Under the pieces are notes generated by a model. It was not told the DNA's origin. It did no database searches and saw nothing but the letters and a program-made list of their open reading frames with translations. A stretch of DNA of 61,860 nucleotides, filler included, from a bacterium (lineage in GTDB: Bacteria > JAMORN01): NCBI GenBank assembly GCA_027063545.1. It is 13 parts of 13 records of this genome, joined end to end, with 100 filler letters (N's around TTAATTAATTAA, not from the genome) between each part and the next. Parts side by side here need not be neighbours in the genome. Positions count along the whole stretch, not along the records: positions 40,973 to 44,420 come from JAMORN010000271.1; 12 more parts are not named here. One strand, given 5' to 3'. The translations under genes were made by a program, and so were the position numbers. Shown here in pieces: positions 1-61,860 of the stretch. Position 1 is the first letter of the stretch; each line of letters starts with the position of its first letter.

Positions 1-1
1 T

Positions 2-307
2 TATGGAATACCTGAAGGTACTAAATTATATCGAGCCACAGGAAGAACTAAAGATGGTAAAATATGTCAACATTGTGGTGGACTAGGGTATAAAGGTAGA
101 GTAGGTATATTTGAATTAATAGTTCCTGATGAAACTATAAGAACTATGATTATTCAAAGAAAGTCTTCTACAGAAATAAAAAAATATGCTGTTGAAGCTG
201 GAAGGATGAGAACACTAAGACAAAATGGTATAAGAAAAGTTATTCAAGGTATTACATCTTTAGAAGAAGTTCTAAGAGTAACAAAATCTGATAATGATAT
301 AATATAA
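2..307 (+). CDS. GspE/PilB-family secretion or pilus assembly ATPase, C-terminal fragment (5' truncated)
   Basis: Manual translation gives ...CQHCGGLGYKGRVGIFEL...MRTLRQNGIRKVIQGITSLEEVLRVT, the typical PilB/GspE C-terminus. Its stop overlaps the pcrA start (TAATG). Confidence 0.9.
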   Translation, partial: YGIPEGTKLYRATGRTKDGKICQHCGGLGYKGRVGIFELIVPDETIRTMIIQRKSSTEIKKYAVEAGRMRTLRQNGIRKVIQGITSLEEVLRVTKSDNDII

Positions 308-2559
308 TGGCCTATAATAAACTTGATAATAATATTTCTCATCAAATTATTTCATTGTTGAACGAAGCACAACAAGAGGCAGTTTTAGCAAAAGATGGGC
401 CAGTTTTAGTATTGGCTGGTCCAGGAAGTGGAAAAACTAAGGTAATAACTCATAGAGTAGCATATCTAATATCTCAAGGTGTAAATCCTGAAAGAATTCT
501 AGTATTAACTTTTACAAATAATGCTGCCAATGAAATGAAACAAAGAGTTAAAAAGCTTCTAAATAAAGAAGATATAAATATTCCTATGGGTACTATTCAC
601 TCTTTTGGTGCTAAAATTTTAAGAAAAGTTGCCCCTCTTTTTGATAGAAGTAAAAATTTTTCAATATATGATGATGAGGATAGTAAAAATATATTAAAAA
701 GAATTTTAAAAAATGGTTCATTTAATAATATAGATCCTGATTTAAGATTAACTATTTATGCTATTGAGCATATAAAATACAACTACTATGAATTATCTTA
801 TGAAAAGTTATTTAATATAAATGACGATATAATTAACGAAGACTATATAAAAATATATATAGAGTATGAAAATACATTAAAAAATAACAATGCTTTTGAT
901 TTTAATGATTTAATTATAAAACCTCTATATTTATTCAAATTTAATGATAATATAAGAGAAACATTTGAAGAAAAATTTGATTATATACTTATCGATGAAT
1001 TTCAAGATACAGATAAACTTCAGCTTGAATTATTTTTACTTCTTAGAATAAATAATAATAACATATTTGTTGTTGGAGATGAAGACCAATCTATATATGC
1101 TTTTAGACGAGCTCATCCTAAAAATCTATTTTTATTTGTAGAACATTTTAAAAATCAGGTAAAAATTATAGATCTTAAATATAACTATAGATCTCAAGCC
1201 AATATTGTTGAAGTCTCAAAGGCATTAATAGTAAATAATAAAGAAAGATTTGATAAACAACTAATACCTATAAAAGACAAATCTAAAAGTGTCTTCGTAA
1301 TTCAAAATGTATCTGAAAAGGAAGCATGTAATTTTATAATAAAAAAGATAGAAGAAATAAAAAAGAAAAATAATCTTAGATATAGTGATTTTGCTGTGTT
1401 CTATCGTTCAAATAGGATCTCTAGAGTTTTAGAGATGTATTTTAAAGGCATTATTCCTTATCAAATATATGGTAGTATAGAATTTTATAAAAGAAAAGAA
1501 ATTAAGGATATACTTGCATTTCTAAAGATTTTGGTTAATCCATCTGACGATGAAAGTTTTATAAGAGTGCTTACTAATATTTATAATGGAGTTGGAGAAA
1601 AAACATTAGAAAAATTAATATTGACGAAGAATAAATATAAAAGATCTAATCTTAAAGATACTTTATTCTTCACTATTGAAAATAATATTGAGTTTGGTAG
1701 AACAAAAAATTCTCTAAAAAAAATATATGAAAATTTAAACATAATAGAAAAAAAATATAAAGAGCTTTCTTTAAAAGAATTTATTTATTTTTTATATGAT
1801 AATTTAAACTACACAAAAAGAATTATAGATACATACAATAAGATAACAAATCCTTATTATAATAAAGAGGAAAATATAGATAAATATAATGATGAAAAAT
1901 TAATGGATATATATGGAAATATAATAGAATTAAAAAATGACATTCTTTCTTCAAACGTAGAATCCTTAGAAGAGTATCTTCAAATGGTATCACTTCAAAC
2001 AAATAAAGAAAATAAAAATGAAGATAGTGTAAAATTTATGACCCTTCATTTATCTAAAGGACTTGAATTCCATTCAGTATTTATTTTTGGTGTAGAAAAT
2101 GAGGTAATTCCTCATAAATTAGCTTTAGCGGGGAGTAAAGAAAAAGATAATGGTCCGATTGCTGAAGAACGTAGACTTCTCTATGTTGGAATAACAAGAG
2201 CAAAAGAAAATCTATTCTTAATAGTAAGAAATAAAAAAGAAACTTATTGCGAACCCAGTAATAATCAAGAAACTCATGAAATTTCTATGTTTATTAATGA
2301 AATAAAAAATAATTTAAAAGATAAATCTATTTTCATTATTACAGACTTAAATAGTATAGAAAATAAAGATAATGATGATGATAATAATAATAATAATTAT
2401 CCAATAAATGTGGATCAAGATGTTTTTCATAATATATTTGGGAAAGGCAAAATAATAAAAGTATATGGCGATCCATCCTCTCCTACTCTTGAAATCAAAT
2501 TTCAGAGATATGGAATTAAAAAAATAAAGTATAATACAAATAATATTTCTCTTCTTTAA
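307..2559 (+). CDS. pcrA: ATP-dependent DNA helicase PcrA/UvrD
   Basis: Motifs LAGPGSGKT, ILIDEFQD, VVGDEDQSIYAFR, NYRS, MTLHLSKGLEF, EERRLLYVGITRA, plus a C-terminal Tudor-like VFHNIFGKG. Confidence 0.93.
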   Translation: MAYNKLDNNISHQIISLLNEAQQEAVLAKDGPVLVLAGPGSGKTKVITHRVAYLISQGVNPERILVLTFTNNAANEMKQRVKKLLNKEDINIPMGTIHSFGAKILRKVAPLFDRSKNFSIYDDEDSKNILKRILKNGSFNNIDPDLRLTIYAIEHIKYNYYELSYEKLFNINDDIINEDYIKIYIEYENTLKNNNAFDFNDLIIKPLYLFKFNDNIRETFEEKFDYILIDEFQDTDKLQLELFLLLRINNNNIFVVGDEDQSIYAFRRAHPKNLFLFVEHFKNQVKIIDLKYNYRSQANIVEVSKALIVNNKERFDKQLIPIKDKSKSVFVIQNVSEKEACNFIIKKIEEIKKKNNLRYSDFAVFYRSNRISRVLEMYFKGIIPYQIYGSIEFYKRKEIKDILAFLKILVNPSDDESFIRVLTNIYNGVGEKTLEKLILTKNKYKRSNLKDTLFFTIENNIEFGRTKNSLKKIYENLNIIEKKYKELSLKEFIYFLYDNLNYTKRIIDTYNKITNPYYNKEENIDKYNDEKLMDIYGNIIELKNDILSSNVESLEEYLQMVSLQTNKENKNEDSVKFMTLHLSKGLEFHSVFIFGVENEVIPHKLALAGSKEKDNGPIAEERRLLYVGITRAKENLFLIVRNKKETYCEPSNNQETHEISMFINEIKNNLKDKSIFIITDLNSIENKDNDDDNNNNNYPINVDQDVFHNIFGKGKIIKVYGDPSSPTLEIKFQRYGIKKIKYNTNNISLL

Positions 2560-2690
2560 TATCAAAATTAAACATCTATTATTAACTTTTGGAACAAAAA
2601 TTATTTAAAATAGAAGCACTTTTTTAATAACTTTTTATAAAAACAACAATATTACCTTATAACTTATTGTATTAATTTAAATTATAAAAA

Positions 2691-2706
2691 AGGTATATAA
2701 ATTGCC
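2691..2706 (+). promoter_or_regulatory. Candidate sigma54 (-24/-12) promoter upstream of clpB
   Basis: AGGTATATAAATTGCC has GG-N10-GC with TTGC at -12. It is an imperfect match to TGGCAC-N5-TTGC. Confidence 0.3.
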
Positions 2707-2789
2707 ATTTATAATGACCCTACGAGAACAGAAAATAAATAAGGTTCTCTTATAACAAAGAATAAAAACTAAAAAAAAGGAGGATGAAT

Positions 2790-3574
2790 ATGATGGATAA
2801 ATTAACAATAAAGCTACAAGAGGCTTTTCAGACAGCATTAAATAAGGCTATTTCCAATTCCAACCCAGAGTTAGAAGTAGAGCATTTATTTTCTGCAATT
2901 TTGGAAGGTGATAACATTGCAAAACCATTATTCCAAAAATTAGGTGTTAGTATTGACCCTATTAAAAAAGAGGTAGATGATGCGATTAAACTTTTACCTA
3001 AAGTTGCAGGACAAACCTCAGAACCCACTATTTCTTATAAATTAAGAAAAGTTTTAATTGAAGCTGAAAATGAAGCTAAAAATCTAAAAGATGAATATTT
3101 AAGTGTTGAACATATTATTTTAGGAATACTCAAAGAAAGATATAATAAAGTTGCTGAAATATTAGAAAAACACGGGGTTACAGGAAATTCTGTTTATTTA
3201 GCAATTAAAGAATTAAGAAAGGGTGATAGAATTACATCAGAGAACCCTGAAGATACCACAGATGTACTTAAAAAATATTGTATTGACTTGGTTGAAGCAG
3301 CAAAAGAGGATAAAATTGACCCTGTTATAGGAAGAGATGAAGAAATAAGAAGGGTGATACAAATCCTTTCAAGAAGAACAAAAAATAATCCAGTACTTGT
3401 TGGAGACCCAGGGGTTGGTAAAACTGCTATTATAGAAGGACTTGCAAGAAGAATATATGAAGGTGATGTACCAGAAAACCTAAGGGATAAAAGAATATTA
3501 GCACTTGATATGGGAGCTTTGGTTGCAGGTGCTAAATATAGAGGTGAATTTGAAGAGAGGCTGAAAGCAGTCAT
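2790..3574 (+). CDS. clpB: Chaperone ClpB, N-terminal part (3' truncated by contig end)
   Basis: Clp-N repeats, then [36 protein letters not shown] and [16 protein letters not shown]. The AGGAGG RBS favours the ATG at 2790 over 2784. Confidence 0.92.
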
Positions 3575-3674
3575 NNNNNNNNNNNNNNNNNNNNNNNNNN
3601 NNNNNNNNNNNNNNNNNNTTAATTAATTAANNNNNNNNNNNNNNNNNNNNNNNNNNNNNNNNNNNNNNNNNNNN
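3575..3674. other. Artificial contig spacer (44 N + TTAATTAATTAA + 44 N); repeated at 7239, 10897, 30114, 33719, 37298, 40873, 44421, 47956, 51489, 54983 and 58423
   Basis: Identical 100-bp block with stop codons in all six frames. Genes on both sides are truncated. Confidence 0.99.
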
Positions 3675-4109
3675 TTTGGTAAACAATCTTCTTACTCTTC
3701 CTTTATTTTTTGCAGCATTTTTTACCTTTTCAATAATTTCGGCTGAGACTTTATGTATGTCCAATGATATAGTACCTGATGGTTTGGTAATAAAATCGAA
3801 TGCACCTAAATCAAGAAGTTCTAAGGTAATATTTGCTTCCTCTGTAGTCAGAGATGAAATTATAACAACAGGAATTTCAAAACCATCTTGTTTTAATTTT
3901 TCAAGAGCTTCTTTCCCATCCATTACAGGCATATTTATATCTAAAGTTATTACATCAATATTTTCTTTACCAATATATTCAATTTTTTCAAACATATGAG
4001 CGCCATTTCTAGCAGTATCTATAACTTTAATCTCAGGGTCAGATTCTAAAATTTCTGAAATAGCTTTTCTCATAAAAGCAGAGTCGTCAACAACTAATAC
4101 TTTAATCAT
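3675..4109 (-). CDS. cheB: Chemotaxis methylesterase CheB, receiver domain (3' truncated)
   Basis: MIKVLVVDDSAFMRK...DVITLDINMPVMDG...GAFDFITKPSG is CheB-type and lies directly downstream of cheA. Confidence 0.9.
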
Positions 4110-4147
4110 CTTTTTCTCCTTATTATATTCTTATTAAAAAATTTTGT

Positions 4148-6463
4148 TTATAATACATCAATTATATATACAATAGAGCCATCACCTAAAATTGTGATAC
4201 CACTTAATTCTTTGATATCAGATATAGCATCTGGCACAGGTTTAACAACACTATCTATTGTACTTATGACTTTATCAACAACCAATGCTTTTTCTCTATA
4301 GTTATCAATTAAAAGAGTTATATCTTCATTCTCATTTGTATTAGATTTTATTTGAAGAATTTCATTTGTATAAATTACTTCAATAACCTTATCTCTATGA
4401 TGAATAACATTTAAATCATTAAATTTTGTTATTTCATTCTTAGATACCTTTACAATTTCACTTATATTTTCAGCAGGTATACCTATGGATAATTGCCCAA
4501 CTTTGGTTAACAAAATTTTTTGTATAGCAAGAGTTAAAGGTAATACAAGTCTAAATGTTGTTCCTACATTAATTTGGGATTCAACATAAATATTTCCTCC
4601 AAATTCAGTAACAGCAGCTAACACTGCATCGGTTCCTACACCCCGGCCTGATATTTCGGTTGCTTGATCTTTAGTTGAAAATCCAGGTAAAAATATTAGG
4701 TTTATTATTTCTTCCTCGGCCATTTTATCCAGTTCTTCTTTTGTCTTTAATCCCTTTTCCAAAGCTTTTTGTTTAACTTTTTCTGGATCAATCCCACGTC
4801 CATCGTCTGAGACTTCTATAATAACATTTCCAGCATTTTGATAAGATTTTATTTTTAAGGTCCCTTCTTCAGATTTCCCTATTTTTATTCTTTCTTCTGG
4901 AGTTTCAATACCATGATCTATAGCGTTTCTTATTAAATGAATCATTGGTTCACCTATTTTTTCAACAATAACCTTATCTAATTTTGTATCTGCTCCTTCT
5001 ACAACAAATTTCACTTTTTTATTTAATTGTTTGGATAAATCTCTTACTAATTTAGGGAATCTTTCAAAAAGAGTAGTTAAAGGAATCATTCTCATTTCTA
5101 AAATTATATTTTGTAAATTATCTACCAGGCTTTTAAATCTTTGATATTTATCTTTAAGTTCTTTCCCTGCTTCTATATTTTGGTATTCTTTTTGTAATTT
5201 AATAATAAAAAAGTTAAGCCATTCTTTAAAAACAGATACCTCTCCCAAAATATCCATGATGTTTTTTACAACAGACTCTTCTATTTTTAAGTAATTAGAT
5301 TTGGATATATACCTTGATAAATCATGCTTCTTATCTGAAGATTTACTTTTTTTAGGAGAATAAGTCTCTATTATTTGATTTTTATAACTGTTTAAAGAAT
5401 TTGCTATATCACCAAGATAAATTTTTATTTTTTCATTTTCCATATTTAATAGAGCAGTATTTAATTCTTTTATTTTTGAAGATATACTATCTAATTTTAG
5501 TTTTTCACTATAGGATAAAATTGCAATAGCTGACCTTTGAATAAAATCTATTTCTTCATCAGAAAAAGAATCTTTATTTTTTAGTTCATTATACATTGGT
5601 ATATATTGATCGATAATTTTTATAAAACCCTCTATTTCAGGAGGAACATTTTCTAGTTTATTTGATTTTGTAGTAGAAGTAGATTTGGCTTCACCTTTAA
5701 TTAAACTATTTACTAGTTCTTCAATATCACTATCATCAACATCTTCATCAGGATTTTCTTTAAATGTTAAAAGAAGATCGTCAAGTCTATCAATTATTTC
5801 CTGTAGTATATCTAGTTGTTCTTCTGATAATTCTTGATTTTCATCTCTTACTTTTTGAAGAAATCCTTCTGTAGAGTGTGCTAAATTTTTTATAGCTTCT
5901 AAAATTTTATTAGGTCCATAGCTTAATAAAATTCCAGTATTTCCCTTTAATGTATGAAATCCTCTAAACAGTTCGTTAATTAAATTACTATCTATACCTT
6001 CTTCTATTATTTCATTAACAACTTCTGAGAGATGAAGAATAATTTCTTCTGCTTCTTTTTGATAATTATTTAATAAACTAGCAGGTATCTCCTTTTTGGA
6101 TGACTCTTGTTCTTTGGTAGTTTCTTCTTCATAAAGTTCCTTTTTTTCTTCTTTTTTAGATTTTCTTCCTCGTTTCGATTTTTTAGGGGAGTTTTCTTGT
6201 AGTTCTTCAATTTCCACGCCATCTTCTATAATAAATTCCAGTAGTTCTTTTATATCTTTTTTAGAGTGATCTGTTTCAAGTTCAACATCTGCCCAGAATT
6301 TATGATCATCTGTTACTTCTTCTTCAGGATCAGGAATATTTTCTTCTATTATATTAACTTTTACTTTTCCAAATTCCTTTAAATCATCAATATAAAATCT
6401 AGGATCAATAGCTCTTTCAAAAACACTTTTACCTAACCTAAATTTAATAAGAAATTTTGCCAT
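4148..6463 (-). CDS. cheA: Chemotaxis histidine kinase CheA (atypical domain order)
   Basis: Hpt motif LFRGFHTLKG; HATPase motifs HLIRNAIDHGIE, DDGRGID, FLPGFST, SGRGVG; C-terminal CheW-like domain. Confidence 0.95.
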   Translation of the reverse strand: MAKFLIKFRLGKSVFERAIDPRFYIDDLKEFGKVKVNIIEENIPDPEEEVTDDHKFWADVELETDHSKKDIKELLEFIIEDGVEIEELQENSPKKSKRGRKSKKEEKKELYEEETTKEQESSKKEIPASLLNNYQKEAEEIILHLSEVVNEIIEEGIDSNLINELFRGFHTLKGNTGILLSYGPNKILEAIKNLAHSTEGFLQKVRDENQELSEEQLDILQEIIDRLDDLLLTFKENPDEDVDDSDIEELVNSLIKGEAKSTSTTKSNKLENVPPEIEGFIKIIDQYIPMYNELKNKDSFSDEEIDFIQRSAIAILSYSEKLKLDSISSKIKELNTALLNMENEKIKIYLGDIANSLNSYKNQIIETYSPKKSKSSDKKHDLSRYISKSNYLKIEESVVKNIMDILGEVSVFKEWLNFFIIKLQKEYQNIEAGKELKDKYQRFKSLVDNLQNIILEMRMIPLTTLFERFPKLVRDLSKQLNKKVKFVVEGADTKLDKVIVEKIGEPMIHLIRNAIDHGIETPEERIKIGKSEEGTLKIKSYQNAGNVIIEVSDDGRGIDPEKVKQKALEKGLKTKEELDKMAEEEIINLIFLPGFSTKDQATEISGRGVGTDAVLAAVTEFGGNIYVESQINVGTTFRLVLPLTLAIQKILLTKVGQLSIGIPAENISEIVKVSKNEITKFNDLNVIHHRDKVIEVIYTNEILQIKSNTNENEDITLLIDNYREKALVVDKVISTIDSVVKPVPDAISDIKELSGITILGDGSIVYIIDVL

Positions 6464-6497
6464 TATTACCCTCCTATTTAGAGACTTCTAATACAAA

Positions 6498-7238
6498 TTA
6501 AAATAATTCAATATCAGTTGAGGCATCTTCCATTTTTTCCCCAACTTGTTGTGTGTGTTTTGAAAGATCATAATTCATATTTTTAGAAGTAATCTCCGCT
6601 TCTCTAAACACTGTTGCTATAGACTTAAATTCTTCTTCTAATTGTTTTATATTGTTAGATAAAGTTTCTTCATCTATTTCTTCATATATAAAATCAATAA
6701 TTGTATCTATCATTTTTAATGTAACATTGAATTTTTTTGCAATATTTTGCATTCTTTGATTGTCTATATCAATGAATTGTAGTTTTTGAGTAATTTTCCT
6801 TTTTATATCAGATATATTATCTATGAGTTTAGAAGAAAAATCAGATGTAAATTTAATATATTCAATAAAATCACTAGTAAACGTTAAAACATTTTTTTCC
6901 ACTTCTTTTAAATGTTTTTCTTGTTTTTCCATAAACTCTTGTTTAAAATTAAAGAAAAATTTTTGAACTTTTTCTATCAGTTTAGACAAAGAAGCTTCAA
7001 TATCTCTCATATTAACACTTATAGTTTGTCCTAATTCTCTTATATTATTGGAGGCTTCTTTAATATTTTGAGAGATAAGTTCAAAATTTTTAGAAGCAGT
7101 ACCCATTTTTTGAGATTCTATAAAAGCATTTATAGAAATAAGGTCTACTTTTTGAGATATTTTAACAATTTTTAAAATTTCTTTATTTATATCTTTCATC
7201 ATTTTATATATATTCTCTAATTCAGAAAAGAATTCTTC
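6498..7238 (-). CDS. Divergent methyl-accepting chemotaxis-like protein (5' truncated)
   Basis: ISQKVDLISINAFIESQKMG resembles a degenerate MCP hairpin; also LQFIDIDNQR and C-terminal DIELF. The frame is open to the contig edge and lies upstream of cheA. Confidence 0.7.
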   Translation of the reverse strand, partial: EEFFSELENIYKMMKDINKEILKIVKISQKVDLISINAFIESQKMGTASKNFELISQNIKEASNNIRELGQTISVNMRDIEASLSKLIEKVQKFFFNFKQEFMEKQEKHLKEVEKNVLTFTSDFIEYIKFTSDFSSKLIDNISDIKRKITQKLQFIDIDNQRMQNIAKKFNVTLKMIDTIIDFIYEEIDEETLSNNIKQLEEEFKSIATVFREAEITSKNMNYDLSKHTQQVGEKMEDASTDIELF

Positions 7239-7440
7239 NNNNNNNNNNNNNNNNNNNNNNNNNNNNNNNNNNNNNNNNNNNNTTAATTAATTAANNNNNN
7301 NNNNNNNNNNNNNNNNNNNNNNNNNNNNNNNNNNNNNNCAATACTTGGGTTTAATATTATATTAAAGATCTAACATACTAAATTAACATACTAAATTTCT
7401 TCTTATCTAAATTATGTTAAAAAAATTTTTATAAAAAAAA

Positions 7441-7625
7441 AGTCCGTTTTCCCGTGCCCGGATATTTGGTTCCAACCTCCCTTTCTACGTTGGGGACATC
7501 TTCCCTATAGAGGCTGATCTGCCCTCTATGGAGCAGCTCCTGTGCCTACTATAGGGGAATAGTCCCCTCCGTCTATAGTGTTGGAACCCGCTATAATTTT
7601 TTAACGGGCACGAAGAAAACAGACT
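7441..7625 (-). ncRNA. ssrS: 6S RNA
   Basis: About 185-nt GC-rich rod-like hairpin: AGTCTGTTTTCTTCGTGCCCG pairs with CGGGCACGGGAAAACGGACT, with a central bulge and GGTTCCAAC/GTTGGAACC. It sits immediately downstream of zapA (conserved synteny) and is followed by a T-run. Confidence 0.85.
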
Positions 7626-7629
7626 ATTA

Positions 7630-7959
7630 CTATCTTTTTAAAATATCCTCAATTTGACCTATAATACCTTTTATCTTTTCTTTTAGTTCTCTAACTTCAG
7701 GGAAAGATTCTATATCACTATCTTGTATACCTACCTGTTTATAAAGTTCATCTGCTATATTTAAAGCTACTAATATTAATAGCCTCTCCCTGTCATTCTT
7801 TAATACTGGATAAGCTTCCTCTATCATTTTTATTTTATTATTAACATAGTCTACTAAGGTCATTATATACTCGGGAGAGCCTTCTGCTTGTAAAGTTAAT
7901 TTCTTTCCTCCAACTACAATATTCATCTTTGTTTGACCTTTAAAAACTTCGTTTCCCAT
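7630..7959 (-). CDS. zapA: Cell division protein ZapA
   Basis: Contains YIMTLVDYVNNKI...LLILVALNIADEL; pheT-zapB-zapA-6S synteny. Confidence 0.9.
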   Translation of the reverse strand: MGNEVFKGQTKMNIVVGGKKLTLQAEGSPEYIMTLVDYVNNKIKMIEEAYPVLKNDRERLLILVALNIADELYKQVGIQDSDIESFPEVRELKEKIKGIIGQIEDILKR

Positions 7960-8016
7960 AGCCTTTTTTTTATTTAATATAATATTTTTTTTCTTTTTTT
8001 CTAGATGTACACTACC

Positions 8017-8259
8017 TTATTCATTCCTCTCTAAATTATCAATGCTTTCTATTATCCTTTTTATTCGTTCTGTAACACCTGCTTTTATCTCTTCTATAGC
8101 GGATTCCAACCTTTGTTTTTCCTCTCTCAAAGATCTAACTTCCTCTTCTAAATTAGAAATCCTTTCTTTTAAAATATTATTTTCGTTTTTATACTCTATA
8201 TATTTTTCCATTAAAATTTTTAATTTCTTTTCTAAAATATTAAGCTCTTCTAAATTCAT
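8017..8259 (-). CDS. zapB: ZapB-like coiled-coil cell division protein
   Basis: 80-aa coiled coil located between pheT and zapA. Confidence 0.65.
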   Translation of the reverse strand: MNLEELNILEKKLKILMEKYIEYKNENNILKERISNLEEEVRSLREEKQRLESAIEEIKAGVTERIKRIIESIDNLERNE

Positions 8260-8275
8260 AAGTTATAAATCCTTT

Positions 8276-10675
8276 TTATATTCTTAAATCAATATTTAAA
8301 TTTTTTCTACAAGCCTTTATAATGTTCTCAAAATATTTATCTATTTCTTTGTCTGTAAATGTTTTATCTTTTGGTTTAAAGTACATTCTATATGAAATAG
8401 AACGTACGTTTTTTCCTAATTTTTCACTTTCATAGTAATCTACTTCTTCTACTTTATATATATATGGACCTCCATTTTTTAATATAGTTTCTCTTACCTT
8501 TTCTGATGGAATACTAAATGGAACTATAAAAGCTAAATCTCTCCATACTATTGGAAATTTTGGAATAGGTTCATATTTAATTTCCTTTTTGTTATCTAAT
8601 ATTTCCTTATAAAATATTTCAAAAAAGAAAATATTCTTTTCTATATCATATTCTTCTAAAATATCTGAAGATAAACGCCCTATTATCCCTATTACCCTTC
8701 CATTCAACAAAATTTCTTCTGATAAATCAAAACCTGATAATATAACTCTATTATAAGATAACTGAGTAAAATCTAAATCTAAAATATTTAAAATACCCTC
8801 TAAAATACCTTTTACATCAAAATAATCTAACTCTTCTTTATCTTTTGTTGCCCAGTTTAGATAAAATCTCTTTCCTGATAAAATAACCCCTAAAACAGGT
8901 ATCTCTTTAGAATAAAAATCTTCTCTTTCATCTTTTCCATAAATAAAACCAAATTCAAATAATCTAAAATCATCATTATAATGATGAATATTATGCTCAG
9001 CTATTTTTAGCATAGAAGGAAGCATACTTGTCCTTAAGTGTGTCATACCCTTTGTTAAAGAATTAGCTAATTCTATAATTTCTAAATTATAATAATTAAA
9101 AAATTCAGCCTCTCTCTTATTAACAAGTGTTGTTGTATAAATTTCTCTTAATCCTAATCCCCTTAAACTCTTTTTTATATCATAAATCTTTCTATCAAAA
9201 ACATCATCATCTGAAATATACTCACTACCTCCAAAAGGCAATTTTGATTCTATATTTTCATAACCATAAATCCTAGCTATTTCTTCATAAATATCTTCTT
9301 TTATAGATATATCAACTCTAAATGTGGGAATCTTTACTTTATAAAAAGAGATTTTCTTTTCAAGAATGCTAAAACCTAAACCTTTTAATATGTTTTCTGT
9401 CTTCTCTTCTGTAATATCAATATCTATTCTTTCTCTTAACTCTTGCAAGTCAAATTCTACTTCTTTTTCTTCTATTTTCTCAGGATAGATATCTCCTATC
9501 TCAATAACCTCTCCACCTGCCACTTCAAGAATTAAATCAATAGCATAACTTAAAGCCTTCTTAACTCCATTTGGATCTATTCCTCTCTCAAATCTATAAC
9601 TAGAATCTGTTGATACTCCTAACTTCTTTGATCCTCTTCTTATAACCACAGGATCAAAGTAAGCACATTCAAGTAAAATATTGGTAGTAGTTTCAGAAAT
9701 AGCACTTACCTCTCCACCAATTATACCCGCAATTGCCACAGGCTTTTTTTCATCTCTTATTGTTAAAATACTACTATCTAATTTATAAGTATATGAATTT
9801 AAAGCTAAAATCTCCTCTCCATCTTTTGCCCAATCAACAATTATCCTCTCACCATCTAACTTATCAAAATCAAAAGCATGCATTGGATGATTAAGCTCAA
9901 ATAATACTAAATTTGTTATATCAACAATATTATTTATAGAATTTGCTCCTACAGAATTTAATTTTTTCACCAACCAACTTGGTGAAGGCCCTATCTTAAC
10001 ATTCTTAATTATAGCATAAGCATATCTTGGATTTGCTTTAGTATCCCTTACTTCAACCCTATTATTATGATAATTTAAGTTCTCTTTTTCCTCTATCTTC
10101 TTATCTCTAAACTCTCTTTCTATAATTGGAGAAAGCTCCCTTGCAATTCCCCTTACAGACAAAGCATCGGGTCTATTTGGTGTAATTTCTATATCTATAA
10201 CATCAATTAATCCAACAACCTCATAAAAATCCTTTCCTATATCTTTTTCTTTAACTCCTTCCTTTTTTAAATCCCAGATTCCAAAAGATTCCTCCTCAAA
10301 ACCTAACTCTTTTTTAGAGCAAAGCATTCCAAATGATTCAACTCCCCTTAACTTAGCCTTTTTTATCTTAAATCCTTCACCAAAATCCGCCCCTATTAAA
10401 GCAACGGGCACAAGCATCCCTTCATAAACATTAGAAGCACCTGTTACTATCTGAAGAACCTCATTTCCAACATTAACCTGGCATATCTGAAGTTTGTCAG
10501 CATTTGGATGCTTTTCTAGTTTTTCTATCTTTCCTATTTTTATATTATTAACCCTCTTACCTATAGTAGAAGCCTCTGCCTCGATTCCTCTTATTGAAAG
10601 AAGATAAGCAAGTTCCTTGGCAGAATAACCATCTATATCTATAAACTCTTTTAGCCAAAAAAGTGGAACCCTCAT
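8276..10675 (-). CDS. pheT: Phenylalanyl-tRNA synthetase beta subunit
   Basis: Motifs KHPNADKL, ITPNRPDALS, SINNIVDITN, TDSSYRFERG; C-terminal FDX-ACB domain. Confidence 0.97.
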   Translation of the reverse strand: MRVPLFWLKEFIDIDGYSAKELAYLLSIRGIEAEASTIGKRVNNIKIGKIEKLEKHPNADKLQICQVNVGNEVLQIVTGASNVYEGMLVPVALIGADFGEGFKIKKAKLRGVESFGMLCSKKELGFEEESFGIWDLKKEGVKEKDIGKDFYEVVGLIDVIDIEITPNRPDALSVRGIARELSPIIEREFRDKKIEEKENLNYHNNRVEVRDTKANPRYAYAIIKNVKIGPSPSWLVKKLNSVGANSINNIVDITNLVLFELNHPMHAFDFDKLDGERIIVDWAKDGEEILALNSYTYKLDSSILTIRDEKKPVAIAGIIGGEVSAISETTTNILLECAYFDPVVIRRGSKKLGVSTDSSYRFERGIDPNGVKKALSYAIDLILEVAGGEVIEIGDIYPEKIEEKEVEFDLQELRERIDIDITEEKTENILKGLGFSILEKKISFYKVKIPTFRVDISIKEDIYEEIARIYGYENIESKLPFGGSEYISDDDVFDRKIYDIKKSLRGLGLREIYTTTLVNKREAEFFNYYNLEIIELANSLTKGMTHLRTSMLPSMLKIAEHNIHHYNDDFRLFEFGFIYGKDEREDFYSKEIPVLGVILSGKRFYLNWATKDKEELDYFDVKGILEGILNILDLDFTQLSYNRVILSGFDLSEEILLNGRVIGIIGRLSSDILEEYDIEKNIFFFEIFYKEILDNKKEIKYEPIPKFPIVWRDLAFIVPFSIPSEKVRETILKNGGPYIYKVEEVDYYESEKLGKNVRSISYRMYFKPKDKTFTDKEIDKYFENIIKACRKNLNIDLRI

Positions 10676-10707
10676 ATTATTCCTTTCTCCTTCTCTATTA
10701 TCAAAAA

Positions 10708-10896
<189 letters not shown>

Positions 10897-10996
10897 NNNN
10901 NNNNNNNNNNNNNNNNNNNNNNNNNNNNNNNNNNNNNNNNTTAATTAATTAANNNNNNNNNNNNNNNNNNNNNNNNNNNNNNNNNNNNNNNNNNNN

Positions 10997-11424
10997 GCTC
11001 CCATTCTATCCATTTTATTAACAAAAGCAATACGAGGAACTCTATACTTATCAGCCTGACGCCAAACAGTTTCACTTTGAGATTCTACTCCTCCTACAGC
11101 TTCAAAAATCACCACAGCACCATCTAAAACCCTCAATGATCTTTCTACCTCTGCCGTAAAATCTACGTGACCTGGAGTATCTATAATATTTATTATATGT
11201 TCTTTCCATTGACATTGTACAGCCGCTGAAGTAATTGTAATACCTCTTTCCTTTTCTTGTTCCATCCAGTCTGTAGTGGCTGCCCCATCATGAACTTCAC
11301 CAATCTTATGAATAAGACCTGTATAATACAAAATTCTTTCTGTAGTTGTTGTTTTACCAGCATCAATATGAGCAATAATACCAATATTTCTAATTTTTTC
11401 CAAATTATATTTATACTCAGCCAT
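10997..11424 (-). CDS. fusA: Elongation factor G (3' truncated)
   Basis: [39 protein letters not shown]; follows rpsG. Confidence 0.97.
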
Positions 11425-11441
11425 CCATCCTCTCCTTTATT

Positions 11442-11912
11442 TTACCACTTAAAGTGTGCAAATGCTCTATTTGCTTCTGCCATTCTATGAACATTTTGTT
11501 TTATCTTAACCGCTGCACCTTCATTTCTATATGCAGCCATAAGTTCTTCAGCCAATCTTTGAGCCATAGGTTTACCTTTTTTCTCTTGAGCAGATGTAAT
11601 TATCCATCTAATAGCTAAAGATAATCTTCTCTCTGGTCTAACTTCTACAGGGATTTGATAATTTGCCCCACCTATTCTTCTTGTTCTCACCTCTAACTTA
11701 GGTTTTACATTTTCAATTGCCTTATTAAAAACATCTAAAGGATTCATACCCATTTTTTCTTCAATTATACCCATAGCATCATAAAAAACTTTCATTGCTG
11801 TTGTTTTTTTACCATCCTTCATTAGTCTATTAATAAATTTTGTAATTATAACACTATTATAAACAGGATCTGGCTTAATTCTTAACCATGGTTTTACTTT
11901 CTTCTTAGCCAT
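11442..11912 (-). CDS. rpsG: 30S ribosomal protein S7
   Basis: RRIGGANYQIPVEV and HRMAEANRAFAHF. Confidence 0.98.
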   Translation of the reverse strand: MAKKKVKPWLRIKPDPVYNSVIITKFINRLMKDGKKTTAMKVFYDAMGIIEEKMGMNPLDVFNKAIENVKPKLEVRTRRIGGANYQIPVEVRPERRLSLAIRWIITSAQEKKGKPMAQRLAEELMAAYRNEGAAVKIKQNVHRMAEANRAFAHFKW

Positions 11913-11927
11913 ATCTTATCTCCATTA

Positions 11928-12302
11928 TTATTCTTTTGGTTTTTTTACTCCATATCTAGAACGAGATTTTCTTCTTCCTTCTACCCCTGCTGTATCTAAA
12001 GCTCCTCTTATTATATGATATCTAACACCTGGTAAATCCTTAACTCTTCCACCCTCTACTAATACTATTGAGTGTTCCTGTAAATTATGTCCTTCTCCCG
12101 GAATATATGCTGTAACTTCATAACCATTAGATAATCTCACTCTTGCTATCTTTCTCAACGCAGAATTAGGTTTCTTAGGGGTCATAGTTGTTACTCTTAC
12201 ACATACCCCTCTTTTTTGAGGTGATCCTTGTAAAGCTCTCGCTCTTATTTTTTTCTTCTTTGGTTCTCTTCCATATCTCACTAATTGATTAATGGTTGGC
12301 AA
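11928..12302 (-). CDS. rpsL: 30S ribosomal protein S12
   Basis: [35 protein letters not shown] start. Confidence 0.98.
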
Positions 12303-12340
12303 CTTATTCCTCCTGTTTTCTACTTTTTTGGGACTTTGTA

Positions 12341-12369
12341 AATATAGTTTTTTTACTATTAAATGTCAA
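12341..12369 (-). promoter_or_regulatory. Sigma70-type promoter of the rpsL (str) operon
   Basis: TTGACA-17 nt-TATATT on the minus strand in the rpoC-rpsL gap. Confidence 0.7.
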
Positions 12370-12390
12370 AAGTTTTTTTATTGTAATGTG

Positions 12391-15300
12391 TTAAAAATCA
12401 TTGAAGTTTTCTTCCTCTCCTCCAAAACTACCTATTTCTTCCTCTACGTCAGTCTGTTCAATCTCATCAACTAACTTGATATTTTTATATCTCTTATTTC
12501 CTGTACCTGCAGGAATTAATCTACCTATAATTACATTCTCTTTTAATCCTCTAAGTTCATCTACTTTTCCTGATATTGCAGCATTTGTTAATACTCTTGA
12601 TGTCTCTTGGAATGATGCTGCAGAAATAAATGACTCTGTCATAAGTGCTGTTTTTGTTATTCCTAATAACACGGGTTCATATTCTGCAGGTCTTTTACCT
12701 TCAGCTAATACTTTTTTATTCTCTTCCAATACAATATGTCTATCAACAAAATCACCTTCTAAGAATTGTGTATCATTTGATTTTGTAATTCTAACTTTTT
12801 TCATCATTTGGCGGATAATACACTCTATATGTTTATCATTAATACTAACACCTTGTATTCTATAAACATCCTGAATTTCATTCAATAAGAACTCTTGTAC
12901 AGCATTTATACCTTTAATTTTTAAAATATCATGTGGAGATACAGGACCTTCACACAATTTTTCTCCAGCCTTTACCTTATGTCCATCATATACTAAAATA
13001 TGTCTACCTGCTGGTATAAAATACTCATGAACATTTCCTTCTTCATCTACTATTTCTATTTTTCTTTGTCTTCTTACAATTTCTTTTATATGTACTATTC
13101 CATCAACTTCTGCAATTATAGCTTTATTTTCGCTTTCTTTAGCTTCAAATAATTCTGCAACCCTTGGAAGACCACCAGTAATATCTGTAGTCTTACCTGA
13201 TTCTCTAGGAAGCTTAGCTAAAATATCTCCAGGATAAACTTCTTGACCATCTTTCACAGCTAATCTTGCCCCTACAGGTAATGAATAGGTTTTTATTACT
13301 TCTCCATCCTCATCCACTATTTCTATATATGGGAATCTATCTTTATATTCTATAATTACCCATTCTTCTATGTTAGTTGTCTCATCTTTTTCTACCTGAT
13401 ATGTATCATTTTCTATTAAGTTTTTAAATACAACTTTTCCTTTAACATCTGTAATTATTGGAATATTATATGGGTCCCATTCATATAATTTTTGTCCTTC
13501 TTTTACTTTTTGTCCATCTTCAACAAAAAGAATAGCACCCATTGGTAATTCGATTTTTGTTTTTTCTAAATTAGTATTTTCGTCAATAATTGAAAGTTCT
13601 CCATTTCTATTTAATACTATTTTCTTACCATCTTTATTCTGTACTATTTCTATATTTTCAAGTTTTACTATACCATCTGTTTTACTAGAAATTTCTCTTT
13701 CTGCAGCAATACGCGCAGCAGTACCTCCCACGTGGAATGTTCTAAGAGTAAGCTGTGTTCCAGGCTCACCAATAGATTGAGCTGCAATAACTCCAACAGC
13801 ATCTCCTATTTCAGCTAATTTTCCTGTTCCTGGGAAGATACCATAACACTTTTGACAAATCCCGTATTTAGATTCACAAGTCAACACACTTCTTACCATC
13901 ACACTTTCAATACCTGCTTCTTCTATCTTCTTTGCCTTTTCTTTAGTTATTAATTCTCCAGAAGCAACAATAACCTCTCCTGTTATTGGATGATAAATAT
14001 CTTTTAAAACAAATCTACCTTCTATTCTTTCAGATAAAGGTACAACTATTTCATCACCTTGTTTTATTACTGATACCTTTATTCCTCTTATAGTTCCACA
14101 ATCATGCTCTGTAACAATTAAATCTTGAGCCACATCAACTAATCTTCTCGTTAAATATCCAGCATCTGCTGTTTTTAAAGCTGTATCAGCCAATCCTTTT
14201 CTAGCTCCATGAGTTGAAATAAAATATTCAAGAACATTTAATCCTTCTTTAAAGTTTGAAATAATAGGATTTTCAACGATAGCCTCTTCTGTTAATTTTT
14301 TCTTAGGCTTTGCCATCAATCCTCTCATACCAGCAAGCTGTCTTATCTGTTCTTTACTACCTCTAGCACCAGAGTGAGCCATCATCCATAAAGGATTAAA
14401 TCCATCTCTTGATTTTTCTAAGTGTTTCATCAAATGCTCTGTAATTCTATTAGTTGTATGTGTCCATATATCTATAATTCTAGAATAACGTTCTCTTTCT
14501 GTCATAAATCCCATTTCATAACTTTCTTTAATTTCTTCTACTTCTTTTAGTGATTCTTCTATTAACTTTTGCTTTTCTTCGGGAACTTCTATATCATCTA
14601 TTCCTAATGAAATTCCACTTCTAGTTGCCCATTCAAACCCTAAATCTTTCAAGTCATCTAAGAATTTAATATATCTTGTATGAGATTCCTTACTATAAAC
14701 CTCATATACTAAAGCTGTTAATTTTTTCTTTGTCATTTCATCATTAATAAAATCAATGCTCTCTGGCACAATAGAATTAAATACTAATCTTCCATATGTA
14801 GTTTCTATTACTTTATCTCTAACTTTTACAAAAATCTTAGCATGTAATGAAATTATACCATTTTCATAGGCAAAAGTAGCCTCTTCAAATGAAGAAAATT
14901 TCTTTCCCTCTCCTTTAGCCTTTTCTTTCACTTTTGTTAAATAATAAGAACCTAAAACTGTATCCTGAGAAGGTACAGCCAATGGTCTTCCACTAGCAGG
15001 AGAAAGTGTATTGTTACTTGATAGCATAATTATTCTTGCTTCAAACTGAGCCTCAAAAGATAGAGGTACATGAATAGCCATTTGGTCCCCATCAAAATCT
15101 GCATTAAACGCTGAACAGACAAATGGAGAAAGTCTTATTGCTAAATCATCTGTTAATTTTACATAAAAAGCCTGAATACTTACTCTGTGAAGTGTTGGTG
15201 CACGATTGAGTAAAATTGGATGATCCTCTAATATCTCTTCCAATATTTCCCAAATTTCTTCAGATTCTTCAGCTATCATTCTTTTAGCAACTCTAATACT

Positions 15301-16479
15301 TTGAGAATATCCTTTTTCTTCTAATTTTGCAATAACAAAAGGCTTAAATAATTCAAGAGCCATTACCTTAGGAACACCTGCTTCAAAAATCTTAAGTTCT
15401 GGCCCTACTACAATTACAGAACGTCCAGAATAATCAACTCTTTTACCCAAAAGATTCTGACGAAATCTTCCCTTTTTACCTTTTAACATTTCAGATAAAG
15501 ATTTTAAAGGCCTTCTATTTTCCCCTTTATAAACAAATTTTCTCTTACCATTATCTATTAATGCGTCAACTGCTTCTTGAAGCATTCTCTTTTCATTTCT
15601 CAAAATTATATCAGGAGCATCTATCTCTATTAATTTCTTTAATCTATTATTTCTATTTATAACTCTTCTATATAAATCATTCAAATCACTAGAAGCAAAT
15701 CTACCACCTTCAAGAGGAACTAATGGTCTAAGCTCTGGTGGTAATACTGGTAATACTTCATATACCATCCATTCTGGTCTATTACCTGAATGTCTTAATC
15801 TATCAATGACTTTTAATCTTTTTAAAAGAACTTGCCTTTTTTGTTCAGATTGCTCTAATTCTATTTTTGTTTTTAAATCAATTACTTCCTTTTCCAGCTC
15901 AATTTCTTGAAGAAGTTTTTTTATAGCCTCTCCACCCATTAAAGCTTCAAATTCATATCCTTGTTCTCTTAATTCTTCATACTCTTCTTCTGTTAAAAGT
16001 TGAAGCCTTTTCAAAGGTGCATTCCCAGGATCAGTCACTATATATGCTTCATAATAAATTACCTGTTCCAATGCCTTAGATGTAATATTTAAAAGAGTTG
16101 CTATAATTGAAGGAGTATTTGTATAAAACCATATATGAACAACAGGTATTGCTAACTCAATATGCCCCATTCTTTCTCTTCTAACTCTATGAGTTGTTAC
16201 CTCAACACCACATTTATCACATATTATTCCTTTATATCTTATTCTTTTATATTTTCCACAAGCACATTCATAATCTTTTACAGGTCCAAATATTCTTTCA
16301 CAAAATAATCCATCAAATTCTGGTTTATAAGTCTTATAATTTATAGTTTCTGGTTTTTTAACTTCACCATAAGACCACTTTCTAATTACTTCTGGTGAGG
16401 CTAATTTTATATATATTTTAGAAAATTCATCTGTTTTGTCTTTATTTGAAAATGGCTCAAATAATAATTTTATAGACAC
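12391..16479 (-). CDS. rpoC: RNA polymerase beta' subunit
   Basis: NADFDGDQM catalytic motif, Zn-finger cysteines, [13 protein letters not shown]. Confidence 0.99.
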
Positions 16480-16515
16480 CTTTAGCCTCCATTTTTTTTA
16501 TTTTAGAAAATTTAA

Positions 16516-19500
16516 TTATTCTGCATATATGTTAATACCTATAGCTCTAATTTCACTTATTAATACTTTAAATGATTCTGGAATACCAAACTTAGGTAAG
16601 TTTTGACCTTTAACAATCGCTTCATAAACTTTTGTTCTACCTACAACATCATCAGATTTTACAGTTAATAATTCTTGTAATGTATATGCAGCTCCATATG
16701 CCTCAAGAGCCCAAACTTCCATTTCTCCAAATCTTTGACCACCAAATTGACTCTTACCACCTAATGGCTGTTGTGTAATTAAAGAATATGGTCCTATAGA
16801 ACGAGCATGTATCTTATCTGTTACTAAGTGATTTAATTTCATTATATACATTATACCTACAGTAACTTTATTATCAAAATATTCACCTGTCCTACCATCT
16901 CTTAATCTTACCTTACCATCTTCTGGAAGCCCTGCCTTCTTTAATTCTTCTTTAATAGTTTCTATAGAAGGTCCATTAAAAACTGGAACTTTTACATAAT
17001 ATCCTTGCTTATAAGCAGCCCAACCAAGATGTGTTTCTAATAATTGCCCAATATTCATACGAGAAGGAATTCCTAAAGGATTTAAAAGTACATCAATTGG
17101 AGTTCCATCATCCATAAATGGCATATCAGCAATACTAGCAATTTTTGATACAACACCTTTATTTCCATGACGTCCCGCTAATTTATCACCTACAGCCAAT
17201 TTTTTCTTTGTTGCTATATAAACTTTTACCAATTGAATTACGTCTGCCCGTAATTCATCACCTCTCATTTCCTTTTCAATTTCAATATTAAGTCTTGTTT
17301 CCAATTCTTGAATTAACTTTTTACTAGTCTCTATTACCTCTCTTATTTTAACATTAGTATCTTTATCATCTACTAATTCTTCACTTATATCTATTCTATC
17401 AAATGGTATTGACTCAATTACATCTTTAGTGAGTTTTGTGCCTTCTTTAATTAAAGGACGTTTGGTGTAAGAATCTACTATATTTTTACTTAATTTTCCT
17501 TCCATTAATTTTATTAAAGCTTCTATAGTCTTTTCTAAGACTCTTCTAATCTTAGATTCATATTCTTCTTTGATTTTATTTATTTTTTCCTTCTCTTGTT
17601 GTCTTGCACTCTTTGTTTCTTTCTTCCTAGAAAGAATCTTAGTATCTATTACAATACCTTTTACTCCAGGATCAACTCTTAAAGAAGTATCTTTTACATC
17701 ACTAGCTTTTTCTCCAAATATTGCCTTCAATAACTTCTCTTCTGGAGATAATTGTGTTTCTCCTTTAGGAGTAATCTTTCCTACTAAAATATCTCCAGGT
17801 TTTACCCTAGCACCTATTCTTATTATACCATTTTCATCTAAGTTTTTTACTAACTCCTCTGAGTAATTCGGAATTTCTCTAGTTATTTCTTCAGGACCTC
17901 TATTTGTGTCTCTTACTTCCACTTCATATTCTTCAATATGAATAGATGTTAATACATCATCATGTAAAATTCTTTCAGATACTATAATAGCATCCTCAAA
18001 ATTAAATCCCTGCCAACTCATAAAAGCAATAAACATGTTTCTACCAAGAGCAAGCTCACCTCTATCAGTTGCCATTCCATCAGCAATAACATCACCTGCC
18101 TTAACAATATCACCTTCTCTAACTAACGGACGTTGATTTATTGTTGTATTTTGATTTGATCTTTCAAATTTTCTTAGTACATATATATCTTCCTCAAATA
18201 AGTCTAATATATTATCATTAGAATCATCAGGTTTTATTATAATTTTTTCTGCATCAACATAAACAACTTTTCCTCCTCTTTTAGCTGTTACAACAGCTTT
18301 TATGTCAATAGAAGGCTTCTTTTCTCTTCCTGTACCTACAATAGGTGCCTCAGGTCTTAATAAAGGAACCGCTTGTCTTTGCATGTTTGAACCCATTAAA
18401 GCACGGTTAGCATCATCATGTTCTAAAAATGGAATTAATGATGCAGACACACCCACTAACTGATTAGTACTTACATCCATTAATTGGACATCTTTAGCTG
18501 AAACTAAAATTATTTCCCCCTTTTGTCTTGCAATAATATTTGAATCAATAATATTACCCTCATCATCAACATTTATATCAGCAGGTGCTATAATATATTC
18601 TTCTTCCTCATCTGCTGTTAAATATACTATCTCATCTGTAATTTTACCATCTACAACCTTTCTATATGGAGTAATTAAAAAACCATACTCATTTAGTCTA
18701 GCATAATTTGCTAAGGATACAATAAGTCCAATATTAGGACCTTCTGGCGTTTCTACCGGACATATTCTTCCATAGTGAGTATAATGAACGTCTCTTACCT
18801 CAAATCCTGCCCTTTCTCTATCAAGTCCTCCAGGTCCTAAAGAAGATAATCTCCTTTTATTAGTTAACTCTGCTAATGGATTGGTTTGATCCATAAATTG
18901 AGATAACTGAGATGTTTGAAAGAAACTCATTATAACAGTATAAACAGATCTAGCATTAACTAAATCATTAACATTTGTTATATCTTTTGTTGTTTTTAAT
19001 TTTTCTCTTATTTGTCTAACTAAACGATTTAACGCATCAGCAAATCTAAGTTCTAATAATTCTCCTACAGGTCTTACCCTTCTATTTGCTAAATGATCTA
19101 TATCATCTAACTCTTCATCATTATCATAGTAATACATTAATTTCTTTACTATTTCAACAATATCATCAACTGTTAATACATTCGAATCTATCTTTTTCCC
19201 TTCAAGACCTTCTGGATTACCATATAGTTTCATATTTAACCTATATCTTCCAATCTCGCCTAAATAATATGTCCTTTCTGAAAAGAAAATTCTATTCATC
19301 ATTTCTCTTGCAGCATTTTCACTCGGTAACTCACCTGTTCTTATTAAATTATATATAGTCTTCAAAGCATCTAAATAATCATTACACTTGTCTCCTACAA
19401 TTGTTTTATATACTAAATTTGTAGATTCTCTAGGATTTATATCCCAAACTTCTATCTCTTCTATACCTTTTTCTTTTAGATCTTCAAGTAAAGTCTCTGT

Positions 19501-20292
19501 AATAACCTCGTACTTTTCAGCTATAACTTCATCAGTTCTAGAATCTATAACCTCTTCTGCTAACACTTTACCAATTATATCTATAGGTTTATCGTCATTT
19601 ATATTAATAGTCTTTTTATTCAGGAAAAGTTCCATTAATTCTTCATTAGTAGAATATCCTAAAGGTCTCAATAATATTGTAACAGGAATTTTCTTATTTT
19701 TACCTAAATTAATATAAATTCCTGTAGAATCTATATAGAATTCAATCCAAGAACCTCTATAGGGAATTATTCTTGCTGAAATTACTCTCCTTCCATTCTG
19801 GATATCTTCAGAAAAGAATATACCAGCACTTCTATGAAGCTGTGATACTATTACTCTTTCATTTCCATTTATTATAAAAGAACCACTTTCTGTCATTAAA
19901 GGGATATCACCTAAGTATACTTCATTTGTTATCTTTTCTGCAAATTTTCTCTCCCCTGTTTTTTTATTAGTCTTATATTTTAAAAGAGAAAATTTTATCT
20001 TTAAAGGTGCACCATAAGTTAACCCTCTATCTTTACATTCTTTTATACTGTATTTTGGTATCCCAATATTATACCCCTCATATTCTAAAATATATTCTCC
20101 ATTATCTCCATCATCTATTGGAAAATTTTCTCTAAAAACAGCTTCTAATCCTTTATTTTCTCTTTTTTCAGGAGGAACATCTGGTTGAAGAAAATCTCTA
20201 TATGATTTTAATTGAATTTCTAATAAATTTTCTACATCAAATTCAAATTCTTTTTTCCCTAAAAATTTTCTTTCTATTGTTTTCCCTTCCAA
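16516..20292 (-). CDS. rpoB: RNA polymerase beta subunit
   Basis: SQFMDQTNPL, ETPEGPNIGLI, GDKLAGRHGNKG, GGQRFGEMEVWALEAYGA. Confidence 0.99.
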   Translation of the reverse strand: MEGKTIERKFLGKKEFEFDVENLLEIQLKSYRDFLQPDVPPEKRENKGLEAVFRENFPIDDGDNGEYILEYEGYNIGIPKYSIKECKDRGLTYGAPLKIKFSLLKYKTNKKTGERKFAEKITNEVYLGDIPLMTESGSFIINGNERVIVSQLHRSAGIFFSEDIQNGRRVISARIIPYRGSWIEFYIDSTGIYINLGKNKKIPVTILLRPLGYSTNEELMELFLNKKTININDDKPIDIIGKVLAEEVIDSRTDEVIAEKYEVITETLLEDLKEKGIEEIEVWDINPRESTNLVYKTIVGDKCNDYLDALKTIYNLIRTGELPSENAAREMMNRIFFSERTYYLGEIGRYRLNMKLYGNPEGLEGKKIDSNVLTVDDIVEIVKKLMYYYDNDEELDDIDHLANRRVRPVGELLELRFADALNRLVRQIREKLKTTKDITNVNDLVNARSVYTVIMSFFQTSQLSQFMDQTNPLAELTNKRRLSSLGPGGLDRERAGFEVRDVHYTHYGRICPVETPEGPNIGLIVSLANYARLNEYGFLITPYRKVVDGKITDEIVYLTADEEEEYIIAPADINVDDEGNIIDSNIIARQKGEIILVSAKDVQLMDVSTNQLVGVSASLIPFLEHDDANRALMGSNMQRQAVPLLRPEAPIVGTGREKKPSIDIKAVVTAKRGGKVVYVDAEKIIIKPDDSNDNILDLFEEDIYVLRKFERSNQNTTINQRPLVREGDIVKAGDVIADGMATDRGELALGRNMFIAFMSWQGFNFEDAIIVSERILHDDVLTSIHIEEYEVEVRDTNRGPEEITREIPNYSEELVKNLDENGIIRIGARVKPGDILVGKITPKGETQLSPEEKLLKAIFGEKASDVKDTSLRVDPGVKGIVIDTKILSRKKETKSARQQEKEKINKIKEEYESKIRRVLEKTIEALIKLMEGKLSKNIVDSYTKRPLIKEGTKLTKDVIESIPFDRIDISEELVDDKDTNVKIREVIETSKKLIQELETRLNIEIEKEMRGDELRADVIQLVKVYIATKKKLAVGDKLAGRHGNKGVVSKIASIADMPFMDDGTPIDVLLNPLGIPSRMNIGQLLETHLGWAAYKQGYYVKVPVFNGPSIETIKEELKKAGLPEDGKVRLRDGRTGEYFDNKVTVGIMYIMKLNHLVTDKIHARSIGPYSLITQQPLGGKSQFGGQRFGEMEVWALEAYGAAYTLQELLTVKSDDVVGRTKVYEAIVKGQNLPKFGIPESFKVLISEIRAIGINIYAE

Positions 20293-20350
20293 GACTCTTC
20301 TCCTTTAGTAGGAGTTTATAAATGTTTAATGACTAAATATAAATAAAATA

Positions 20351-20399
20351 AGAAGATACTTTCCTCCCCCCTTAAATCTAGGAGAGAAAAGTATCTTCT
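20351..20399 (-). terminator. Hairpin terminator/attenuator between rplL and rpoB
   Basis: On the minus strand, AGAAGATACTTTTCTCTCCT pairs with GGGGGAGGAAAGTATCTTCT and is followed by TATTTTATTT. Confidence 0.65.
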
Positions 20400-20431
20400 A
20401 TATAAAATAAAATCCTTTAATCATAGATGAA

Positions 20432-20815
20432 TTACTTAATTTCTACCTTAGCCCCTACAGCTTCTAATTTAGCTTTAATTTCTTCAGCTTCTTCTTTCTT
20501 TAATCCTTCTTTTAACACTTTAGGAGCACTTTCTACAACTTCTTTAGCTTCCTTTAACCCCAATCCTGTTATCTCTCTTACAACTTTTATAACTTTAACC
20601 TTTTCAGATCCTGCAGATACTAATTCAACAGAAAACTCTGTTTTTTCTTCTTGAGCACCAGCATCAGCACCTGCTGTACCTGGGACAGCAGCAACAGCTA
20701 CTGGAGCTGCAGCACTAACTCCAAATTCTTCTTCTAAAGCTTTAACTAATTCACTTAATTCTAAAACTGTTAATCCTTTGATTTCCTCAATGATTCCTTG
20801 AATCTTGTCGCTCAT
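20432..20815 (-). CDS. rplL: 50S ribosomal protein L7/L12
   Basis: [24 protein letters not shown] and [12 protein letters not shown]. Confidence 0.98.
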
Positions 20816-20849
20816 CTTTATCTCCTCCCATTATATGTTATTTTTTATG

Positions 20850-21374
20850 TTAACCTTCTTTTGATTTTTTCTCTTCAATTGCTTTAATTACACCAACTAA
20901 ATTTCTTAATAAACCTGACAATACAAATACAAGTCCAGAAATAGGTGCTTGAACACCACCAACAACCCTTGCCAGTAACTCTTCTCTTGTTGGCAATTTA
21001 GAAATAGCCTCTATATCTTTATCAACATAAACCTTTCCTTGATAGTAAACAGCTTTAAATTTAGGTAAACCATTATGTTCTTTACTAAAATTATTTACAG
21101 CTTTTACTACATGAACTAAATCTTCTCCAACAACTAGAGCAGTATCCTCTTTAAGATAATCTTCTAAGCCTTCTATCTTCAAAGATTCAAAAGCTTTATT
21201 TAATATAGTATTTTTAACTACTTTAAATGTAATACCTTCCTTTTTTAAAATTCTTCTTAATTTATTATCATCCTGAGCCTTCAATCCTTTAAAAGATACT
21301 AATACTATTATTTCATTATTTTCTAACAAATCTTTTACCATATTTAACATTTCTATATTTCTCTGACTAGCCAT
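20850..21374 (-). CDS. rplJ: 50S ribosomal protein L10
   Basis: FKVVKNT and ISKLPTREELLA; operon position. Confidence 0.95.
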   Translation of the reverse strand: MASQRNIEMLNMVKDLLENNEIIVLVSFKGLKAQDDNKLRRILKKEGITFKVVKNTILNKAFESLKIEGLEDYLKEDTALVVGEDLVHVVKAVNNFSKEHNGLPKFKAVYYQGKVYVDKDIEAISKLPTREELLARVVGGVQAPISGLVFVLSGLLRNLVGVIKAIEEKKSKEG

Positions 21375-21398
21375 CTTTACACCCCTAATTTTATTTTA

Positions 21399-22088
21399 TT
21401 ACTGTAGAGATTTTGGGTTTATCTTTAATCCTGGACCCATTGTACTAGATAAGTATACTCCTTTTATATAAGTCCCCTTTGAAGTAGCAGGTTTAGCCTT
21501 TAAAACAGCATTATAAAATGTCATAAAATTTTCTTTTAAAGCTTCTTTATCAAATGATCTTTTTCCTATTATTCCGTGAAGATTTCCTGTTTTATCTACC
21601 TTAAAATTTACTTTTCCCTTCTTTATATCCGCAATTACCTTCTTTAAATCATTAGTAACTGTACCTGTTTTAGGATTTGGCATCAAACCTCTTGGTCCCA
21701 ATATTCTACCTAATTTTCCTATTGCAGACATCATATCTGGAGTAGCAACAACAGCATCAAAATCAAGCCATCCGCCTTGTATCTTAGCAATTAAATCATC
21801 TGCTCCCACATAATCAGCTCCAGCTTCTCTAGCCTCATCTGCTTTCTCACCTTTTGCAAAAACCAATATTTTCATTTTCTTTCCTGTTCCATGAGGAAGA
21901 GTAACACTACCTCTTACCATTTGATCTGATTTTCTTGGATCTACCCCTAATCTAAAAACTACATCTACGGTCTCATCAAAATTAGCCGCAGGATTTTCTT
22001 TAATAAAATCTATAGCCTCATCAACAGTATACATTTTATTTGGATCAATCTTTTCTTTTATTTTAAGATACCTTTTTCCTCTCTTCAT
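21399..22088 (-). CDS. rplA: 50S ribosomal protein L1
   Basis: [37 protein letters not shown]. Confidence 0.98.
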
Positions 22089-22107
22089 AGTTATCTACCT
22101 CTCTATT

Positions 22108-22542
22108 TTATTTTTCATCATCTATTACAACAACACCCATATTCTTAGCAGTACCTTCCATCATTCTTATAGTAGCTTCTATATCATCTGTATTCATATC
22201 AACAATTTTCTTTTCAGCTAATTTTCTAAGTTGAGACCTTTTAATCTCACCTACTTTTTCTTTATTTGGTTTTCCAGAACCTTTTTCAATACCTAATTCT
22301 TTCTTTATCATATCAGCAGAAGACATTTGTTTTAATTCAAATGTAAAAGAACGATCTGAATATACTGTAATAATTACAGGTACTATTTCACCTTTTCTAT
22401 CTTGTGTCGCTGCATTAAATGCCTTACAAAATTCCATAATATTAATACCACGCTGACCTAATGCCGGACCTACAGGTGGAGCTGGTGTAGCATTCCCACC
22501 AGGAATTCTTAATCTTAACTTACCTACTTCTTCCTTTGCCAC
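22108..22542 (-). CDS. rplK: 50S ribosomal protein L11
   Basis: [27 protein letters not shown]. Confidence 0.98.
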
Positions 22543-22561
22543 TTTTACTCTCCTTTTTTAT

Positions 22562-23092
22562 TTAAGACATAGGAATAACATCTTTAAATTCAACTTCTAT
22601 AGGTGTTTCCCTACCTAAAACAGTAATCATTACTTCTAATTTTCCTTTTTCATAATCTATATTATTAATTTTACCCATAAAATCTTTAAATGGTCCATTA
22701 ACAATCTTAACTGTTCCACCTTCCTCAAAATCAGATTCAAAACTCACATTATCCGGTCTCCTAATGATTTTTTGGACCTCTTTTTCACTCATCGGTTTAG
22801 GACCACGTCTATCACCAACAAATTTTACAACTCCCTCAATATTGGATATTTCATACATTAAATTTTCATCATAAACCATTTTTATAAAAACATAACTTGG
22901 TAAAACCTTTTTCTTTTTCTCCCTTATTTTTCCTCTTTCATGAACCCTAACTATATCTATTGGAACTTCTACAGATTCAATATAATCTTGTAAATTTCTT
23001 GTTTCTATCAATGTCTCTATAGCTTCTTTAACATCATCTTCCCTACCAGAAAGTGTCTGAATAGCATACCACTTTTTTATTAATTCCGCCAT
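22562..23092 (-). CDS. nusG: Transcription termination/antitermination factor NusG
   Basis: KWYAIQTLSGRE and LPSYVF; KOW motif GPFKDFMG; GRETPIEVEF. Confidence 0.96.
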   Translation of the reverse strand: MAELIKKWYAIQTLSGREDDVKEAIETLIETRNLQDYIESVEVPIDIVRVHERGKIREKKKKVLPSYVFIKMVYDENLMYEISNIEGVVKFVGDRRGPKPMSEKEVQKIIRRPDNVSFESDFEEGGTVKIVNGPFKDFMGKINNIDYEKGKLEVMITVLGRETPIEVEFKDVIPMS

Positions 23093-23104
23093 AATCTTCC
23101 CTTA

Positions 23105-23299
23105 TTATTTCATTATTTTAATAATCTGGTCTAAAAATAAATTTATCAAATAATCCACTGCAAATATGTAGATACCAAAAATAATAATTATAACAAAAAC
23201 AATCAAAGTTGAATCTATTAATTCTTTATTTGTCGGCCACTCAACTTTAGACCATTCAGTAATTACTTCTTTATAAAACTTCTTTATCTTTTCAAACAT
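23105..23299 (-). CDS. secE: Preprotein translocase subunit SecE
   Basis: EWSKVEWPT followed by one transmembrane helix; lies between tRNA-Trp and nusG. Confidence 0.92.
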   Translation of the reverse strand: MFEKIKKFYKEVITEWSKVEWPTNKELIDSTLIVFVIIIIFGIYIFAVDYLINLFLDQIIKIMK

Positions 23300-23349
23300 A
23301 CCCAACCCTATTTAAATACTTTTTAAATACTTATATAAGTTTCATTCTC

Positions 23350-23422
23350 CAGGCCCGGAGGGACTCGAACCCCCGATCTTCGGATTTGGAGTCCGATGCT
23401 TTACCAACTAAGCTACGGGCCT
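23350..23422 (-). tRNA. tRNA-Trp (CCA)
   Basis: AGGCCCGTAGCTTAGTTGGTAAAGCATCGGACTCCAAATCCGAAGATCGGGGGTTCGAGTCCCTCCGGGCCTG folds as a cloverleaf with anticodon CCA. Confidence 0.97.
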
Positions 23423-23449
23423 GTAAAAATCAATCTATACACCTCTTTT

Positions 23450-23602
23450 CTATCTAGTTTCTTTATGAATTGTATGCTTATTACAATAAGGACAATATTT
23501 TTTATACTCTACCCTTTCTGGGTGCTTTCTTTTGTTCTTTGTTGTAGTATAATTTCTATGTTTACAAACTGTACATTCCAAAGTAATAATTTCCCTAGCC
23601 AT
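23450..23602 (-). CDS. rpmG: 50S ribosomal protein L33 (Zn-binding CxxC/CxxC form); not in the ORF track
   Basis: Manual translation: [50 protein letters not shown]. Confidence 0.97.
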
Positions 23603-23629
23603 AGCATTCTATCCTCTTCTTTATTATAA

Positions 23630-24823
23630 TTATTCTATTATCTTTGTTACTACTCCAGCTCCTACTGTCTTCCCTCCCTCTCTTATAGCAAATCTTAAAT
23701 TCTCTTCCATTGCTATCGGATATATTAACTCTATTGTCATCTTTACATTATCTCCTGGCATTACTACTTCTGTCCCCTCTGGTAATGATATTATTGTACC
23801 TGTCACGTCTGTTGTCCTAAAATAAAATTGTGGCCTATATCCTGCATGAAATGGCTTATGTCTTCCTCCCTCCTCTGGCTTCAACACATATACTTCTGCC
23901 TCAAATTTCTTATGGGGTGTTATTGTACCTGGCTGTGCTAATACCATTCCTCTCTTTACTTCTTTCTTCTCTATCCCTCTCAATAATACACCAACATTAT
24001 CTCCTGCTATCCCCTCATCTAACTCCTTCCTAAACATCTCTACTCCTGTAACTACTGTCTTCTTTGTCTCTCCTAAACCTACTATCTCTACTTCATCTCC
24101 TACCTTCACCTTCCCTCTCTCTATCCTTCCTGTCACTACTGTCCCTCTTCCTGTTATACTAAATACATCCTCTATCGGCATTAAAAATGGCTTATCTACA
24201 TCTCTTACTGGCTCTGGTATATACTCATCTAATGCATTCAATAACTTCTCTATACTTGGTAACCCTATATCACTTGTATCTCCTTCCAATGCCTTCAATG
24301 CACTACCCTTTATTACAGGTACCTCTTCTCCTGGATACCCATGCTCACTCAATAAATCCCTTACTTCCATCTCTACTAACTCTAATAACTCTGGATCATT
24401 CTCTTGATCTACCTTGTTTATATATACTACTATCGCTGGTACATTAACTTGCTTTGCTAATAACACGTGCTCTCTTGTCTGTGGCATCACTCCATCTGTC
24501 GCTGCAACCACCAATATAGCTCCATCCATCTGAGCCGCACCTGTAATCATGTTCTTTATATAATCTGCGTGTCCAGGACAATCTACGTGAGCATAATGCC
24601 TCTTATCTGTCTCATACTCTACGTGTGCTGTGTTTATTGTAATACCTCTCGCTTTCTCCTCTGGTGCATTATCTATTTCCTCATAACTCTTTTGCTCCGC
24701 CTTACCCTTCTGTGCTAAATAATGTGTTATAGCAGCTGTCAATGTAGTCTTCCCATGATCTACGTGACCTATTGTCCCTACATTTATATGTGGCTTATTC
24801 CTAACAAACTTTTCCTTTGCCAT
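23630..24823 (-). CDS. tuf: Elongation factor Tu
   Basis: [39 protein letters not shown]. Confidence 0.99.
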
Positions 24824-24914
24824 CCCTTCACCTCTCTTTTTTCTCGTTTATTTTCTATTTTGACGATATTATTTTTATTTTTTTATAAACACATAAGAAA
24901 TATAGCTATCTTTT

Positions 24915-24987
24915 AGCTCACGACCGGACTTGAACCGGCGACCCCGTCCTTACCAAGGACGTGCTCTACCTCCTGAGCTACGTGAGC
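24915..24987 (-). tRNA. tRNA-Thr (GGT)
   Basis: GCTCACGTAGCTCAGG...GTCCTTGGTAAGGAC...GGTTCAAGTCC...GTGAGCT. Confidence 0.96.
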
Positions 24988-25105
24988 TTTCAACAAACAC
25001 TTTTTTTCAACAAAAAAAAGCAAAATTGTAAATAAAAAAAATTACAAACAATTTATTTAAAAGAACTTAATAACTTACCATACATATCTATTTATAAATA
25101 AAAAA

Positions 25106-25179
25106 AGCGGGTGATGGGACTCGAACCCACAACCCTCGCCTTGGAAGGGCGATGCTCTAGCCAATTGAGCTACACCCGC
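25106..25179 (-). tRNA. tRNA-Gly (TCC)
   Basis: GCGGGTGTAGCTCAATTGG...TCGCCCTTCCAAGGCGA...GGTTCGAGTCC...CACCCGCT. Confidence 0.96.
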
Positions 25180-25218
25180 TTACCTTAAACAATAAAACTC
25201 CAAATTATATCTTAAATA

Positions 25219-25301
25219 TGGACGGGGGTGGATTCGAACCACCGTAGGCTTACGCCGGCAGGTTTACAGCCTGCTGCCTTTGACCGCTCGGCCACCCGTC
25301 C
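25219..25301 (-). tRNA. tRNA-Tyr (GTA)
   Basis: GGACGGGTGGCCGAGCGG...GCAGGCTGTAAACCTGC with a long variable arm and GGTTCGAATCC. Confidence 0.96.
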
Positions 25302-25316
25302 ATTTATATATATTTA

Positions 25317-25389
25317 AGCCACCAGAGGGATTTGAACCCCCGACCCGCGGTTTACAAGACCGCTGCTCTACCAACTGAGCTATGGTGGC
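25317..25389 (-). tRNA. tRNA-Thr (TGT)
   Basis: GCCACCATAGCTCAGTTGG...GCGGTCTTGTAAACCGC...GGTTCAAATCC. Completes the classic Thr-Tyr-Gly-Thr-tuf operon. Confidence 0.96.
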
Positions 25390-25430
25390 TTATATTTCGT
25401 TTCTAAAGACCTCTATTTTATACGGCTTAT

Positions 25431-25459
25431 AAAATAATTATTTAAAAAATAAATGTCAA
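25431..25459 (-). promoter_or_regulatory. Sigma70-type promoter of the tRNA-tuf operon
   Basis: TTGACA-17 nt-TATTTT about 40 nt upstream of tRNA-Thr(TGT). Confidence 0.55.
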
Positions 25460-25490
25460 TATTTTTTTTAAAAAAGATTTTAAATACTTT

Positions 25491-26114
25491 CTATAAAGTA
25501 TCTAAGAAAAATCTAATAACTTTAATATCTCTTAACATTTTTTTATTTAAAGGTAGCATAAAGATAGGGTCTTTTATTTTTTTACTTATTAGAGATTCTA
25601 CATTTTTAGGAGTAATATCATGGATATCAATTTGTTCATAAATTAAAGCACCTAGTTTATAGTTTAATAAAGTTGAATATTTAAATATGGAATCTATAGG
25701 AATATCCCGATTAAAAATATATAAAAAATTTACATTTAATCTTAAGTTTCTATTAGGGTACAGTATATCTACTTTTGTATAAATTTCATTCATATTATCT
25801 TTAATTGTCCTTATATTAATAGATGTAGTTATATTTTCTATGTTATATTTAGAATGAAAATTAAAATCTTGAGCTAAAATCTCCCGTACTTTTGAATCTG
25901 AAGTGTCTAACTTTTCTAATATTCTTTTATTTTCTGATAAAATTGAGTCTATATATAATGAATCACTCAAATTAATTTCTAATGAGTCTATATTATTTTT
26001 CATATTGGGAGGATTTTTAACATAAGATATTAAATAAAATATAAGAAATATATTAATAATTAGTAAAACAACTAATATAATAATTATAGTTTTATGTTTT
26101 TTAAATTGAACCAT
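25491..26114 (-). CDS. Hypothetical protein with N-terminal membrane anchor
   Basis: 207-aa ORF with one N-terminal hydrophobic helix; its start overlaps the stop of the LOG gene. Confidence 0.7.
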   Translation of the reverse strand: MVQFKKHKTIIIILVVLLIINIFLIFYLISYVKNPPNMKNNIDSLEINLSDSLYIDSILSENKRILEKLDTSDSKVREILAQDFNFHSKYNIENITTSINIRTIKDNMNEIYTKVDILYPNRNLRLNVNFLYIFNRDIPIDSIFKYSTLLNYKLGALIYEQIDIHDITPKNVESLISKKIKDPIFMLPLNKKMLRDIKVIRFFLDTL

Positions 26115-26745
26115 AAAATCTTTTCACCTCTTCTAAACTTTCCTCTGGGGTTTCAACTATTCTAAATAGATCCATATCCTCAGGAGATATTAACTTCCTT
26201 TCTTTTAAATACTGCTCTATCCACTCAATTAGTGGAAGCCAAAACTCTTTTCCAAATAAAACTATTGGAATTCTTTCTATTCTATGGGTCTGAACCAATG
26301 TTATCACTTCAAAAAGTTCATCTAATGTTCCAAAACCACCCGGAAAAACCAAAACTGCCTTTGTATATTTTATAAACATTACCTTTCTTACAAAAAAATA
26401 CTTAAATGTTAAGAGTTTTGTTATATATTTGTTTGGCCTTTGCTCAAATGGAAGTTTTATATTAAGACCTATTGTTTCTTTTTCAACCTCATAAGCGCCC
26501 CTATTCCCTGCTTCCATAATACCAGGACCACCGCCAGTAATAACAGTATATCCATTTTTAGCAAATAAAGAAGCAGTTTCTTTTGCAAGTTTATAATATT
26601 TATCATTCTCCTTTAATCTTGCAGATCCAAATATTGTCACTGCCTTCTCTATACCACTTAAATTATCTATACCTTCAATAAATTCTCCCATTATCCTTAA
26701 TACTCTCCAAGACTCTTCTATATCAGGCATATCTTTTATATTCAT
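26101..26745 (-). CDS. LOG family protein (TIGR00730-like nucleotide phosphoribohydrolase)
   Basis: VTIFGSAR, ITGGGPGIMEAGNRGA, FFVRKVMF, PGGFGTLDELFE. Confidence 0.93.
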   Translation of the reverse strand: MNIKDMPDIEESWRVLRIMGEFIEGIDNLSGIEKAVTIFGSARLKENDKYYKLAKETASLFAKNGYTVITGGGPGIMEAGNRGAYEVEKETIGLNIKLPFEQRPNKYITKLLTFKYFFVRKVMFIKYTKAVLVFPGGFGTLDELFEVITLVQTHRIERIPIVLFGKEFWLPLIEWIEQYLKERKLISPEDMDLFRIVETPEESLEEVKRFYGSI

Positions 26746-26772
26746 TCTACTTCTCCTTTTTTCATTCTTTTT

Positions 26773-27846
26773 TTATATAAGATAATATACTAAACTATTA
26801 AACAACTTCCAACCCTTAATTGTCGGTTTAATTTTATTTTTTTCTATATAAATAAATCCTTCCTTTTCTAAAAAAGAAATATACTCTTTTTTAACTAAAC
26901 TTATATCAATACCCTCATAAAATCTTAGACCTAAAAAAATCTCTTCCTCTCTTATTTCTTCTTTATTTAATTTATTAGAACTTTTAAATTTATCTAAAAT
27001 ACTATTTGTAAAAAAATCATTAAAATCATAACTGTAATAAAATCTTCTCTCTTTAAAAAAACTATGGCTTGCTGGACCCAAACCTATATAATACTCTCTC
27101 CTCCAATATTTTATATTATGAATAGAAAAATATCCTCTTTCCCCATAATTTGATACTTCATAATGAATAAAGCCTAACTCCCTTAGTTTCATATCAATAT
27201 AATCATAAAGATAATCAAATTCCTCCTCATCTATCTTTATATTATCCTTATAAAATTTTGTTCCTTCTTCTATTGTTAATTCATAAAAAGAAGCATGGGG
27301 TATTTTAAATTTTTTTATATAAAAAATTGCATCATCAACCAACTTTTTATTATTAAACCCAGGGATATTATAAATAATATCAATACTAAAATTATCGTAC
27401 TCCCTTGACAATAACTCCAATGTTTTAATATTATCCTCTTTTGAATGTACTCTTCCTAAAAATTTTAAAACATTATCATTAAAATTCTGAATCCCCAAAG
27501 AAATTCTTGTAATACCAATCTCTTTATACAATCTAAAATCTTCAACAGTTTTAGGATTAACCTCTAAGGTAATCTCTTTTATTTGAGTGTTTTTATATCT
27601 AAAAATTTCATTTAATATTCTATCTAAATCTCTAATATCAATAAGAGAAGGGGTTCCTCCTCCAAAATAAACAGTATCTATTTTATACTCTTCAAACTCT
27701 GGAAGTTGATTTAAAAGTTTTATATCACTTATTAATTTCTCTATATATTTACTGTAAAGAGCATCTTTGAATCTTACAGAGAAAAACTTACAATAAAAAC
27801 ATTTACTTAAACAAAAGGGAAAATGTATATAAAGTCCTACATTCAT
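26773..27846 (-). CDS. hemW: Radical SAM heme chaperone HemW (HemN-like)
   Basis: LYIHFPFCLSKCFYC, YFGGGTPS, HYEVSN, HNIKYW, YIGLGPASHS. Confidence 0.88.
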   Translation of the reverse strand: MNVGLYIHFPFCLSKCFYCKFFSVRFKDALYSKYIEKLISDIKLLNQLPEFEEYKIDTVYFGGGTPSLIDIRDLDRILNEIFRYKNTQIKEITLEVNPKTVEDFRLYKEIGITRISLGIQNFNDNVLKFLGRVHSKEDNIKTLELLSREYDNFSIDIIYNIPGFNNKKLVDDAIFYIKKFKIPHASFYELTIEEGTKFYKDNIKIDEEEFDYLYDYIDMKLRELGFIHYEVSNYGERGYFSIHNIKYWRREYYIGLGPASHSFFKERRFYYSYDFNDFFTNSILDKFKSSNKLNKEEIREEEIFLGLRFYEGIDISLVKKEYISFLEKEGFIYIEKNKIKPTIKGWKLFNSLVYYLI

Positions 27847-28982
27847 AACATTTTTAATATCTCAATCCAATCTTTTATTACCTTAGGAATAATATCTGGT
27901 GGTAGAAAGAATCTACTACTATGCCAGGGATAAAACCTATCCTTTCCATTATTTATCCCAAAAAACACATAAAAAATCTCTGTATATTTGCCAAAATAAG
28001 AAAATGTTTCCCCTCCCAAAGAAGGCTCAATCTCTTTATACTTTATATTTAAATTATCAAATAAATCCTTAATCTTACTATAAACCAAACTTGAGTTTTC
28101 AAGTATTGGATAAAAACTTTCAAATACATTAATCTTATAATTAATCCCTACAAACTTAGAAACACTCTCAAGTAAAACTAAAAATTTATCTTCTAAAAGT
28201 TTTACATTTTCTCTATTTAATGTTCTCAGTGTCCCTTTAAAGTTTAATCTATCTGGTATTATATTAAAAACTTCACCAGCTTTAACACTTCCTATAGAAG
28301 CAATTGTAGAAGAGGTTGGAGAAGTAAATCTTGAAATTAATCCTTGAAGTTGTGTATTAAATAAACTAAAAGCATATATAGGATCCTCACCCTCATGAGG
28401 ATAGGCTGCATGTGTTGATGAGCCAATAAAATCTATATCAAACTCATAAACCTCTGCCATTATAGGACCTTTTCTTATTCCATAAACCCCATAATCTAAA
28501 AATGGATGATTATGAAAAGCAATAATAAAATCCACATTTTTAAGAAACTCTTTATCATCCTCTACTATAAATCTAGCACCTCCTGGAGGTGATTCTTCTG
28601 ATGGCTCAAAATAAAAAACAATATTATAATCTAAATCTAATCTTGAAAGTTCTACAATTAAACCAACAAGAATTGAAATATGGCTATCATGACCACAAGC
28701 ATGCATTCTTCCACTTATTTTTGATTTATACTCCAAAGAAGTCTCTTCATTTATCGGCAAAGCATCAAGTTCGCTTCTAAAACCAATTACTCTATCTTTT
28801 CCATTATTTATAAAAACTTTAAGGCCATTTTTTCCAATCTCTGCAATTTCAATATGATCCATATTGGAAAACTCTTTTATATAAGAGATAACTCTATCTT
28901 TTGTTCTATCTACCTCAAATCCTATCTCTGGATTGGAATGAATATCTTTAAAAAACTCAATAATACTAGCTTCTTTTCTCAT
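27843..28982 (-). CDS. M20D-family amidohydrolase
   Basis: HSNPEIGFE, ELDALP, MHACGHD, FEPSEE, HAAYPH. Confidence 0.9.
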   Translation of the reverse strand: MRKEASIIEFFKDIHSNPEIGFEVDRTKDRVISYIKEFSNMDHIEIAEIGKNGLKVFINNGKDRVIGFRSELDALPINEETSLEYKSKISGRMHACGHDSHISILVGLIVELSRLDLDYNIVFYFEPSEESPPGGARFIVEDDKEFLKNVDFIIAFHNHPFLDYGVYGIRKGPIMAEVYEFDIDFIGSSTHAAYPHEGEDPIYAFSLFNTQLQGLISRFTSPTSSTIASIGSVKAGEVFNIIPDRLNFKGTLRTLNRENVKLLEDKFLVLLESVSKFVGINYKINVFESFYPILENSSLVYSKIKDLFDNLNIKYKEIEPSLGGETFSYFGKYTEIFYVFFGINNGKDRFYPWHSSRFFLPPDIIPKVIKDWIEILKML

Positions 28983-28986
28983 ATTT

Positions 28987-29769
28987 TTATCCTTTTTCTA
29001 ATTTTCTTTTTGCAAAGATTAAATAAGCAGTATGAGCACTCATAATGTCCTCAGGTCTAAATCTTTCTGGAACAATTTTATAGTTTCTTACTAATATCTC
29101 TTTTACCTCTATAGAATCAAAATAAATTCTTATATTTTTAAGTAAGTCTATTACCTGATTAGTGGTTGGAAGAAGAAAACAAACATTTGCAGAAGGTTTT
29201 AAAACATCAAAAAGCTCATTAAGTATAGGATTTGGTTCTCGTATATCAACAAAAGCCTTATCTATCTTTAAATCCTTAAACTCTTTTTGGAAGTTCTTTA
29301 AATTAAACTCCTGATTTAAAAGGGTAATATTATCATATATTTTAAACTTTTCAATATTCTTCTTTGCGTTTTTATAAAGTCGCTCTTCCTTTTCAAAGGA
29401 TATTAGTTTTCCACTTTCCTTTAGAAGATAAGAAAAAACTAAACTAGCAGCCCCACTTCCTGTCCCAAACTCAAGCATTACATCATTTTCTAATATATTT
29501 AACTTACTAGCAATATAAAAACTATCCTTAGGATAGACTATTTGGGTCAAACGATTTATACCATACAGTATTATATCCTCTATTGTTGGCTTAAATATTG
29601 TTATCTCCCCTATTTTTATACCATAAGGCTTTCCTATTAAATCCTTATATTGAATATTTCCTTTTTTATAAGAAAAATTATGCTCAATATTTACCCTTTT
29701 TAAATACCTTTTATCATCATAATTTATTAATATCCAATCACCCTCTTTAATTAACTCCAAACCTTTCAT
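28987..29769 (-). CDS. trmI: tRNA (adenine58-N1)-methyltransferase TrmI (GCD14 family)
   Basis: RLTQIVYPKD, EFGTGSG, FVDIREP, RPEDIMSAHTAYLIFA. Start moved to the ATG at 29769, downstream of GAGAGG. Confidence 0.88.
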   Translation of the reverse strand: MKGLELIKEGDWILINYDDKRYLKRVNIEHNFSYKKGNIQYKDLIGKPYGIKIGEITIFKPTIEDIILYGINRLTQIVYPKDSFYIASKLNILENDVMLEFGTGSGAASLVFSYLLKESGKLISFEKEERLYKNAKKNIEKFKIYDNITLLNQEFNLKNFQKEFKDLKIDKAFVDIREPNPILNELFDVLKPSANVCFLLPTTNQVIDLLKNIRIYFDSIEVKEILVRNYKIVPERFRPEDIMSAHTAYLIFAKRKLEKG

Positions 29770-30026
29770 ATCATTAAAAAACCTCTCATTTTTATTTTTC
29801 CGTTTATCTTTTTTATTCAAAAATAATTTATTGTAAAACAAAAAATTAAATTTTATTTTATAATATGGGATTTGTGAAAAAAATCATAAAAAATTCAAAA
29901 CGTTCAAAACTCTGTTTTTGTTGGTGGGACGGATGGGGAAAATAGTTTTTTGTCTTCTTTAAATTTTTTTCTTATTAAAAAATAAAAAAGTCTTTTATTA
30001 ATAGTTTAATTAAAAAAGGAGGGAAC

Positions 30027-30113
30027 ATGGAGAAACTAAAAATGCTTCCTACTTCTATTTTTGCTTCTATTATGGGTACTGGTATTTTATCTGTTTGTCT
30101 ATATTTAGGTGGA
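30027..30113 (+). CDS. TDT/SLAC1-family transporter, N-terminal fragment (3' truncated)
   Basis: AGGAGG RBS followed by MEKLKMLPTSIFASIMGTGILS; FAxxMGTG is typical of the first TDT helix. Confidence 0.6.
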
Positions 30114-30214
30114 NNNNNNNNNNNNNNNNNNNNNNNNNNNNNNNNNNNNNNNNNNNNTTAATTAATTAANNNNNNNNNNNNNNNNNNNNNNNNNNNNNNN
30201 NNNNNNNNNNNNNT

Positions 30215-30628
30215 TTAGATCCTTATTTTCATTTTCCTTATATATTTGGTGGTATAGTTCTTTCTGAAGAGTTAGGACAACCAAAATTAGCTATTGATTT
30301 ATTATATAAGGGATATATGTATATTGATAATGATTGGAGAATTCCCTTTTTTATAGGTTATAATTACTTTTTATATTTAAATAATAAGAAAATGGCGGCT
30401 AGATTTATAAAAATTGCTTCAGAATATAAAAATTCACCAGAATATTTGAAAGGATTATTTATATTATTATTATATGAAGAAGGCGAAAAGAAAATAGCAG
30501 AAGTTTTTCTAAAACAAGCACAACAATTTATTAAAGATGAAGCTGTTATACAATCTTTAGAAAAGAAGATAAAAGAATATGATAAAAAAGCTCATAAAGA
30601 TTCTACTATTAATAATTTTAATAATTAG
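30215..30628 (+). CDS. TPR-like protein resembling type IV pilin accessory proteins (5' truncated)
   Basis: Frame open from the contig edge: LDPYFHFPYIFGGIVL...AIDLLYKG...WRIPFFIGYNYF...AARFIKIAS...SPEYL. Confidence 0.55.
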   Translation, partial: LDPYFHFPYIFGGIVLSEELGQPKLAIDLLYKGYMYIDNDWRIPFFIGYNYFLYLNNKKMAARFIKIASEYKNSPEYLKGLFILLLYEEGEKKIAEVFLKQAQQFIKDEAVIQSLEKKIKEYDKKAHKDSTINNFNN

Positions 30629-33600
30629 TACTAATATAGAACATATATATTCTTCTACTTCTTTAAATGCTACAATAAATTATCAAAGATGGATAAAAGA
30701 TATAGGTTATGATAGATATAAATTAATAGTAGCTGCAGATACTAATTGGACTTCTCCATTTTTATATAAAGATTACATATATTTTACTATATTTAAAAAT
30801 CCTGTTAATTCAGATATATACAGGGTATCTATAAGAGGTGGTATAAAAGAGGTTATATTCAACGAAAGTTATATAGAAAAGGATATTGTTTTTGCTAAAA
30901 ATGGAATATTTGCTTATATATCTAATTTTGAAGATGTAAGAGGAGATATATATTATGGTATGGTAGATAAAAATGGCAATTTAAAAGTAAAAGATAAACT
31001 AAGTTATTCTTTAGGATATGAGGGAGAGATTAGCATATCTCAAGATGGAAAATATTTAGTTTATATATCAAATTTAAAATATAGGACATTAGTTTTAGTT
31101 AATATAATAGAGCGGCTATATAAATATTTAGATAATAATGCTTATACTCCGTATTTATATGGTAATAAAATATATTATATAAAAAATGAAAATAACCAAA
31201 ATTATTTAATAATTTATGACATAAATAGTAATACCCAGAAAAAGTATAAAATAAAATTAGATTTATTAAATCCTATATATATATCAAAAAGAAATAAGAT
31301 ACTTCTTTATAATAAAAAGAAAAAATTTATTGTTTTTTATATTCCTGGAAAAAATAAATATCAATATTATGATACACTAAATTTTAAGATTTATTCAAAG
31401 CCATATTATGATATAGATAAAAATAAAATATTTGTTTTTGCAGAAGGACCAGAGGGAAGAGGATTATATGAGATAAATCCCGACTATTATAATGTTATTC
31501 CCGAGGCACCTAATATTTTTTATCAATATTATTATGCTCTTAATATAGTGAAAAGAAAATATAGTTCTTATAAAGAAAAGAAATTAAGTCTTGAAAGTGT
31601 AATTTTTTATAAAGATTCTTCAAATCTAAAGATAAAAGAAAAAGCTTTAGATTTAATGGCAAAATTATTTTTTAATTATAATAAAGATACTATAGAAATT
31701 AATAATTTTATAGCAAATTTATCTCCAAAGTTAAAAACTATTTTTATAAAAAAATTAGTTGAAAATTTTTTATTAAATTTTTACGAGAAAAGGAATATAT
31801 ATAGTGTTGATTATTTTTATAATAAATTACTAAAAATTCAAGATGTTCCCTTAACTTACATTTTAAAAGATTTAAAGGATTCAATAATAGAATATTCTAC
31901 TATAGAAAATTTAATTCTTTCAGACAGTTTAAACGAATATAGAAAAAAAATAATAAATTTATTTTTATTGATGAATTCATCTAAATACTATACATCTTCT
32001 AACCCATTTTATATAAAAAAGTTAATATCATATATAAATAAATATAGTGATATAGAAAATGATAAGAAGTTATCTTTATTAATTGAAAAACTAAATGATT
32101 GGGATCTTTATAATCTTCAGAAAAATGTGAAAATAGATAAATATAAAACTTTTGCTTATTTTTTATATTTAAAACGGCACGTTAATATTTTAAAAACTAA
32201 AGAAGATTTTCTATTATTTTATACAGAATTAAAAAATATTAAAAGAAAAAAGTTATTAAATGATTCTTTATATATAAAATTACTTAACTATTATTTATAT
32301 CAAAGTAAAGTTAGTAATATTCCTATATCATTAGAAAAGGTTGTAAATTTATATGATAGTATATATTTAAGTGAAAATACAACCATTCTTTTAATAGATT
32401 ATATAAAATGGCAAAAAAGAATATTATATAAAAAAAGTTTTTATAATACTTTCCTTAATTCTGATAATTTTAGAAATTTTTTAAGTTTTAATAAAGATAA
32501 TATATTTTTATGGATTTTTTATATAGATAATAATTTTAAAAATATAAATAGTTCCCAATTTAGCAAAAATTCTTATTATTACTATTATTATCTAGCATAT
32601 TATTATCTTTTAAAATATAACTATACAAAAAATTTAAAAGTTTTAAAATTAGGATATAAAAATATATATAGATTTTATGAACAAAATCCAAAAGATGTCC
32701 ATGGCCTCTTATTATTGGCCAAATACGAAGAATTATTTTTAAAGGATAATAGTGACTATAAACAGTTTACTAAAGTAATAGAGATATATAATTATTTACT
32801 TTCTATAGATACAAATAGAATTCACAGAAAAGTTATTTATTATAATATAGCTATTATTTATTGGAAAATGAATAATATATATCTTTCCCAAAAGTATTTT
32901 GATAAAATTGTAAATACAATAATGTTTTCTTCGGATAAGGATAGAGGAATATTTTATTATTATTATGCTAAAATATTAGTTATTAATGAGAATTATAAAA
33001 AGGCAATAAAATATTTAAACAAAAGTTTAAATATTTTATTAAAATATGATGAAGAAAAGTATCTATTGGAAATTTATAGGCTTTTCGCTTATATATATCA
33101 GCTTAAAAAAGAGCCTCAAATGGTATCAAAATATATAGATAAAATTTTATCATTAAATATAAATGAATATGAATATTTAGCAAAAATATATTCTAATCAA
33201 GCTGTTACATATTTAATGATGGATGATGAAGTGGAGGCTTATATTAATGCTTTAAAGAGTGAAGCGTATTTAAATTTAGTTAATTTAGATAAATATGAAA
33301 AGAAAACAAAGATAAAAATAAAGATACTTTTTTTAGATCTTACAGTTCCATTTTTTACTTTATTTCAACTTGGTAAAGCAAGATATACATTCGATATTTA
33401 CGATGAGATAGCATTAATAAAGTCAGTAAAATGGAATTATTATAGAAAGACAGGAGTTATTGGTAAATCTAAATATACTTTATTAAGAAAGTTGGAGATG
33501 GCTAAAAAAAAGAAAGATTTCTTAATGGAAGCTATTGTATTAAACAATTTGGGTTATTATTATGAGATGTTAAATGATTCTTTAAAAGCAAAAGAGTATT

Positions 33601-33718
33601 ATATAAATAGTCTTAGATTATGTTATAAGTATTATGAATTTGATAGAAGCTTTTTAGATGGTATTTTAATTAATTTAATAAATTTATTAAAATTTAATTT
33701 AACAGAAGATGATTTTAG
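30579..33718 (+). CDS. Large exported protein with TolB/PD40-like propeller and TPR repeats (3' truncated)
   Basis: Signal-peptide-like N-terminus; ISQDGKYLVYISN and AYISNFEDVRGDIY propeller-like blades; C-terminal TPRs (YYNIAIIY, LNNLGYYY). Confidence 0.65.
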
Positions 33719-33855
33719 NNNNNNNNNNNNNNNNNNNNNNNNNNNNNNNNNNNNNNNNNNNNTTAATTAATTAANNNNNNNNNNNNNNNNNNNNNNNNNN
33801 NNNNNNNNNNNNNNNNNNTAAAAGATATTTTCGAAGGTAAGAAAAAATAATAAAA

Positions 33856-33940
33856 TGCCGAGGGCGAGACTCGAACTCGCACGGGCACAAGGCCCAAGGG
33901 ATTTTAAGTCCCTTGTGTCTACCAGTTCCACCACCCCGGC
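33856..33940 (-). tRNA. tRNA-Leu (TAA)
   Basis: GCCGGGGTGGTGGAACTGGTAGACAC...AGGGACTTAAAATCCCT with a long variable arm and GTTCGAGTC. Confidence 0.96.
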
Positions 33941-33948
33941 ATTTTCTC

Positions 33949-34022
33949 AGGCGACGGCCGGACTCGAACCGGCGAATGAGGGCTTTGCAGGCCCCTGCCT
34001 TAGCCAACTTGGCTACGTCGCC
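33949..34022 (-). tRNA. tRNA-Cys (GCA)
   Basis: GGCGACGTAGCCAAGTTGG...GGGGCCTGCAAAGCCCT...GGTTCGAGTCC; U discriminator. Confidence 0.96.
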
Positions 34023-34041
34023 ATTTCTCAATAGTTTTCAA

Positions 34042-34070
34042 AAAATAATTAATTAATAGTTTTATGTCAA
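34042..34070 (-). promoter_or_regulatory. Sigma70-type promoter of tRNA-Cys/tRNA-Leu
   Basis: TTGACA-17 nt-TATTTT, 20 nt upstream of tRNA-Cys; same form as the tRNA-tuf promoter. Confidence 0.6.
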
Positions 34071-34080
34071 TTACTAAAAT

Positions 34081-34791
34081 TTAATGTTTTTTATAAAATA
34101 TATACATATTATTTTCTGGTATTCTTGCTCCTTGGTCATATACTAAATAAAGAAACTTATCTTTTTTATAAATTGTTCCCATATAATAGTCTGGATTTAC
34201 TAACCATATTTGATTATTTACAATTTTCATTTCTCTTTTTACATCATCTATAAGAGGATCTGTTGTTGTCATAGAGACAAAACCTGTGTCTGAACTTAAA
34301 AAATATATAGTATCTCTAACAAATACCGTATCTTCATTTATATCATCATAGTATTTTCTATTTATACTATATGCATTTTCCCCTACCTTTTTATATATCT
34401 CAGAATAATGTAATAATATAGTATCCTCTGCTAGTTTTTCTACCCAAAAACCTATTTTTCCTAAAGTATAATATTGACTACTAAAATAAGTTGTATTTTC
34501 ATCTGTATTTATATATCCATCTGTGTATTTTGTGAAAAGGTATAAAAGATTATTATCAAGATTTTCCTTTTCTAAAATATAAAATGTATCTAAGTATATA
34601 TAAGGTTGAATAACTTTTTTAAACACTATGTAGTCTGCTGTTGTTATTGTCATATATGTGGTATCTCCCTCAAAATCAACAGAAATCCACTCACCTGTAA
34701 TTGAATCTTCTGTACTAGATACTCCATTATCACTACATGAATACACTATAAATAATAAACCGAAAAAAAGTACTAACATACCTTTTTTCAT
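34081..34791 (-). CDS. Hypothetical lipoprotein
   Basis: MKK + hydrophobic stretch + VYSC lipobox; ITGEW lipocalin-like motif; GGAGGG RBS. Confidence 0.75.
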   Translation of the reverse strand: MKKGMLVLFFGLLFIVYSCSDNGVSSTEDSITGEWISVDFEGDTTYMTITTADYIVFKKVIQPYIYLDTFYILEKENLDNNLLYLFTKYTDGYINTDENTTYFSSQYYTLGKIGFWVEKLAEDTILLHYSEIYKKVGENAYSINRKYYDDINEDTVFVRDTIYFLSSDTGFVSMTTTDPLIDDVKREMKIVNNQIWLVNPDYYMGTIYKKDKFLYLVYDQGARIPENNMYIFYKKH

Positions 34792-34941
34792 AATTCCCTC
34801 CTTTTTTATTTAGTTTATTTTTTAAAAAAAATAATAAATAACACCAATATATAAAATATTTTTATTTTCTATTGTCTATCTTAGTTTTGATTTGATTTGG
34901 CTTCTAATCTATGGAATTAATGTAAGTATTCTTTATATAGC

Positions 34942-35379
34942 TTATTCTGAATATTCAAATGTTACTGAAAAATTAACATATTTATCAGATATAATACTAA
35001 AACTATTATCTAACACAATATAATACGATTCATCCCAATCTATATAAGAATCATAGACATCAAAACTTGATGAGTGTTGCTGTCCTGAACTATAAATAAT
35101 TTCATAATCACCATTATCATATAAAAAATTATCAATATCATATGTTTTTATTATCCAAAATTTAATATCATCACCAGAACCACCAATTGCGTAAAAATTT
35201 CCATAAATTTCAACATCTGTTACATACCCTAAATTAACTTCAAAATATACATAAGACCCAGCCTCTACTAAAACATTATTCCGAGAAATATCGTAAGTTT
35301 GTTTAGGAACATAATAATTACATGAAAATACAATTAACCCTAATATAAAGCTAATTAATAAAAGTTTTATTCCTCTCAT
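34942..35379 (-). CDS. Hypothetical lipoprotein (beta-sandwich-like)
   Basis: Signal peptide with VFSC lipobox; YYIVLDNSFSIISDKYV motif. Confidence 0.7.
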   Translation of the reverse strand: MRGIKLLLISFILGLIVFSCNYYVPKQTYDISRNNVLVEAGSYVYFEVNLGYVTDVEIYGNFYAIGGSGDDIKFWIIKTYDIDNFLYDNGDYEIIYSSGQQHSSSFDVYDSYIDWDESYYIVLDNSFSIISDKYVNFSVTFEYSE

Positions 35380-35393
35380 ATTTCTTCTTTTTT

Positions 35394-36053
35394 TTATTCT
35401 CTTCTTATGTATTTTTCTTCATCTGTATCTTCATCTTCTATTAATATATAAGATTTTGTCTTTATATAATTTTTTACATCCTTACTATCATCTTTATAAA
35501 AAACAACTATTCCTTCTGATAGAAATTTACAATATGAAGTATCTGCTAGTTCTATAATAAAATTTGTCTTTTCTATGTAAAGCGCAGAATCTGATGTTAT
35601 AAAATTAAAATATTCTTCAGATTCAAAAACATTACCTATATTAAATATTAAGTTATATGTAGAGGTAGTAGTATTTTTATCATATTTACTATACGATTTT
35701 TTTAAAAATAAAGTATCCTTATTACTTGAAAGTAAAATTTCTCTAGCAATAGCTCCTTTCTTCAAAAGCACCTCTAAAGAATCATCTGTTAAATCCTTAG
35801 AATATGTAATTGCTATATACTTGTTATCGAAAAGATAATATTTCATAATTGTTGTATCATCTTCATCAATTAAAGTAATCATAGTATCATCTACTATAAC
35901 TATATAATTTGAATCATCTATTTTTACCCATTCTCCCTTAATATCCTTTGTTTCTAAAGAATTATCATCTACAGAGATTAAACTACTACAATTATAGACA
36001 AAAATAATTATAAATACAGAAAAGATTATATACTTTAATCTTAAAATTTTCAT
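35394..36053 (-). CDS. Hypothetical lipoprotein
   Basis: VYNC lipobox; IKGEW motif; GAGGAGG RBS. Confidence 0.72.
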   Translation of the reverse strand: MKILRLKYIIFSVFIIIFVYNCSSLISVDDNSLETKDIKGEWVKIDDSNYIVIVDDTMITLIDEDDTTIMKYYLFDNKYIAITYSKDLTDDSLEVLLKKGAIAREILLSSNKDTLFLKKSYSKYDKNTTTSTYNLIFNIGNVFESEEYFNFITSDSALYIEKTNFIIELADTSYCKFLSEGIVVFYKDDSKDVKNYIKTKSYILIEDEDTDEEKYIRRE

Positions 36054-36113
36054 TTTTTCCTCCTCAGTTTAAAATCTTTTTGGTTAGACTTTAAAATATT
36101 TATTTTTATAAAT

Positions 36114-36860
36114 ATGATCAATAATAAAATTAAAGAAGCTGCAAAAATTTTAAAAAATTCTCAATTTGCTGTGGCCTTCACAGGTGCTGGAATTTCAGTA
36201 GAAAGTGGTATACCTCCGTTTAGAGGAGAAGGTGGTCTTTGGGAAAAACTTGATCCTAAAGTTTTAGATTTGGATTATTTTTATGAAAATCCAAAAGCAT
36301 CATGGGAACTTTTTAAATCACTTTATGAATCTCTTCAAAAAGCAAAGCCAAACCCTGCTCATATTGCTTTAGCAGAACTTGAAAAATCCAATATTATAAA
36401 ACTTGTTATAACACAAAATATAGATAACCTTCACTTTTACGCAGGAAATAAAAAGGTTGTTGAATTTCACGGAAATACTAGAGAGGCAACCTGTGTTAAA
36501 TGTGGAAAAAAATACAAGGTTTCTTCAGAAATATTTAATAATCTACCTCCCAAATGTTCTAAATGTGGGGGTATTTTAAAACCTGATTTTGTATATTTTG
36601 GTGAAGGTATTCCTCAAAAAGCTTTAGAAGATTCCTATAACGCTACTATGGTTGGTGATGTATTTATTTTAATTGGCACATCTGGTGTTATTCAACCTGC
36701 TGCTTCTATTCCTTTTCTGGCAAAGCAAAATGGAGCAAAAATAATTGAGGTTAATTTAGATCCTTCTACTTATACAAATACAATTACTGATATATTCCTT
36801 CAAGGAAAGGCAGGAGAAATACTTCCTAAACTAAAAGATGAAGTGTTAAATGCTATTTAA
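36114..36860 (+). CDS. cobB: NAD-dependent protein deacylase (sirtuin)
   Basis: TGAGISVESGIPPFRG, ITQNIDNLH, FHG, two CxxC pairs, IGTSG. Confidence 0.93.
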   Translation: MINNKIKEAAKILKNSQFAVAFTGAGISVESGIPPFRGEGGLWEKLDPKVLDLDYFYENPKASWELFKSLYESLQKAKPNPAHIALAELEKSNIIKLVITQNIDNLHFYAGNKKVVEFHGNTREATCVKCGKKYKVSSEIFNNLPPKCSKCGGILKPDFVYFGEGIPQKALEDSYNATMVGDVFILIGTSGVIQPAASIPFLAKQNGAKIIEVNLDPSTYTNTITDIFLQGKAGEILPKLKDEVLNAI

Positions 36861-37297
36861 TAGTTATATTTGTCTTTTTACCCTTTGTATTTACTTTTTT
36901 CTACTTTTTTATTTATCAAAAAAGACAAAAACTTGCTAAACTTATTCTTATTATTTCAAGTTTAATATTTTATTCTTGGTGGAATATAAAATACACTCCC
37001 CTTTTAATCTTTTCAATTTTATTTAACTTTTATATGGGGAAAAATTCTATCTAAAAGAAAAGATAGAACCCTTTTGATATTAGGGTATTATAAGTATTAC
37101 AATTTTTTATTGAAAATATAAATATTTGCTTGATTCCTATTATAAAAAAACAAAAGAATACTCTCTTTTAAACTACTTTTTATTTGTAACATTCTTACCT
37201 CAACTTATTGCTGGTCCAATTGTTCATCATAAAGAGATGATGCCTCAATTTGAATACATAAAAAAAATAATACCAAAAAATATAATTGATGGCCTTG
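36850..37297 (+). pseudogene. MBOAT O-acyltransferase (AlgI/DltB-like) pseudogene
   Basis: Fragments MLFNSY / FVFLP...SSLIFYSWW...FSILFN / YKYYNF..IEN / YFLFVTFLPQLIAGPIVHHKEMMPQF lie in different frames. The usual LPLGISF segment is missing. Confidence 0.8.
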
Positions 37298-37397
37298 NNN
37301 NNNNNNNNNNNNNNNNNNNNNNNNNNNNNNNNNNNNNNNNNTTAATTAATTAANNNNNNNNNNNNNNNNNNNNNNNNNNNNNNNNNNNNNNNNNNNN

Positions 37398-37548
37398 CTA
37401 TTTTTAGAGAGTCTTCATAATTTGCTATTTTCCTTTTTTGAATCTCATAATTTGTAGGTAAAACAGATAAAGATAAGTTTTTTCTAGAACAATTTTGAAT
37501 AAAAATAGATATAATTAAAAGAAAAAATATAAATTTAAAAACTTTCAT
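37398..37548 (-). CDS. Hypothetical lipoprotein (3' truncated)
   Basis: Signal peptide ending in IQNC. Confidence 0.5.
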
Positions 37549-37551
37549 AAG

Positions 37552-37992
37552 CTAAAATGAAGAAAAATAATATCTTATTCCTAATGCCATTTTAGGAGAT
37601 GATAATTTATTTACCATATCAGGATATAAACCTACTAATGGAGCACCCTCTATAAAAATTTCTAATTTTGATAAGAATATTCCTATACCTAATGGTAATC
37701 TTAAATCTATAGATGTATTATTGGATAAATAAATTGCTCCTCCAAGTCCTAGATATAATTCTATTGATCCCCCAACAGGATAAAAATGCATTAAATAATC
37801 TGCTCCTAAATAAAGTCCATTAGACCATGATATGTCTAGCTGTGAATTATTACCATAAGTATGTGATTTGAAGGTTAGGGCTATTTCTGGAGATCCATCA
37901 AATATTTTTATTCCCACTCCTGTAGCATATATTTGTTTAAAAGATATAATAAAAATTAGCAATATAAAGATAAAAGCTTTTCTTAAACTCAT
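37552..37992 (-). CDS. Small outer-membrane beta-barrel-like protein
   Basis: Signal peptide, amphipathic beta strands (LYLGLGG, DLRLPLG) and C-terminal GIRYYF. AAGGTGG RBS precedes the ATG at 37992. Confidence 0.6.
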   Translation of the reverse strand: MSLRKAFIFILLIFIISFKQIYATGVGIKIFDGSPEIALTFKSHTYGNNSQLDISWSNGLYLGADYLMHFYPVGGSIELYLGLGGAIYLSNNTSIDLRLPLGIGIFLSKLEIFIEGAPLVGLYPDMVNKLSSPKMALGIRYYFSSF

Positions 37993-38043
37993 ATTTACCA
38001 CCTTTTATTTATTTTTAGAATATAAAAAAATAATTTTGTTTTA

Positions 38044-39282
38044 TTAAGTTTTCAATAAAACTGCTCCAAATATTCCATCCATCTCTTCAAATTTTTTAAT
38101 AGTAAAAAAATATTTATCTTTATAGATAAATTCTCTATTGAAATTTTCATTTGTAACCAAATAACCTCTATTATTTTTTCTTAGAAAATCTTCTATTCTT
38201 CTTTCATTTTCATCTTTAAAAATACTACATGTGGAATAAAATAAAAAACCACCTTTTTTTAAAACCCGCCAAGCCTCTTTTAACATCTTTTTTTGCATTT
38301 TTCTTAGTTTTATATAGTCATTTCTATTTAAATGATAGATTATATCTACTTTTGTCTTCACAACACCACTCCCTGTACATGGAGTATCCAAAAAAACATA
38401 ATCAAAACTCTCATTTTTAAAAGGCAAAGCCCTTCCATCAGAACAAATATATAATCTATTATTATCCTTTAATCTTTGCTTTAATTTATTAACCTTCCAT
38501 AATCTAAAATCATTATGAATTGTATTTGAGAAAAGATAAAAACTTTTCCCCCCAGGATAAGAGGCTATCTCTAACGTTAAGCTATTTTTATTTTTATAAA
38601 AATAAGAAAAATATTTCATTAATAAATGATTTCCTATATCCTGAAAAACAAACTTTTCTAAAAATTCTTTAGGAAAATCATTAACATTTTTTATATAAAA
38701 GTAAGTATCTGAATACTTAGAGGCTTCCAAATAATCTAAAGAGTTATACTTTAAAAAATCTACAAAAAAGCCTCCTTTTCTATACTTTTCAGAATCTACA
38801 AAAATTATTTGTTTTACTATACTGAAATATTGTTCGTCTTGATAAAACTCATATAGTTTTTTATAGTAAAAACTTTTCTGTGGAAGAAGAGAAAAATTAA
38901 ATTCATAATTTCCATCATTTAATATTCGTCTTAACACAGCATTCACTAATTTAGAATATTTAATAGAATACTTTCTCTTTGTAAATTCAACTAATTCGTT
39001 AAGAATTACATAATAAGGATATTTAGATCTTTTTATTAAAATACTACCTAAATATAGAATTAAAGAAATTTCTATAGGTAATTTCTTATAATCTTTTAAA
39101 TATCTCTTTATTATGTCTTCAGCAAAATAAATATCTCTAAATAAAACAGATATAGAAAATTTTACAAATTCTTTATTTACAAAATTTTTATAATAATGAA
39201 AAAAAAGTTTATCTAAATATGCTTTATCTAAAATTACTCTCTTCGCTATTTCTATAATAAAAGAAATATCCTTAAAAACCAC
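38044..39282 (-). CDS. rsmB: RsmB/NOP2-family rRNA m5C methyltransferase with NusB-like N-terminus (divergent)
   Basis: LVNAVLRR, ASYPGGKS, FLDTPCTGSG, YSTCSIFKDENE. Confidence 0.8.
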   Translation of the reverse strand: MVFKDISFIIEIAKRVILDKAYLDKLFFHYYKNFVNKEFVKFSISVLFRDIYFAEDIIKRYLKDYKKLPIEISLILYLGSILIKRSKYPYYVILNELVEFTKRKYSIKYSKLVNAVLRRILNDGNYEFNFSLLPQKSFYYKKLYEFYQDEQYFSIVKQIIFVDSEKYRKGGFFVDFLKYNSLDYLEASKYSDTYFYIKNVNDFPKEFLEKFVFQDIGNHLLMKYFSYFYKNKNSLTLEIASYPGGKSFYLFSNTIHNDFRLWKVNKLKQRLKDNNRLYICSDGRALPFKNESFDYVFLDTPCTGSGVVKTKVDIIYHLNRNDYIKLRKMQKKMLKEAWRVLKKGGFLFYSTCSIFKDENERRIEDFLRKNNRGYLVTNENFNREFIYKDKYFFTIKKFEEMDGIFGAVLLKT

Positions 39283-39296
39283 AAATTTTTATCCTT

Positions 39297-39995
39297 TTAA
39301 TCATCATCTACTTGCTGGGATATAATTAAAAGCCTTATTAGATTCATAACTGCCATTAATGCTGCTGCTATATATGTTAATGCTGCTGCTGTCAAAACTT
39401 CTTTGGCTAAAGGATATTCTTCATCATCCAATAGGCCATTCTCTCTTAATAATCTTAATCCTCTCATAGAAGCGTCTATCTCAACTGGTAATGTTATTAT
39501 AGAGAAAAATACATAAAAGCTAAAAAATATAATCCCTAGTTTGACAAATAAAGGAGAATGAATAAAAATTCCTATTAAAAATAAAGGCATACTCATATAG
39601 TTACCAAAACTTACTAAAGGAAAAATACTATTTCTTATAACAATAGGAGTATAACCTTCCAAATGTTGTATTGCATGTCCAACCTCGTGAGCAGCCACTC
39701 CTAAAGCTGCAACAGAATTTGAACCATATACAACCTCAGATAAACCTAATCTTTTCTCAACAGGATCATAATGATCAGTTAATTCTCCTGCTACCGGTAA
39801 AATAGGAATATCACTAAGCCCTTTTGAATCCAGTAAAATTCTAGCTACTTCATAAGCTGTTAGACCTTTTTTATTAGGAATTTTAGAATATTTATTAAAA
39901 GTAGAAGAAACCTTATTTTGTGCATAAATAGAGAGTATTAATGCTGGTATTAGTAAGATAACACTCCAATGAAACATAAATGGATCAAAAAACAT
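39297..39995 (-). CDS. Putative neutral zinc metallopeptidase (YugP / Zn_peptidase_2)
   Basis: GELTDHYDP, VAAHEVGHAIQH, TLPVEIDAS, LTAAALTYIAAA. Confidence 0.9.
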   Translation of the reverse strand: MFFDPFMFHWSVILLIPALILSIYAQNKVSSTFNKYSKIPNKKGLTAYEVARILLDSKGLSDIPILPVAGELTDHYDPVEKRLGLSEVVYGSNSVAALGVAAHEVGHAIQHLEGYTPIVIRNSIFPLVSFGNYMSMPLFLIGIFIHSPLFVKLGIIFFSFYVFFSIITLPVEIDASMRGLRLLRENGLLDDEEYPLAKEVLTAAALTYIAAALMAVMNLIRLLIISQQVDDD

Positions 39996-40012
39996 AGTTA
40001 TTACCCCTCCTT

Positions 40013-40594
40013 TTATATCTCTTTTCTTTCATTAAATGCAAGCCTTAAGGTTGTTTTATCCAGAAACTCTATTGAAGCCCCTATAGGTATACCTACAGAT
40101 ATCTTGCTAAATCTTAAATTCATACCATCTAAATATTCTTTTATATAATCTATTGTTATCTGAGCTTCTGGTGTATAGTTTAACATAAATATTACTTCTT
40201 CAATATTTTTATTTATAATTAAATTTTTTAATTTGTCAAGACCTAGATCCTCTACAAATATCCCTTTACTTGGATTTATTAATTTACTTAAAACAAAATA
40301 ATAACCTTTATAATCCTTTGTTTCTTCTATAGCATATAAATCACTAATCGTTTCAACAACACATACTTTTTTATCTCGGGTATTGTCTTTACATATATTA
40401 CATTCATCATCAGTAGAAAGATTATTACAATACTTACAAATTTTAATATTCTTTATAGTGTAATCTAAATCATTTAATAAAACTTCTGATATATTTCTAT
40501 TCTGTACCAAATATAAAGCAATTCTCATTGCACTTTTCTTTCCAATACCCGGAAGTAAAGCAAAATCCTCAATTAATTTTTCTATAAAATCCAT
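40013..40594 (-). CDS. recR: Recombination mediator RecR
   Basis: LPGIGKKSAMR, C4 zinc finger and Toprim domain; downstream of ybaB. Confidence 0.93.
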   Translation of the reverse strand: MDFIEKLIEDFALLPGIGKKSAMRIALYLVQNRNISEVLLNDLDYTIKNIKICKYCNNLSTDDECNICKDNTRDKKVCVVETISDLYAIEETKDYKGYYFVLSKLINPSKGIFVEDLGLDKLKNLIINKNIEEVIFMLNYTPEAQITIDYIKEYLDGMNLRFSKISVGIPIGASIEFLDKTTLRLAFNERKEI

Positions 40595-40622
40595 AACATT
40601 TTATAAATAATAATCTATAATA

Positions 40623-40872
40623 TTAAAATAATCCCGGTATACCACCTGCTAAAGGTCCTAACTCTTCTTTTGTTAATTTCTCAATATTTTCGTTAAGATT
40701 ATTTAACGCCGCCAGTATTAAATCTTCTAAATATTCCACATCATCAGGATCTACCACCTCAGGGTCTATTCTCACAGACTTTATTTTCCCTGTTCCATCT
40801 GCTAAAATCTTTACAGCTCCTCCCCCAGCTGTTCCTTCTACTTCCATTTTTGCCAACTTATCTTGAGCCTGT
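40623..40872 (-). CDS. ybaB: YbaB/EbfC nucleoid-associated protein (5' truncated)
   Basis: EGTAGGGAV...DPDDVEYLEDLILAALN. Confidence 0.92.
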
Positions 40873-40972
40873 NNNNNNNNNNNNNNNNNNNNNNNNNNNN
40901 NNNNNNNNNNNNNNNNTTAATTAATTAANNNNNNNNNNNNNNNNNNNNNNNNNNNNNNNNNNNNNNNNNNNN

Positions 40973-41367
40973 ATTAAATAAGCATGCTTATTATACCAAT
41001 TTAATGGTGCTCTTTTTATTCTTTCTGTTAAATCGTTTATTTCATACTTTAAAGTGGCAAATAAACTTTCATAATTTAAATCCCAAAGCATCAAATTATG
41101 TTCTATTAAAGTAAGTGTATCTAATTCAGAAACTTTAAAATAATTACATCTATCAAACTCATCTTTAAATAAATCTAATTCAATAAACTTCTTTTTAATA
41201 TCTAAAAATTTAGTAACTATTCGAGAAAGTTCACTTGCACTAAAATATAATGCCGCTGTTCCCTTAGGGATTTTTGCTGGTCTTAACAAAGTATCTTGTA
41301 GTTTATGCTGTATTTTATTAATACCTTCAATATCATTCAAAGACTCTATTAAAAAATTATGTATCAT
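40973..41367 (-). CDS. Hypothetical protein (3' truncated)
   Basis: Open frame of at least 131 aa with AGGA upstream; no recognisable motif. Confidence 0.6.
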
Positions 41368-41453
41368 TTATATTCCTGTTGTATCAAAACTTGCTAAAAT
41401 TTCATTTTTATATATTTCTCTATAAATAGAAAGTTATTATTTGGTGCTAATTC

Positions 41454-41588
41454 TTATAAAACAAATTTATTAAAAACTATCACTGCTTCTGCTTCAGTTT
41501 CAAAATATTCTTTTCCACCTGTAAACTCTCCAGTTAATCTGTCATTTGAATTAATACTTATTCTGTAGTTGTTTATCGCTTTTGTCAT
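41454..41588 (-). CDS. Small hypothetical protein (44 aa; possibly a disrupted gene extending to 41368)
   Basis: MTKAINNYRISINSNDRLTGEFTGGKEYFETEAEAVIVFNKFVL*, preceded by an AAAGG RBS and a TATAAT promoter motif. Confidence 0.5.
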   Translation of the reverse strand: MTKAINNYRISINSNDRLTGEFTGGKEYFETEAEAVIVFNKFVL

Positions 41589-41609
41589 TATATAACCTTT
41601 ATGTGTTTT

Positions 41610-41640
41610 TCTATAATAATTATAACATAATAAATATTAA
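41610..41640 (-). promoter_or_regulatory. Promoter motif copy 1 (TTAATA-N10-TATAAT-TATTATAGA)
   Basis: Similar copy at 43155-43186; both head minus-strand gene runs. Confidence 0.55.
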
Positions 41641-41647
41641 AATAAGA

Positions 41648-41968
41648 TTAAACGAAGTACTCTGGATAAATTTTTTCCTTCTTTTTCAACCACTCTTGAG
41701 TTTTATCTATACTTTTGAAATTTTCATTAATTTTCCAGTCGTTATTCTCATAATTAATTGCTTGTTCCTTTAATCCCTGAACCTGTTTAATAGCAGTAAC
41801 TATTTTTGCCTCATTAATATCATAAAACGGAAAAACAGTTGAACTTCCATAATTTCCATTAAATTTTAATTTTTCAAATTTACTTACATGGATAGTTCTT
41901 AATTTTCTAATGTCATCTAAACCCTTTTCTGAATATATTTTTAAAATATTCAGTTGGTCATCTACCAT
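41648..41968 (-). CDS. Hypothetical protein ending in YPEYFV
   Basis: Start reassigned from 42148 to about 41968 to avoid a 158-nt overlap. C-terminal tag shared with four neighbours. Confidence 0.7.
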   Translation of the reverse strand: MVDDQLNILKIYSEKGLDDIRKLRTIHVSKFEKLKFNGNYGSSTVFPFYDINEAKIVTAIKQVQGLKEQAINYENNDWKINENFKSIDKTQEWLKKKEKIYPEYFV

Positions 41969-41990
41969 TGCATAAACTATTTTTAATCCT

Positions 41991-42260
41991 TTATAACCAG
42001 TACTCTGGATGTGTTCCTTCCATGTTTTCCATCTCTCTCCAAGATGGTTCTTTTTCAAATTCAAACAATATATCTTTTTTAAAAAAATGTAATTCATTAT
42101 ATGCAACATCATAAAACCAAAGAACTTTTGATTTCCAATCTCTGCCAATTTTACTCTTTTCTATTATATTTACCACAAAATAACAAGGTTGATCTTCTGA
42201 GTGCTTCGAACCTTTTTCAATAATATTATCTGTTTTTATTAATACAAATTTACCAATCAT
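41991..42260 (-). CDS. Hypothetical protein ending in HPEYWL
   Basis: ATGA overlap with the upstream gene; shared C-terminal tag. Confidence 0.75.
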   Translation of the reverse strand: MIGKFVLIKTDNIIEKGSKHSEDQPCYFVVNIIEKSKIGRDWKSKVLWFYDVAYNELHFFKKDILFEFEKEPSWREMENMEGTHPEYWL

Positions 42261-42523
42261 AGAAATATCTCAGGATATTCTGTTTCTAGTGTTCGAGCAT
42301 TTATAGCTCCTAATATTAGTTGTACATCTTTATCATAAAATGTGGTGGTATTAAGATTACTTTTATCTATACTTTTAATAATAGTACTTGCATACGCTTG
42401 GACTTTTTTTGAAGGTTTTATCGTATCTATTTTTACAACAGCATCTACTCTTACAACATGCTGAATATCATTACGGTCTTTTATTAAAACATAATCACCT
42501 TTTAATACTTCTCTTTTTTTCAT
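42257..42523 (-). CDS. Hypothetical protein ending in YPEIFL
   Basis: ATGA overlap; shared C-terminal tag. Confidence 0.75.
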   Translation of the reverse strand: MKKREVLKGDYVLIKDRNDIQHVVRVDAVVKIDTIKPSKKVQAYASTIIKSIDKSNLNTTTFYDKDVQLILGAINARTLETEYPEIFL

Positions 42524-42999
42524 ATATACATCTCCGGGTATTTGTTTTCAATATATTGATAATCAAAAAACTCCTTCATTTCTTCTTTATTTTGTAGTTT
42601 TACGATTGTTTCTATATTAAAGTTTTTTAAGGGGTCTTCTAGTTTAATTAAAATCGTTTTTCGATTTCGGAGTTTCATTAACATTTCGGTTATCACTCCA
42701 AAATAATTCATTGCTATTCTAGAACGATAAAATAGCACCTGCATTGATTTTGATACTCCCTTTTCTACTATTAGAGAATCAAAATCAACAACTGGTTCTG
42801 AAGACTTGTAATTACTTATTACAAAGTCTAGGAATTCTGGGTCCTCTAAAAGTTGTTTCATTTTTCTAGTTGTGAACATTCCTGCTTCTTGAAATTTCTC
42901 ATTGTGTTCAAAATATTTAGTAATATTGTTAAGTTCAATCGTATATCCGGAATATAAATCTCCATTGGTGTGAGTTATTTTTAATTCATTTATTTTCAA
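42520..42999 (-). CDS. Hypothetical protein ending in YPEMYI
   Basis: TTG start in a TTGA overlap, preceded by GGAGG; shared C-terminal tag. Confidence 0.75.
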   Translation of the reverse strand: MKINELKITHTNGDLYSGYTIELNNITKYFEHNEKFQEAGMFTTRKMKQLLEDPEFLDFVISNYKSSEPVVDFDSLIVEKGVSKSMQVLFYRSRIAMNYFGVITEMLMKLRNRKTILIKLEDPLKNFNIETIVKLQNKEEMKEFFDYQYIENKYPEMYI

Positions 43000-43124
43000 A
43001 TATATACCTCCGGATATTTACTAGGGATTTCTTCTAAATTGCAATTTATCCATAAATCATAATTAGTAACATAAGCAATAGTACCTTTAAGAGGTGCCGG
43101 ACCTTTTTCTCCAATAATAAACAT
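42996..43124 (-). CDS. 42-aa hypothetical protein ending in YPEVYI (not in the ORF track)
   Basis: MFIIGEKGPAPLKGTIAYVTNYDLWINCNLEEIPSKYPEVYI*, with an AGGTG RBS. Its stop overlaps the next start. Confidence 0.7.
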   Translation of the reverse strand: MFIIGEKGPAPLKGTIAYVTNYDLWINCNLEEIPSKYPEVYI

Positions 43125-43154
43125 TATTTTGCACCTATAATTAATAACTTTCTA

Positions 43155-43186
43155 TCTATAATAAATTATATAATAAAATTACTTAA
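43155..43186 (-). promoter_or_regulatory. Promoter motif copy 2 (TTAAGT-N10-TATAAT-TTATTATAGA)
   Basis: Lies 30 nt upstream of the first tagged ORF and matches copy 1. Confidence 0.55.
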
Positions 43187-43188
43187 TA

Positions 43189-43204
43189 TATAAATAAATA
43201 TAAA
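43189..43204 (+). repeat. 16-bp direct repeat TATAAATAAATATAAA, copy 1 (before tnpA)
   Basis: Identical to 43821-43836; each copy runs into an AAAGG RBS. Confidence 0.7.
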
Positions 43205-43213
43205 AGGAAATAA

Positions 43214-43813
43214 ATGAGTTATATAAACGCTAAGAAAATAAAAGAGATTTTGGGCATTACAAGTCAAACTTTAAATAATTATAGAAGACAAGGAAAGGTT
43301 AAATACAAAGAATTAAATAGTAGGAATTTCTTATATGATATAGATAGTTTAATGCTCACAAAACCCAAAGATAAAAATCAAGTTATATATTGTAGAGTAA
43401 GTAATACTAAACAAAAAGAAGACTTAGAAAAGCAAGAAAAAATATTAAGGGAATTTATTGCTTCTAAAGGTATTATAGTAGATAAGGTATATAAAGATAT
43501 AGCTTCTGGAATGAATGAAGATAGGAAGGGTTTTAATGCTCTTATTAAAGAAGTACAAAATGGTAATATAGATACTATATATATTTCTTATAAAGATAGA
43601 CTTACTAGATTTGGCTATAATTATATAGAAAAATGGTTTAGTAGTTATGGAACAGATATAGTATATATAAATTTTACCAAAGAAGAAGATTTTCAAACTG
43701 AATTAACACAGGATTTAATATCTATAATACATCATTTTAGTATGAAAATGTATAGTAATAGAAGAAAGATGTTAAAATCTGTACAAGAAAATCTTAAAAA
43801 TAATATTATATAA
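43214..43813 (+). CDS. tnpA: IS607-family transposase TnpA (MerR-like HTH + serine recombinase)
   Basis: N-terminal HTH (LGITSQTL), IYCRVSNTKQKEDL, DIASGMN, YKDRLTRFGY, DLISIIHHFSMKMYSNRR. Confidence 0.93.
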   Translation: MSYINAKKIKEILGITSQTLNNYRRQGKVKYKELNSRNFLYDIDSLMLTKPKDKNQVIYCRVSNTKQKEDLEKQEKILREFIASKGIIVDKVYKDIASGMNEDRKGFNALIKEVQNGNIDTIYISYKDRLTRFGYNYIEKWFSSYGTDIVYINFTKEEDFQTELTQDLISIIHHFSMKMYSNRRKMLKSVQENLKNNII

Positions 43814-43820
43814 ATAATTG

Positions 43821-43836
43821 TATAAATAAATATAAA
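43821..43836 (+). repeat. 16-bp direct repeat TATAAATAAATATAAA, copy 2 (before tnpB)
   Basis: Identical to 43189-43204. Confidence 0.7.
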
Positions 43837-43846
43837 GGGGTTAAAT

Positions 43847-44420
43847 ATGGAATTAGTAAGAACAAACAAATATAGACTATATCCTAATGCTAAACAAAAA
43901 GCATTATTAGATAAACAATTTAACCTCTATAGATTTACCTATAATAATGTTTTAGGTAAGATACAAGATAATTATTTTGGTGTGTACACTATAGAAAAAG
44001 GCAAAAATAAAGGTCAAGTGAGACCTAAGATACCTAATCAAACTGGTATAGTAGGTTTTAGTACTAAATTAAAAGAAGAATATTCTTTTATTAATAAATT
44101 ACCTAATGATTTTATACAATCTAGTTTATCTAATTTATATCTTGGTATGAAGGAATTTATAAAACAACCAGATAGAGGATATCCTAAATTTAAGAGTAAA
44201 AAGACATCTAAAAAGACTATAGGTATGAAGGCTGGTTCTAGAGTTAAAATAGAAGATAACCATATACAATTAAATAAAAGCAATAAGTCATCTTATACTA
44301 AAGAAGACCATAAAATAAAATTTAAGAAACATAAAACAAACCATAATATAGGTAAAATAACAGGTTTTACTATAGAAAAAGATAACCTAGATAAGTACTG
44401 AATAACCATAACACATAAGA
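43847..44420 (+). pseudogene. tnpB: TnpB (IS605/IS607 OrfB RNA-guided nuclease), N-terminal half with an in-frame TGA at 44399-44401; truncated by the contig end
   Basis: KYRLYPNAKQ, YRFTYN and GYPKFKSKK motifs. The frame continues DKY*ITITHK, matching the TnpB KY(W/Y/F)-hydrophobic strand. Confidence 0.75.
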
Positions 44421-44596
44421 NNNNNNNNNNNNNNNNNNNNNNNNNNNNNNNNNNNNNNNNNNNNTTAATTAATTAANNNNNNNNNNNNNNNNNNNNNNNN
44501 NNNNNNNNNNNNNNNNNNNNTATATACTTCATCATTGTTTTATTTTTATAAGAAGGATATAAAATATCAATAAAATCTTTTAAAGTATTAACCTTT

Positions 44597-45436
44597 TCAA
44601 TTAATGGATTTATCATATTCATACTTTTTTTTTCCATTTTGATTAATATTTTCTGGATTAACTAATTTTAAAGCTACATTATTTAATCTCTCTATATCAT
44701 TATTAGAAGGTACTATATCCGTATATTTATATATATCAAGTTCTATAAATAAATCTTTTAACTCTTTTATAATTTCTGAAGTTTCTAATTTTTTTAATCT
44801 TTTTAAAACTTCGTCGGTAGTTAATTCTAATAGAGAAATATTATGCTTTAGAGAAAAATATTCCTTTATGATCTCTGATAGATTATAACAATGTTTTTTA
44901 TACTCTCCTTTTTCCCATAATTTCATATCTAATAGTTCATTTAACTTTTCCCATGGATATTTTTTCTGAAAATCTATTTTATCTTGTTGTTCTTTTTGAG
45001 TCTTATTAAAATATTTTTTTACTAATTTAATAAGAATTGTTAATATTACAAAAAATAGTAATAAATATAGAAACAATATAGCAGAAGCCTTTACAGGAAA
45101 TTCCATTTGTTTTGGTATTAAAAGACTACTTTTATAATTTGTATCTACTAATATAGGATATATATATACTTTTTCAGAATACAAACTATCTATTTCGGAA
45201 GTATCTTTATAATAATAAATTATTTTTAAATCTTTTATTTCCAGTGAACCTACATCTAAAAAATTAAATTTTATCTTAAATGTATTACTATCTACTCTAT
45301 CTATTTTTTTTATTAGAATATCAGAAGGCTTGTAAATCACTTTTAAAGAATCAACCTTTATATTCTTTAAAGGAGTATATTTAAAGCAAAAAGTTGTATC
45401 TATATTGCCATTGGTTGGTAAAACATAAACCTTCAT
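44597..45436 (-). CDS. Membrane protein typical of MoxR/DUF58/Bat operons
   Basis: Beta-rich N-terminal domain, one TM helix, then YNLSEIIKEYF...LLELTTDEV...DIYKY. Confidence 0.7.
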   Translation of the reverse strand: MKVYVLPTNGNIDTTFCFKYTPLKNIKVDSLKVIYKPSDILIKKIDRVDSNTFKIKFNFLDVGSLEIKDLKIIYYYKDTSEIDSLYSEKVYIYPILVDTNYKSSLLIPKQMEFPVKASAILFLYLLLFFVILTILIKLVKKYFNKTQKEQQDKIDFQKKYPWEKLNELLDMKLWEKGEYKKHCYNLSEIIKEYFSLKHNISLLELTTDEVLKRLKKLETSEIIKELKDLFIELDIYKYTDIVPSNNDIERLNNVALKLVNPENINQNGKKKYEYDKSIN

Positions 45437-45446
45437 TTCCTACCTC

Positions 45447-46061
45447 TTATATTATATAAAATATTAAGACTTGTATTATTCCTATAATAAATCCTAAAAT
45501 ACCTCCTAATATTTCTATATACTTTAATTCTTTAGAAGCTATTGCTAATATAATTTCTTCTAGCTTTTCATCTGAAAATCCCTTTATTTTATCGTATATA
45601 ATATCCCTTATATTTAAATAATTCTCTATTTTATAAGATGCTACCTCAAAAACGTTTGGTAATACATCCTTTAACTCATCCATTAATATATCTTTTATTT
45701 TTGTCTTAATATCTTCTGGAAGTAAAGATGCCAACATTGGATTTAATGACATAAGTTTTCTATTTAAAAATTCATCTATTTTTTGTTCCACTATAACATT
45801 AAAATCATATTGTGTATCTATTCCTTTTAATACTTCAATTATATCTGCGCTTGAAAGAAGCTTTGTTTCTATTGTATTAGAAATCTCATAAGCTAAATCC
45901 TCTTTTCGTTTTGGAACTAATCCCTGAATTTTAATTGGCCCTATTTTTATAGGGCTTCTTGGTCTAAAAATCATTTTTATTGCTAAATAATTGGTAAAAT
46001 AACCAATAAAAGCACCTATTATAGGGACTAATATTATTGGTAGTATTTTATTTATATCCAT
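45447..46061 (-). CDS. DUF445 family membrane protein
   Basis: IGAFIGYFTNYLAIKMIFRP, QGLVPKRK, ELKYIEILGGILGFIIG. Confidence 0.88.
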   Translation of the reverse strand: MDINKILPIILVPIIGAFIGYFTNYLAIKMIFRPRSPIKIGPIKIQGLVPKRKEDLAYEISNTIETKLLSSADIIEVLKGIDTQYDFNVIVEQKIDEFLNRKLMSLNPMLASLLPEDIKTKIKDILMDELKDVLPNVFEVASYKIENYLNIRDIIYDKIKGFSDEKLEEIILAIASKELKYIEILGGILGFIIGIIQVLIFYII

Positions 46062-46079
46062 TTTTTTCTCCTCCTTTAG

Positions 46080-46946
46080 TTATTTAAATAATTTAATTAA
46101 AGATTCAGTATAATCTATATCTGTTTGAATACTTACATATCGTATATTAATCTTTTTTAATATTTGTTTCAAATTGAAAAGATGATCTTCTATATCCTTT
46201 ATAGTTTTTTTCATATCTAAAATATTATAAAAATTTAAACTATTATTCTCAATATCTCTTTCTTTTATTACTATAAATTTATCTTTTATCTTATTTATTA
46301 AATCATAATCTTCTTTTAATATAATAAATCTGACATCGTGTTTAGAATTTAAAACTTTTATATATTTTAAAGCATTCTCATCAATTTTAAATAAAAAATC
46401 TGAAATAAAAATAACTATAGATTTTCTTTTTAAAATATTTATTAAAAATTTAAATACATCTGAGGGAGTTTTATCTTTCTTAAAGAAATCGGTATAAAAA
46501 GTCTCTCTAATAAGCCTTAATATATGAGCTTTACCTTTTTTAGGTGAAATAAATTTTAAATCATCATGATTAAATAGTAAAAGTCCTACTTTATCTTGAT
46601 TTTTTATAGCACTAAATCCTAAGATAGAAACAATTTCAGAAGCTATATCTATCTTTTTTATTCCCCCCAATGCTCCTTGCATACTGGAGGAAGTATCCAC
46701 CACCAACATTAAAGTTAATTCCCTCTCTTCAATAAATTTTTTAACATAGGGCTTATTTAATCTAGCTGAAACTTTCCAGTCTATATTTTTTACATCATCT
46801 CCATATTCATATTCTTTAAACTCATCAAATTCCAATCCTTGACCTTTAAAAGAGCTATGATATGAACCTATAAATAACTCATTTACCTTTTTTCTTGTCT
46901 TAATTTCAATAAGTTTAGCTTTTTTAATTATTTCTGATGTATTCAT
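46080..46946 (-). CDS. DUF58 (vWA-like) protein
   Basis: YHSSFKGQGLEFDEFKEYEYGDDVKNIDWKVSAR, VDTSSSM, ISDF. Confidence 0.92.
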   Translation of the reverse strand: MNTSEIIKKAKLIEIKTRKKVNELFIGSYHSSFKGQGLEFDEFKEYEYGDDVKNIDWKVSARLNKPYVKKFIEERELTLMLVVDTSSSMQGALGGIKKIDIASEIVSILGFSAIKNQDKVGLLLFNHDDLKFISPKKGKAHILRLIRETFYTDFFKKDKTPSDVFKFLINILKRKSIVIFISDFLFKIDENALKYIKVLNSKHDVRFIILKEDYDLINKIKDKFIVIKERDIENNSLNFYNILDMKKTIKDIEDHLFNLKQILKKINIRYVSIQTDIDYTESLIKLFK

Positions 46947-46972
46947 AATTTCTAATTTTTTTTTAATATTAT

Positions 46973-47941
46973 TTAAGGAGTTTCTATTTTATCTAAGATT
47001 TCACTAATTATATCATCCGCTGTTTTATCTTCTGCCTCTGCCTCGTATGATAAGCCTATTCTATGACGTAATATATCATAAGCTAATGACTTTATCTCCT
47101 CAGGTGTAACATATGCTCTACCCTTTAAAAATGCGTATGTTTTAGAGGTTATATATAAATATATAGAAGCTCTAGGAGAAGCACCATATTCAATATATGG
47201 TTTAATATCATCTAATCCATAATTTTCTGGTCGTCTTGTTGCATTCACTATATCAATTATATAATATTTTAATTTTTCATCTATATATATATCCTTTACT
47301 AAGCTCTGTATTTCTATAATCTCTTCCTTTGATAAAATCTTTTCTACACTTATAGAATCCATATTTAAAGCTATATCTAAAATTTTTACCTCTTCTTCTT
47401 TTAAAGGATAATCAACTAATATTTTTAGCATAAATCTATCTAATTGAGCTTCTGGAAGATTATAGGTTCCTTCCTGTTCTATTGGGTTTTGAGTGGCTAA
47501 TACAAAAAAAGGCTCTGGAAGTTTATAGGTCTCTTCTCCTATTGTTACTTGACGTTCTTGCATTGCTTCTAAAAGAGCAGATTGTACCTTACTAGGTGCC
47601 CTATTTATTTCATCTGCTAAAAGTAAATTAGTAAAAATAGGACCTTTCTTTGTATAAAACTTTTCTTCCTTTTGACTATATATTTGAATTCCTATAATAT
47701 CTGCTGGTAATAAATCTGGAGTAAATTGAATTCTTTTAAATTCTAGATCTAATATTTCTCCTAATGTCTTTATTAAAGTTGTTTTAGCCAATCCCGGAAC
47801 ACCTTCTAAAAGAACATGTCCATTAGAAAATAATCCTATTAACACCCTAGTTACAACACTCTCTTGTCCTACTATATGTTTAGATATTTCATTATATACA
47901 GCTTTAATTTTAGGATAAAATTCTTCAACTTTTTGTTGCAT
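46973..47941 (-). CDS. moxR: MoxR-family AAA+ ATPase (frame open to the contig edge, possibly slightly 5' truncated)
   Basis: HVLLEGVPGLAKT, RIQFTPDLLPAD, LADEINRAP, ATQNPIEQEGTY, GASPRA. Confidence 0.95.
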   Translation of the reverse strand: MQQKVEEFYPKIKAVYNEISKHIVGQESVVTRVLIGLFSNGHVLLEGVPGLAKTTLIKTLGEILDLEFKRIQFTPDLLPADIIGIQIYSQKEEKFYTKKGPIFTNLLLADEINRAPSKVQSALLEAMQERQVTIGEETYKLPEPFFVLATQNPIEQEGTYNLPEAQLDRFMLKILVDYPLKEEEVKILDIALNMDSISVEKILSKEEIIEIQSLVKDIYIDEKLKYYIIDIVNATRRPENYGLDDIKPYIEYGASPRASIYLYITSKTYAFLKGRAYVTPEEIKSLAYDILRHRIGLSYEAEAEDKTADDIISEILDKIETP

Positions 47942-48055
47942 CTCTTTTATAACACNNNNNNNNNNNNNNNNNNNNNNNNNNNNNNNNNNNNNNNNNNNNT
48001 TAATTAATTAANNNNNNNNNNNNNNNNNNNNNNNNNNNNNNNNNNNNNNNNNNNN

Positions 48056-50318
48056 TACAATCCTCAGGGGCCACTTGTATTGTATACATATATTCGTCAG
48101 ATGGTTTTCCTTTCATTTTATATGGTGTATACTTAAATGTCTCTGGGGCATTTTCTAATAATTCCTTTTTATAAACCTTTGCTCTTATTGCTGCATGAGG
48201 ACAAATAAGCACACAGAAATTACATTGAATACATGTATCAGGTGTCCACTCTGGGATATGTGTTGCTATATTTCTCTTTTCATACTGAGCTGTCGCTGTT
48301 GGCCATGTACCATCATCTGGTAACTCACTAACCTTGACCTTATCTCCCTCTAATTTAATGAGTTTTGCTGTAACATTCTTTACAAATTCTGGGATATTTT
48401 TTCCTACAACAGCATCTCTCATCTTTATCTTACTTGTTGGTTCTGAAGGATATTCAACTTCATATATAGATTCTAAAGCTTTATCCACAGCTGTCCAGTT
48501 CATATTAACTACTTCATCACCTTTCTTTCCGTATGTCTTTTTGATAGCATCTTTTATCGCTCCAACAGCTTTTTCTAAAGGTATAATATTTGAAATCTTA
48601 AAAAATGCTGTTTGCATTATAACATTAATTCTTCCTCTAAGTCCTACCTCTTCAGCAATTTTATAAGCATTTATAACATATACCTTTAATTTTTTATCTA
48701 TAATCTGTTTTTGAACTTCATAAGGTAAATGATCCCATACACTATCTTTATCATAGTAAGAATTAATTAATAATATTCCTCCATCTTGTAAATACTGAAG
48801 CATATTAATCTTATCAAAAAATGAAAAATTATTTACAGACATAAAATTTGCTTTTCTAATTAAATAAGTACTCCTAATTGGCCTATCACTAAATCTTAAA
48901 TGAGATATTGTTACTGCTCCAGCTTTTTTAGAGTCATAAACGAAATATCCTTGAGCATATTTATCTGTTAACTCTGAAATAATCTTTATAGTATTTTTAG
49001 AAGCACCTACTGTTCCATCAGAACCTAAACCATAAAAAATTGCTCTATATACATCATCTCTTTCTATATCCCATTCCTCATCCCATTCTAAAGAAGTATT
49101 TGTTACATCATCAATAATTCCTATTGTAAAATGATTTTTTGGTTCATCCTTTGCTAAATTATCAAATACAGCTTTTACCATTGCAGGATTAAATTCCTTA
49201 GAACCTAATCCATATCTTCCACCAATAATTAATGGATATTCACTAAATGGAGCTATCTTCTTTTCTATTGCTTCTCCTATTGCTGTTCTTACATCTTCAT
49301 ATAAAGGCTCTCCTATAGAACCAGGTTCTTTTGTTCTATCAAGTACTGCAATTCTCTTTGTTGTTTTTGGAAGAACCTTTACAAAAGCTTCTGTATCAAA
49401 AGGTCTATACAATCTTACTACAACAACACCTACTTTTTCACCCTTTTCATTTAAATATTCTACTGTTTCTCTAACTGTCTCTGCTCCTGATCCCATTAAA
49501 ACAATTACTCTCTCAGCATCTGGAGCTCCATAGTAATCAAATAAATTATATCTTCTTCCTGTTATTTCAAAAAATTTATCCATATATTTTTGTACTATTG
49601 CAGGAACTTTTAAATAATATTTATTAGAAGCTTCTCTCCCTTGAAAGAATACATCAGGATTTTGAGATGTACCCCTTAAAACAGGCTTTTCAGGATTCAT
49701 TGCCCTTTGTTTATGAGCTCTTACCAACTCAGGGTCTATCATTTGTTTTATTTCTTCATAAGATAATTCATCTATCTTTTGAAGTTCATGAGAAGTTCTA
49801 AATCCATCAAAAAAATGTAAAAAAGGAACTCTTGATTCTAAAGTAGAAGCTTGAGCAATTAAAGCCATATCCATTGCTTCTTGAACACTAGCAGAAGCAA
49901 GTAATGCAAAACCTGTTTGTCTAACAGCCATTACATCAGAATGATCACCAAAGATAGATAAAGCATGTGTCGCTACTGATCTCGCTGATATATGAAAAAC
50001 AGTAGGTGTTAATTCCCCTGCAATTTTATACATATTAGGAATCATTAATAATAGACCTTGAGATGCCGTAAATGTCGTTGTTAAAGCTCCTGTAGTCAAA
50101 GCTCCATGAACAGCTCCAGAAGCTCCACCTTCAGATTGCATTTCTACTACAATAGGAACAGTATCATAAATATTTTTTACGCCCTGAGCAGATTTTGCAT
50201 CACAGATTTCCGCCATTGGAGATGAAGGTGTTATTGGATAAATTGCAACTACTTCATTAGTCGCATATGCGACGTGTGCTGCTGCTGAATTACCATCATG
50301 AGGGACCATCTTACCCAT
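48056..50318 (-). CDS. nifJ: Pyruvate:ferredoxin (flavodoxin) oxidoreductase, homodimeric type (3' truncated)
   Basis: AIYPITPSS, EMQSEGGA, GLGSDGTVG, YDSKKAG, ferredoxin motif CIQCNFCVLICPHAAI. Confidence 0.96.
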
Positions 50319-50452
50319 TTTTATTCTCCTTTTTATTTGATTTTAAATTTTTTACGTGTTCAAAAAATCACATCATTTTTAAATATAATTTTTTTATTAC
50401 ATTATATTCAACATTATTTTTTTTTGAATAAAAAAAACTTATTTTTTAAAAT

Positions 50453-51442
50453 ATGGAAAGGAATAAAGAATTTGAAATTAAAAAAAGATTAAAATTATTC
50501 TTAAAAGAAGATAATTTAGTAGAAGAATATATAAAGCGTTATGGATATGTTATTGATATTAAAAAAATAAATGAAATAAGAAATAATAAAAATGCTATTG
50601 GAAATTCTCGATCTATAATAAACTCTATTCCTATAAATCATCCTGATAATCCTTTATACGAAATAGAATTAAAGTGTCCTGTTTGCCATTCTACTCTAAA
50701 AGGATACAATTTGAAATCTAAATCATTGATAGTAAAATATAATTGGTTTATGGTACCATTTTATGAAAAAAATAAAAATTATATTTATATAGATTATTTA
50801 ATATATAATGTATCTGTCTGTCCTAAATGTTTATTTGCATCTCCTGATGAAAGAGATTTTGAAAAATATAATAAATATGCCAATTCATATTCTAAAAGTG
50901 CAATTCCTTTTAATATGCTTCTTAAACTAAAAGATACTCAACCAGAAAGGGAGCAAATTATTGAATATCTTGAAGATACAGAAAAGGTTTTTAGTTATCC
51001 AAGGGATATAAAAGCAGGTATATTAAGTTATAAATTAGCTATAAATAGAGCTGATTATGAAATAGAATTTAATCTACCTAATGCCCATTTTAAAAAAGGT
51101 GGTTATCTTTTAAGATTAGCTACTTTAATGGAAAAAAATAATGAGAAAGAAGAAGATATCAAAAATTGCTACCAAGAGGCTTTAGATGCATTTAAAGAGG
51201 CATTTAAATTATCTAATTTCTCATCTAAGGAAGCTGAATTTTATAATTTATATTTGATCGTTGTTTTAAGTATATATTTAGATGATCTTAAAAGTGCTCA
51301 AGAATATCTTCATTTCTTTGATAAAGCAAAAGAAGAGATAGATAAAGAAGAAGATATTAAAGTATATGAAAAATGGTATAAAAGAGCAAAAGAAGCTTTT
51401 GATTATCGAGATGTAAAAGATATTTTCAATAAGCCTAGGTAG
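50453..51442 (+). CDS. DUF2225-like protein (two CxxC motifs, TPR-like C-terminus)
   Basis: LKCPVC and YNVSVCPKCLFAS, followed by helical repeats. Confidence 0.65.
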   Translation: MERNKEFEIKKRLKLFLKEDNLVEEYIKRYGYVIDIKKINEIRNNKNAIGNSRSIINSIPINHPDNPLYEIELKCPVCHSTLKGYNLKSKSLIVKYNWFMVPFYEKNKNYIYIDYLIYNVSVCPKCLFASPDERDFEKYNKYANSYSKSAIPFNMLLKLKDTQPEREQIIEYLEDTEKVFSYPRDIKAGILSYKLAINRADYEIEFNLPNAHFKKGGYLLRLATLMEKNNEKEEDIKNCYQEALDAFKEAFKLSNFSSKEAEFYNLYLIVVLSIYLDDLKSAQEYLHFFDKAKEEIDKEEDIKVYEKWYKRAKEAFDYRDVKDIFNKPR

Positions 51443-51588
51443 TATACATGCAGATAAAAAAAGAACTACGTTTATATATTATAGGTTCNNNNNNNNNNNN
51501 NNNNNNNNNNNNNNNNNNNNNNNNNNNNNNNNTTAATTAATTAANNNNNNNNNNNNNNNNNNNNNNNNNNNNNNNNNNNNNNNNNNNN

Positions 51589-51764
51589 AGATTTACATTT
51601 TTTGTGATTTTTTGTGTCAACATTCTTTGTCTTCCTGCTATATTTATTAAAAGCGCATCTTCTTTTTGTTTATTAATAAATAATAGTATAGTTAAATTTT
51701 CAATTATAGTAAAAGCTAGAAAAGCAATAATTAAAGCAAGAATTTTAAATTTAATGGATTTCAT
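51589..51764 (-). CDS. Membrane sensor/chemoreceptor with PilJ/NarX-type periplasmic domain (3' truncated)
   Basis: TM helix followed by the P-box-like DALLINIAGRQRMLTQKITK. Confidence 0.75.
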
Positions 51765-51803
51765 ACTATACCTCCTTTATTTATTGTTTTGATCTACAAA
51801 TTT

Positions 51804-53000
51804 CTATAATAACATTTCTAGAGCTTTCTTAAATCTATTAATACCTTCAATGATATTGTCTATATTAGTAGCATAACTAAATCTTATACAGCTATCTTCT
51901 CCAAAAGCTATGCCACTAACTGCTGCTAAACCCACTTTTTCTAATAAAAATTCACTAAGATCTAAACTATTTTTTATATACCAATTTTTATATCTTTTTC
52001 TATAAAAATAAGATACATCAGGGAAAACATAAAATGCTCCATGAGGTATGTTAAATTTTATACCTTCTATATTTGATAGCATCTCAACAATTTTATCTCT
52101 TCTTTTTTCAAATTCTTTTCTCATTTTTTCTACACTACCATCATTTTTAAGAAAAGCAATTTCTGCAGCTTTTTGAGATATAGATGCTGTATGATGAGAA
52201 AGTTGCGATTGAAGAGCTGCAATTTTTTTTGCTATTTCAGAATTAGATGCAGAAAAACCAACTCTCCAACCTGTCATAGCATGAGATTTAGAAACACCGT
52301 TTATAATAATTGTATTTTCTTTAAGTTTATCACTAATAGAAGCTATAGAGATATGTTTATATCCATCATAAATAATCTTTTCATATATTTCATCAGAAAT
52401 AACAAATAAGTCATGTTTTTCAATAATTTCACCTAATGCTTTTAATTCCTCAAGAGTATAAACACTTCCTGTTGGATTTGATGGAGAATTTAAAATAATA
52501 GCTTTAGTTTTAGGCGTAATATGTTTTTCTAATTCTTCAGGAGTTAGTTTAAATTCATTTTCTATTTTTGTTTTTACTATAACAGGTTTCCCGCCAACTA
52601 ATTCAACTAATGAAGTATATGTAACCCAATAAGGTGAAGGAATTATAACTTCATCCCCTTCATCAATTATTACCATTAATGTATTAGCTATAGCCTGTTT
52701 TGCACCATTTGAGACAACAATATCTTTCCAATCATATTCTAAATTGTTATCTCTTTTCAATTTTTCAGCTATTGCCATTCTTAATTCAACAGTTCCCTCA
52801 GCCGGTGTATATTTAGTAAATCCTTTTTGTATTGCATCTATAGCATATTCTTTTATATAATCAGGTGTATCAAAATCAGGCTCACCAGCAGCCATTATGA
52901 TAATATCTTTTCCTTCTTTTTTTAAAAGTTTAGCTCTTGTTGTTAAGGCAACTGTAGCTGATGGTTTAATAATATTTGCTCTTTTTGCTAATTGTTTCAT
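51804..53000 (-). CDS. aspC: Aspartate aminotransferase (class I PLP-dependent)
   Basis: AGEPDFDTP, NSPSNPTG, SDEIYE, SKSHAMTGWRVG. Confidence 0.9.
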   Translation of the reverse strand: MKQLAKRANIIKPSATVALTTRAKLLKKEGKDIIIMAAGEPDFDTPDYIKEYAIDAIQKGFTKYTPAEGTVELRMAIAEKLKRDNNLEYDWKDIVVSNGAKQAIANTLMVIIDEGDEVIIPSPYWVTYTSLVELVGGKPVIVKTKIENEFKLTPEELEKHITPKTKAIILNSPSNPTGSVYTLEELKALGEIIEKHDLFVISDEIYEKIIYDGYKHISIASISDKLKENTIIINGVSKSHAMTGWRVGFSASNSEIAKKIAALQSQLSHHTASISQKAAEIAFLKNDGSVEKMRKEFEKRRDKIVEMLSNIEGIKFNIPHGAFYVFPDVSYFYRKRYKNWYIKNSLDLSEFLLEKVGLAAVSGIAFGEDSCIRFSYATNIDNIIEGINRFKKALEMLL

Positions 53001-53024
53001 TTTTTATTCCTTTTTGTCAAATTT

Positions 53025-54053
53025 TTAATCAAATTTATTTGATTTAGTAATCCATTCATTTAGTTTATCGAGTGCTTTGTGTGTATCTATTATATCTTTT
53101 GCAAGTTCTATTCCATCCTTTATATTTTTAACTTTCCCTCCAACATAAAGAGCAAAACCAGAATTTAAGATTACACTATCATATTTTGGTCCTTTATCTT
53201 TGCCTTCTAATATATTTAATATAATTTTAGCTGCTTCATGGGCATTTTCAGCTCCTTTTATACTATCTAAAGATGCAAAATTTATACCAAAATCTGTTGG
53301 TTTAACTATGTAATTTTTTAAACTACCATTTTTATATTCGTAAATAATAGTTTCTTCATGTAAGGCAATTTCATCAAAGCCACTTTTCCCACTATATACT
53401 ATAATATGTTCTCCGCCAAGTTCTGCCAATACTTTTATAATATTTTTTATTAAATTAGGAGAGAATACGCCCATTATTTGTCTTTTAGAACCAGCAGGAT
53501 TCGTCATAGGTCCTAAAATATTAAAAATAGTCTTTATTTTTAGAGTTTTTCTTACTCCTATAGCATACTTCATAGCAGGATGATATAAAGGCGCAAATAA
53601 AAATGCTATATCAATTTCTTCTAATAATTTTTGAGAATACTCAGGTTTGAGGTCTATTTTTATTCCTAAAGCTTCCAAAACATCAGCACTACCTACTTTA
53701 CTAGAAGCACTTCTATTTCCATGTTTTGCTACTTTAATTCCACTAGCTGCAGCCACAATAGCTACAGCTGTAGATATATTAAAAGTATTAGACCCATCTC
53801 CCCCAGTGCCACAAGTATCCAATAAGTTATTTTTATCTTCTATATTAATTTTTACTGCTTTTTCGCGCATAACTTTTGTAGCACCTTTAATTTCACTAAT
53901 TGATTCTTTTTTGGTTGCAAGAGCAGTAAGAAATCCTGCTATTTCTATATCATTCCATTTTCCTTCCATTATTTGAGAGAAAGCATTATAGCTTTCTTCT
54001 TCTGTTAAATCTTGATTATTTATGATTTTATTTAAATAATCTTTATATTCCAT
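53025..54053 (-). CDS. trpD: Anthranilate phosphoribosyltransferase
   Basis: DTCGTGGDGSNTFNIST, KHGNRSASS, FNILGPMTNP. GGAGG RBS precedes the ATG at 54053. Confidence 0.95.
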   Translation of the reverse strand: MEYKDYLNKIINNQDLTEEESYNAFSQIMEGKWNDIEIAGFLTALATKKESISEIKGATKVMREKAVKINIEDKNNLLDTCGTGGDGSNTFNISTAVAIVAAASGIKVAKHGNRSASSKVGSADVLEALGIKIDLKPEYSQKLLEEIDIAFLFAPLYHPAMKYAIGVRKTLKIKTIFNILGPMTNPAGSKRQIMGVFSPNLIKNIIKVLAELGGEHIIVYSGKSGFDEIALHEETIIYEYKNGSLKNYIVKPTDFGINFASLDSIKGAENAHEAAKIILNILEGKDKGPKYDSVILNSGFALYVGGKVKNIKDGIELAKDIIDTHKALDKLNEWITKSNKFD

Positions 54054-54088
54054 ATCTACAACCTCCAATTATCATTTAAATTGAAATA

Positions 54089-54613
54089 TTATAAATTCCA
54101 TTTTTCTCTTTCTTTTTTTAAAATATCAAATGCATTTTTGAAACATTTAAATCTCATTTCTGGTACTTCATCTAATGAAAAAAAATCAACATTACTAGCA
54201 TCATCCCCTGCTTTTACTTTATTATTTTCCAATTCTACAAGATATACCATTGTAATAACATTACCGTATGTTGGTGTCCAATCTGTCCATGCCCCTAAAC
54301 ACTTTAAAACTTTTGCATGTTTTACCCCAGCTTCTTCTTCCATTTCTCTTAACAAGGCTATTTCAGGGTCCTCTTCATATTCTACAAATCCAGATACAGG
54401 AGCCCATGAACCTTTAGCAGGTTCAATACCTCTTTGGATTAATAGAATTTTTCCTTTATATATACCTATACCTGCAACAGCCGGATAAGGATTAACATAA
54501 TTTATATATCCACATTTAGGGCAATAATCTCTTTCTCTATCAGCAATAATCTTTTTTTCCATTTTACTTCCACATTTTGGACAATAATAAAAAATTCTTT
54601 TTTCATCTATCAT
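54089..54613 (-). CDS. NUDIX hydrolase with N-terminal zinc ribbon
   Basis: CPKCG...CPKCG; Nudix box GFVEYEEDPEIALLREMEEEAG. Confidence 0.9.
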   Translation of the reverse strand: MIDEKRIFYYCPKCGSKMEKKIIADRERDYCPKCGYINYVNPYPAVAGIGIYKGKILLIQRGIEPAKGSWAPVSGFVEYEEDPEIALLREMEEEAGVKHAKVLKCLGAWTDWTPTYGNVITMVYLVELENNKVKAGDDASNVDFFSLDEVPEMRFKCFKNAFDILKKEREKWNL

Positions 54614-54643
54614 TTGGATAACTCCTTTCTTATATAATAGAGA

Positions 54644-54982
54644 TTATTCTACATATAAAATAAATCCTTTTAGATATTCTCCTTCTTTATGAAAAACAGA
54701 AATACTATGGTCACTACTTGCTGAAAGTCTTTTTAAAATTTTGACATTTCTTTTTGCTTCTTTGGCTGCATAGAAGATAATCATCCGAAATAAATCTAAA
54801 GATATTACACCTGAGCAGGAAAAAGTAAATATTATTCCTCCACTTTTTATTTTTTGCATAGCCATTTTATTTATATATTTATATCCTTTTATTGCATTAT
54901 CAATATTTTTTCTTGATTTAGCAAATTTGGGAGGATCAAGAATGATTAAATCGTAATAATCATAAGGCATTTCTCTTAAATA
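54644..54982 (-). CDS. rlmI: RlmI-like 23S rRNA m5C methyltransferase, C-terminal fragment
   Basis: DLIILDPPKFAK, FTFSCSG, DH...EGEYLKG. Confidence 0.85.
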   Translation of the reverse strand, partial: YLREMPYDYYDLIILDPPKFAKSRKNIDNAIKGYKYINKMAMQKIKSGGIIFTFSCSGVISLDLFRMIIFYAAKEAKRNVKILKRLSASSDHSISVFHKEGEYLKGFILYVE

Positions 54983-55115
54983 NNNNNNNNNNNNNNNNNN
55001 NNNNNNNNNNNNNNNNNNNNNNNNNNTTAATTAATTAANNNNNNNNNNNNNNNNNNNNNNNNNNNNNNNNNNNNNNNNNNNNTACAAATACGAACGAGGC
55101 AAAAAAATAAAACTT

Positions 55116-58100
55116 TTACAATATCAATCTATCAAACTCATCAATTAATTCAATAAATTTTTTATCATTTTTATCACTCTTTGGATAAATATCTTCACTT
55201 TTTAATACATAAAAACCTAAATCACTATTTTCCCTCATTCCCCTAATATAAGCATAGATCACCCCTCCAAAACTCTTATAAAAATCCTCTCCAATCCTTT
55301 CTAAAAGCCTTTTCAATCCTATTGCGTAAATAAAAAACTGAACATTATAACTATGCTTAAAAATATTCTCCTCTATCCTACCAGTTGTATAATCCTCTAA
55401 ACTCTTCCCTAAAAAATTCGTCTTCCAATCAAGAATATAGTATTTACCCTTTTCTTTAAATAACATATCTATTATACCATTAACCCAACCATCAATATTA
55501 TATTCTATTGATATATCGTTTGTTAATCCAATTTTTTTAAAGAATTTATTTAACTTATCTTTACTAACATTAATTTTATAATAAAATTGTATTTCTTTTT
55601 CGTAAAAAAGAATATCTTTTATTTTAAGCCCATTTAATTCATTAATAACTGCATTAGATACATTTTTTATTAACTGGTAATAAAAGTGTAAATGAGATGG
55701 ATTATATATATATGGATATTCAGATTTTCCTATTAAACCAATTTGTTTAATAACTTCTGTTTTATCCTCTGGATTTTTGAGGTCTATTTTTTCTAATAGG
55801 GTATGAATAAAATTTCCAGTTTTAGCAGATTTAGGAAGTTCTTCAAAAATAAATCTATCATAATCATTTTGATATTCAATCTTTTTCTCTTCTTTTTCTT
55901 CTGAGAGAATCTCAATTATCCATTCAAAAAGCCTTTCATCATCAACATTTTTATTGGAAACAAGATAACTATAAGATACATAACTATGATTAAGTTTTAA
56001 CTCATCTTTCTTAAAATATTCTACCTTTAACTCTTTCTTTTCTTTTTTCTCCTCTAATTTACCCTCTTCTTTAAATTCTATGATCTCATCTATAAGCGAG
56101 GATTTTTCATCAACAACAATATTTGAAAGCTTATTGTTATTCTTCTTTTTTTCAGTTAGAAAACCAAAAGTTATATGCTCTGCTCTTGTTAGTGCTACAT
56201 ATAAAACCCTTAGTTTTTCAAAAATCTCCTGTTCTGTTATTTTTAGTTTTTTATACTCTAAATAATAAGAAAAATCTTTGGGATCAAATTTTTTATCATT
56301 CTTGTTTTTAATAATACTCTTTTCTGTAACCAGTTTATAACCTTCTCTTCCCTTATCATAAATAGAGGTAATAAATAAAATAACCACCTTATATGCCAAT
56401 CCTTTACTTTTATGAATTGTCATTATATTAACCGCATCTTTATCAATATATTTTACCCTCTTAAAATTCTCACTACTCTCTAATTTATTTAAGTTACCAT
56501 AAAAAGAGTCCTTTTTTGATATCTTTTCTAAATTCTCTATTATTTCATCTATATTCATTTTATACAAAACTTCCCATTCGGCAATAGTATCTAAAAACTG
56601 ATCAAGAATACCAATATTTGCTATTCCACTATAATTCTCTCCATAATCTGTTCTTATCTTTCTAATATTAAGTTCTTTTATAATCTCATTTATAATAGCG
56701 TATAAACTTTTTTTATTTTCTTCATAATTTTTATACCCCTTCACAAAAATCTCTAAATATTTAAAAAGATCATCTTGAGAAATATCCAAAAATTTTTCTT
56801 TATTATGGAATACTAGTTCAGATTTATATAAAAAAAGCTTTAAATTATTAATGGTTGGTTCTTTTAGTAAATAAAGTAAATATAGGATAAAATTTATATA
56901 GTTTATAATATTAGAATACTCTTGGGATTGATAAAGATTTAAAGGAATATTGTTCTCTAAGAGAATCTTCTCTATTTTTGTAATATCATCATTACTTTCA
57001 ACCAAAATAGCAATATCTGAAAAATTTAAATTTGAATTTTTTTCCTTTATAAACTTAATAAGATTTACAATCCTATCATAATACTCATTTCCCCTATTAA
57101 TAACCTTAAAATATATACCATCTTTTATATCACCAAGTAAATTCTTATTCTCCCACTCTTCTTTTTTAGCGCTTTGAACATCAATATAATCTATCCTATA
57201 AGGGTCTTGCAATCCAGTAAAAATATTCTTAAAAATTTTATTAACATCATCAACATACTTTTGGGTGGATCTATAACTTTTTGTTAATGTGTAAATCTCA
57301 TCAGCAATAAATCTTTTTATATAATTATAAACATTCAAATCCGCTTTTCTCCATTCATAGATAGATTGCTTTGGATCTCCAATAAAATAAACCTCTCTAT
57401 CTTCCCTATTCTCTATGAATAACTTATAAATAATAAAAAATTGGCGAATATCTGTGTCTTGAAACTCATCAACAAAAATAACCTTCTTATCTACACTTAC
57501 ATACTCCTTATTTATCAAATCAATTAACTCATAAACATAATCCTCATGCTCTATTAAAAGTCTTTTTCTCTTTAAACTATTATATATATCAAAAATTGAG
57601 TCCTTAACCTCATAAAAGGCTAAATTAAAAAACCTAACCTTAAACATCTCATTCAAATCTTTTCCATCTATTTTATTCTTATACTCCTTATATCTATTAA
57701 ATAACTCATCTATATCTTTCAGTTCCTTAAAAATCCGATTATAATCATCTCTTAACTCTTCTCTAACCTCAATAACACTCTTATCCTTACTTCCAACAAG
57801 TCTTTGAAGTCTGTATATCTGATTTACCTCTTGGAAATAATTGGATAACTCCTTATAAATACTATTAATTAAGTTTAAATCATCTACATCAAACCTTTCA
57901 ATAATTGGGTTATTTAATATCCTCTTTCTCCAGAATATATTTATTGCCTCTTTTTCTAGTAACTTTTTTTCTTTGCTAGAGATTATATTAAAAGAATCTC
58001 TATCCTCAACCTTATAATCCTTTAATACTCTTAAACTAAAACTATCAATTGTTTTAATCTCAAGTTCATTAAGCCTAAATATATTATACTCCAAAACTTT

Positions 58101-58421
58101 TAAAAAACGCTTTAAAATATCATTCTCATCTGATAAATTAAACTCCTTTAAAATAGCCTCTTTTAACGGTAAGATAATATTTTTATATATATTATCCTCA
58201 ACAATAGATCTTTCTATAACATCTTTTGCATTTCTAAAAAAAGAAAAAATTCTGGTTCTTAGTTCATCAACAGCCTCATTTGTAAAAGTCATAAAAAGCA
58301 TAGAACTTACATCTATAATCTTTTCATTTTCACCTTTAAGTTCATACCAAACATTATATAAAATCCTTTTTAAAGCAATAAGTCCTATAGAATACGTTTT
58401 TCCTGTTCCAGCACTAGCCTC
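55116..58421 (-). CDS. recB: RecB-like helicase-nuclease (5' truncated)
   Basis: Frame open to the contig edge with EASAGTGKTY; also MTFT, VDEFQDTD, IGDPKQSIY, MTIHKSKGL, YVALTRA and nuclease motif GIIDML...YILDWKTN. Confidence 0.88.
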   Translation of the reverse strand, partial: EASAGTGKTYSIGLIALKRILYNVWYELKGENEKIIDVSSMLFMTFTNEAVDELRTRIFSFFRNAKDVIERSIVEDNIYKNIILPLKEAILKEFNLSDENDILKRFLKVLEYNIFRLNELEIKTIDSFSLRVLKDYKVEDRDSFNIISSKEKKLLEKEAINIFWRKRILNNPIIERFDVDDLNLINSIYKELSNYFQEVNQIYRLQRLVGSKDKSVIEVREELRDDYNRIFKELKDIDELFNRYKEYKNKIDGKDLNEMFKVRFFNLAFYEVKDSIFDIYNSLKRKRLLIEHEDYVYELIDLINKEYVSVDKKVIFVDEFQDTDIRQFFIIYKLFIENREDREVYFIGDPKQSIYEWRKADLNVYNYIKRFIADEIYTLTKSYRSTQKYVDDVNKIFKNIFTGLQDPYRIDYIDVQSAKKEEWENKNLLGDIKDGIYFKVINRGNEYYDRIVNLIKFIKEKNSNLNFSDIAILVESNDDITKIEKILLENNIPLNLYQSQEYSNIINYINFILYLLYLLKEPTINNLKLFLYKSELVFHNKEKFLDISQDDLFKYLEIFVKGYKNYEENKKSLYAIINEIIKELNIRKIRTDYGENYSGIANIGILDQFLDTIAEWEVLYKMNIDEIIENLEKISKKDSFYGNLNKLESSENFKRVKYIDKDAVNIMTIHKSKGLAYKVVILFITSIYDKGREGYKLVTEKSIIKNKNDKKFDPKDFSYYLEYKKLKITEQEIFEKLRVLYVALTRAEHITFGFLTEKKKNNNKLSNIVVDEKSSLIDEIIEFKEEGKLEEKKEKKELKVEYFKKDELKLNHSYVSYSYLVSNKNVDDERLFEWIIEILSEEKEEKKIEYQNDYDRFIFEELPKSAKTGNFIHTLLEKIDLKNPEDKTEVIKQIGLIGKSEYPYIYNPSHLHFYYQLIKNVSNAVINELNGLKIKDILFYEKEIQFYYKINVSKDKLNKFFKKIGLTNDISIEYNIDGWVNGIIDMLFKEKGKYYILDWKTNFLGKSLEDYTTGRIEENIFKHSYNVQFFIYAIGLKRLLERIGEDFYKSFGGVIYAYIRGMRENSDLGFYVLKSEDIYPKSDKNDKKFIELIDEFDRLIL

Positions 58422-58522
58422 TNNNNNNNNNNNNNNNNNNNNNNNNNNNNNNNNNNNNNNNNNNNNTTAATTAATTAANNNNNNNNNNNNNNNNNNNNNN
58501 NNNNNNNNNNNNNNNNNNNNNN

Positions 58523-59473
58523 AAAGTAGCAAAGGAGTATATATTATTTTATTCTCCTTCAATTTTATTCATGTTTCTATCTAGTGTATTTTTTGGAATC
58601 CTACAAGGTAAAGGTGAAACTAAATATATAGGAAAAGTTATGATGATATCTACAATAATAAATACTATTTTAGATCCTATATTAATTTTTTACTTTCATT
58701 TAGGTGTAAAGGGAGCTGCTTTAGCCACAACAATTTCTAATTCTATTAATCTATTATATGGGTTATGGATATTTACAAAAAATAAAACTAAAGTTCTTCA
58801 TTCCTATAAATTTGAATTACAAAAAAAATATATTAAAGAGATATTTTCTTTAGGATTTCCTCATTTTTTGAGTCTTGTCGTTTTATCCATAGCTTTTACA
58901 CTCTTAAACAGGCTTGTAGGAAAAATTGGAGAGTACGAACTTAATTCATTTATTCTTGTAGGAAGATTGGATAATATTATATTTGTCCCTATAATCGCAA
59001 TATCTACAGCTTTGAATCCTCTAATAGGACAAAATTTCTCTAGAAACAATATTAGTAGAGTGAAAGAAATATATTTTAAGTCTTTAATTCTTTTATTTGT
59101 AGTTTCTATATTCCTGAATATAATCTATGTTGTTTTTTCTGAAGAAATATTCTCATTTTTTTCTAATATAAAAGAAGTTATTAAGATTGCCTCTCTCCAA
59201 GTAAAATATACCAACACATCTCTTCTAATAGGTGCTGGTATTGGTATAATATCAAGGGCTGTCCTTCAAGCTATTGGAAAACCTAAATATTCTCTTTTTA
59301 TTATAGTACTAAGAGTATTAATTATAAATATACCTTTAGCATATATATTCGTTTATCTATTTGGGTATAATATGCTTTATCTTTGGTATTCATTTATTAT
59401 AACCAATTTCTCAATTGGTATTATCTCTTACATTTTAACTATAAAAACCTTAAAAAAGTACGAGAATAATTAA
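58523..59473 (+). CDS. MATE family efflux transporter (5' truncated)
   Basis: LQGKGET, NTILDPILI, GVKGAALAT, IGQNF; multiple TM helices. Confidence 0.9.
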   Translation, partial: KVAKEYILFYSPSILFMFLSSVFFGILQGKGETKYIGKVMMISTIINTILDPILIFYFHLGVKGAALATTISNSINLLYGLWIFTKNKTKVLHSYKFELQKKYIKEIFSLGFPHFLSLVVLSIAFTLLNRLVGKIGEYELNSFILVGRLDNIIFVPIIAISTALNPLIGQNFSRNNISRVKEIYFKSLILLFVVSIFLNIIYVVFSEEIFSFFSNIKEVIKIASLQVKYTNTSLLIGAGIGIISRAVLQAIGKPKYSLFIIVLRVLIINIPLAYIFVYLFGYNMLYLWYSFIITNFSIGIISYILTIKTLKKYENN

Positions 59474-59491
59474 TTAAGCAAATATATTCTT

Positions 59492-61138
59492 TTACATTCT
59501 TTCCGGGGCGTCTATACCTAAAATATCCAACCCATCCTTTATTACTTTTTTTACCACTTCTATAAGCCCATACCTTGCCTTTGAAAGTTCTTTAGGCTCT
59601 GTTATAACCCTATAATGATGGTAAAAATTATGAAATTCCCCTGCTAATTCTATTAAATAATCGTTAATTCTATGAGGCTCCAAATTCTTTACTGCTAAAT
59701 TTAAAATTTCATTATATTGATATATCTTTTTTATTAATTTTATTTCTCCTGGTTCTTTTAAAAGACTCCAATCAATATCTATATCTTTTATATCTTCATC
59801 TATATTTCTAAGAATAGAACATATTCTGGCATGAGCGTATTGTATATAAAAAACAGGATTTTCATCTGTTTGTTTTTTAGCCACCTCTATATCAAAATCT
59901 AAGTGAGAATTTGAACTTCTCATTAAAAAGAAAAATTTTGCAGCATCTTTCCCAACTTCTTCTAATAATTCATCTAAAGTAATAATCTCCCCTGTTCTTT
60001 TAGACATCTTTACCTGTTTTCCACCTCTTAATAAATTAACCTGCTGGACAATTCTAAAATCAAATCTATTTCTATCATATCCTAAAGCATCTAAAGCACC
60101 CCATAGTCTTGGAAAATATCCATGATGATCTGGCCCCCAAAATACTAAAAACCAATCATAGCCACGCGAAGCTTTATTTACGTGGTATGCTATATCTGGA
60201 AGAAAATATGTTGGCCTTTTATCTTTAGTTACTAATACTCTATCTTTTTCATCGCCAAATTCTGTTGCTTTAAACCAAATAGCACCATCCTTTTCATAGG
60301 TATATCCTAATTCTATCAATCTATTTAAGACTTCATCAACTAATCCCGATTCTCTTAATTTCTTTTCAGAAAACCATATATCAAACTTTACACCATATTG
60401 TTCTAAAGATCTTTTTTGCCAATTTATATTATACTCTAAAGCAAAATTTATAAAAATATCTAAATTTTTTTCATCTCTCCAATCAAAATCTTTACCGTAT
60501 TTTTCTAAAAAGGCCTTTGCTATATCTTTTAAATACTCTCCATGATAACCATCCTCTGGAACTTCTTCATCATACCCTAAAAGTTGAGCATATCTAGCTC
60601 TTAAAGAAAGTCCCAAAAGCTTTACTTGATTGCCTGCATCATTTATATAAAACTCTCTGTCTACTTTTTGAGCACTTCCCCTTTCAATTAATCTACATAC
60701 ACTATCCCCAACAGCTGCTGCTCTTCCTGAAACTACATTTAATGGGCCAGTAGGATTTGCTGAAACAAATTCTACATTTACTTTATGATTTTTGTAGTAT
60801 TCGTATTTAAAAAATTCATTTACATTATAATTAAAGATATAATCTAGAAATTGATAAAAATACTCATTTTTTATATAAAAATTTATAAATCCTGGGCCTG
60901 CTATTTCTATTTTTTCAAAATATCCTTTATCATCATCTATATTTTTTACTATATCAGAAGCAATATCTCTTGGTGATCTCTTTAAAACTTTAGCCAGTTG
61001 CATTGCTGTATTTATTGTAAAATCTCCAAATTTATCATTTTTAGGCTTTTCTATATTAATATCTATCTTCTCTTTTATAGATAATTTTTTTAATGTTTCT
61101 CTTACTTTACTTTTTATATATTCTTCTATTGGTATCAT
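59492..61138 (-). CDS. argS: Arginyl-tRNA synthetase
   Basis: AGPGFINF, VEFVSANPTGPL, KMSKRTG, NPVFYIQYAHAR, APERM. Start taken at the ATG at 61138 after GGAGAG. Confidence 0.96.
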   Translation of the reverse strand: MIPIEEYIKSKVRETLKKLSIKEKIDINIEKPKNDKFGDFTINTAMQLAKVLKRSPRDIASDIVKNIDDDKGYFEKIEIAGPGFINFYIKNEYFYQFLDYIFNYNVNEFFKYEYYKNHKVNVEFVSANPTGPLNVVSGRAAAVGDSVCRLIERGSAQKVDREFYINDAGNQVKLLGLSLRARYAQLLGYDEEVPEDGYHGEYLKDIAKAFLEKYGKDFDWRDEKNLDIFINFALEYNINWQKRSLEQYGVKFDIWFSEKKLRESGLVDEVLNRLIELGYTYEKDGAIWFKATEFGDEKDRVLVTKDKRPTYFLPDIAYHVNKASRGYDWFLVFWGPDHHGYFPRLWGALDALGYDRNRFDFRIVQQVNLLRGGKQVKMSKRTGEIITLDELLEEVGKDAAKFFFLMRSSNSHLDFDIEVAKKQTDENPVFYIQYAHARICSILRNIDEDIKDIDIDWSLLKEPGEIKLIKKIYQYNEILNLAVKNLEPHRINDYLIELAGEFHNFYHHYRVITEPKELSKARYGLIEVVKKVIKDGLDILGIDAPERM

Positions 61139-61169
61139 AAAAAACTCTCCCTTTATTACTTGTTTATTA

Positions 61170-61595
61170 CTAGTTATCTGAAATATCTGAATTAAAAATA
61201 ATATCTTTATTTTCAATTATCTTTTTAGGAGCCATATTCCATATTCTTTCTAAATTATAATACTCTCTAGTTTTTTTCGTAAACAAATGTACTATAATTT
61301 TTAAAAAATCTATAGCTATCCATTCTGAATTTTCTTCATATCCACTAACAGATAATGGTAAAAGATCAAGATCTTTTTTTACTAAATACTCTACTTCATC
61401 AGCAACTGCTTTTAAATGAGTTAAACTATCACATGTGGCTATTACAAATTTATCTGCTACAGATGTATAATCTTTTACATATAAAACTACTATATCAAAT
61501 CCTTTTTTATTTTCTATAGCTTCTATAATCTTTGCTTCCAATTTCTCTACATCAAAAGTTTTTAAATTCTCCCTTCTTTTGTCATATTTTTTCAT
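61170..61595 (-). CDS. rsfS: Ribosome silencing factor RsfS (Iojap)
   Basis: KKGFDIVVL, ADKFVIAT, WIAIDF, REYYNLERIW. Confidence 0.92.
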   Translation of the reverse strand: MKKYDKRRENLKTFDVEKLEAKIIEAIENKKGFDIVVLYVKDYTSVADKFVIATCDSLTHLKAVADEVEYLVKKDLDLLPLSVSGYEENSEWIAIDFLKIIVHLFTKKTREYYNLERIWNMAPKKIIENKDIIFNSDISDN

Positions 61596-61597
61596 TT

Positions 61598-61858
61598 TTA
61601 ATATCCCTCCAACTCTTTTTTATTTAATAGACTATAAATATCTTTACCTATTATTATTCTCACATTAAAATAAGAATTAGGAATTCTATATAAAAAATAA
61701 TTATTTGTATTTAATTCTTTTGCTACTTTTCTTGCAAAATCTAAATTTCCATCAAGAGCTAATACTACAGTATACTTATGCGTCCAAAATCTAGCATTCT
61801 CTGGAGAATAAACCACATAGCCTCGTTTTCTGAGAAACTCTGCTAATTTTGCAGCTAT
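61598..61858 (-). CDS. LytR C-terminal domain protein (5' truncated)
   Basis: IAAKLAEFLRKRGYVV...ARKVAKEL...VRIIIGKD; lies upstream of rsfS. Confidence 0.7.
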   Translation of the reverse strand: MAAKLAEFLRKRGYVVYSPENARFWTHKYTVVLALDGNLDFARKVAKELNTNNYFLYRIPNSYFNVRIIIGKDIYSLLNKKELEGY

Positions 61859-61860
61859 CC

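Follow-up and report, generated by a model that had tools for sequence, protein, structure and literature searches.

The window analysed here is a pseudomolecule of 61,860 nucleotides, in which separate contigs are joined via N44-TTAATTAATTAA-N44 linkers. Five adjacent small open reading frames are located on its minus strand between positions 41648 and 43124 and, as claimed in the first-pass annotation, all of them end in [YH]-P-E-x-[FYW]-[VIL]-stop. ORF1 (42996-43124) encodes 42 amino acids and terminates in KYPEVYI (tag codons and stop at 42996-43016); it is followed by ORF2 (42520-42999, 159 aa, KYPEMYI, tag at 42520-42540), ORF3 (42257-42523, 88 aa, EYPEIFL, tag at 42257-42277), ORF4 (41991-42260, 89 aa, THPEYWL, tag at 41991-42011, stop codon TAA) and ORF5 (41648-41968, IYPEYFV, tag at 41648-41668, stop codon TAA). 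Taking the ATG at 41968 as the start, ORF5 has 106 aa; its open frame extends beyond this codon to 42148.

The strict motif closes exactly five of the 715 stop-to-stop frames of at least 30 codons in the window, all of them the ORFs listed above, and these five ends are the sole matches across its six-frame translation; chance could therefore be ruled out as an explanation, and the statement that no other ORF of the window ends in this manner is upheld. One further frame (32 codons, plus strand) ends in PE and three residues. The Pro codons are CCG, CCG, CCT, CCA and CCA, exactly as reported earlier, and the Glu codon is GAG in each of the five tails. The additional Glu noticed three residues before the Tyr or His is present in four of the five tails but it is not a general feature, since in the cultured Vibrio phage phiKT1024 this site is mostly occupied by Lys or Arg.

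The true context of the array is a 96.8-kb uncultured phage contig (the parent contig), which is also deposited in IMG/VR. The genes beyond positions 40973 and 44420, recR and ybaB among them, can no longer be considered neighbours, because they belong to separate contigs across the linkers. ORF5 is followed by a 59-nt spacer and no overlapping gene; the spacer bears a promoter-like extended -10 box (TATGTTATAAT, 41619-41629, minus strand), and 53.9 kb of the phage contig contain 12 such boxes in total, each of them on the coding strand. When the region was compared with phage and plasmid records by blastn, only two short matches were obtained, both on this spacer. An ORF of 44 aa without the tail (41454-41588, minus strand) lies between ORF5 and the 5' part of a sixth tagged gene (40973-41367, minus strand), which is cut by the contig end and the linker. 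In the parent contig this sixth gene encodes 206 aa and ends in IYPEWFL, and a DUF2201_N protein (E 5e-18, motif HESLH) begins 10 nt past its stop, outside the window. An IS607-type insertion is found within the tag-gene array on the plus strand (43214-44420, where the contig ends), including a serine recombinase (43214-43813) and the N-terminal part of TnpB (43847-44401). Altogether 17 tagged ends were counted in the parent contig, and the corresponding DNA pattern gave 17 forward, no reverse and no reversed-pattern control matches.

The tail is carried by unrelated protein bodies, thus the idea of a portable label gained support from several sides. When 146 tagged proteins were clustered by BLASTP without their last 10 residues, 124 clusters were formed, 107 of them singletons. 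Pfam analysis of 143 tagged proteins matched 12 different families with one or two members each, such as UvrD helicase, nucleotidyltransferase, the L7/L12 C-terminal domain and a ProQ-C-like domain, and the tagged proteins range from 42 to 490 aa. In one phage a UvrD-like helicase possesses a 19-residue extension ending in CPEEFI, which is absent from its three orthologues. Concerning the window, profile comparison with hhalign aligned only the last 14 columns of ORF3 with ORF5 and the last 17 with ORF2; ORF3 and ORF4 shared 34 aligned columns at 67% probability, so over this C-terminal stretch ORF4 is possibly a distant paralogue of ORF3. The five proteins are consequently not full-length paralogues, and among the pairs compared by profile (ORF3 with ORF2, ORF4 and ORF5) only ORF3 and ORF4 have more than the tail in common, as expected from the earlier description of largely unalignable bodies. 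Pfam and PHROGs searches with the five ORFs gave sub-threshold matches only and no shared family, in accordance with the earlier failure to name one; taken together with the 14-34 columns of profile similarity among ORF2 to ORF5, this eliminates one known domain family spanning all five. Nor does the tail itself correspond to any Pfam or PHROG family.

Conservation in homologues was also examined, since relatives lacking the motif or running past it would have contradicted a terminal label. A profile search with ORF3 returned 12 matches, two of which (700 and 380 aa, internally repetitive and matched in 5 stretches) were excluded as spurious. In all ten remaining small homologues (24-57% identity) the tail is terminal and none extends past it, with PD instead of PE in one of them. 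Two homologues of ORF2 (159 and 131 aa) have kept the tail as YPEYYL and YPEYYI; no relatives of ORF2 were found in a scan of bacterial genomes. The conserved module covers about 13-15 residues: a short amphipathic helix, hydrophobic at position -9 and with Lys or Arg at -8, then [YHF]-P-E-x-[FLWY]-[ILV]-stop, where the hydrophobic positions -12, -9, -5 and -1 match one helix face. The predicted structure of ORF3 (pLDDT 88.7) is an SH3/Tudor-like five-strand barrel with a helix at residues 76-82 and the tag as a short helix at 84-87 (mean pLDDT of the last block 87), and judging from this model the tail may lie against the domain it belongs to and not project freely. An ORF3-like strand pattern also opens several further tagged proteins (80-93 aa). 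The fold of ORF2, calculated from a three-row alignment, was unusable (mean pLDDT 37.6), and the ESM Atlas look-up of ORF5 gave no match above 0.85, the Atlas's own model being poor (pLDDT 0.41).

The same tail was encountered in other large phages. In phiKT1024 it is present on 74 of 490 plus-strand ORFs and on none of 423 minus-strand ones (DNA pattern 69 forward, 0 reverse, 0 in the reversed-pattern control), including 60 of the 147 plus-strand genes of 70-130 aa. It terminates 49 ORFs of a complete 103.5-kb uncultured phage, and the DNA pattern occurs 5 times forward and 36 times in reverse in the record G005 (control 0). Between roughly one fifth and one third of all genes are tagged in several large phages that are otherwise unrelated. 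T4 (4 matches against 4 in the control), a KVP40-like phage, a cyanophage, a Campylobacter phage and AR9 (1-2 matches in these four) have background levels only. The motif frequency is therefore above control in the parent contig, phiKT1024 and G005; equality with background had been named as a possible refutation. Independent lineages are nevertheless few, because the tag-rich phages fall into kin groups: G005, G013, G020 and G035 on the one hand, and phiKT1024, G006, G009, G019 and G040 on the other. In bacterial genomes the DNA pattern for K-Y-P-E-x-F-I-stop was recognized in at least 120 stretches, with a single match each among the matches listed. No publication describing the tail was found in the literature, and the main texts of the phiTY18 and Pv27 papers do not mention the motif. 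Shared by dozens of small proteins that have nothing else in common, in several large phages with cultured Vibrio phages among them, the tail thus looks like an undescribed protein label.

The position of the tail at the very end of closely packed genes raises the matter of translational coupling, in which stop and start codons overlap (ATGA) and the Shine-Dalgarno site of the downstream gene is inside the upstream one. This arrangement was observed at three junctions of the window, where an overlap is accompanied by a purine-rich Shine-Dalgarno sequence 5-9 nt upstream: GGAGGT with TTGA between ORF1 and ORF2, GGAG with ATGA between ORF2 and ORF3, and GAG with ATGA between ORF3 and ORF4. At the first of them CCGGAGGT within the ORF1 tag is the Shine-Dalgarno site of ORF2, whose TTG start overlaps the TGA stop of ORF1; ORF4 and ORF5 do not overlap the next gene. 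Coupling of this known kind thus involves three of five tails in the window and 31 of 74 in phiKT1024. In this phage ATGA overlaps follow 31 of 71 tagged but 18 of 233 untagged genes, and the next gene is at most 20 nt away in 50 of 66 tagged versus 55 of 146 untagged cases; the closer downstream genes leave room for a role in translation.

The codons, on the other hand, argue for selection at the peptide level. All 74 phiKT1024 tails have both the Pro and the Glu. The 31 tails with ATGA overlap use CCG (18/31) and GAG (27/31), which account for 8% and 22% in bulk genes, while the 43 without overlap use CCA (29/43) and GAA (35/43), close to the bulk values of 58% and 78%, and their Shine-Dalgarno sites are placed separately, behind the stop. 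Shine-Dalgarno codons are therefore confined to tails with an overlapping next gene, and the bulk-like codons elsewhere indicate that it is the peptide that is selected. This, along with the varied Pro codons of the window, confirms the earlier proposal of peptide selection without recent DNA duplication. Furthermore, the 18 untagged genes that overlap by ATGA end in various ways, only one of them tail-like, hence the overlap does not force the peptide. An RNA signal alone was rejected as the cause of conservation on these two grounds, and the Shine-Dalgarno role is a secondary use of the tail: where an ATGA or TTGA overlap exists, the synonymous positions of Pro-Glu are tuned to CCG-GAG, so that the tail doubles as the Shine-Dalgarno site of the next gene. 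Known translational coupling constrains a few bases, whereas here a six-residue peptide persists without overlap and with bulk-like codons. Accordingly, peptide selection, portability and strict terminality stood from the earlier interpretation, which had missed the double use as Shine-Dalgarno site, the scale of the phenomenon and its phage context.

If the tail is a label, a reader should exist, and the earlier suggestion to look for a co-occurring gene was productive in part. A MoxR ATPase (AAA_5 in Pfam) and a vWA protein with a zinc-peptidase head (DUF2201_N + DUF2201, vWA-zincin) co-occur with the tail and sit within tag arrays, but the link is imperfect. Among seven fetched vWA-zincin homologues the exact HExxH was found in five and DxSxS in all seven; the parent contig protein has HESLH and DVSGS. 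With phiKT1024 and the parent contig, G005 has no more than 8 and 6 ORFs in common, respectively, and both members of the pair are among them (36-44% identity). Both genes were present in G003, G005, G013, G016, G028 and G035, all chosen by the tail alone, and a tagged gene adjoins the vWA-zincin gene in five of six genomes; phiKT1024 is not an independent case, because it was found via its MoxR gene. On the negative side, neither gene was found in G039 (87% complete, 20 tails) or in G040 (81.7-kb fragment, 35 tails), and background tail counts were obtained despite both genes in Alteromonas phage AD45-P1 and despite vWA-zincin in AR9 and G044. BLASTP revealed no gene present in all tag-rich and in no tag-poor records; a family common to G005, G039, G040 and phiKT1024 looked like a GIY-YIG-type homing endonuclease from its sequence. 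Co-folding of vWA-zincin (alignment of 8) and ORF3 (alignment of 13) with Mg and Zn gave a score of 0.00 in two runs, a result that weighs on neither side.

Other explanations must be weighed at this point. The tail could be a structural end-cap without a common reader, a helix-capping and core-packing element left from one ancestral small protein whose numerous copies can no longer be recognized as related, or acquired as a generally useful finish of a small domain. The ORF3 model is in line with this, since its tail is modelled with confidence as a short helix that follows the barrel's final helix, as in chromo-barrel and PWWP domains; the single hydrophobic helix face, the 34 columns (more than the tail) common to ORF3 and ORF4 and the similar initial strand pattern of the other 80-93 aa proteins point in the same direction. 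We consider an end-cap unlikely all the same, given that the tagged proteins span 42-490 aa and unrelated Pfam families, that the helicase received its tail as an extension missing from the orthologues, that a packing helix has no need of the strict terminal position kept in 10/10 distant homologues, and that T4-like phages have similar small genes without the tail. More improbable still is a translation device, where the RNA or the nascent Pro-Glu-x-Phe-Ile at the stop would help the ribosome to pass to the next gene and the ribosome itself would be the reader. The correctly spaced Shine-Dalgarno sites in three window tails, the enrichment of ATGA overlaps and of short distances after tagged genes, and the CCG-GAG usage of overlapping tails all favour it, and a ribosomal reader would account for hosts as unlike as Vibrio and an organism of 27% G+C. 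It is opposed by the 43 of 74 tails that have no overlap, bulk-like codons and their own Shine-Dalgarno sites, by the diverse ends of untagged overlapping genes, and by the tagged genes with more than 60 nt behind them, which number 9 of 66 in phiKT1024 and 5 of 10 in the parent contig (the distance after ORF5 is 59 nt); the nascent peptides known to act at stop codons impede onward translation rather than assist it.

A degradation or docking signal with another reader, be it a host unfoldase working with the phage ClpP or some other conserved hub of the host, appears equally improbable. Two terminal hydrophobic residues at a free C-terminus, as in the tail, are a feature of some protease recognition signals, the ClpP gene (PF00574) is found in 8 tag-rich records including G039, which is devoid of the MoxR/vWA pair, and the proteome comparison yielded no phage gene confined to tag-rich phages. 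ClpP is, however, also encoded by the background-count records G044, G011 and AD45-P1, it is absent from the tag-rich G028 (85% complete), its neighbours are untagged in the two genomes examined, and the ..LAA terminus of ssrA-type signals bears no resemblance to the tail; nor would a host reader account for the lack of the tail in related T4-like phages of the same host genus (V09).

Short terminal peptides that let one reader handle many proteins are well known, e.g. the ssrA tag, the acidic tip of SSB and the clamp-binding motifs, but the present tail differs from them in sequence, in being encoded in each gene and in its use by 20-30% of the genes of a phage. ClpX degradation tags of the ssrA type are appended by tmRNA and have ..LAA-COOH as their end, whereas the tail ends in [FLWY]-[ILV] and is gene-encoded, thus membership in that class was rejected. 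Clamp-binding, PDZ-type and sortase-type signals were set aside as well, because the residue pattern does not fit. A closer parallel is offered by the vWA-MoxR-linked peptide modules of bacteria, in which a zincin metallopeptidase is accompanied by one or a few small, fast-diverging FxSxx-COOH precursors encoded beside it; the peptidase cleaves these precursors and releases the C-terminal peptide, in some cases with a radical-SAM enzyme (Kaur, Burroughs, Iyer and Aravind 2020, PMC7159879). Compared with the description of the modules in that paper, a zincin-type metallopeptidase, a MoxR/vWA pair and small diverging proteins conserved solely in their C-terminal peptide are alike: in the parent contig the DUF2201_N protein is encoded nearby, and the 146 tagged proteins in 124 clusters and the 10/10 ORF3 homologues show the same mode of conservation. 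The differences are that here phage genes are concerned, that the peptidase is fused to the vWA domain, and that dozens of proteins per genome are tagged, a helicase among them, with a different motif. The tail [YHF]-P-E-x-[FLWY]-[ILV] fits none of the four peptide types which the same paper's account of the modules describes, namely FxSxx, RxD, an acidic run and FtsH-associated (PMC7159879).

The pair itself, a MoxR AAA+ and a metallopeptidase-vWA protein, has been reported from 'group 2.2' jumbo phages, where virion assembly and processing of structural proteins were proposed; the paper's treatment of the pair names neither substrates nor tags (Iyer et al. 2021, PMC7824862). Our genes represent the same pair (AAA_5, DUF2201_N + DUF2201), with an AAA_5 MoxR protein together with one having an N-terminal HExxH and a C-terminal vWA domain with DxSxS. 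Here they are situated among small non-structural genes, and the pair also occurs in some phages without tails (AD45-P1).

In summary, the five ORFs are members of a numerous class of small phage proteins with a common portable C-terminal module; early operons are the probable origin of most of these proteins. The module is likely a common handle, which would dock many different proteins onto one reader, and the best candidate for the reader is the MoxR AAA+ ATPase of the phage itself, acting with the vWA protein that bears the zincin (HExxH) peptidase head. The invariant Glu or the terminal carboxylate could be bound at the metal site of the vWA domain, and tagged proteins would be remodelled, processed or destroyed by the machine at scheduled times. 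To this reading as a whole, with the MoxR/vWA-zincin pair as best candidate, we assign a rough probability of 0.4, the identity of the reader and the outcome for its clients being guesses. Its extension to an address code at the level of the phage proteome, where the tail would mark a fifth to a third of the proteins as clients of an AAA+ machine to be processed or removed at a set time, seems to us rather doubtful; if true, it would mean a virus-owned tag-and-protease system and the first substrate rule for a MoxR/vWA machine. Should the MoxR/vWA-peptidase pair be the reader, its phage substrates would be known for the first time, while with a ribosomal reader the tail would be a coupling signal of a new type. 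As a practical annotation marker, the tail can also confirm short genes missed by gene callers, such as the 42-aa ORF1. The genes of large phages are mostly small ORFs without relatives or known function, and the common tail offers a handle on them: it defines a set of proteins which probably pass through one common step, and this step is approachable in the cultured Vibrio phages of the Va1/phiKT1024 group.

Five adjacent phage ORFs on the minus strand at 41648-43124 (ORF1-ORF5) end in KYPEVYI, KYPEMYI, EYPEIFL, THPEYWL and IYPEYFV, respectively. The first-pass annotation had claimed that these co-oriented ORFs share a C-terminal motif found on no other ORF of the window, and this was borne out when the entire window was translated in six frames: matches to the strict motif [YHF]PE.[FYW][VIL] numbered five, all at the ends of ORF1-ORF5, and of the 715 stop-to-stop frames of at least 30 codons only these five end in it. 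ORF5 has 106 aa if the ATG at 41968 is its start, which is uncertain. In the region 41968-42011 this ATG lacks a good Shine-Dalgarno site, and AAAGGA stands 6 nt upstream of an in-frame ATA that precedes the ATG by five codons.

The window consists of separate contigs chained by 12 linkers (3575-58522), each N44-TTAATTAATTAA-N44, and therefore gene neighbourhood across a linker is meaningless; the pieces are mostly 3.3-3.6 kb, with sizes falling along the window and one piece of 19.1 kb (10997-30113). The piece carrying ORF1-ORF5 (40973-44420) matches, at 100% identity, a section of a 96,768-base metagenome contig (the parent contig), which IMG/VR also lists and for which completeness is estimated at 37%; the rest of the window gave no further match to 20.5 kb of it. 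Since this piece belongs to a separate phage contig, recR, ybaB and the window's remaining cellular genes are not its neighbours. The array goes on in the parent contig with a sixth gene (cut at 40973 in the window) ending in IYPEWFL, followed by a DUF2201_N/DUF2201 gene encoding a zincin-like head and a vWA domain (vWA-zincin) and by more tagged genes, while an IS607-type insertion, one further tagged gene and a gene for a MoxR-type AAA+ ATPase are located upstream. A loose DNA pattern of the tail gave 17 matches on the coding strand of the parent contig, 15 of them between 34.6 and 49.0 kb, and none on the other strand or in the reversed control.

The IS607-type element within the array (window 43214-44420; 7975-9786 in stretch L001) has a serine recombinase and a TnpB that itself reads as two ORFs (184 and 179 aa); the contig in the window breaks off inside this element, which probably accounts for the contig's shortness. 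A promoter-like box, T[AG]TGTTATAAT, at 41619-41629 (minus strand) is one of 12 sites in the parent contig, all on the coding strand and none on the other in 53.9 kb. It usually has a TTTAAG-like box ahead, was found in the relatives L002 and L004 as well, and looks like a host-type promoter of the phage. The promoter-like spacer (41582-41653) gave blastn matches to a Helicobacter phage record and a Campylobacter concisus plasmid, with 80-83% identity over 63-68 bases. Additionally, a terminase large subunit-like gene read as two pieces, a vWA-zincin gene split by a 340-aa ORF and a ClpP gene also in two pieces (loci listed: parent contig 5120-8458; L004 12714-14507; G005 69435-70839) are suggestive of introns, inteins or inserted homing endonucleases.

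It was clearly demonstrated that the tail is real and of wide occurrence. The cultured T4-like Vibrio phage phiKT1024 (191,289 bases), which was reached via its MoxR gene and not via the tail, gave 69 forward, 0 reverse and 0 control matches to the loose pattern; by ORF calling, P-E-x-[FYWLCM]-[VILMF] closes 74 of its 490 plus-strand ORFs and none of the 423 on the minus strand. A rough gene set comprised 304 plus-strand genes, 71 of them tagged, and tagged proteins made up 26/69 of those of 70-100 aa, 34/78 of those of 100-130 aa and 0/24 of those of at least 400 aa. When the tables were compared by reading, none of the 74 tagged stops coincided with a CDS end of named function in the record. 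Scanning IMG/VR for DNA encoding K-Y-P-E-x-F-I-stop returned 64 stretches, several sharing contigs, and the loose pattern was then counted in 48 of the records. Against background, the check proposed earlier, several records were tag-rich, with controls of 0-2 (among them G005, complete at 103.5 kb, 41 matches and 49 tagged ORFs by ORF calling; G040 35; G028 27; G035 24; G016 23; G039 21), whereas other phages were at background: T4 4 (control 4), Campylobacter phage F207 1, KVP40-like V09 2, cyanophage S-CAM22 2, Bacillus phage AR9 1 and Alteromonas phage AD45-P1 3.

The tail is a portable, peptide-level C-terminal module, as had been claimed. After removal of the last 10 residues, 146 tagged proteins from five sources formed 124 BLASTP clusters, 107 of them singletons, and the hits among 143 scanned tagged proteins (alignment A6) were spread over 12 Pfam families, with 1-2 members each, and 8 PHROG families. 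A UvrD-like helicase (490 aa; L116 3113-4582, G035) carries a 19-residue C-terminal extension ending in CPEEFI, and its orthologues in three related phages end without it in ..NAQYL, ..NATHL and ..NARYM. The statement that the bodies are largely unalignable held for the ORF3 family profile against ORF5 and ORF2, where only the last 14 and 17 columns align, respectively, but not against ORF4, where 34 columns aligned with 67% probability; judged by this alignment, distant paralogy of ORF3 and ORF4 is possible. Homologues lacking the motif or running past it were also considered: among 1.84 billion representative proteins the ORF3 family profile had 12 matches, and in all 10 small homologues (24-57% identity) [YH]-P-[ED]-x-[FW]-[ILV] is the extreme C-terminus. 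The other two, long repetitive proteins, were set aside. Furthermore, the syntenic relatives, found on a 1.3-kb contig with 66% DNA identity, have retained four of four tails, with substitutions within residue classes. Two tagged proteins match the ribosomal protein L7/L12 C-terminal domain (best E 2e-8), and one of the 143 matches a phage ProQ-C-like domain.

All five window tails use GAG for Glu, and three of them hold the Shine-Dalgarno site of the next gene, with an ATGA or TTGA overlap. The 31 ATGA-overlap tails of phiKT1024 use CCG in 18 cases (bulk 8%) and GAG in 27 (bulk 22%). The 43 non-overlap tails have CCA (29/43) and GAA (35/43), near bulk use, and TAA, TAG or TGA is followed there by a separate Shine-Dalgarno site. 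Since every one of the 74 tails has Pro and Glu, even with bulk-like codons, and untagged ATGA-overlap genes have ends different from the tail, it is the peptide itself that is selected, as the first-pass annotation had thought likely; its flexible bases serve the ribosome-binding site of the next gene when convenient. A translational role is kept alive as a rival, because spacing to the next gene is tighter for tagged than for untagged genes, although more than 60 nt follow a tagged gene in one in seven to one in two cases, depending on the genome. The information profile in phiKT1024 reaches beyond the last six residues (hydrophobic at -9 and Lys/Arg at -8, with -12 and -14 giving weaker signals).

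The predicted model of ORF3 (mean pLDDT 88.7) is a five-strand barrel with one helix at 76-82 and another, short and formed by the tail, at 84-87. Foldseek gave no match to it at E <= 0.001; the top matches, with worse E values, were Tudor, PWWP, chromo-barrel and Sm-like barrels. As the tail is confidently modelled, it might pack on ORF3's own domain.

In full-text literature searches (motif, phages and accessions, general terms) no description of the tail was found, and the words "motif" and "C-terminal" are absent from the main texts of the phage papers on phiTY18 and Pv27; as far as these searches reach, the tail is new to print. For the MoxR/vWA-metallopeptidase pair of jumbo phages virion assembly was proposed, in passages naming no tag or substrates (Iyer et al. 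2021, PMC7824862). The nearest described logic is that of bacterial modules for peptide processing that are linked to vWA-MoxR systems, where small fast-diverging proteins, conserved solely in a C-terminal peptide, are cleaved by a zincin peptidase (Kaur et al. 2020, PMC7159879); compared with the modules described there, the phage tail differs in motif, scale, peptidase-vWA fusion and phage setting.

By proteome comparison, the tag-rich phages belong to two or more groups that are unrelated to each other. G005 has only 8 ORFs in common with phiKT1024 and only 6 with the parent contig; among those shared by all three are the MoxR ATPase and vWA-zincin (36-44% identity). Among records found by the tail alone, many of the co-occurrence records being kin or fragments, both genes are present in G003, G005, G013, G016, G028 and G035, and vWA-zincin also in G029 and G044; a tagged gene directly adjoins vWA-zincin in 5 of 6 genomes. 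Neither gene was found in tag-bearing G039 (87% complete) or the fragment G040, and vWA-zincin occurs with background matches only in AD45-P1 (with MoxR too), AR9 and G044. ClpP, a second gene co-occurring with the tail, might be the reader instead, though this is less probable; it has similar exceptions, and its gene neighbours are untagged in the two genomes examined. The MoxR/vWA-zincin machine is a reasonable but unproven guess for the reader, and the tail itself is likely a handle for one reader.
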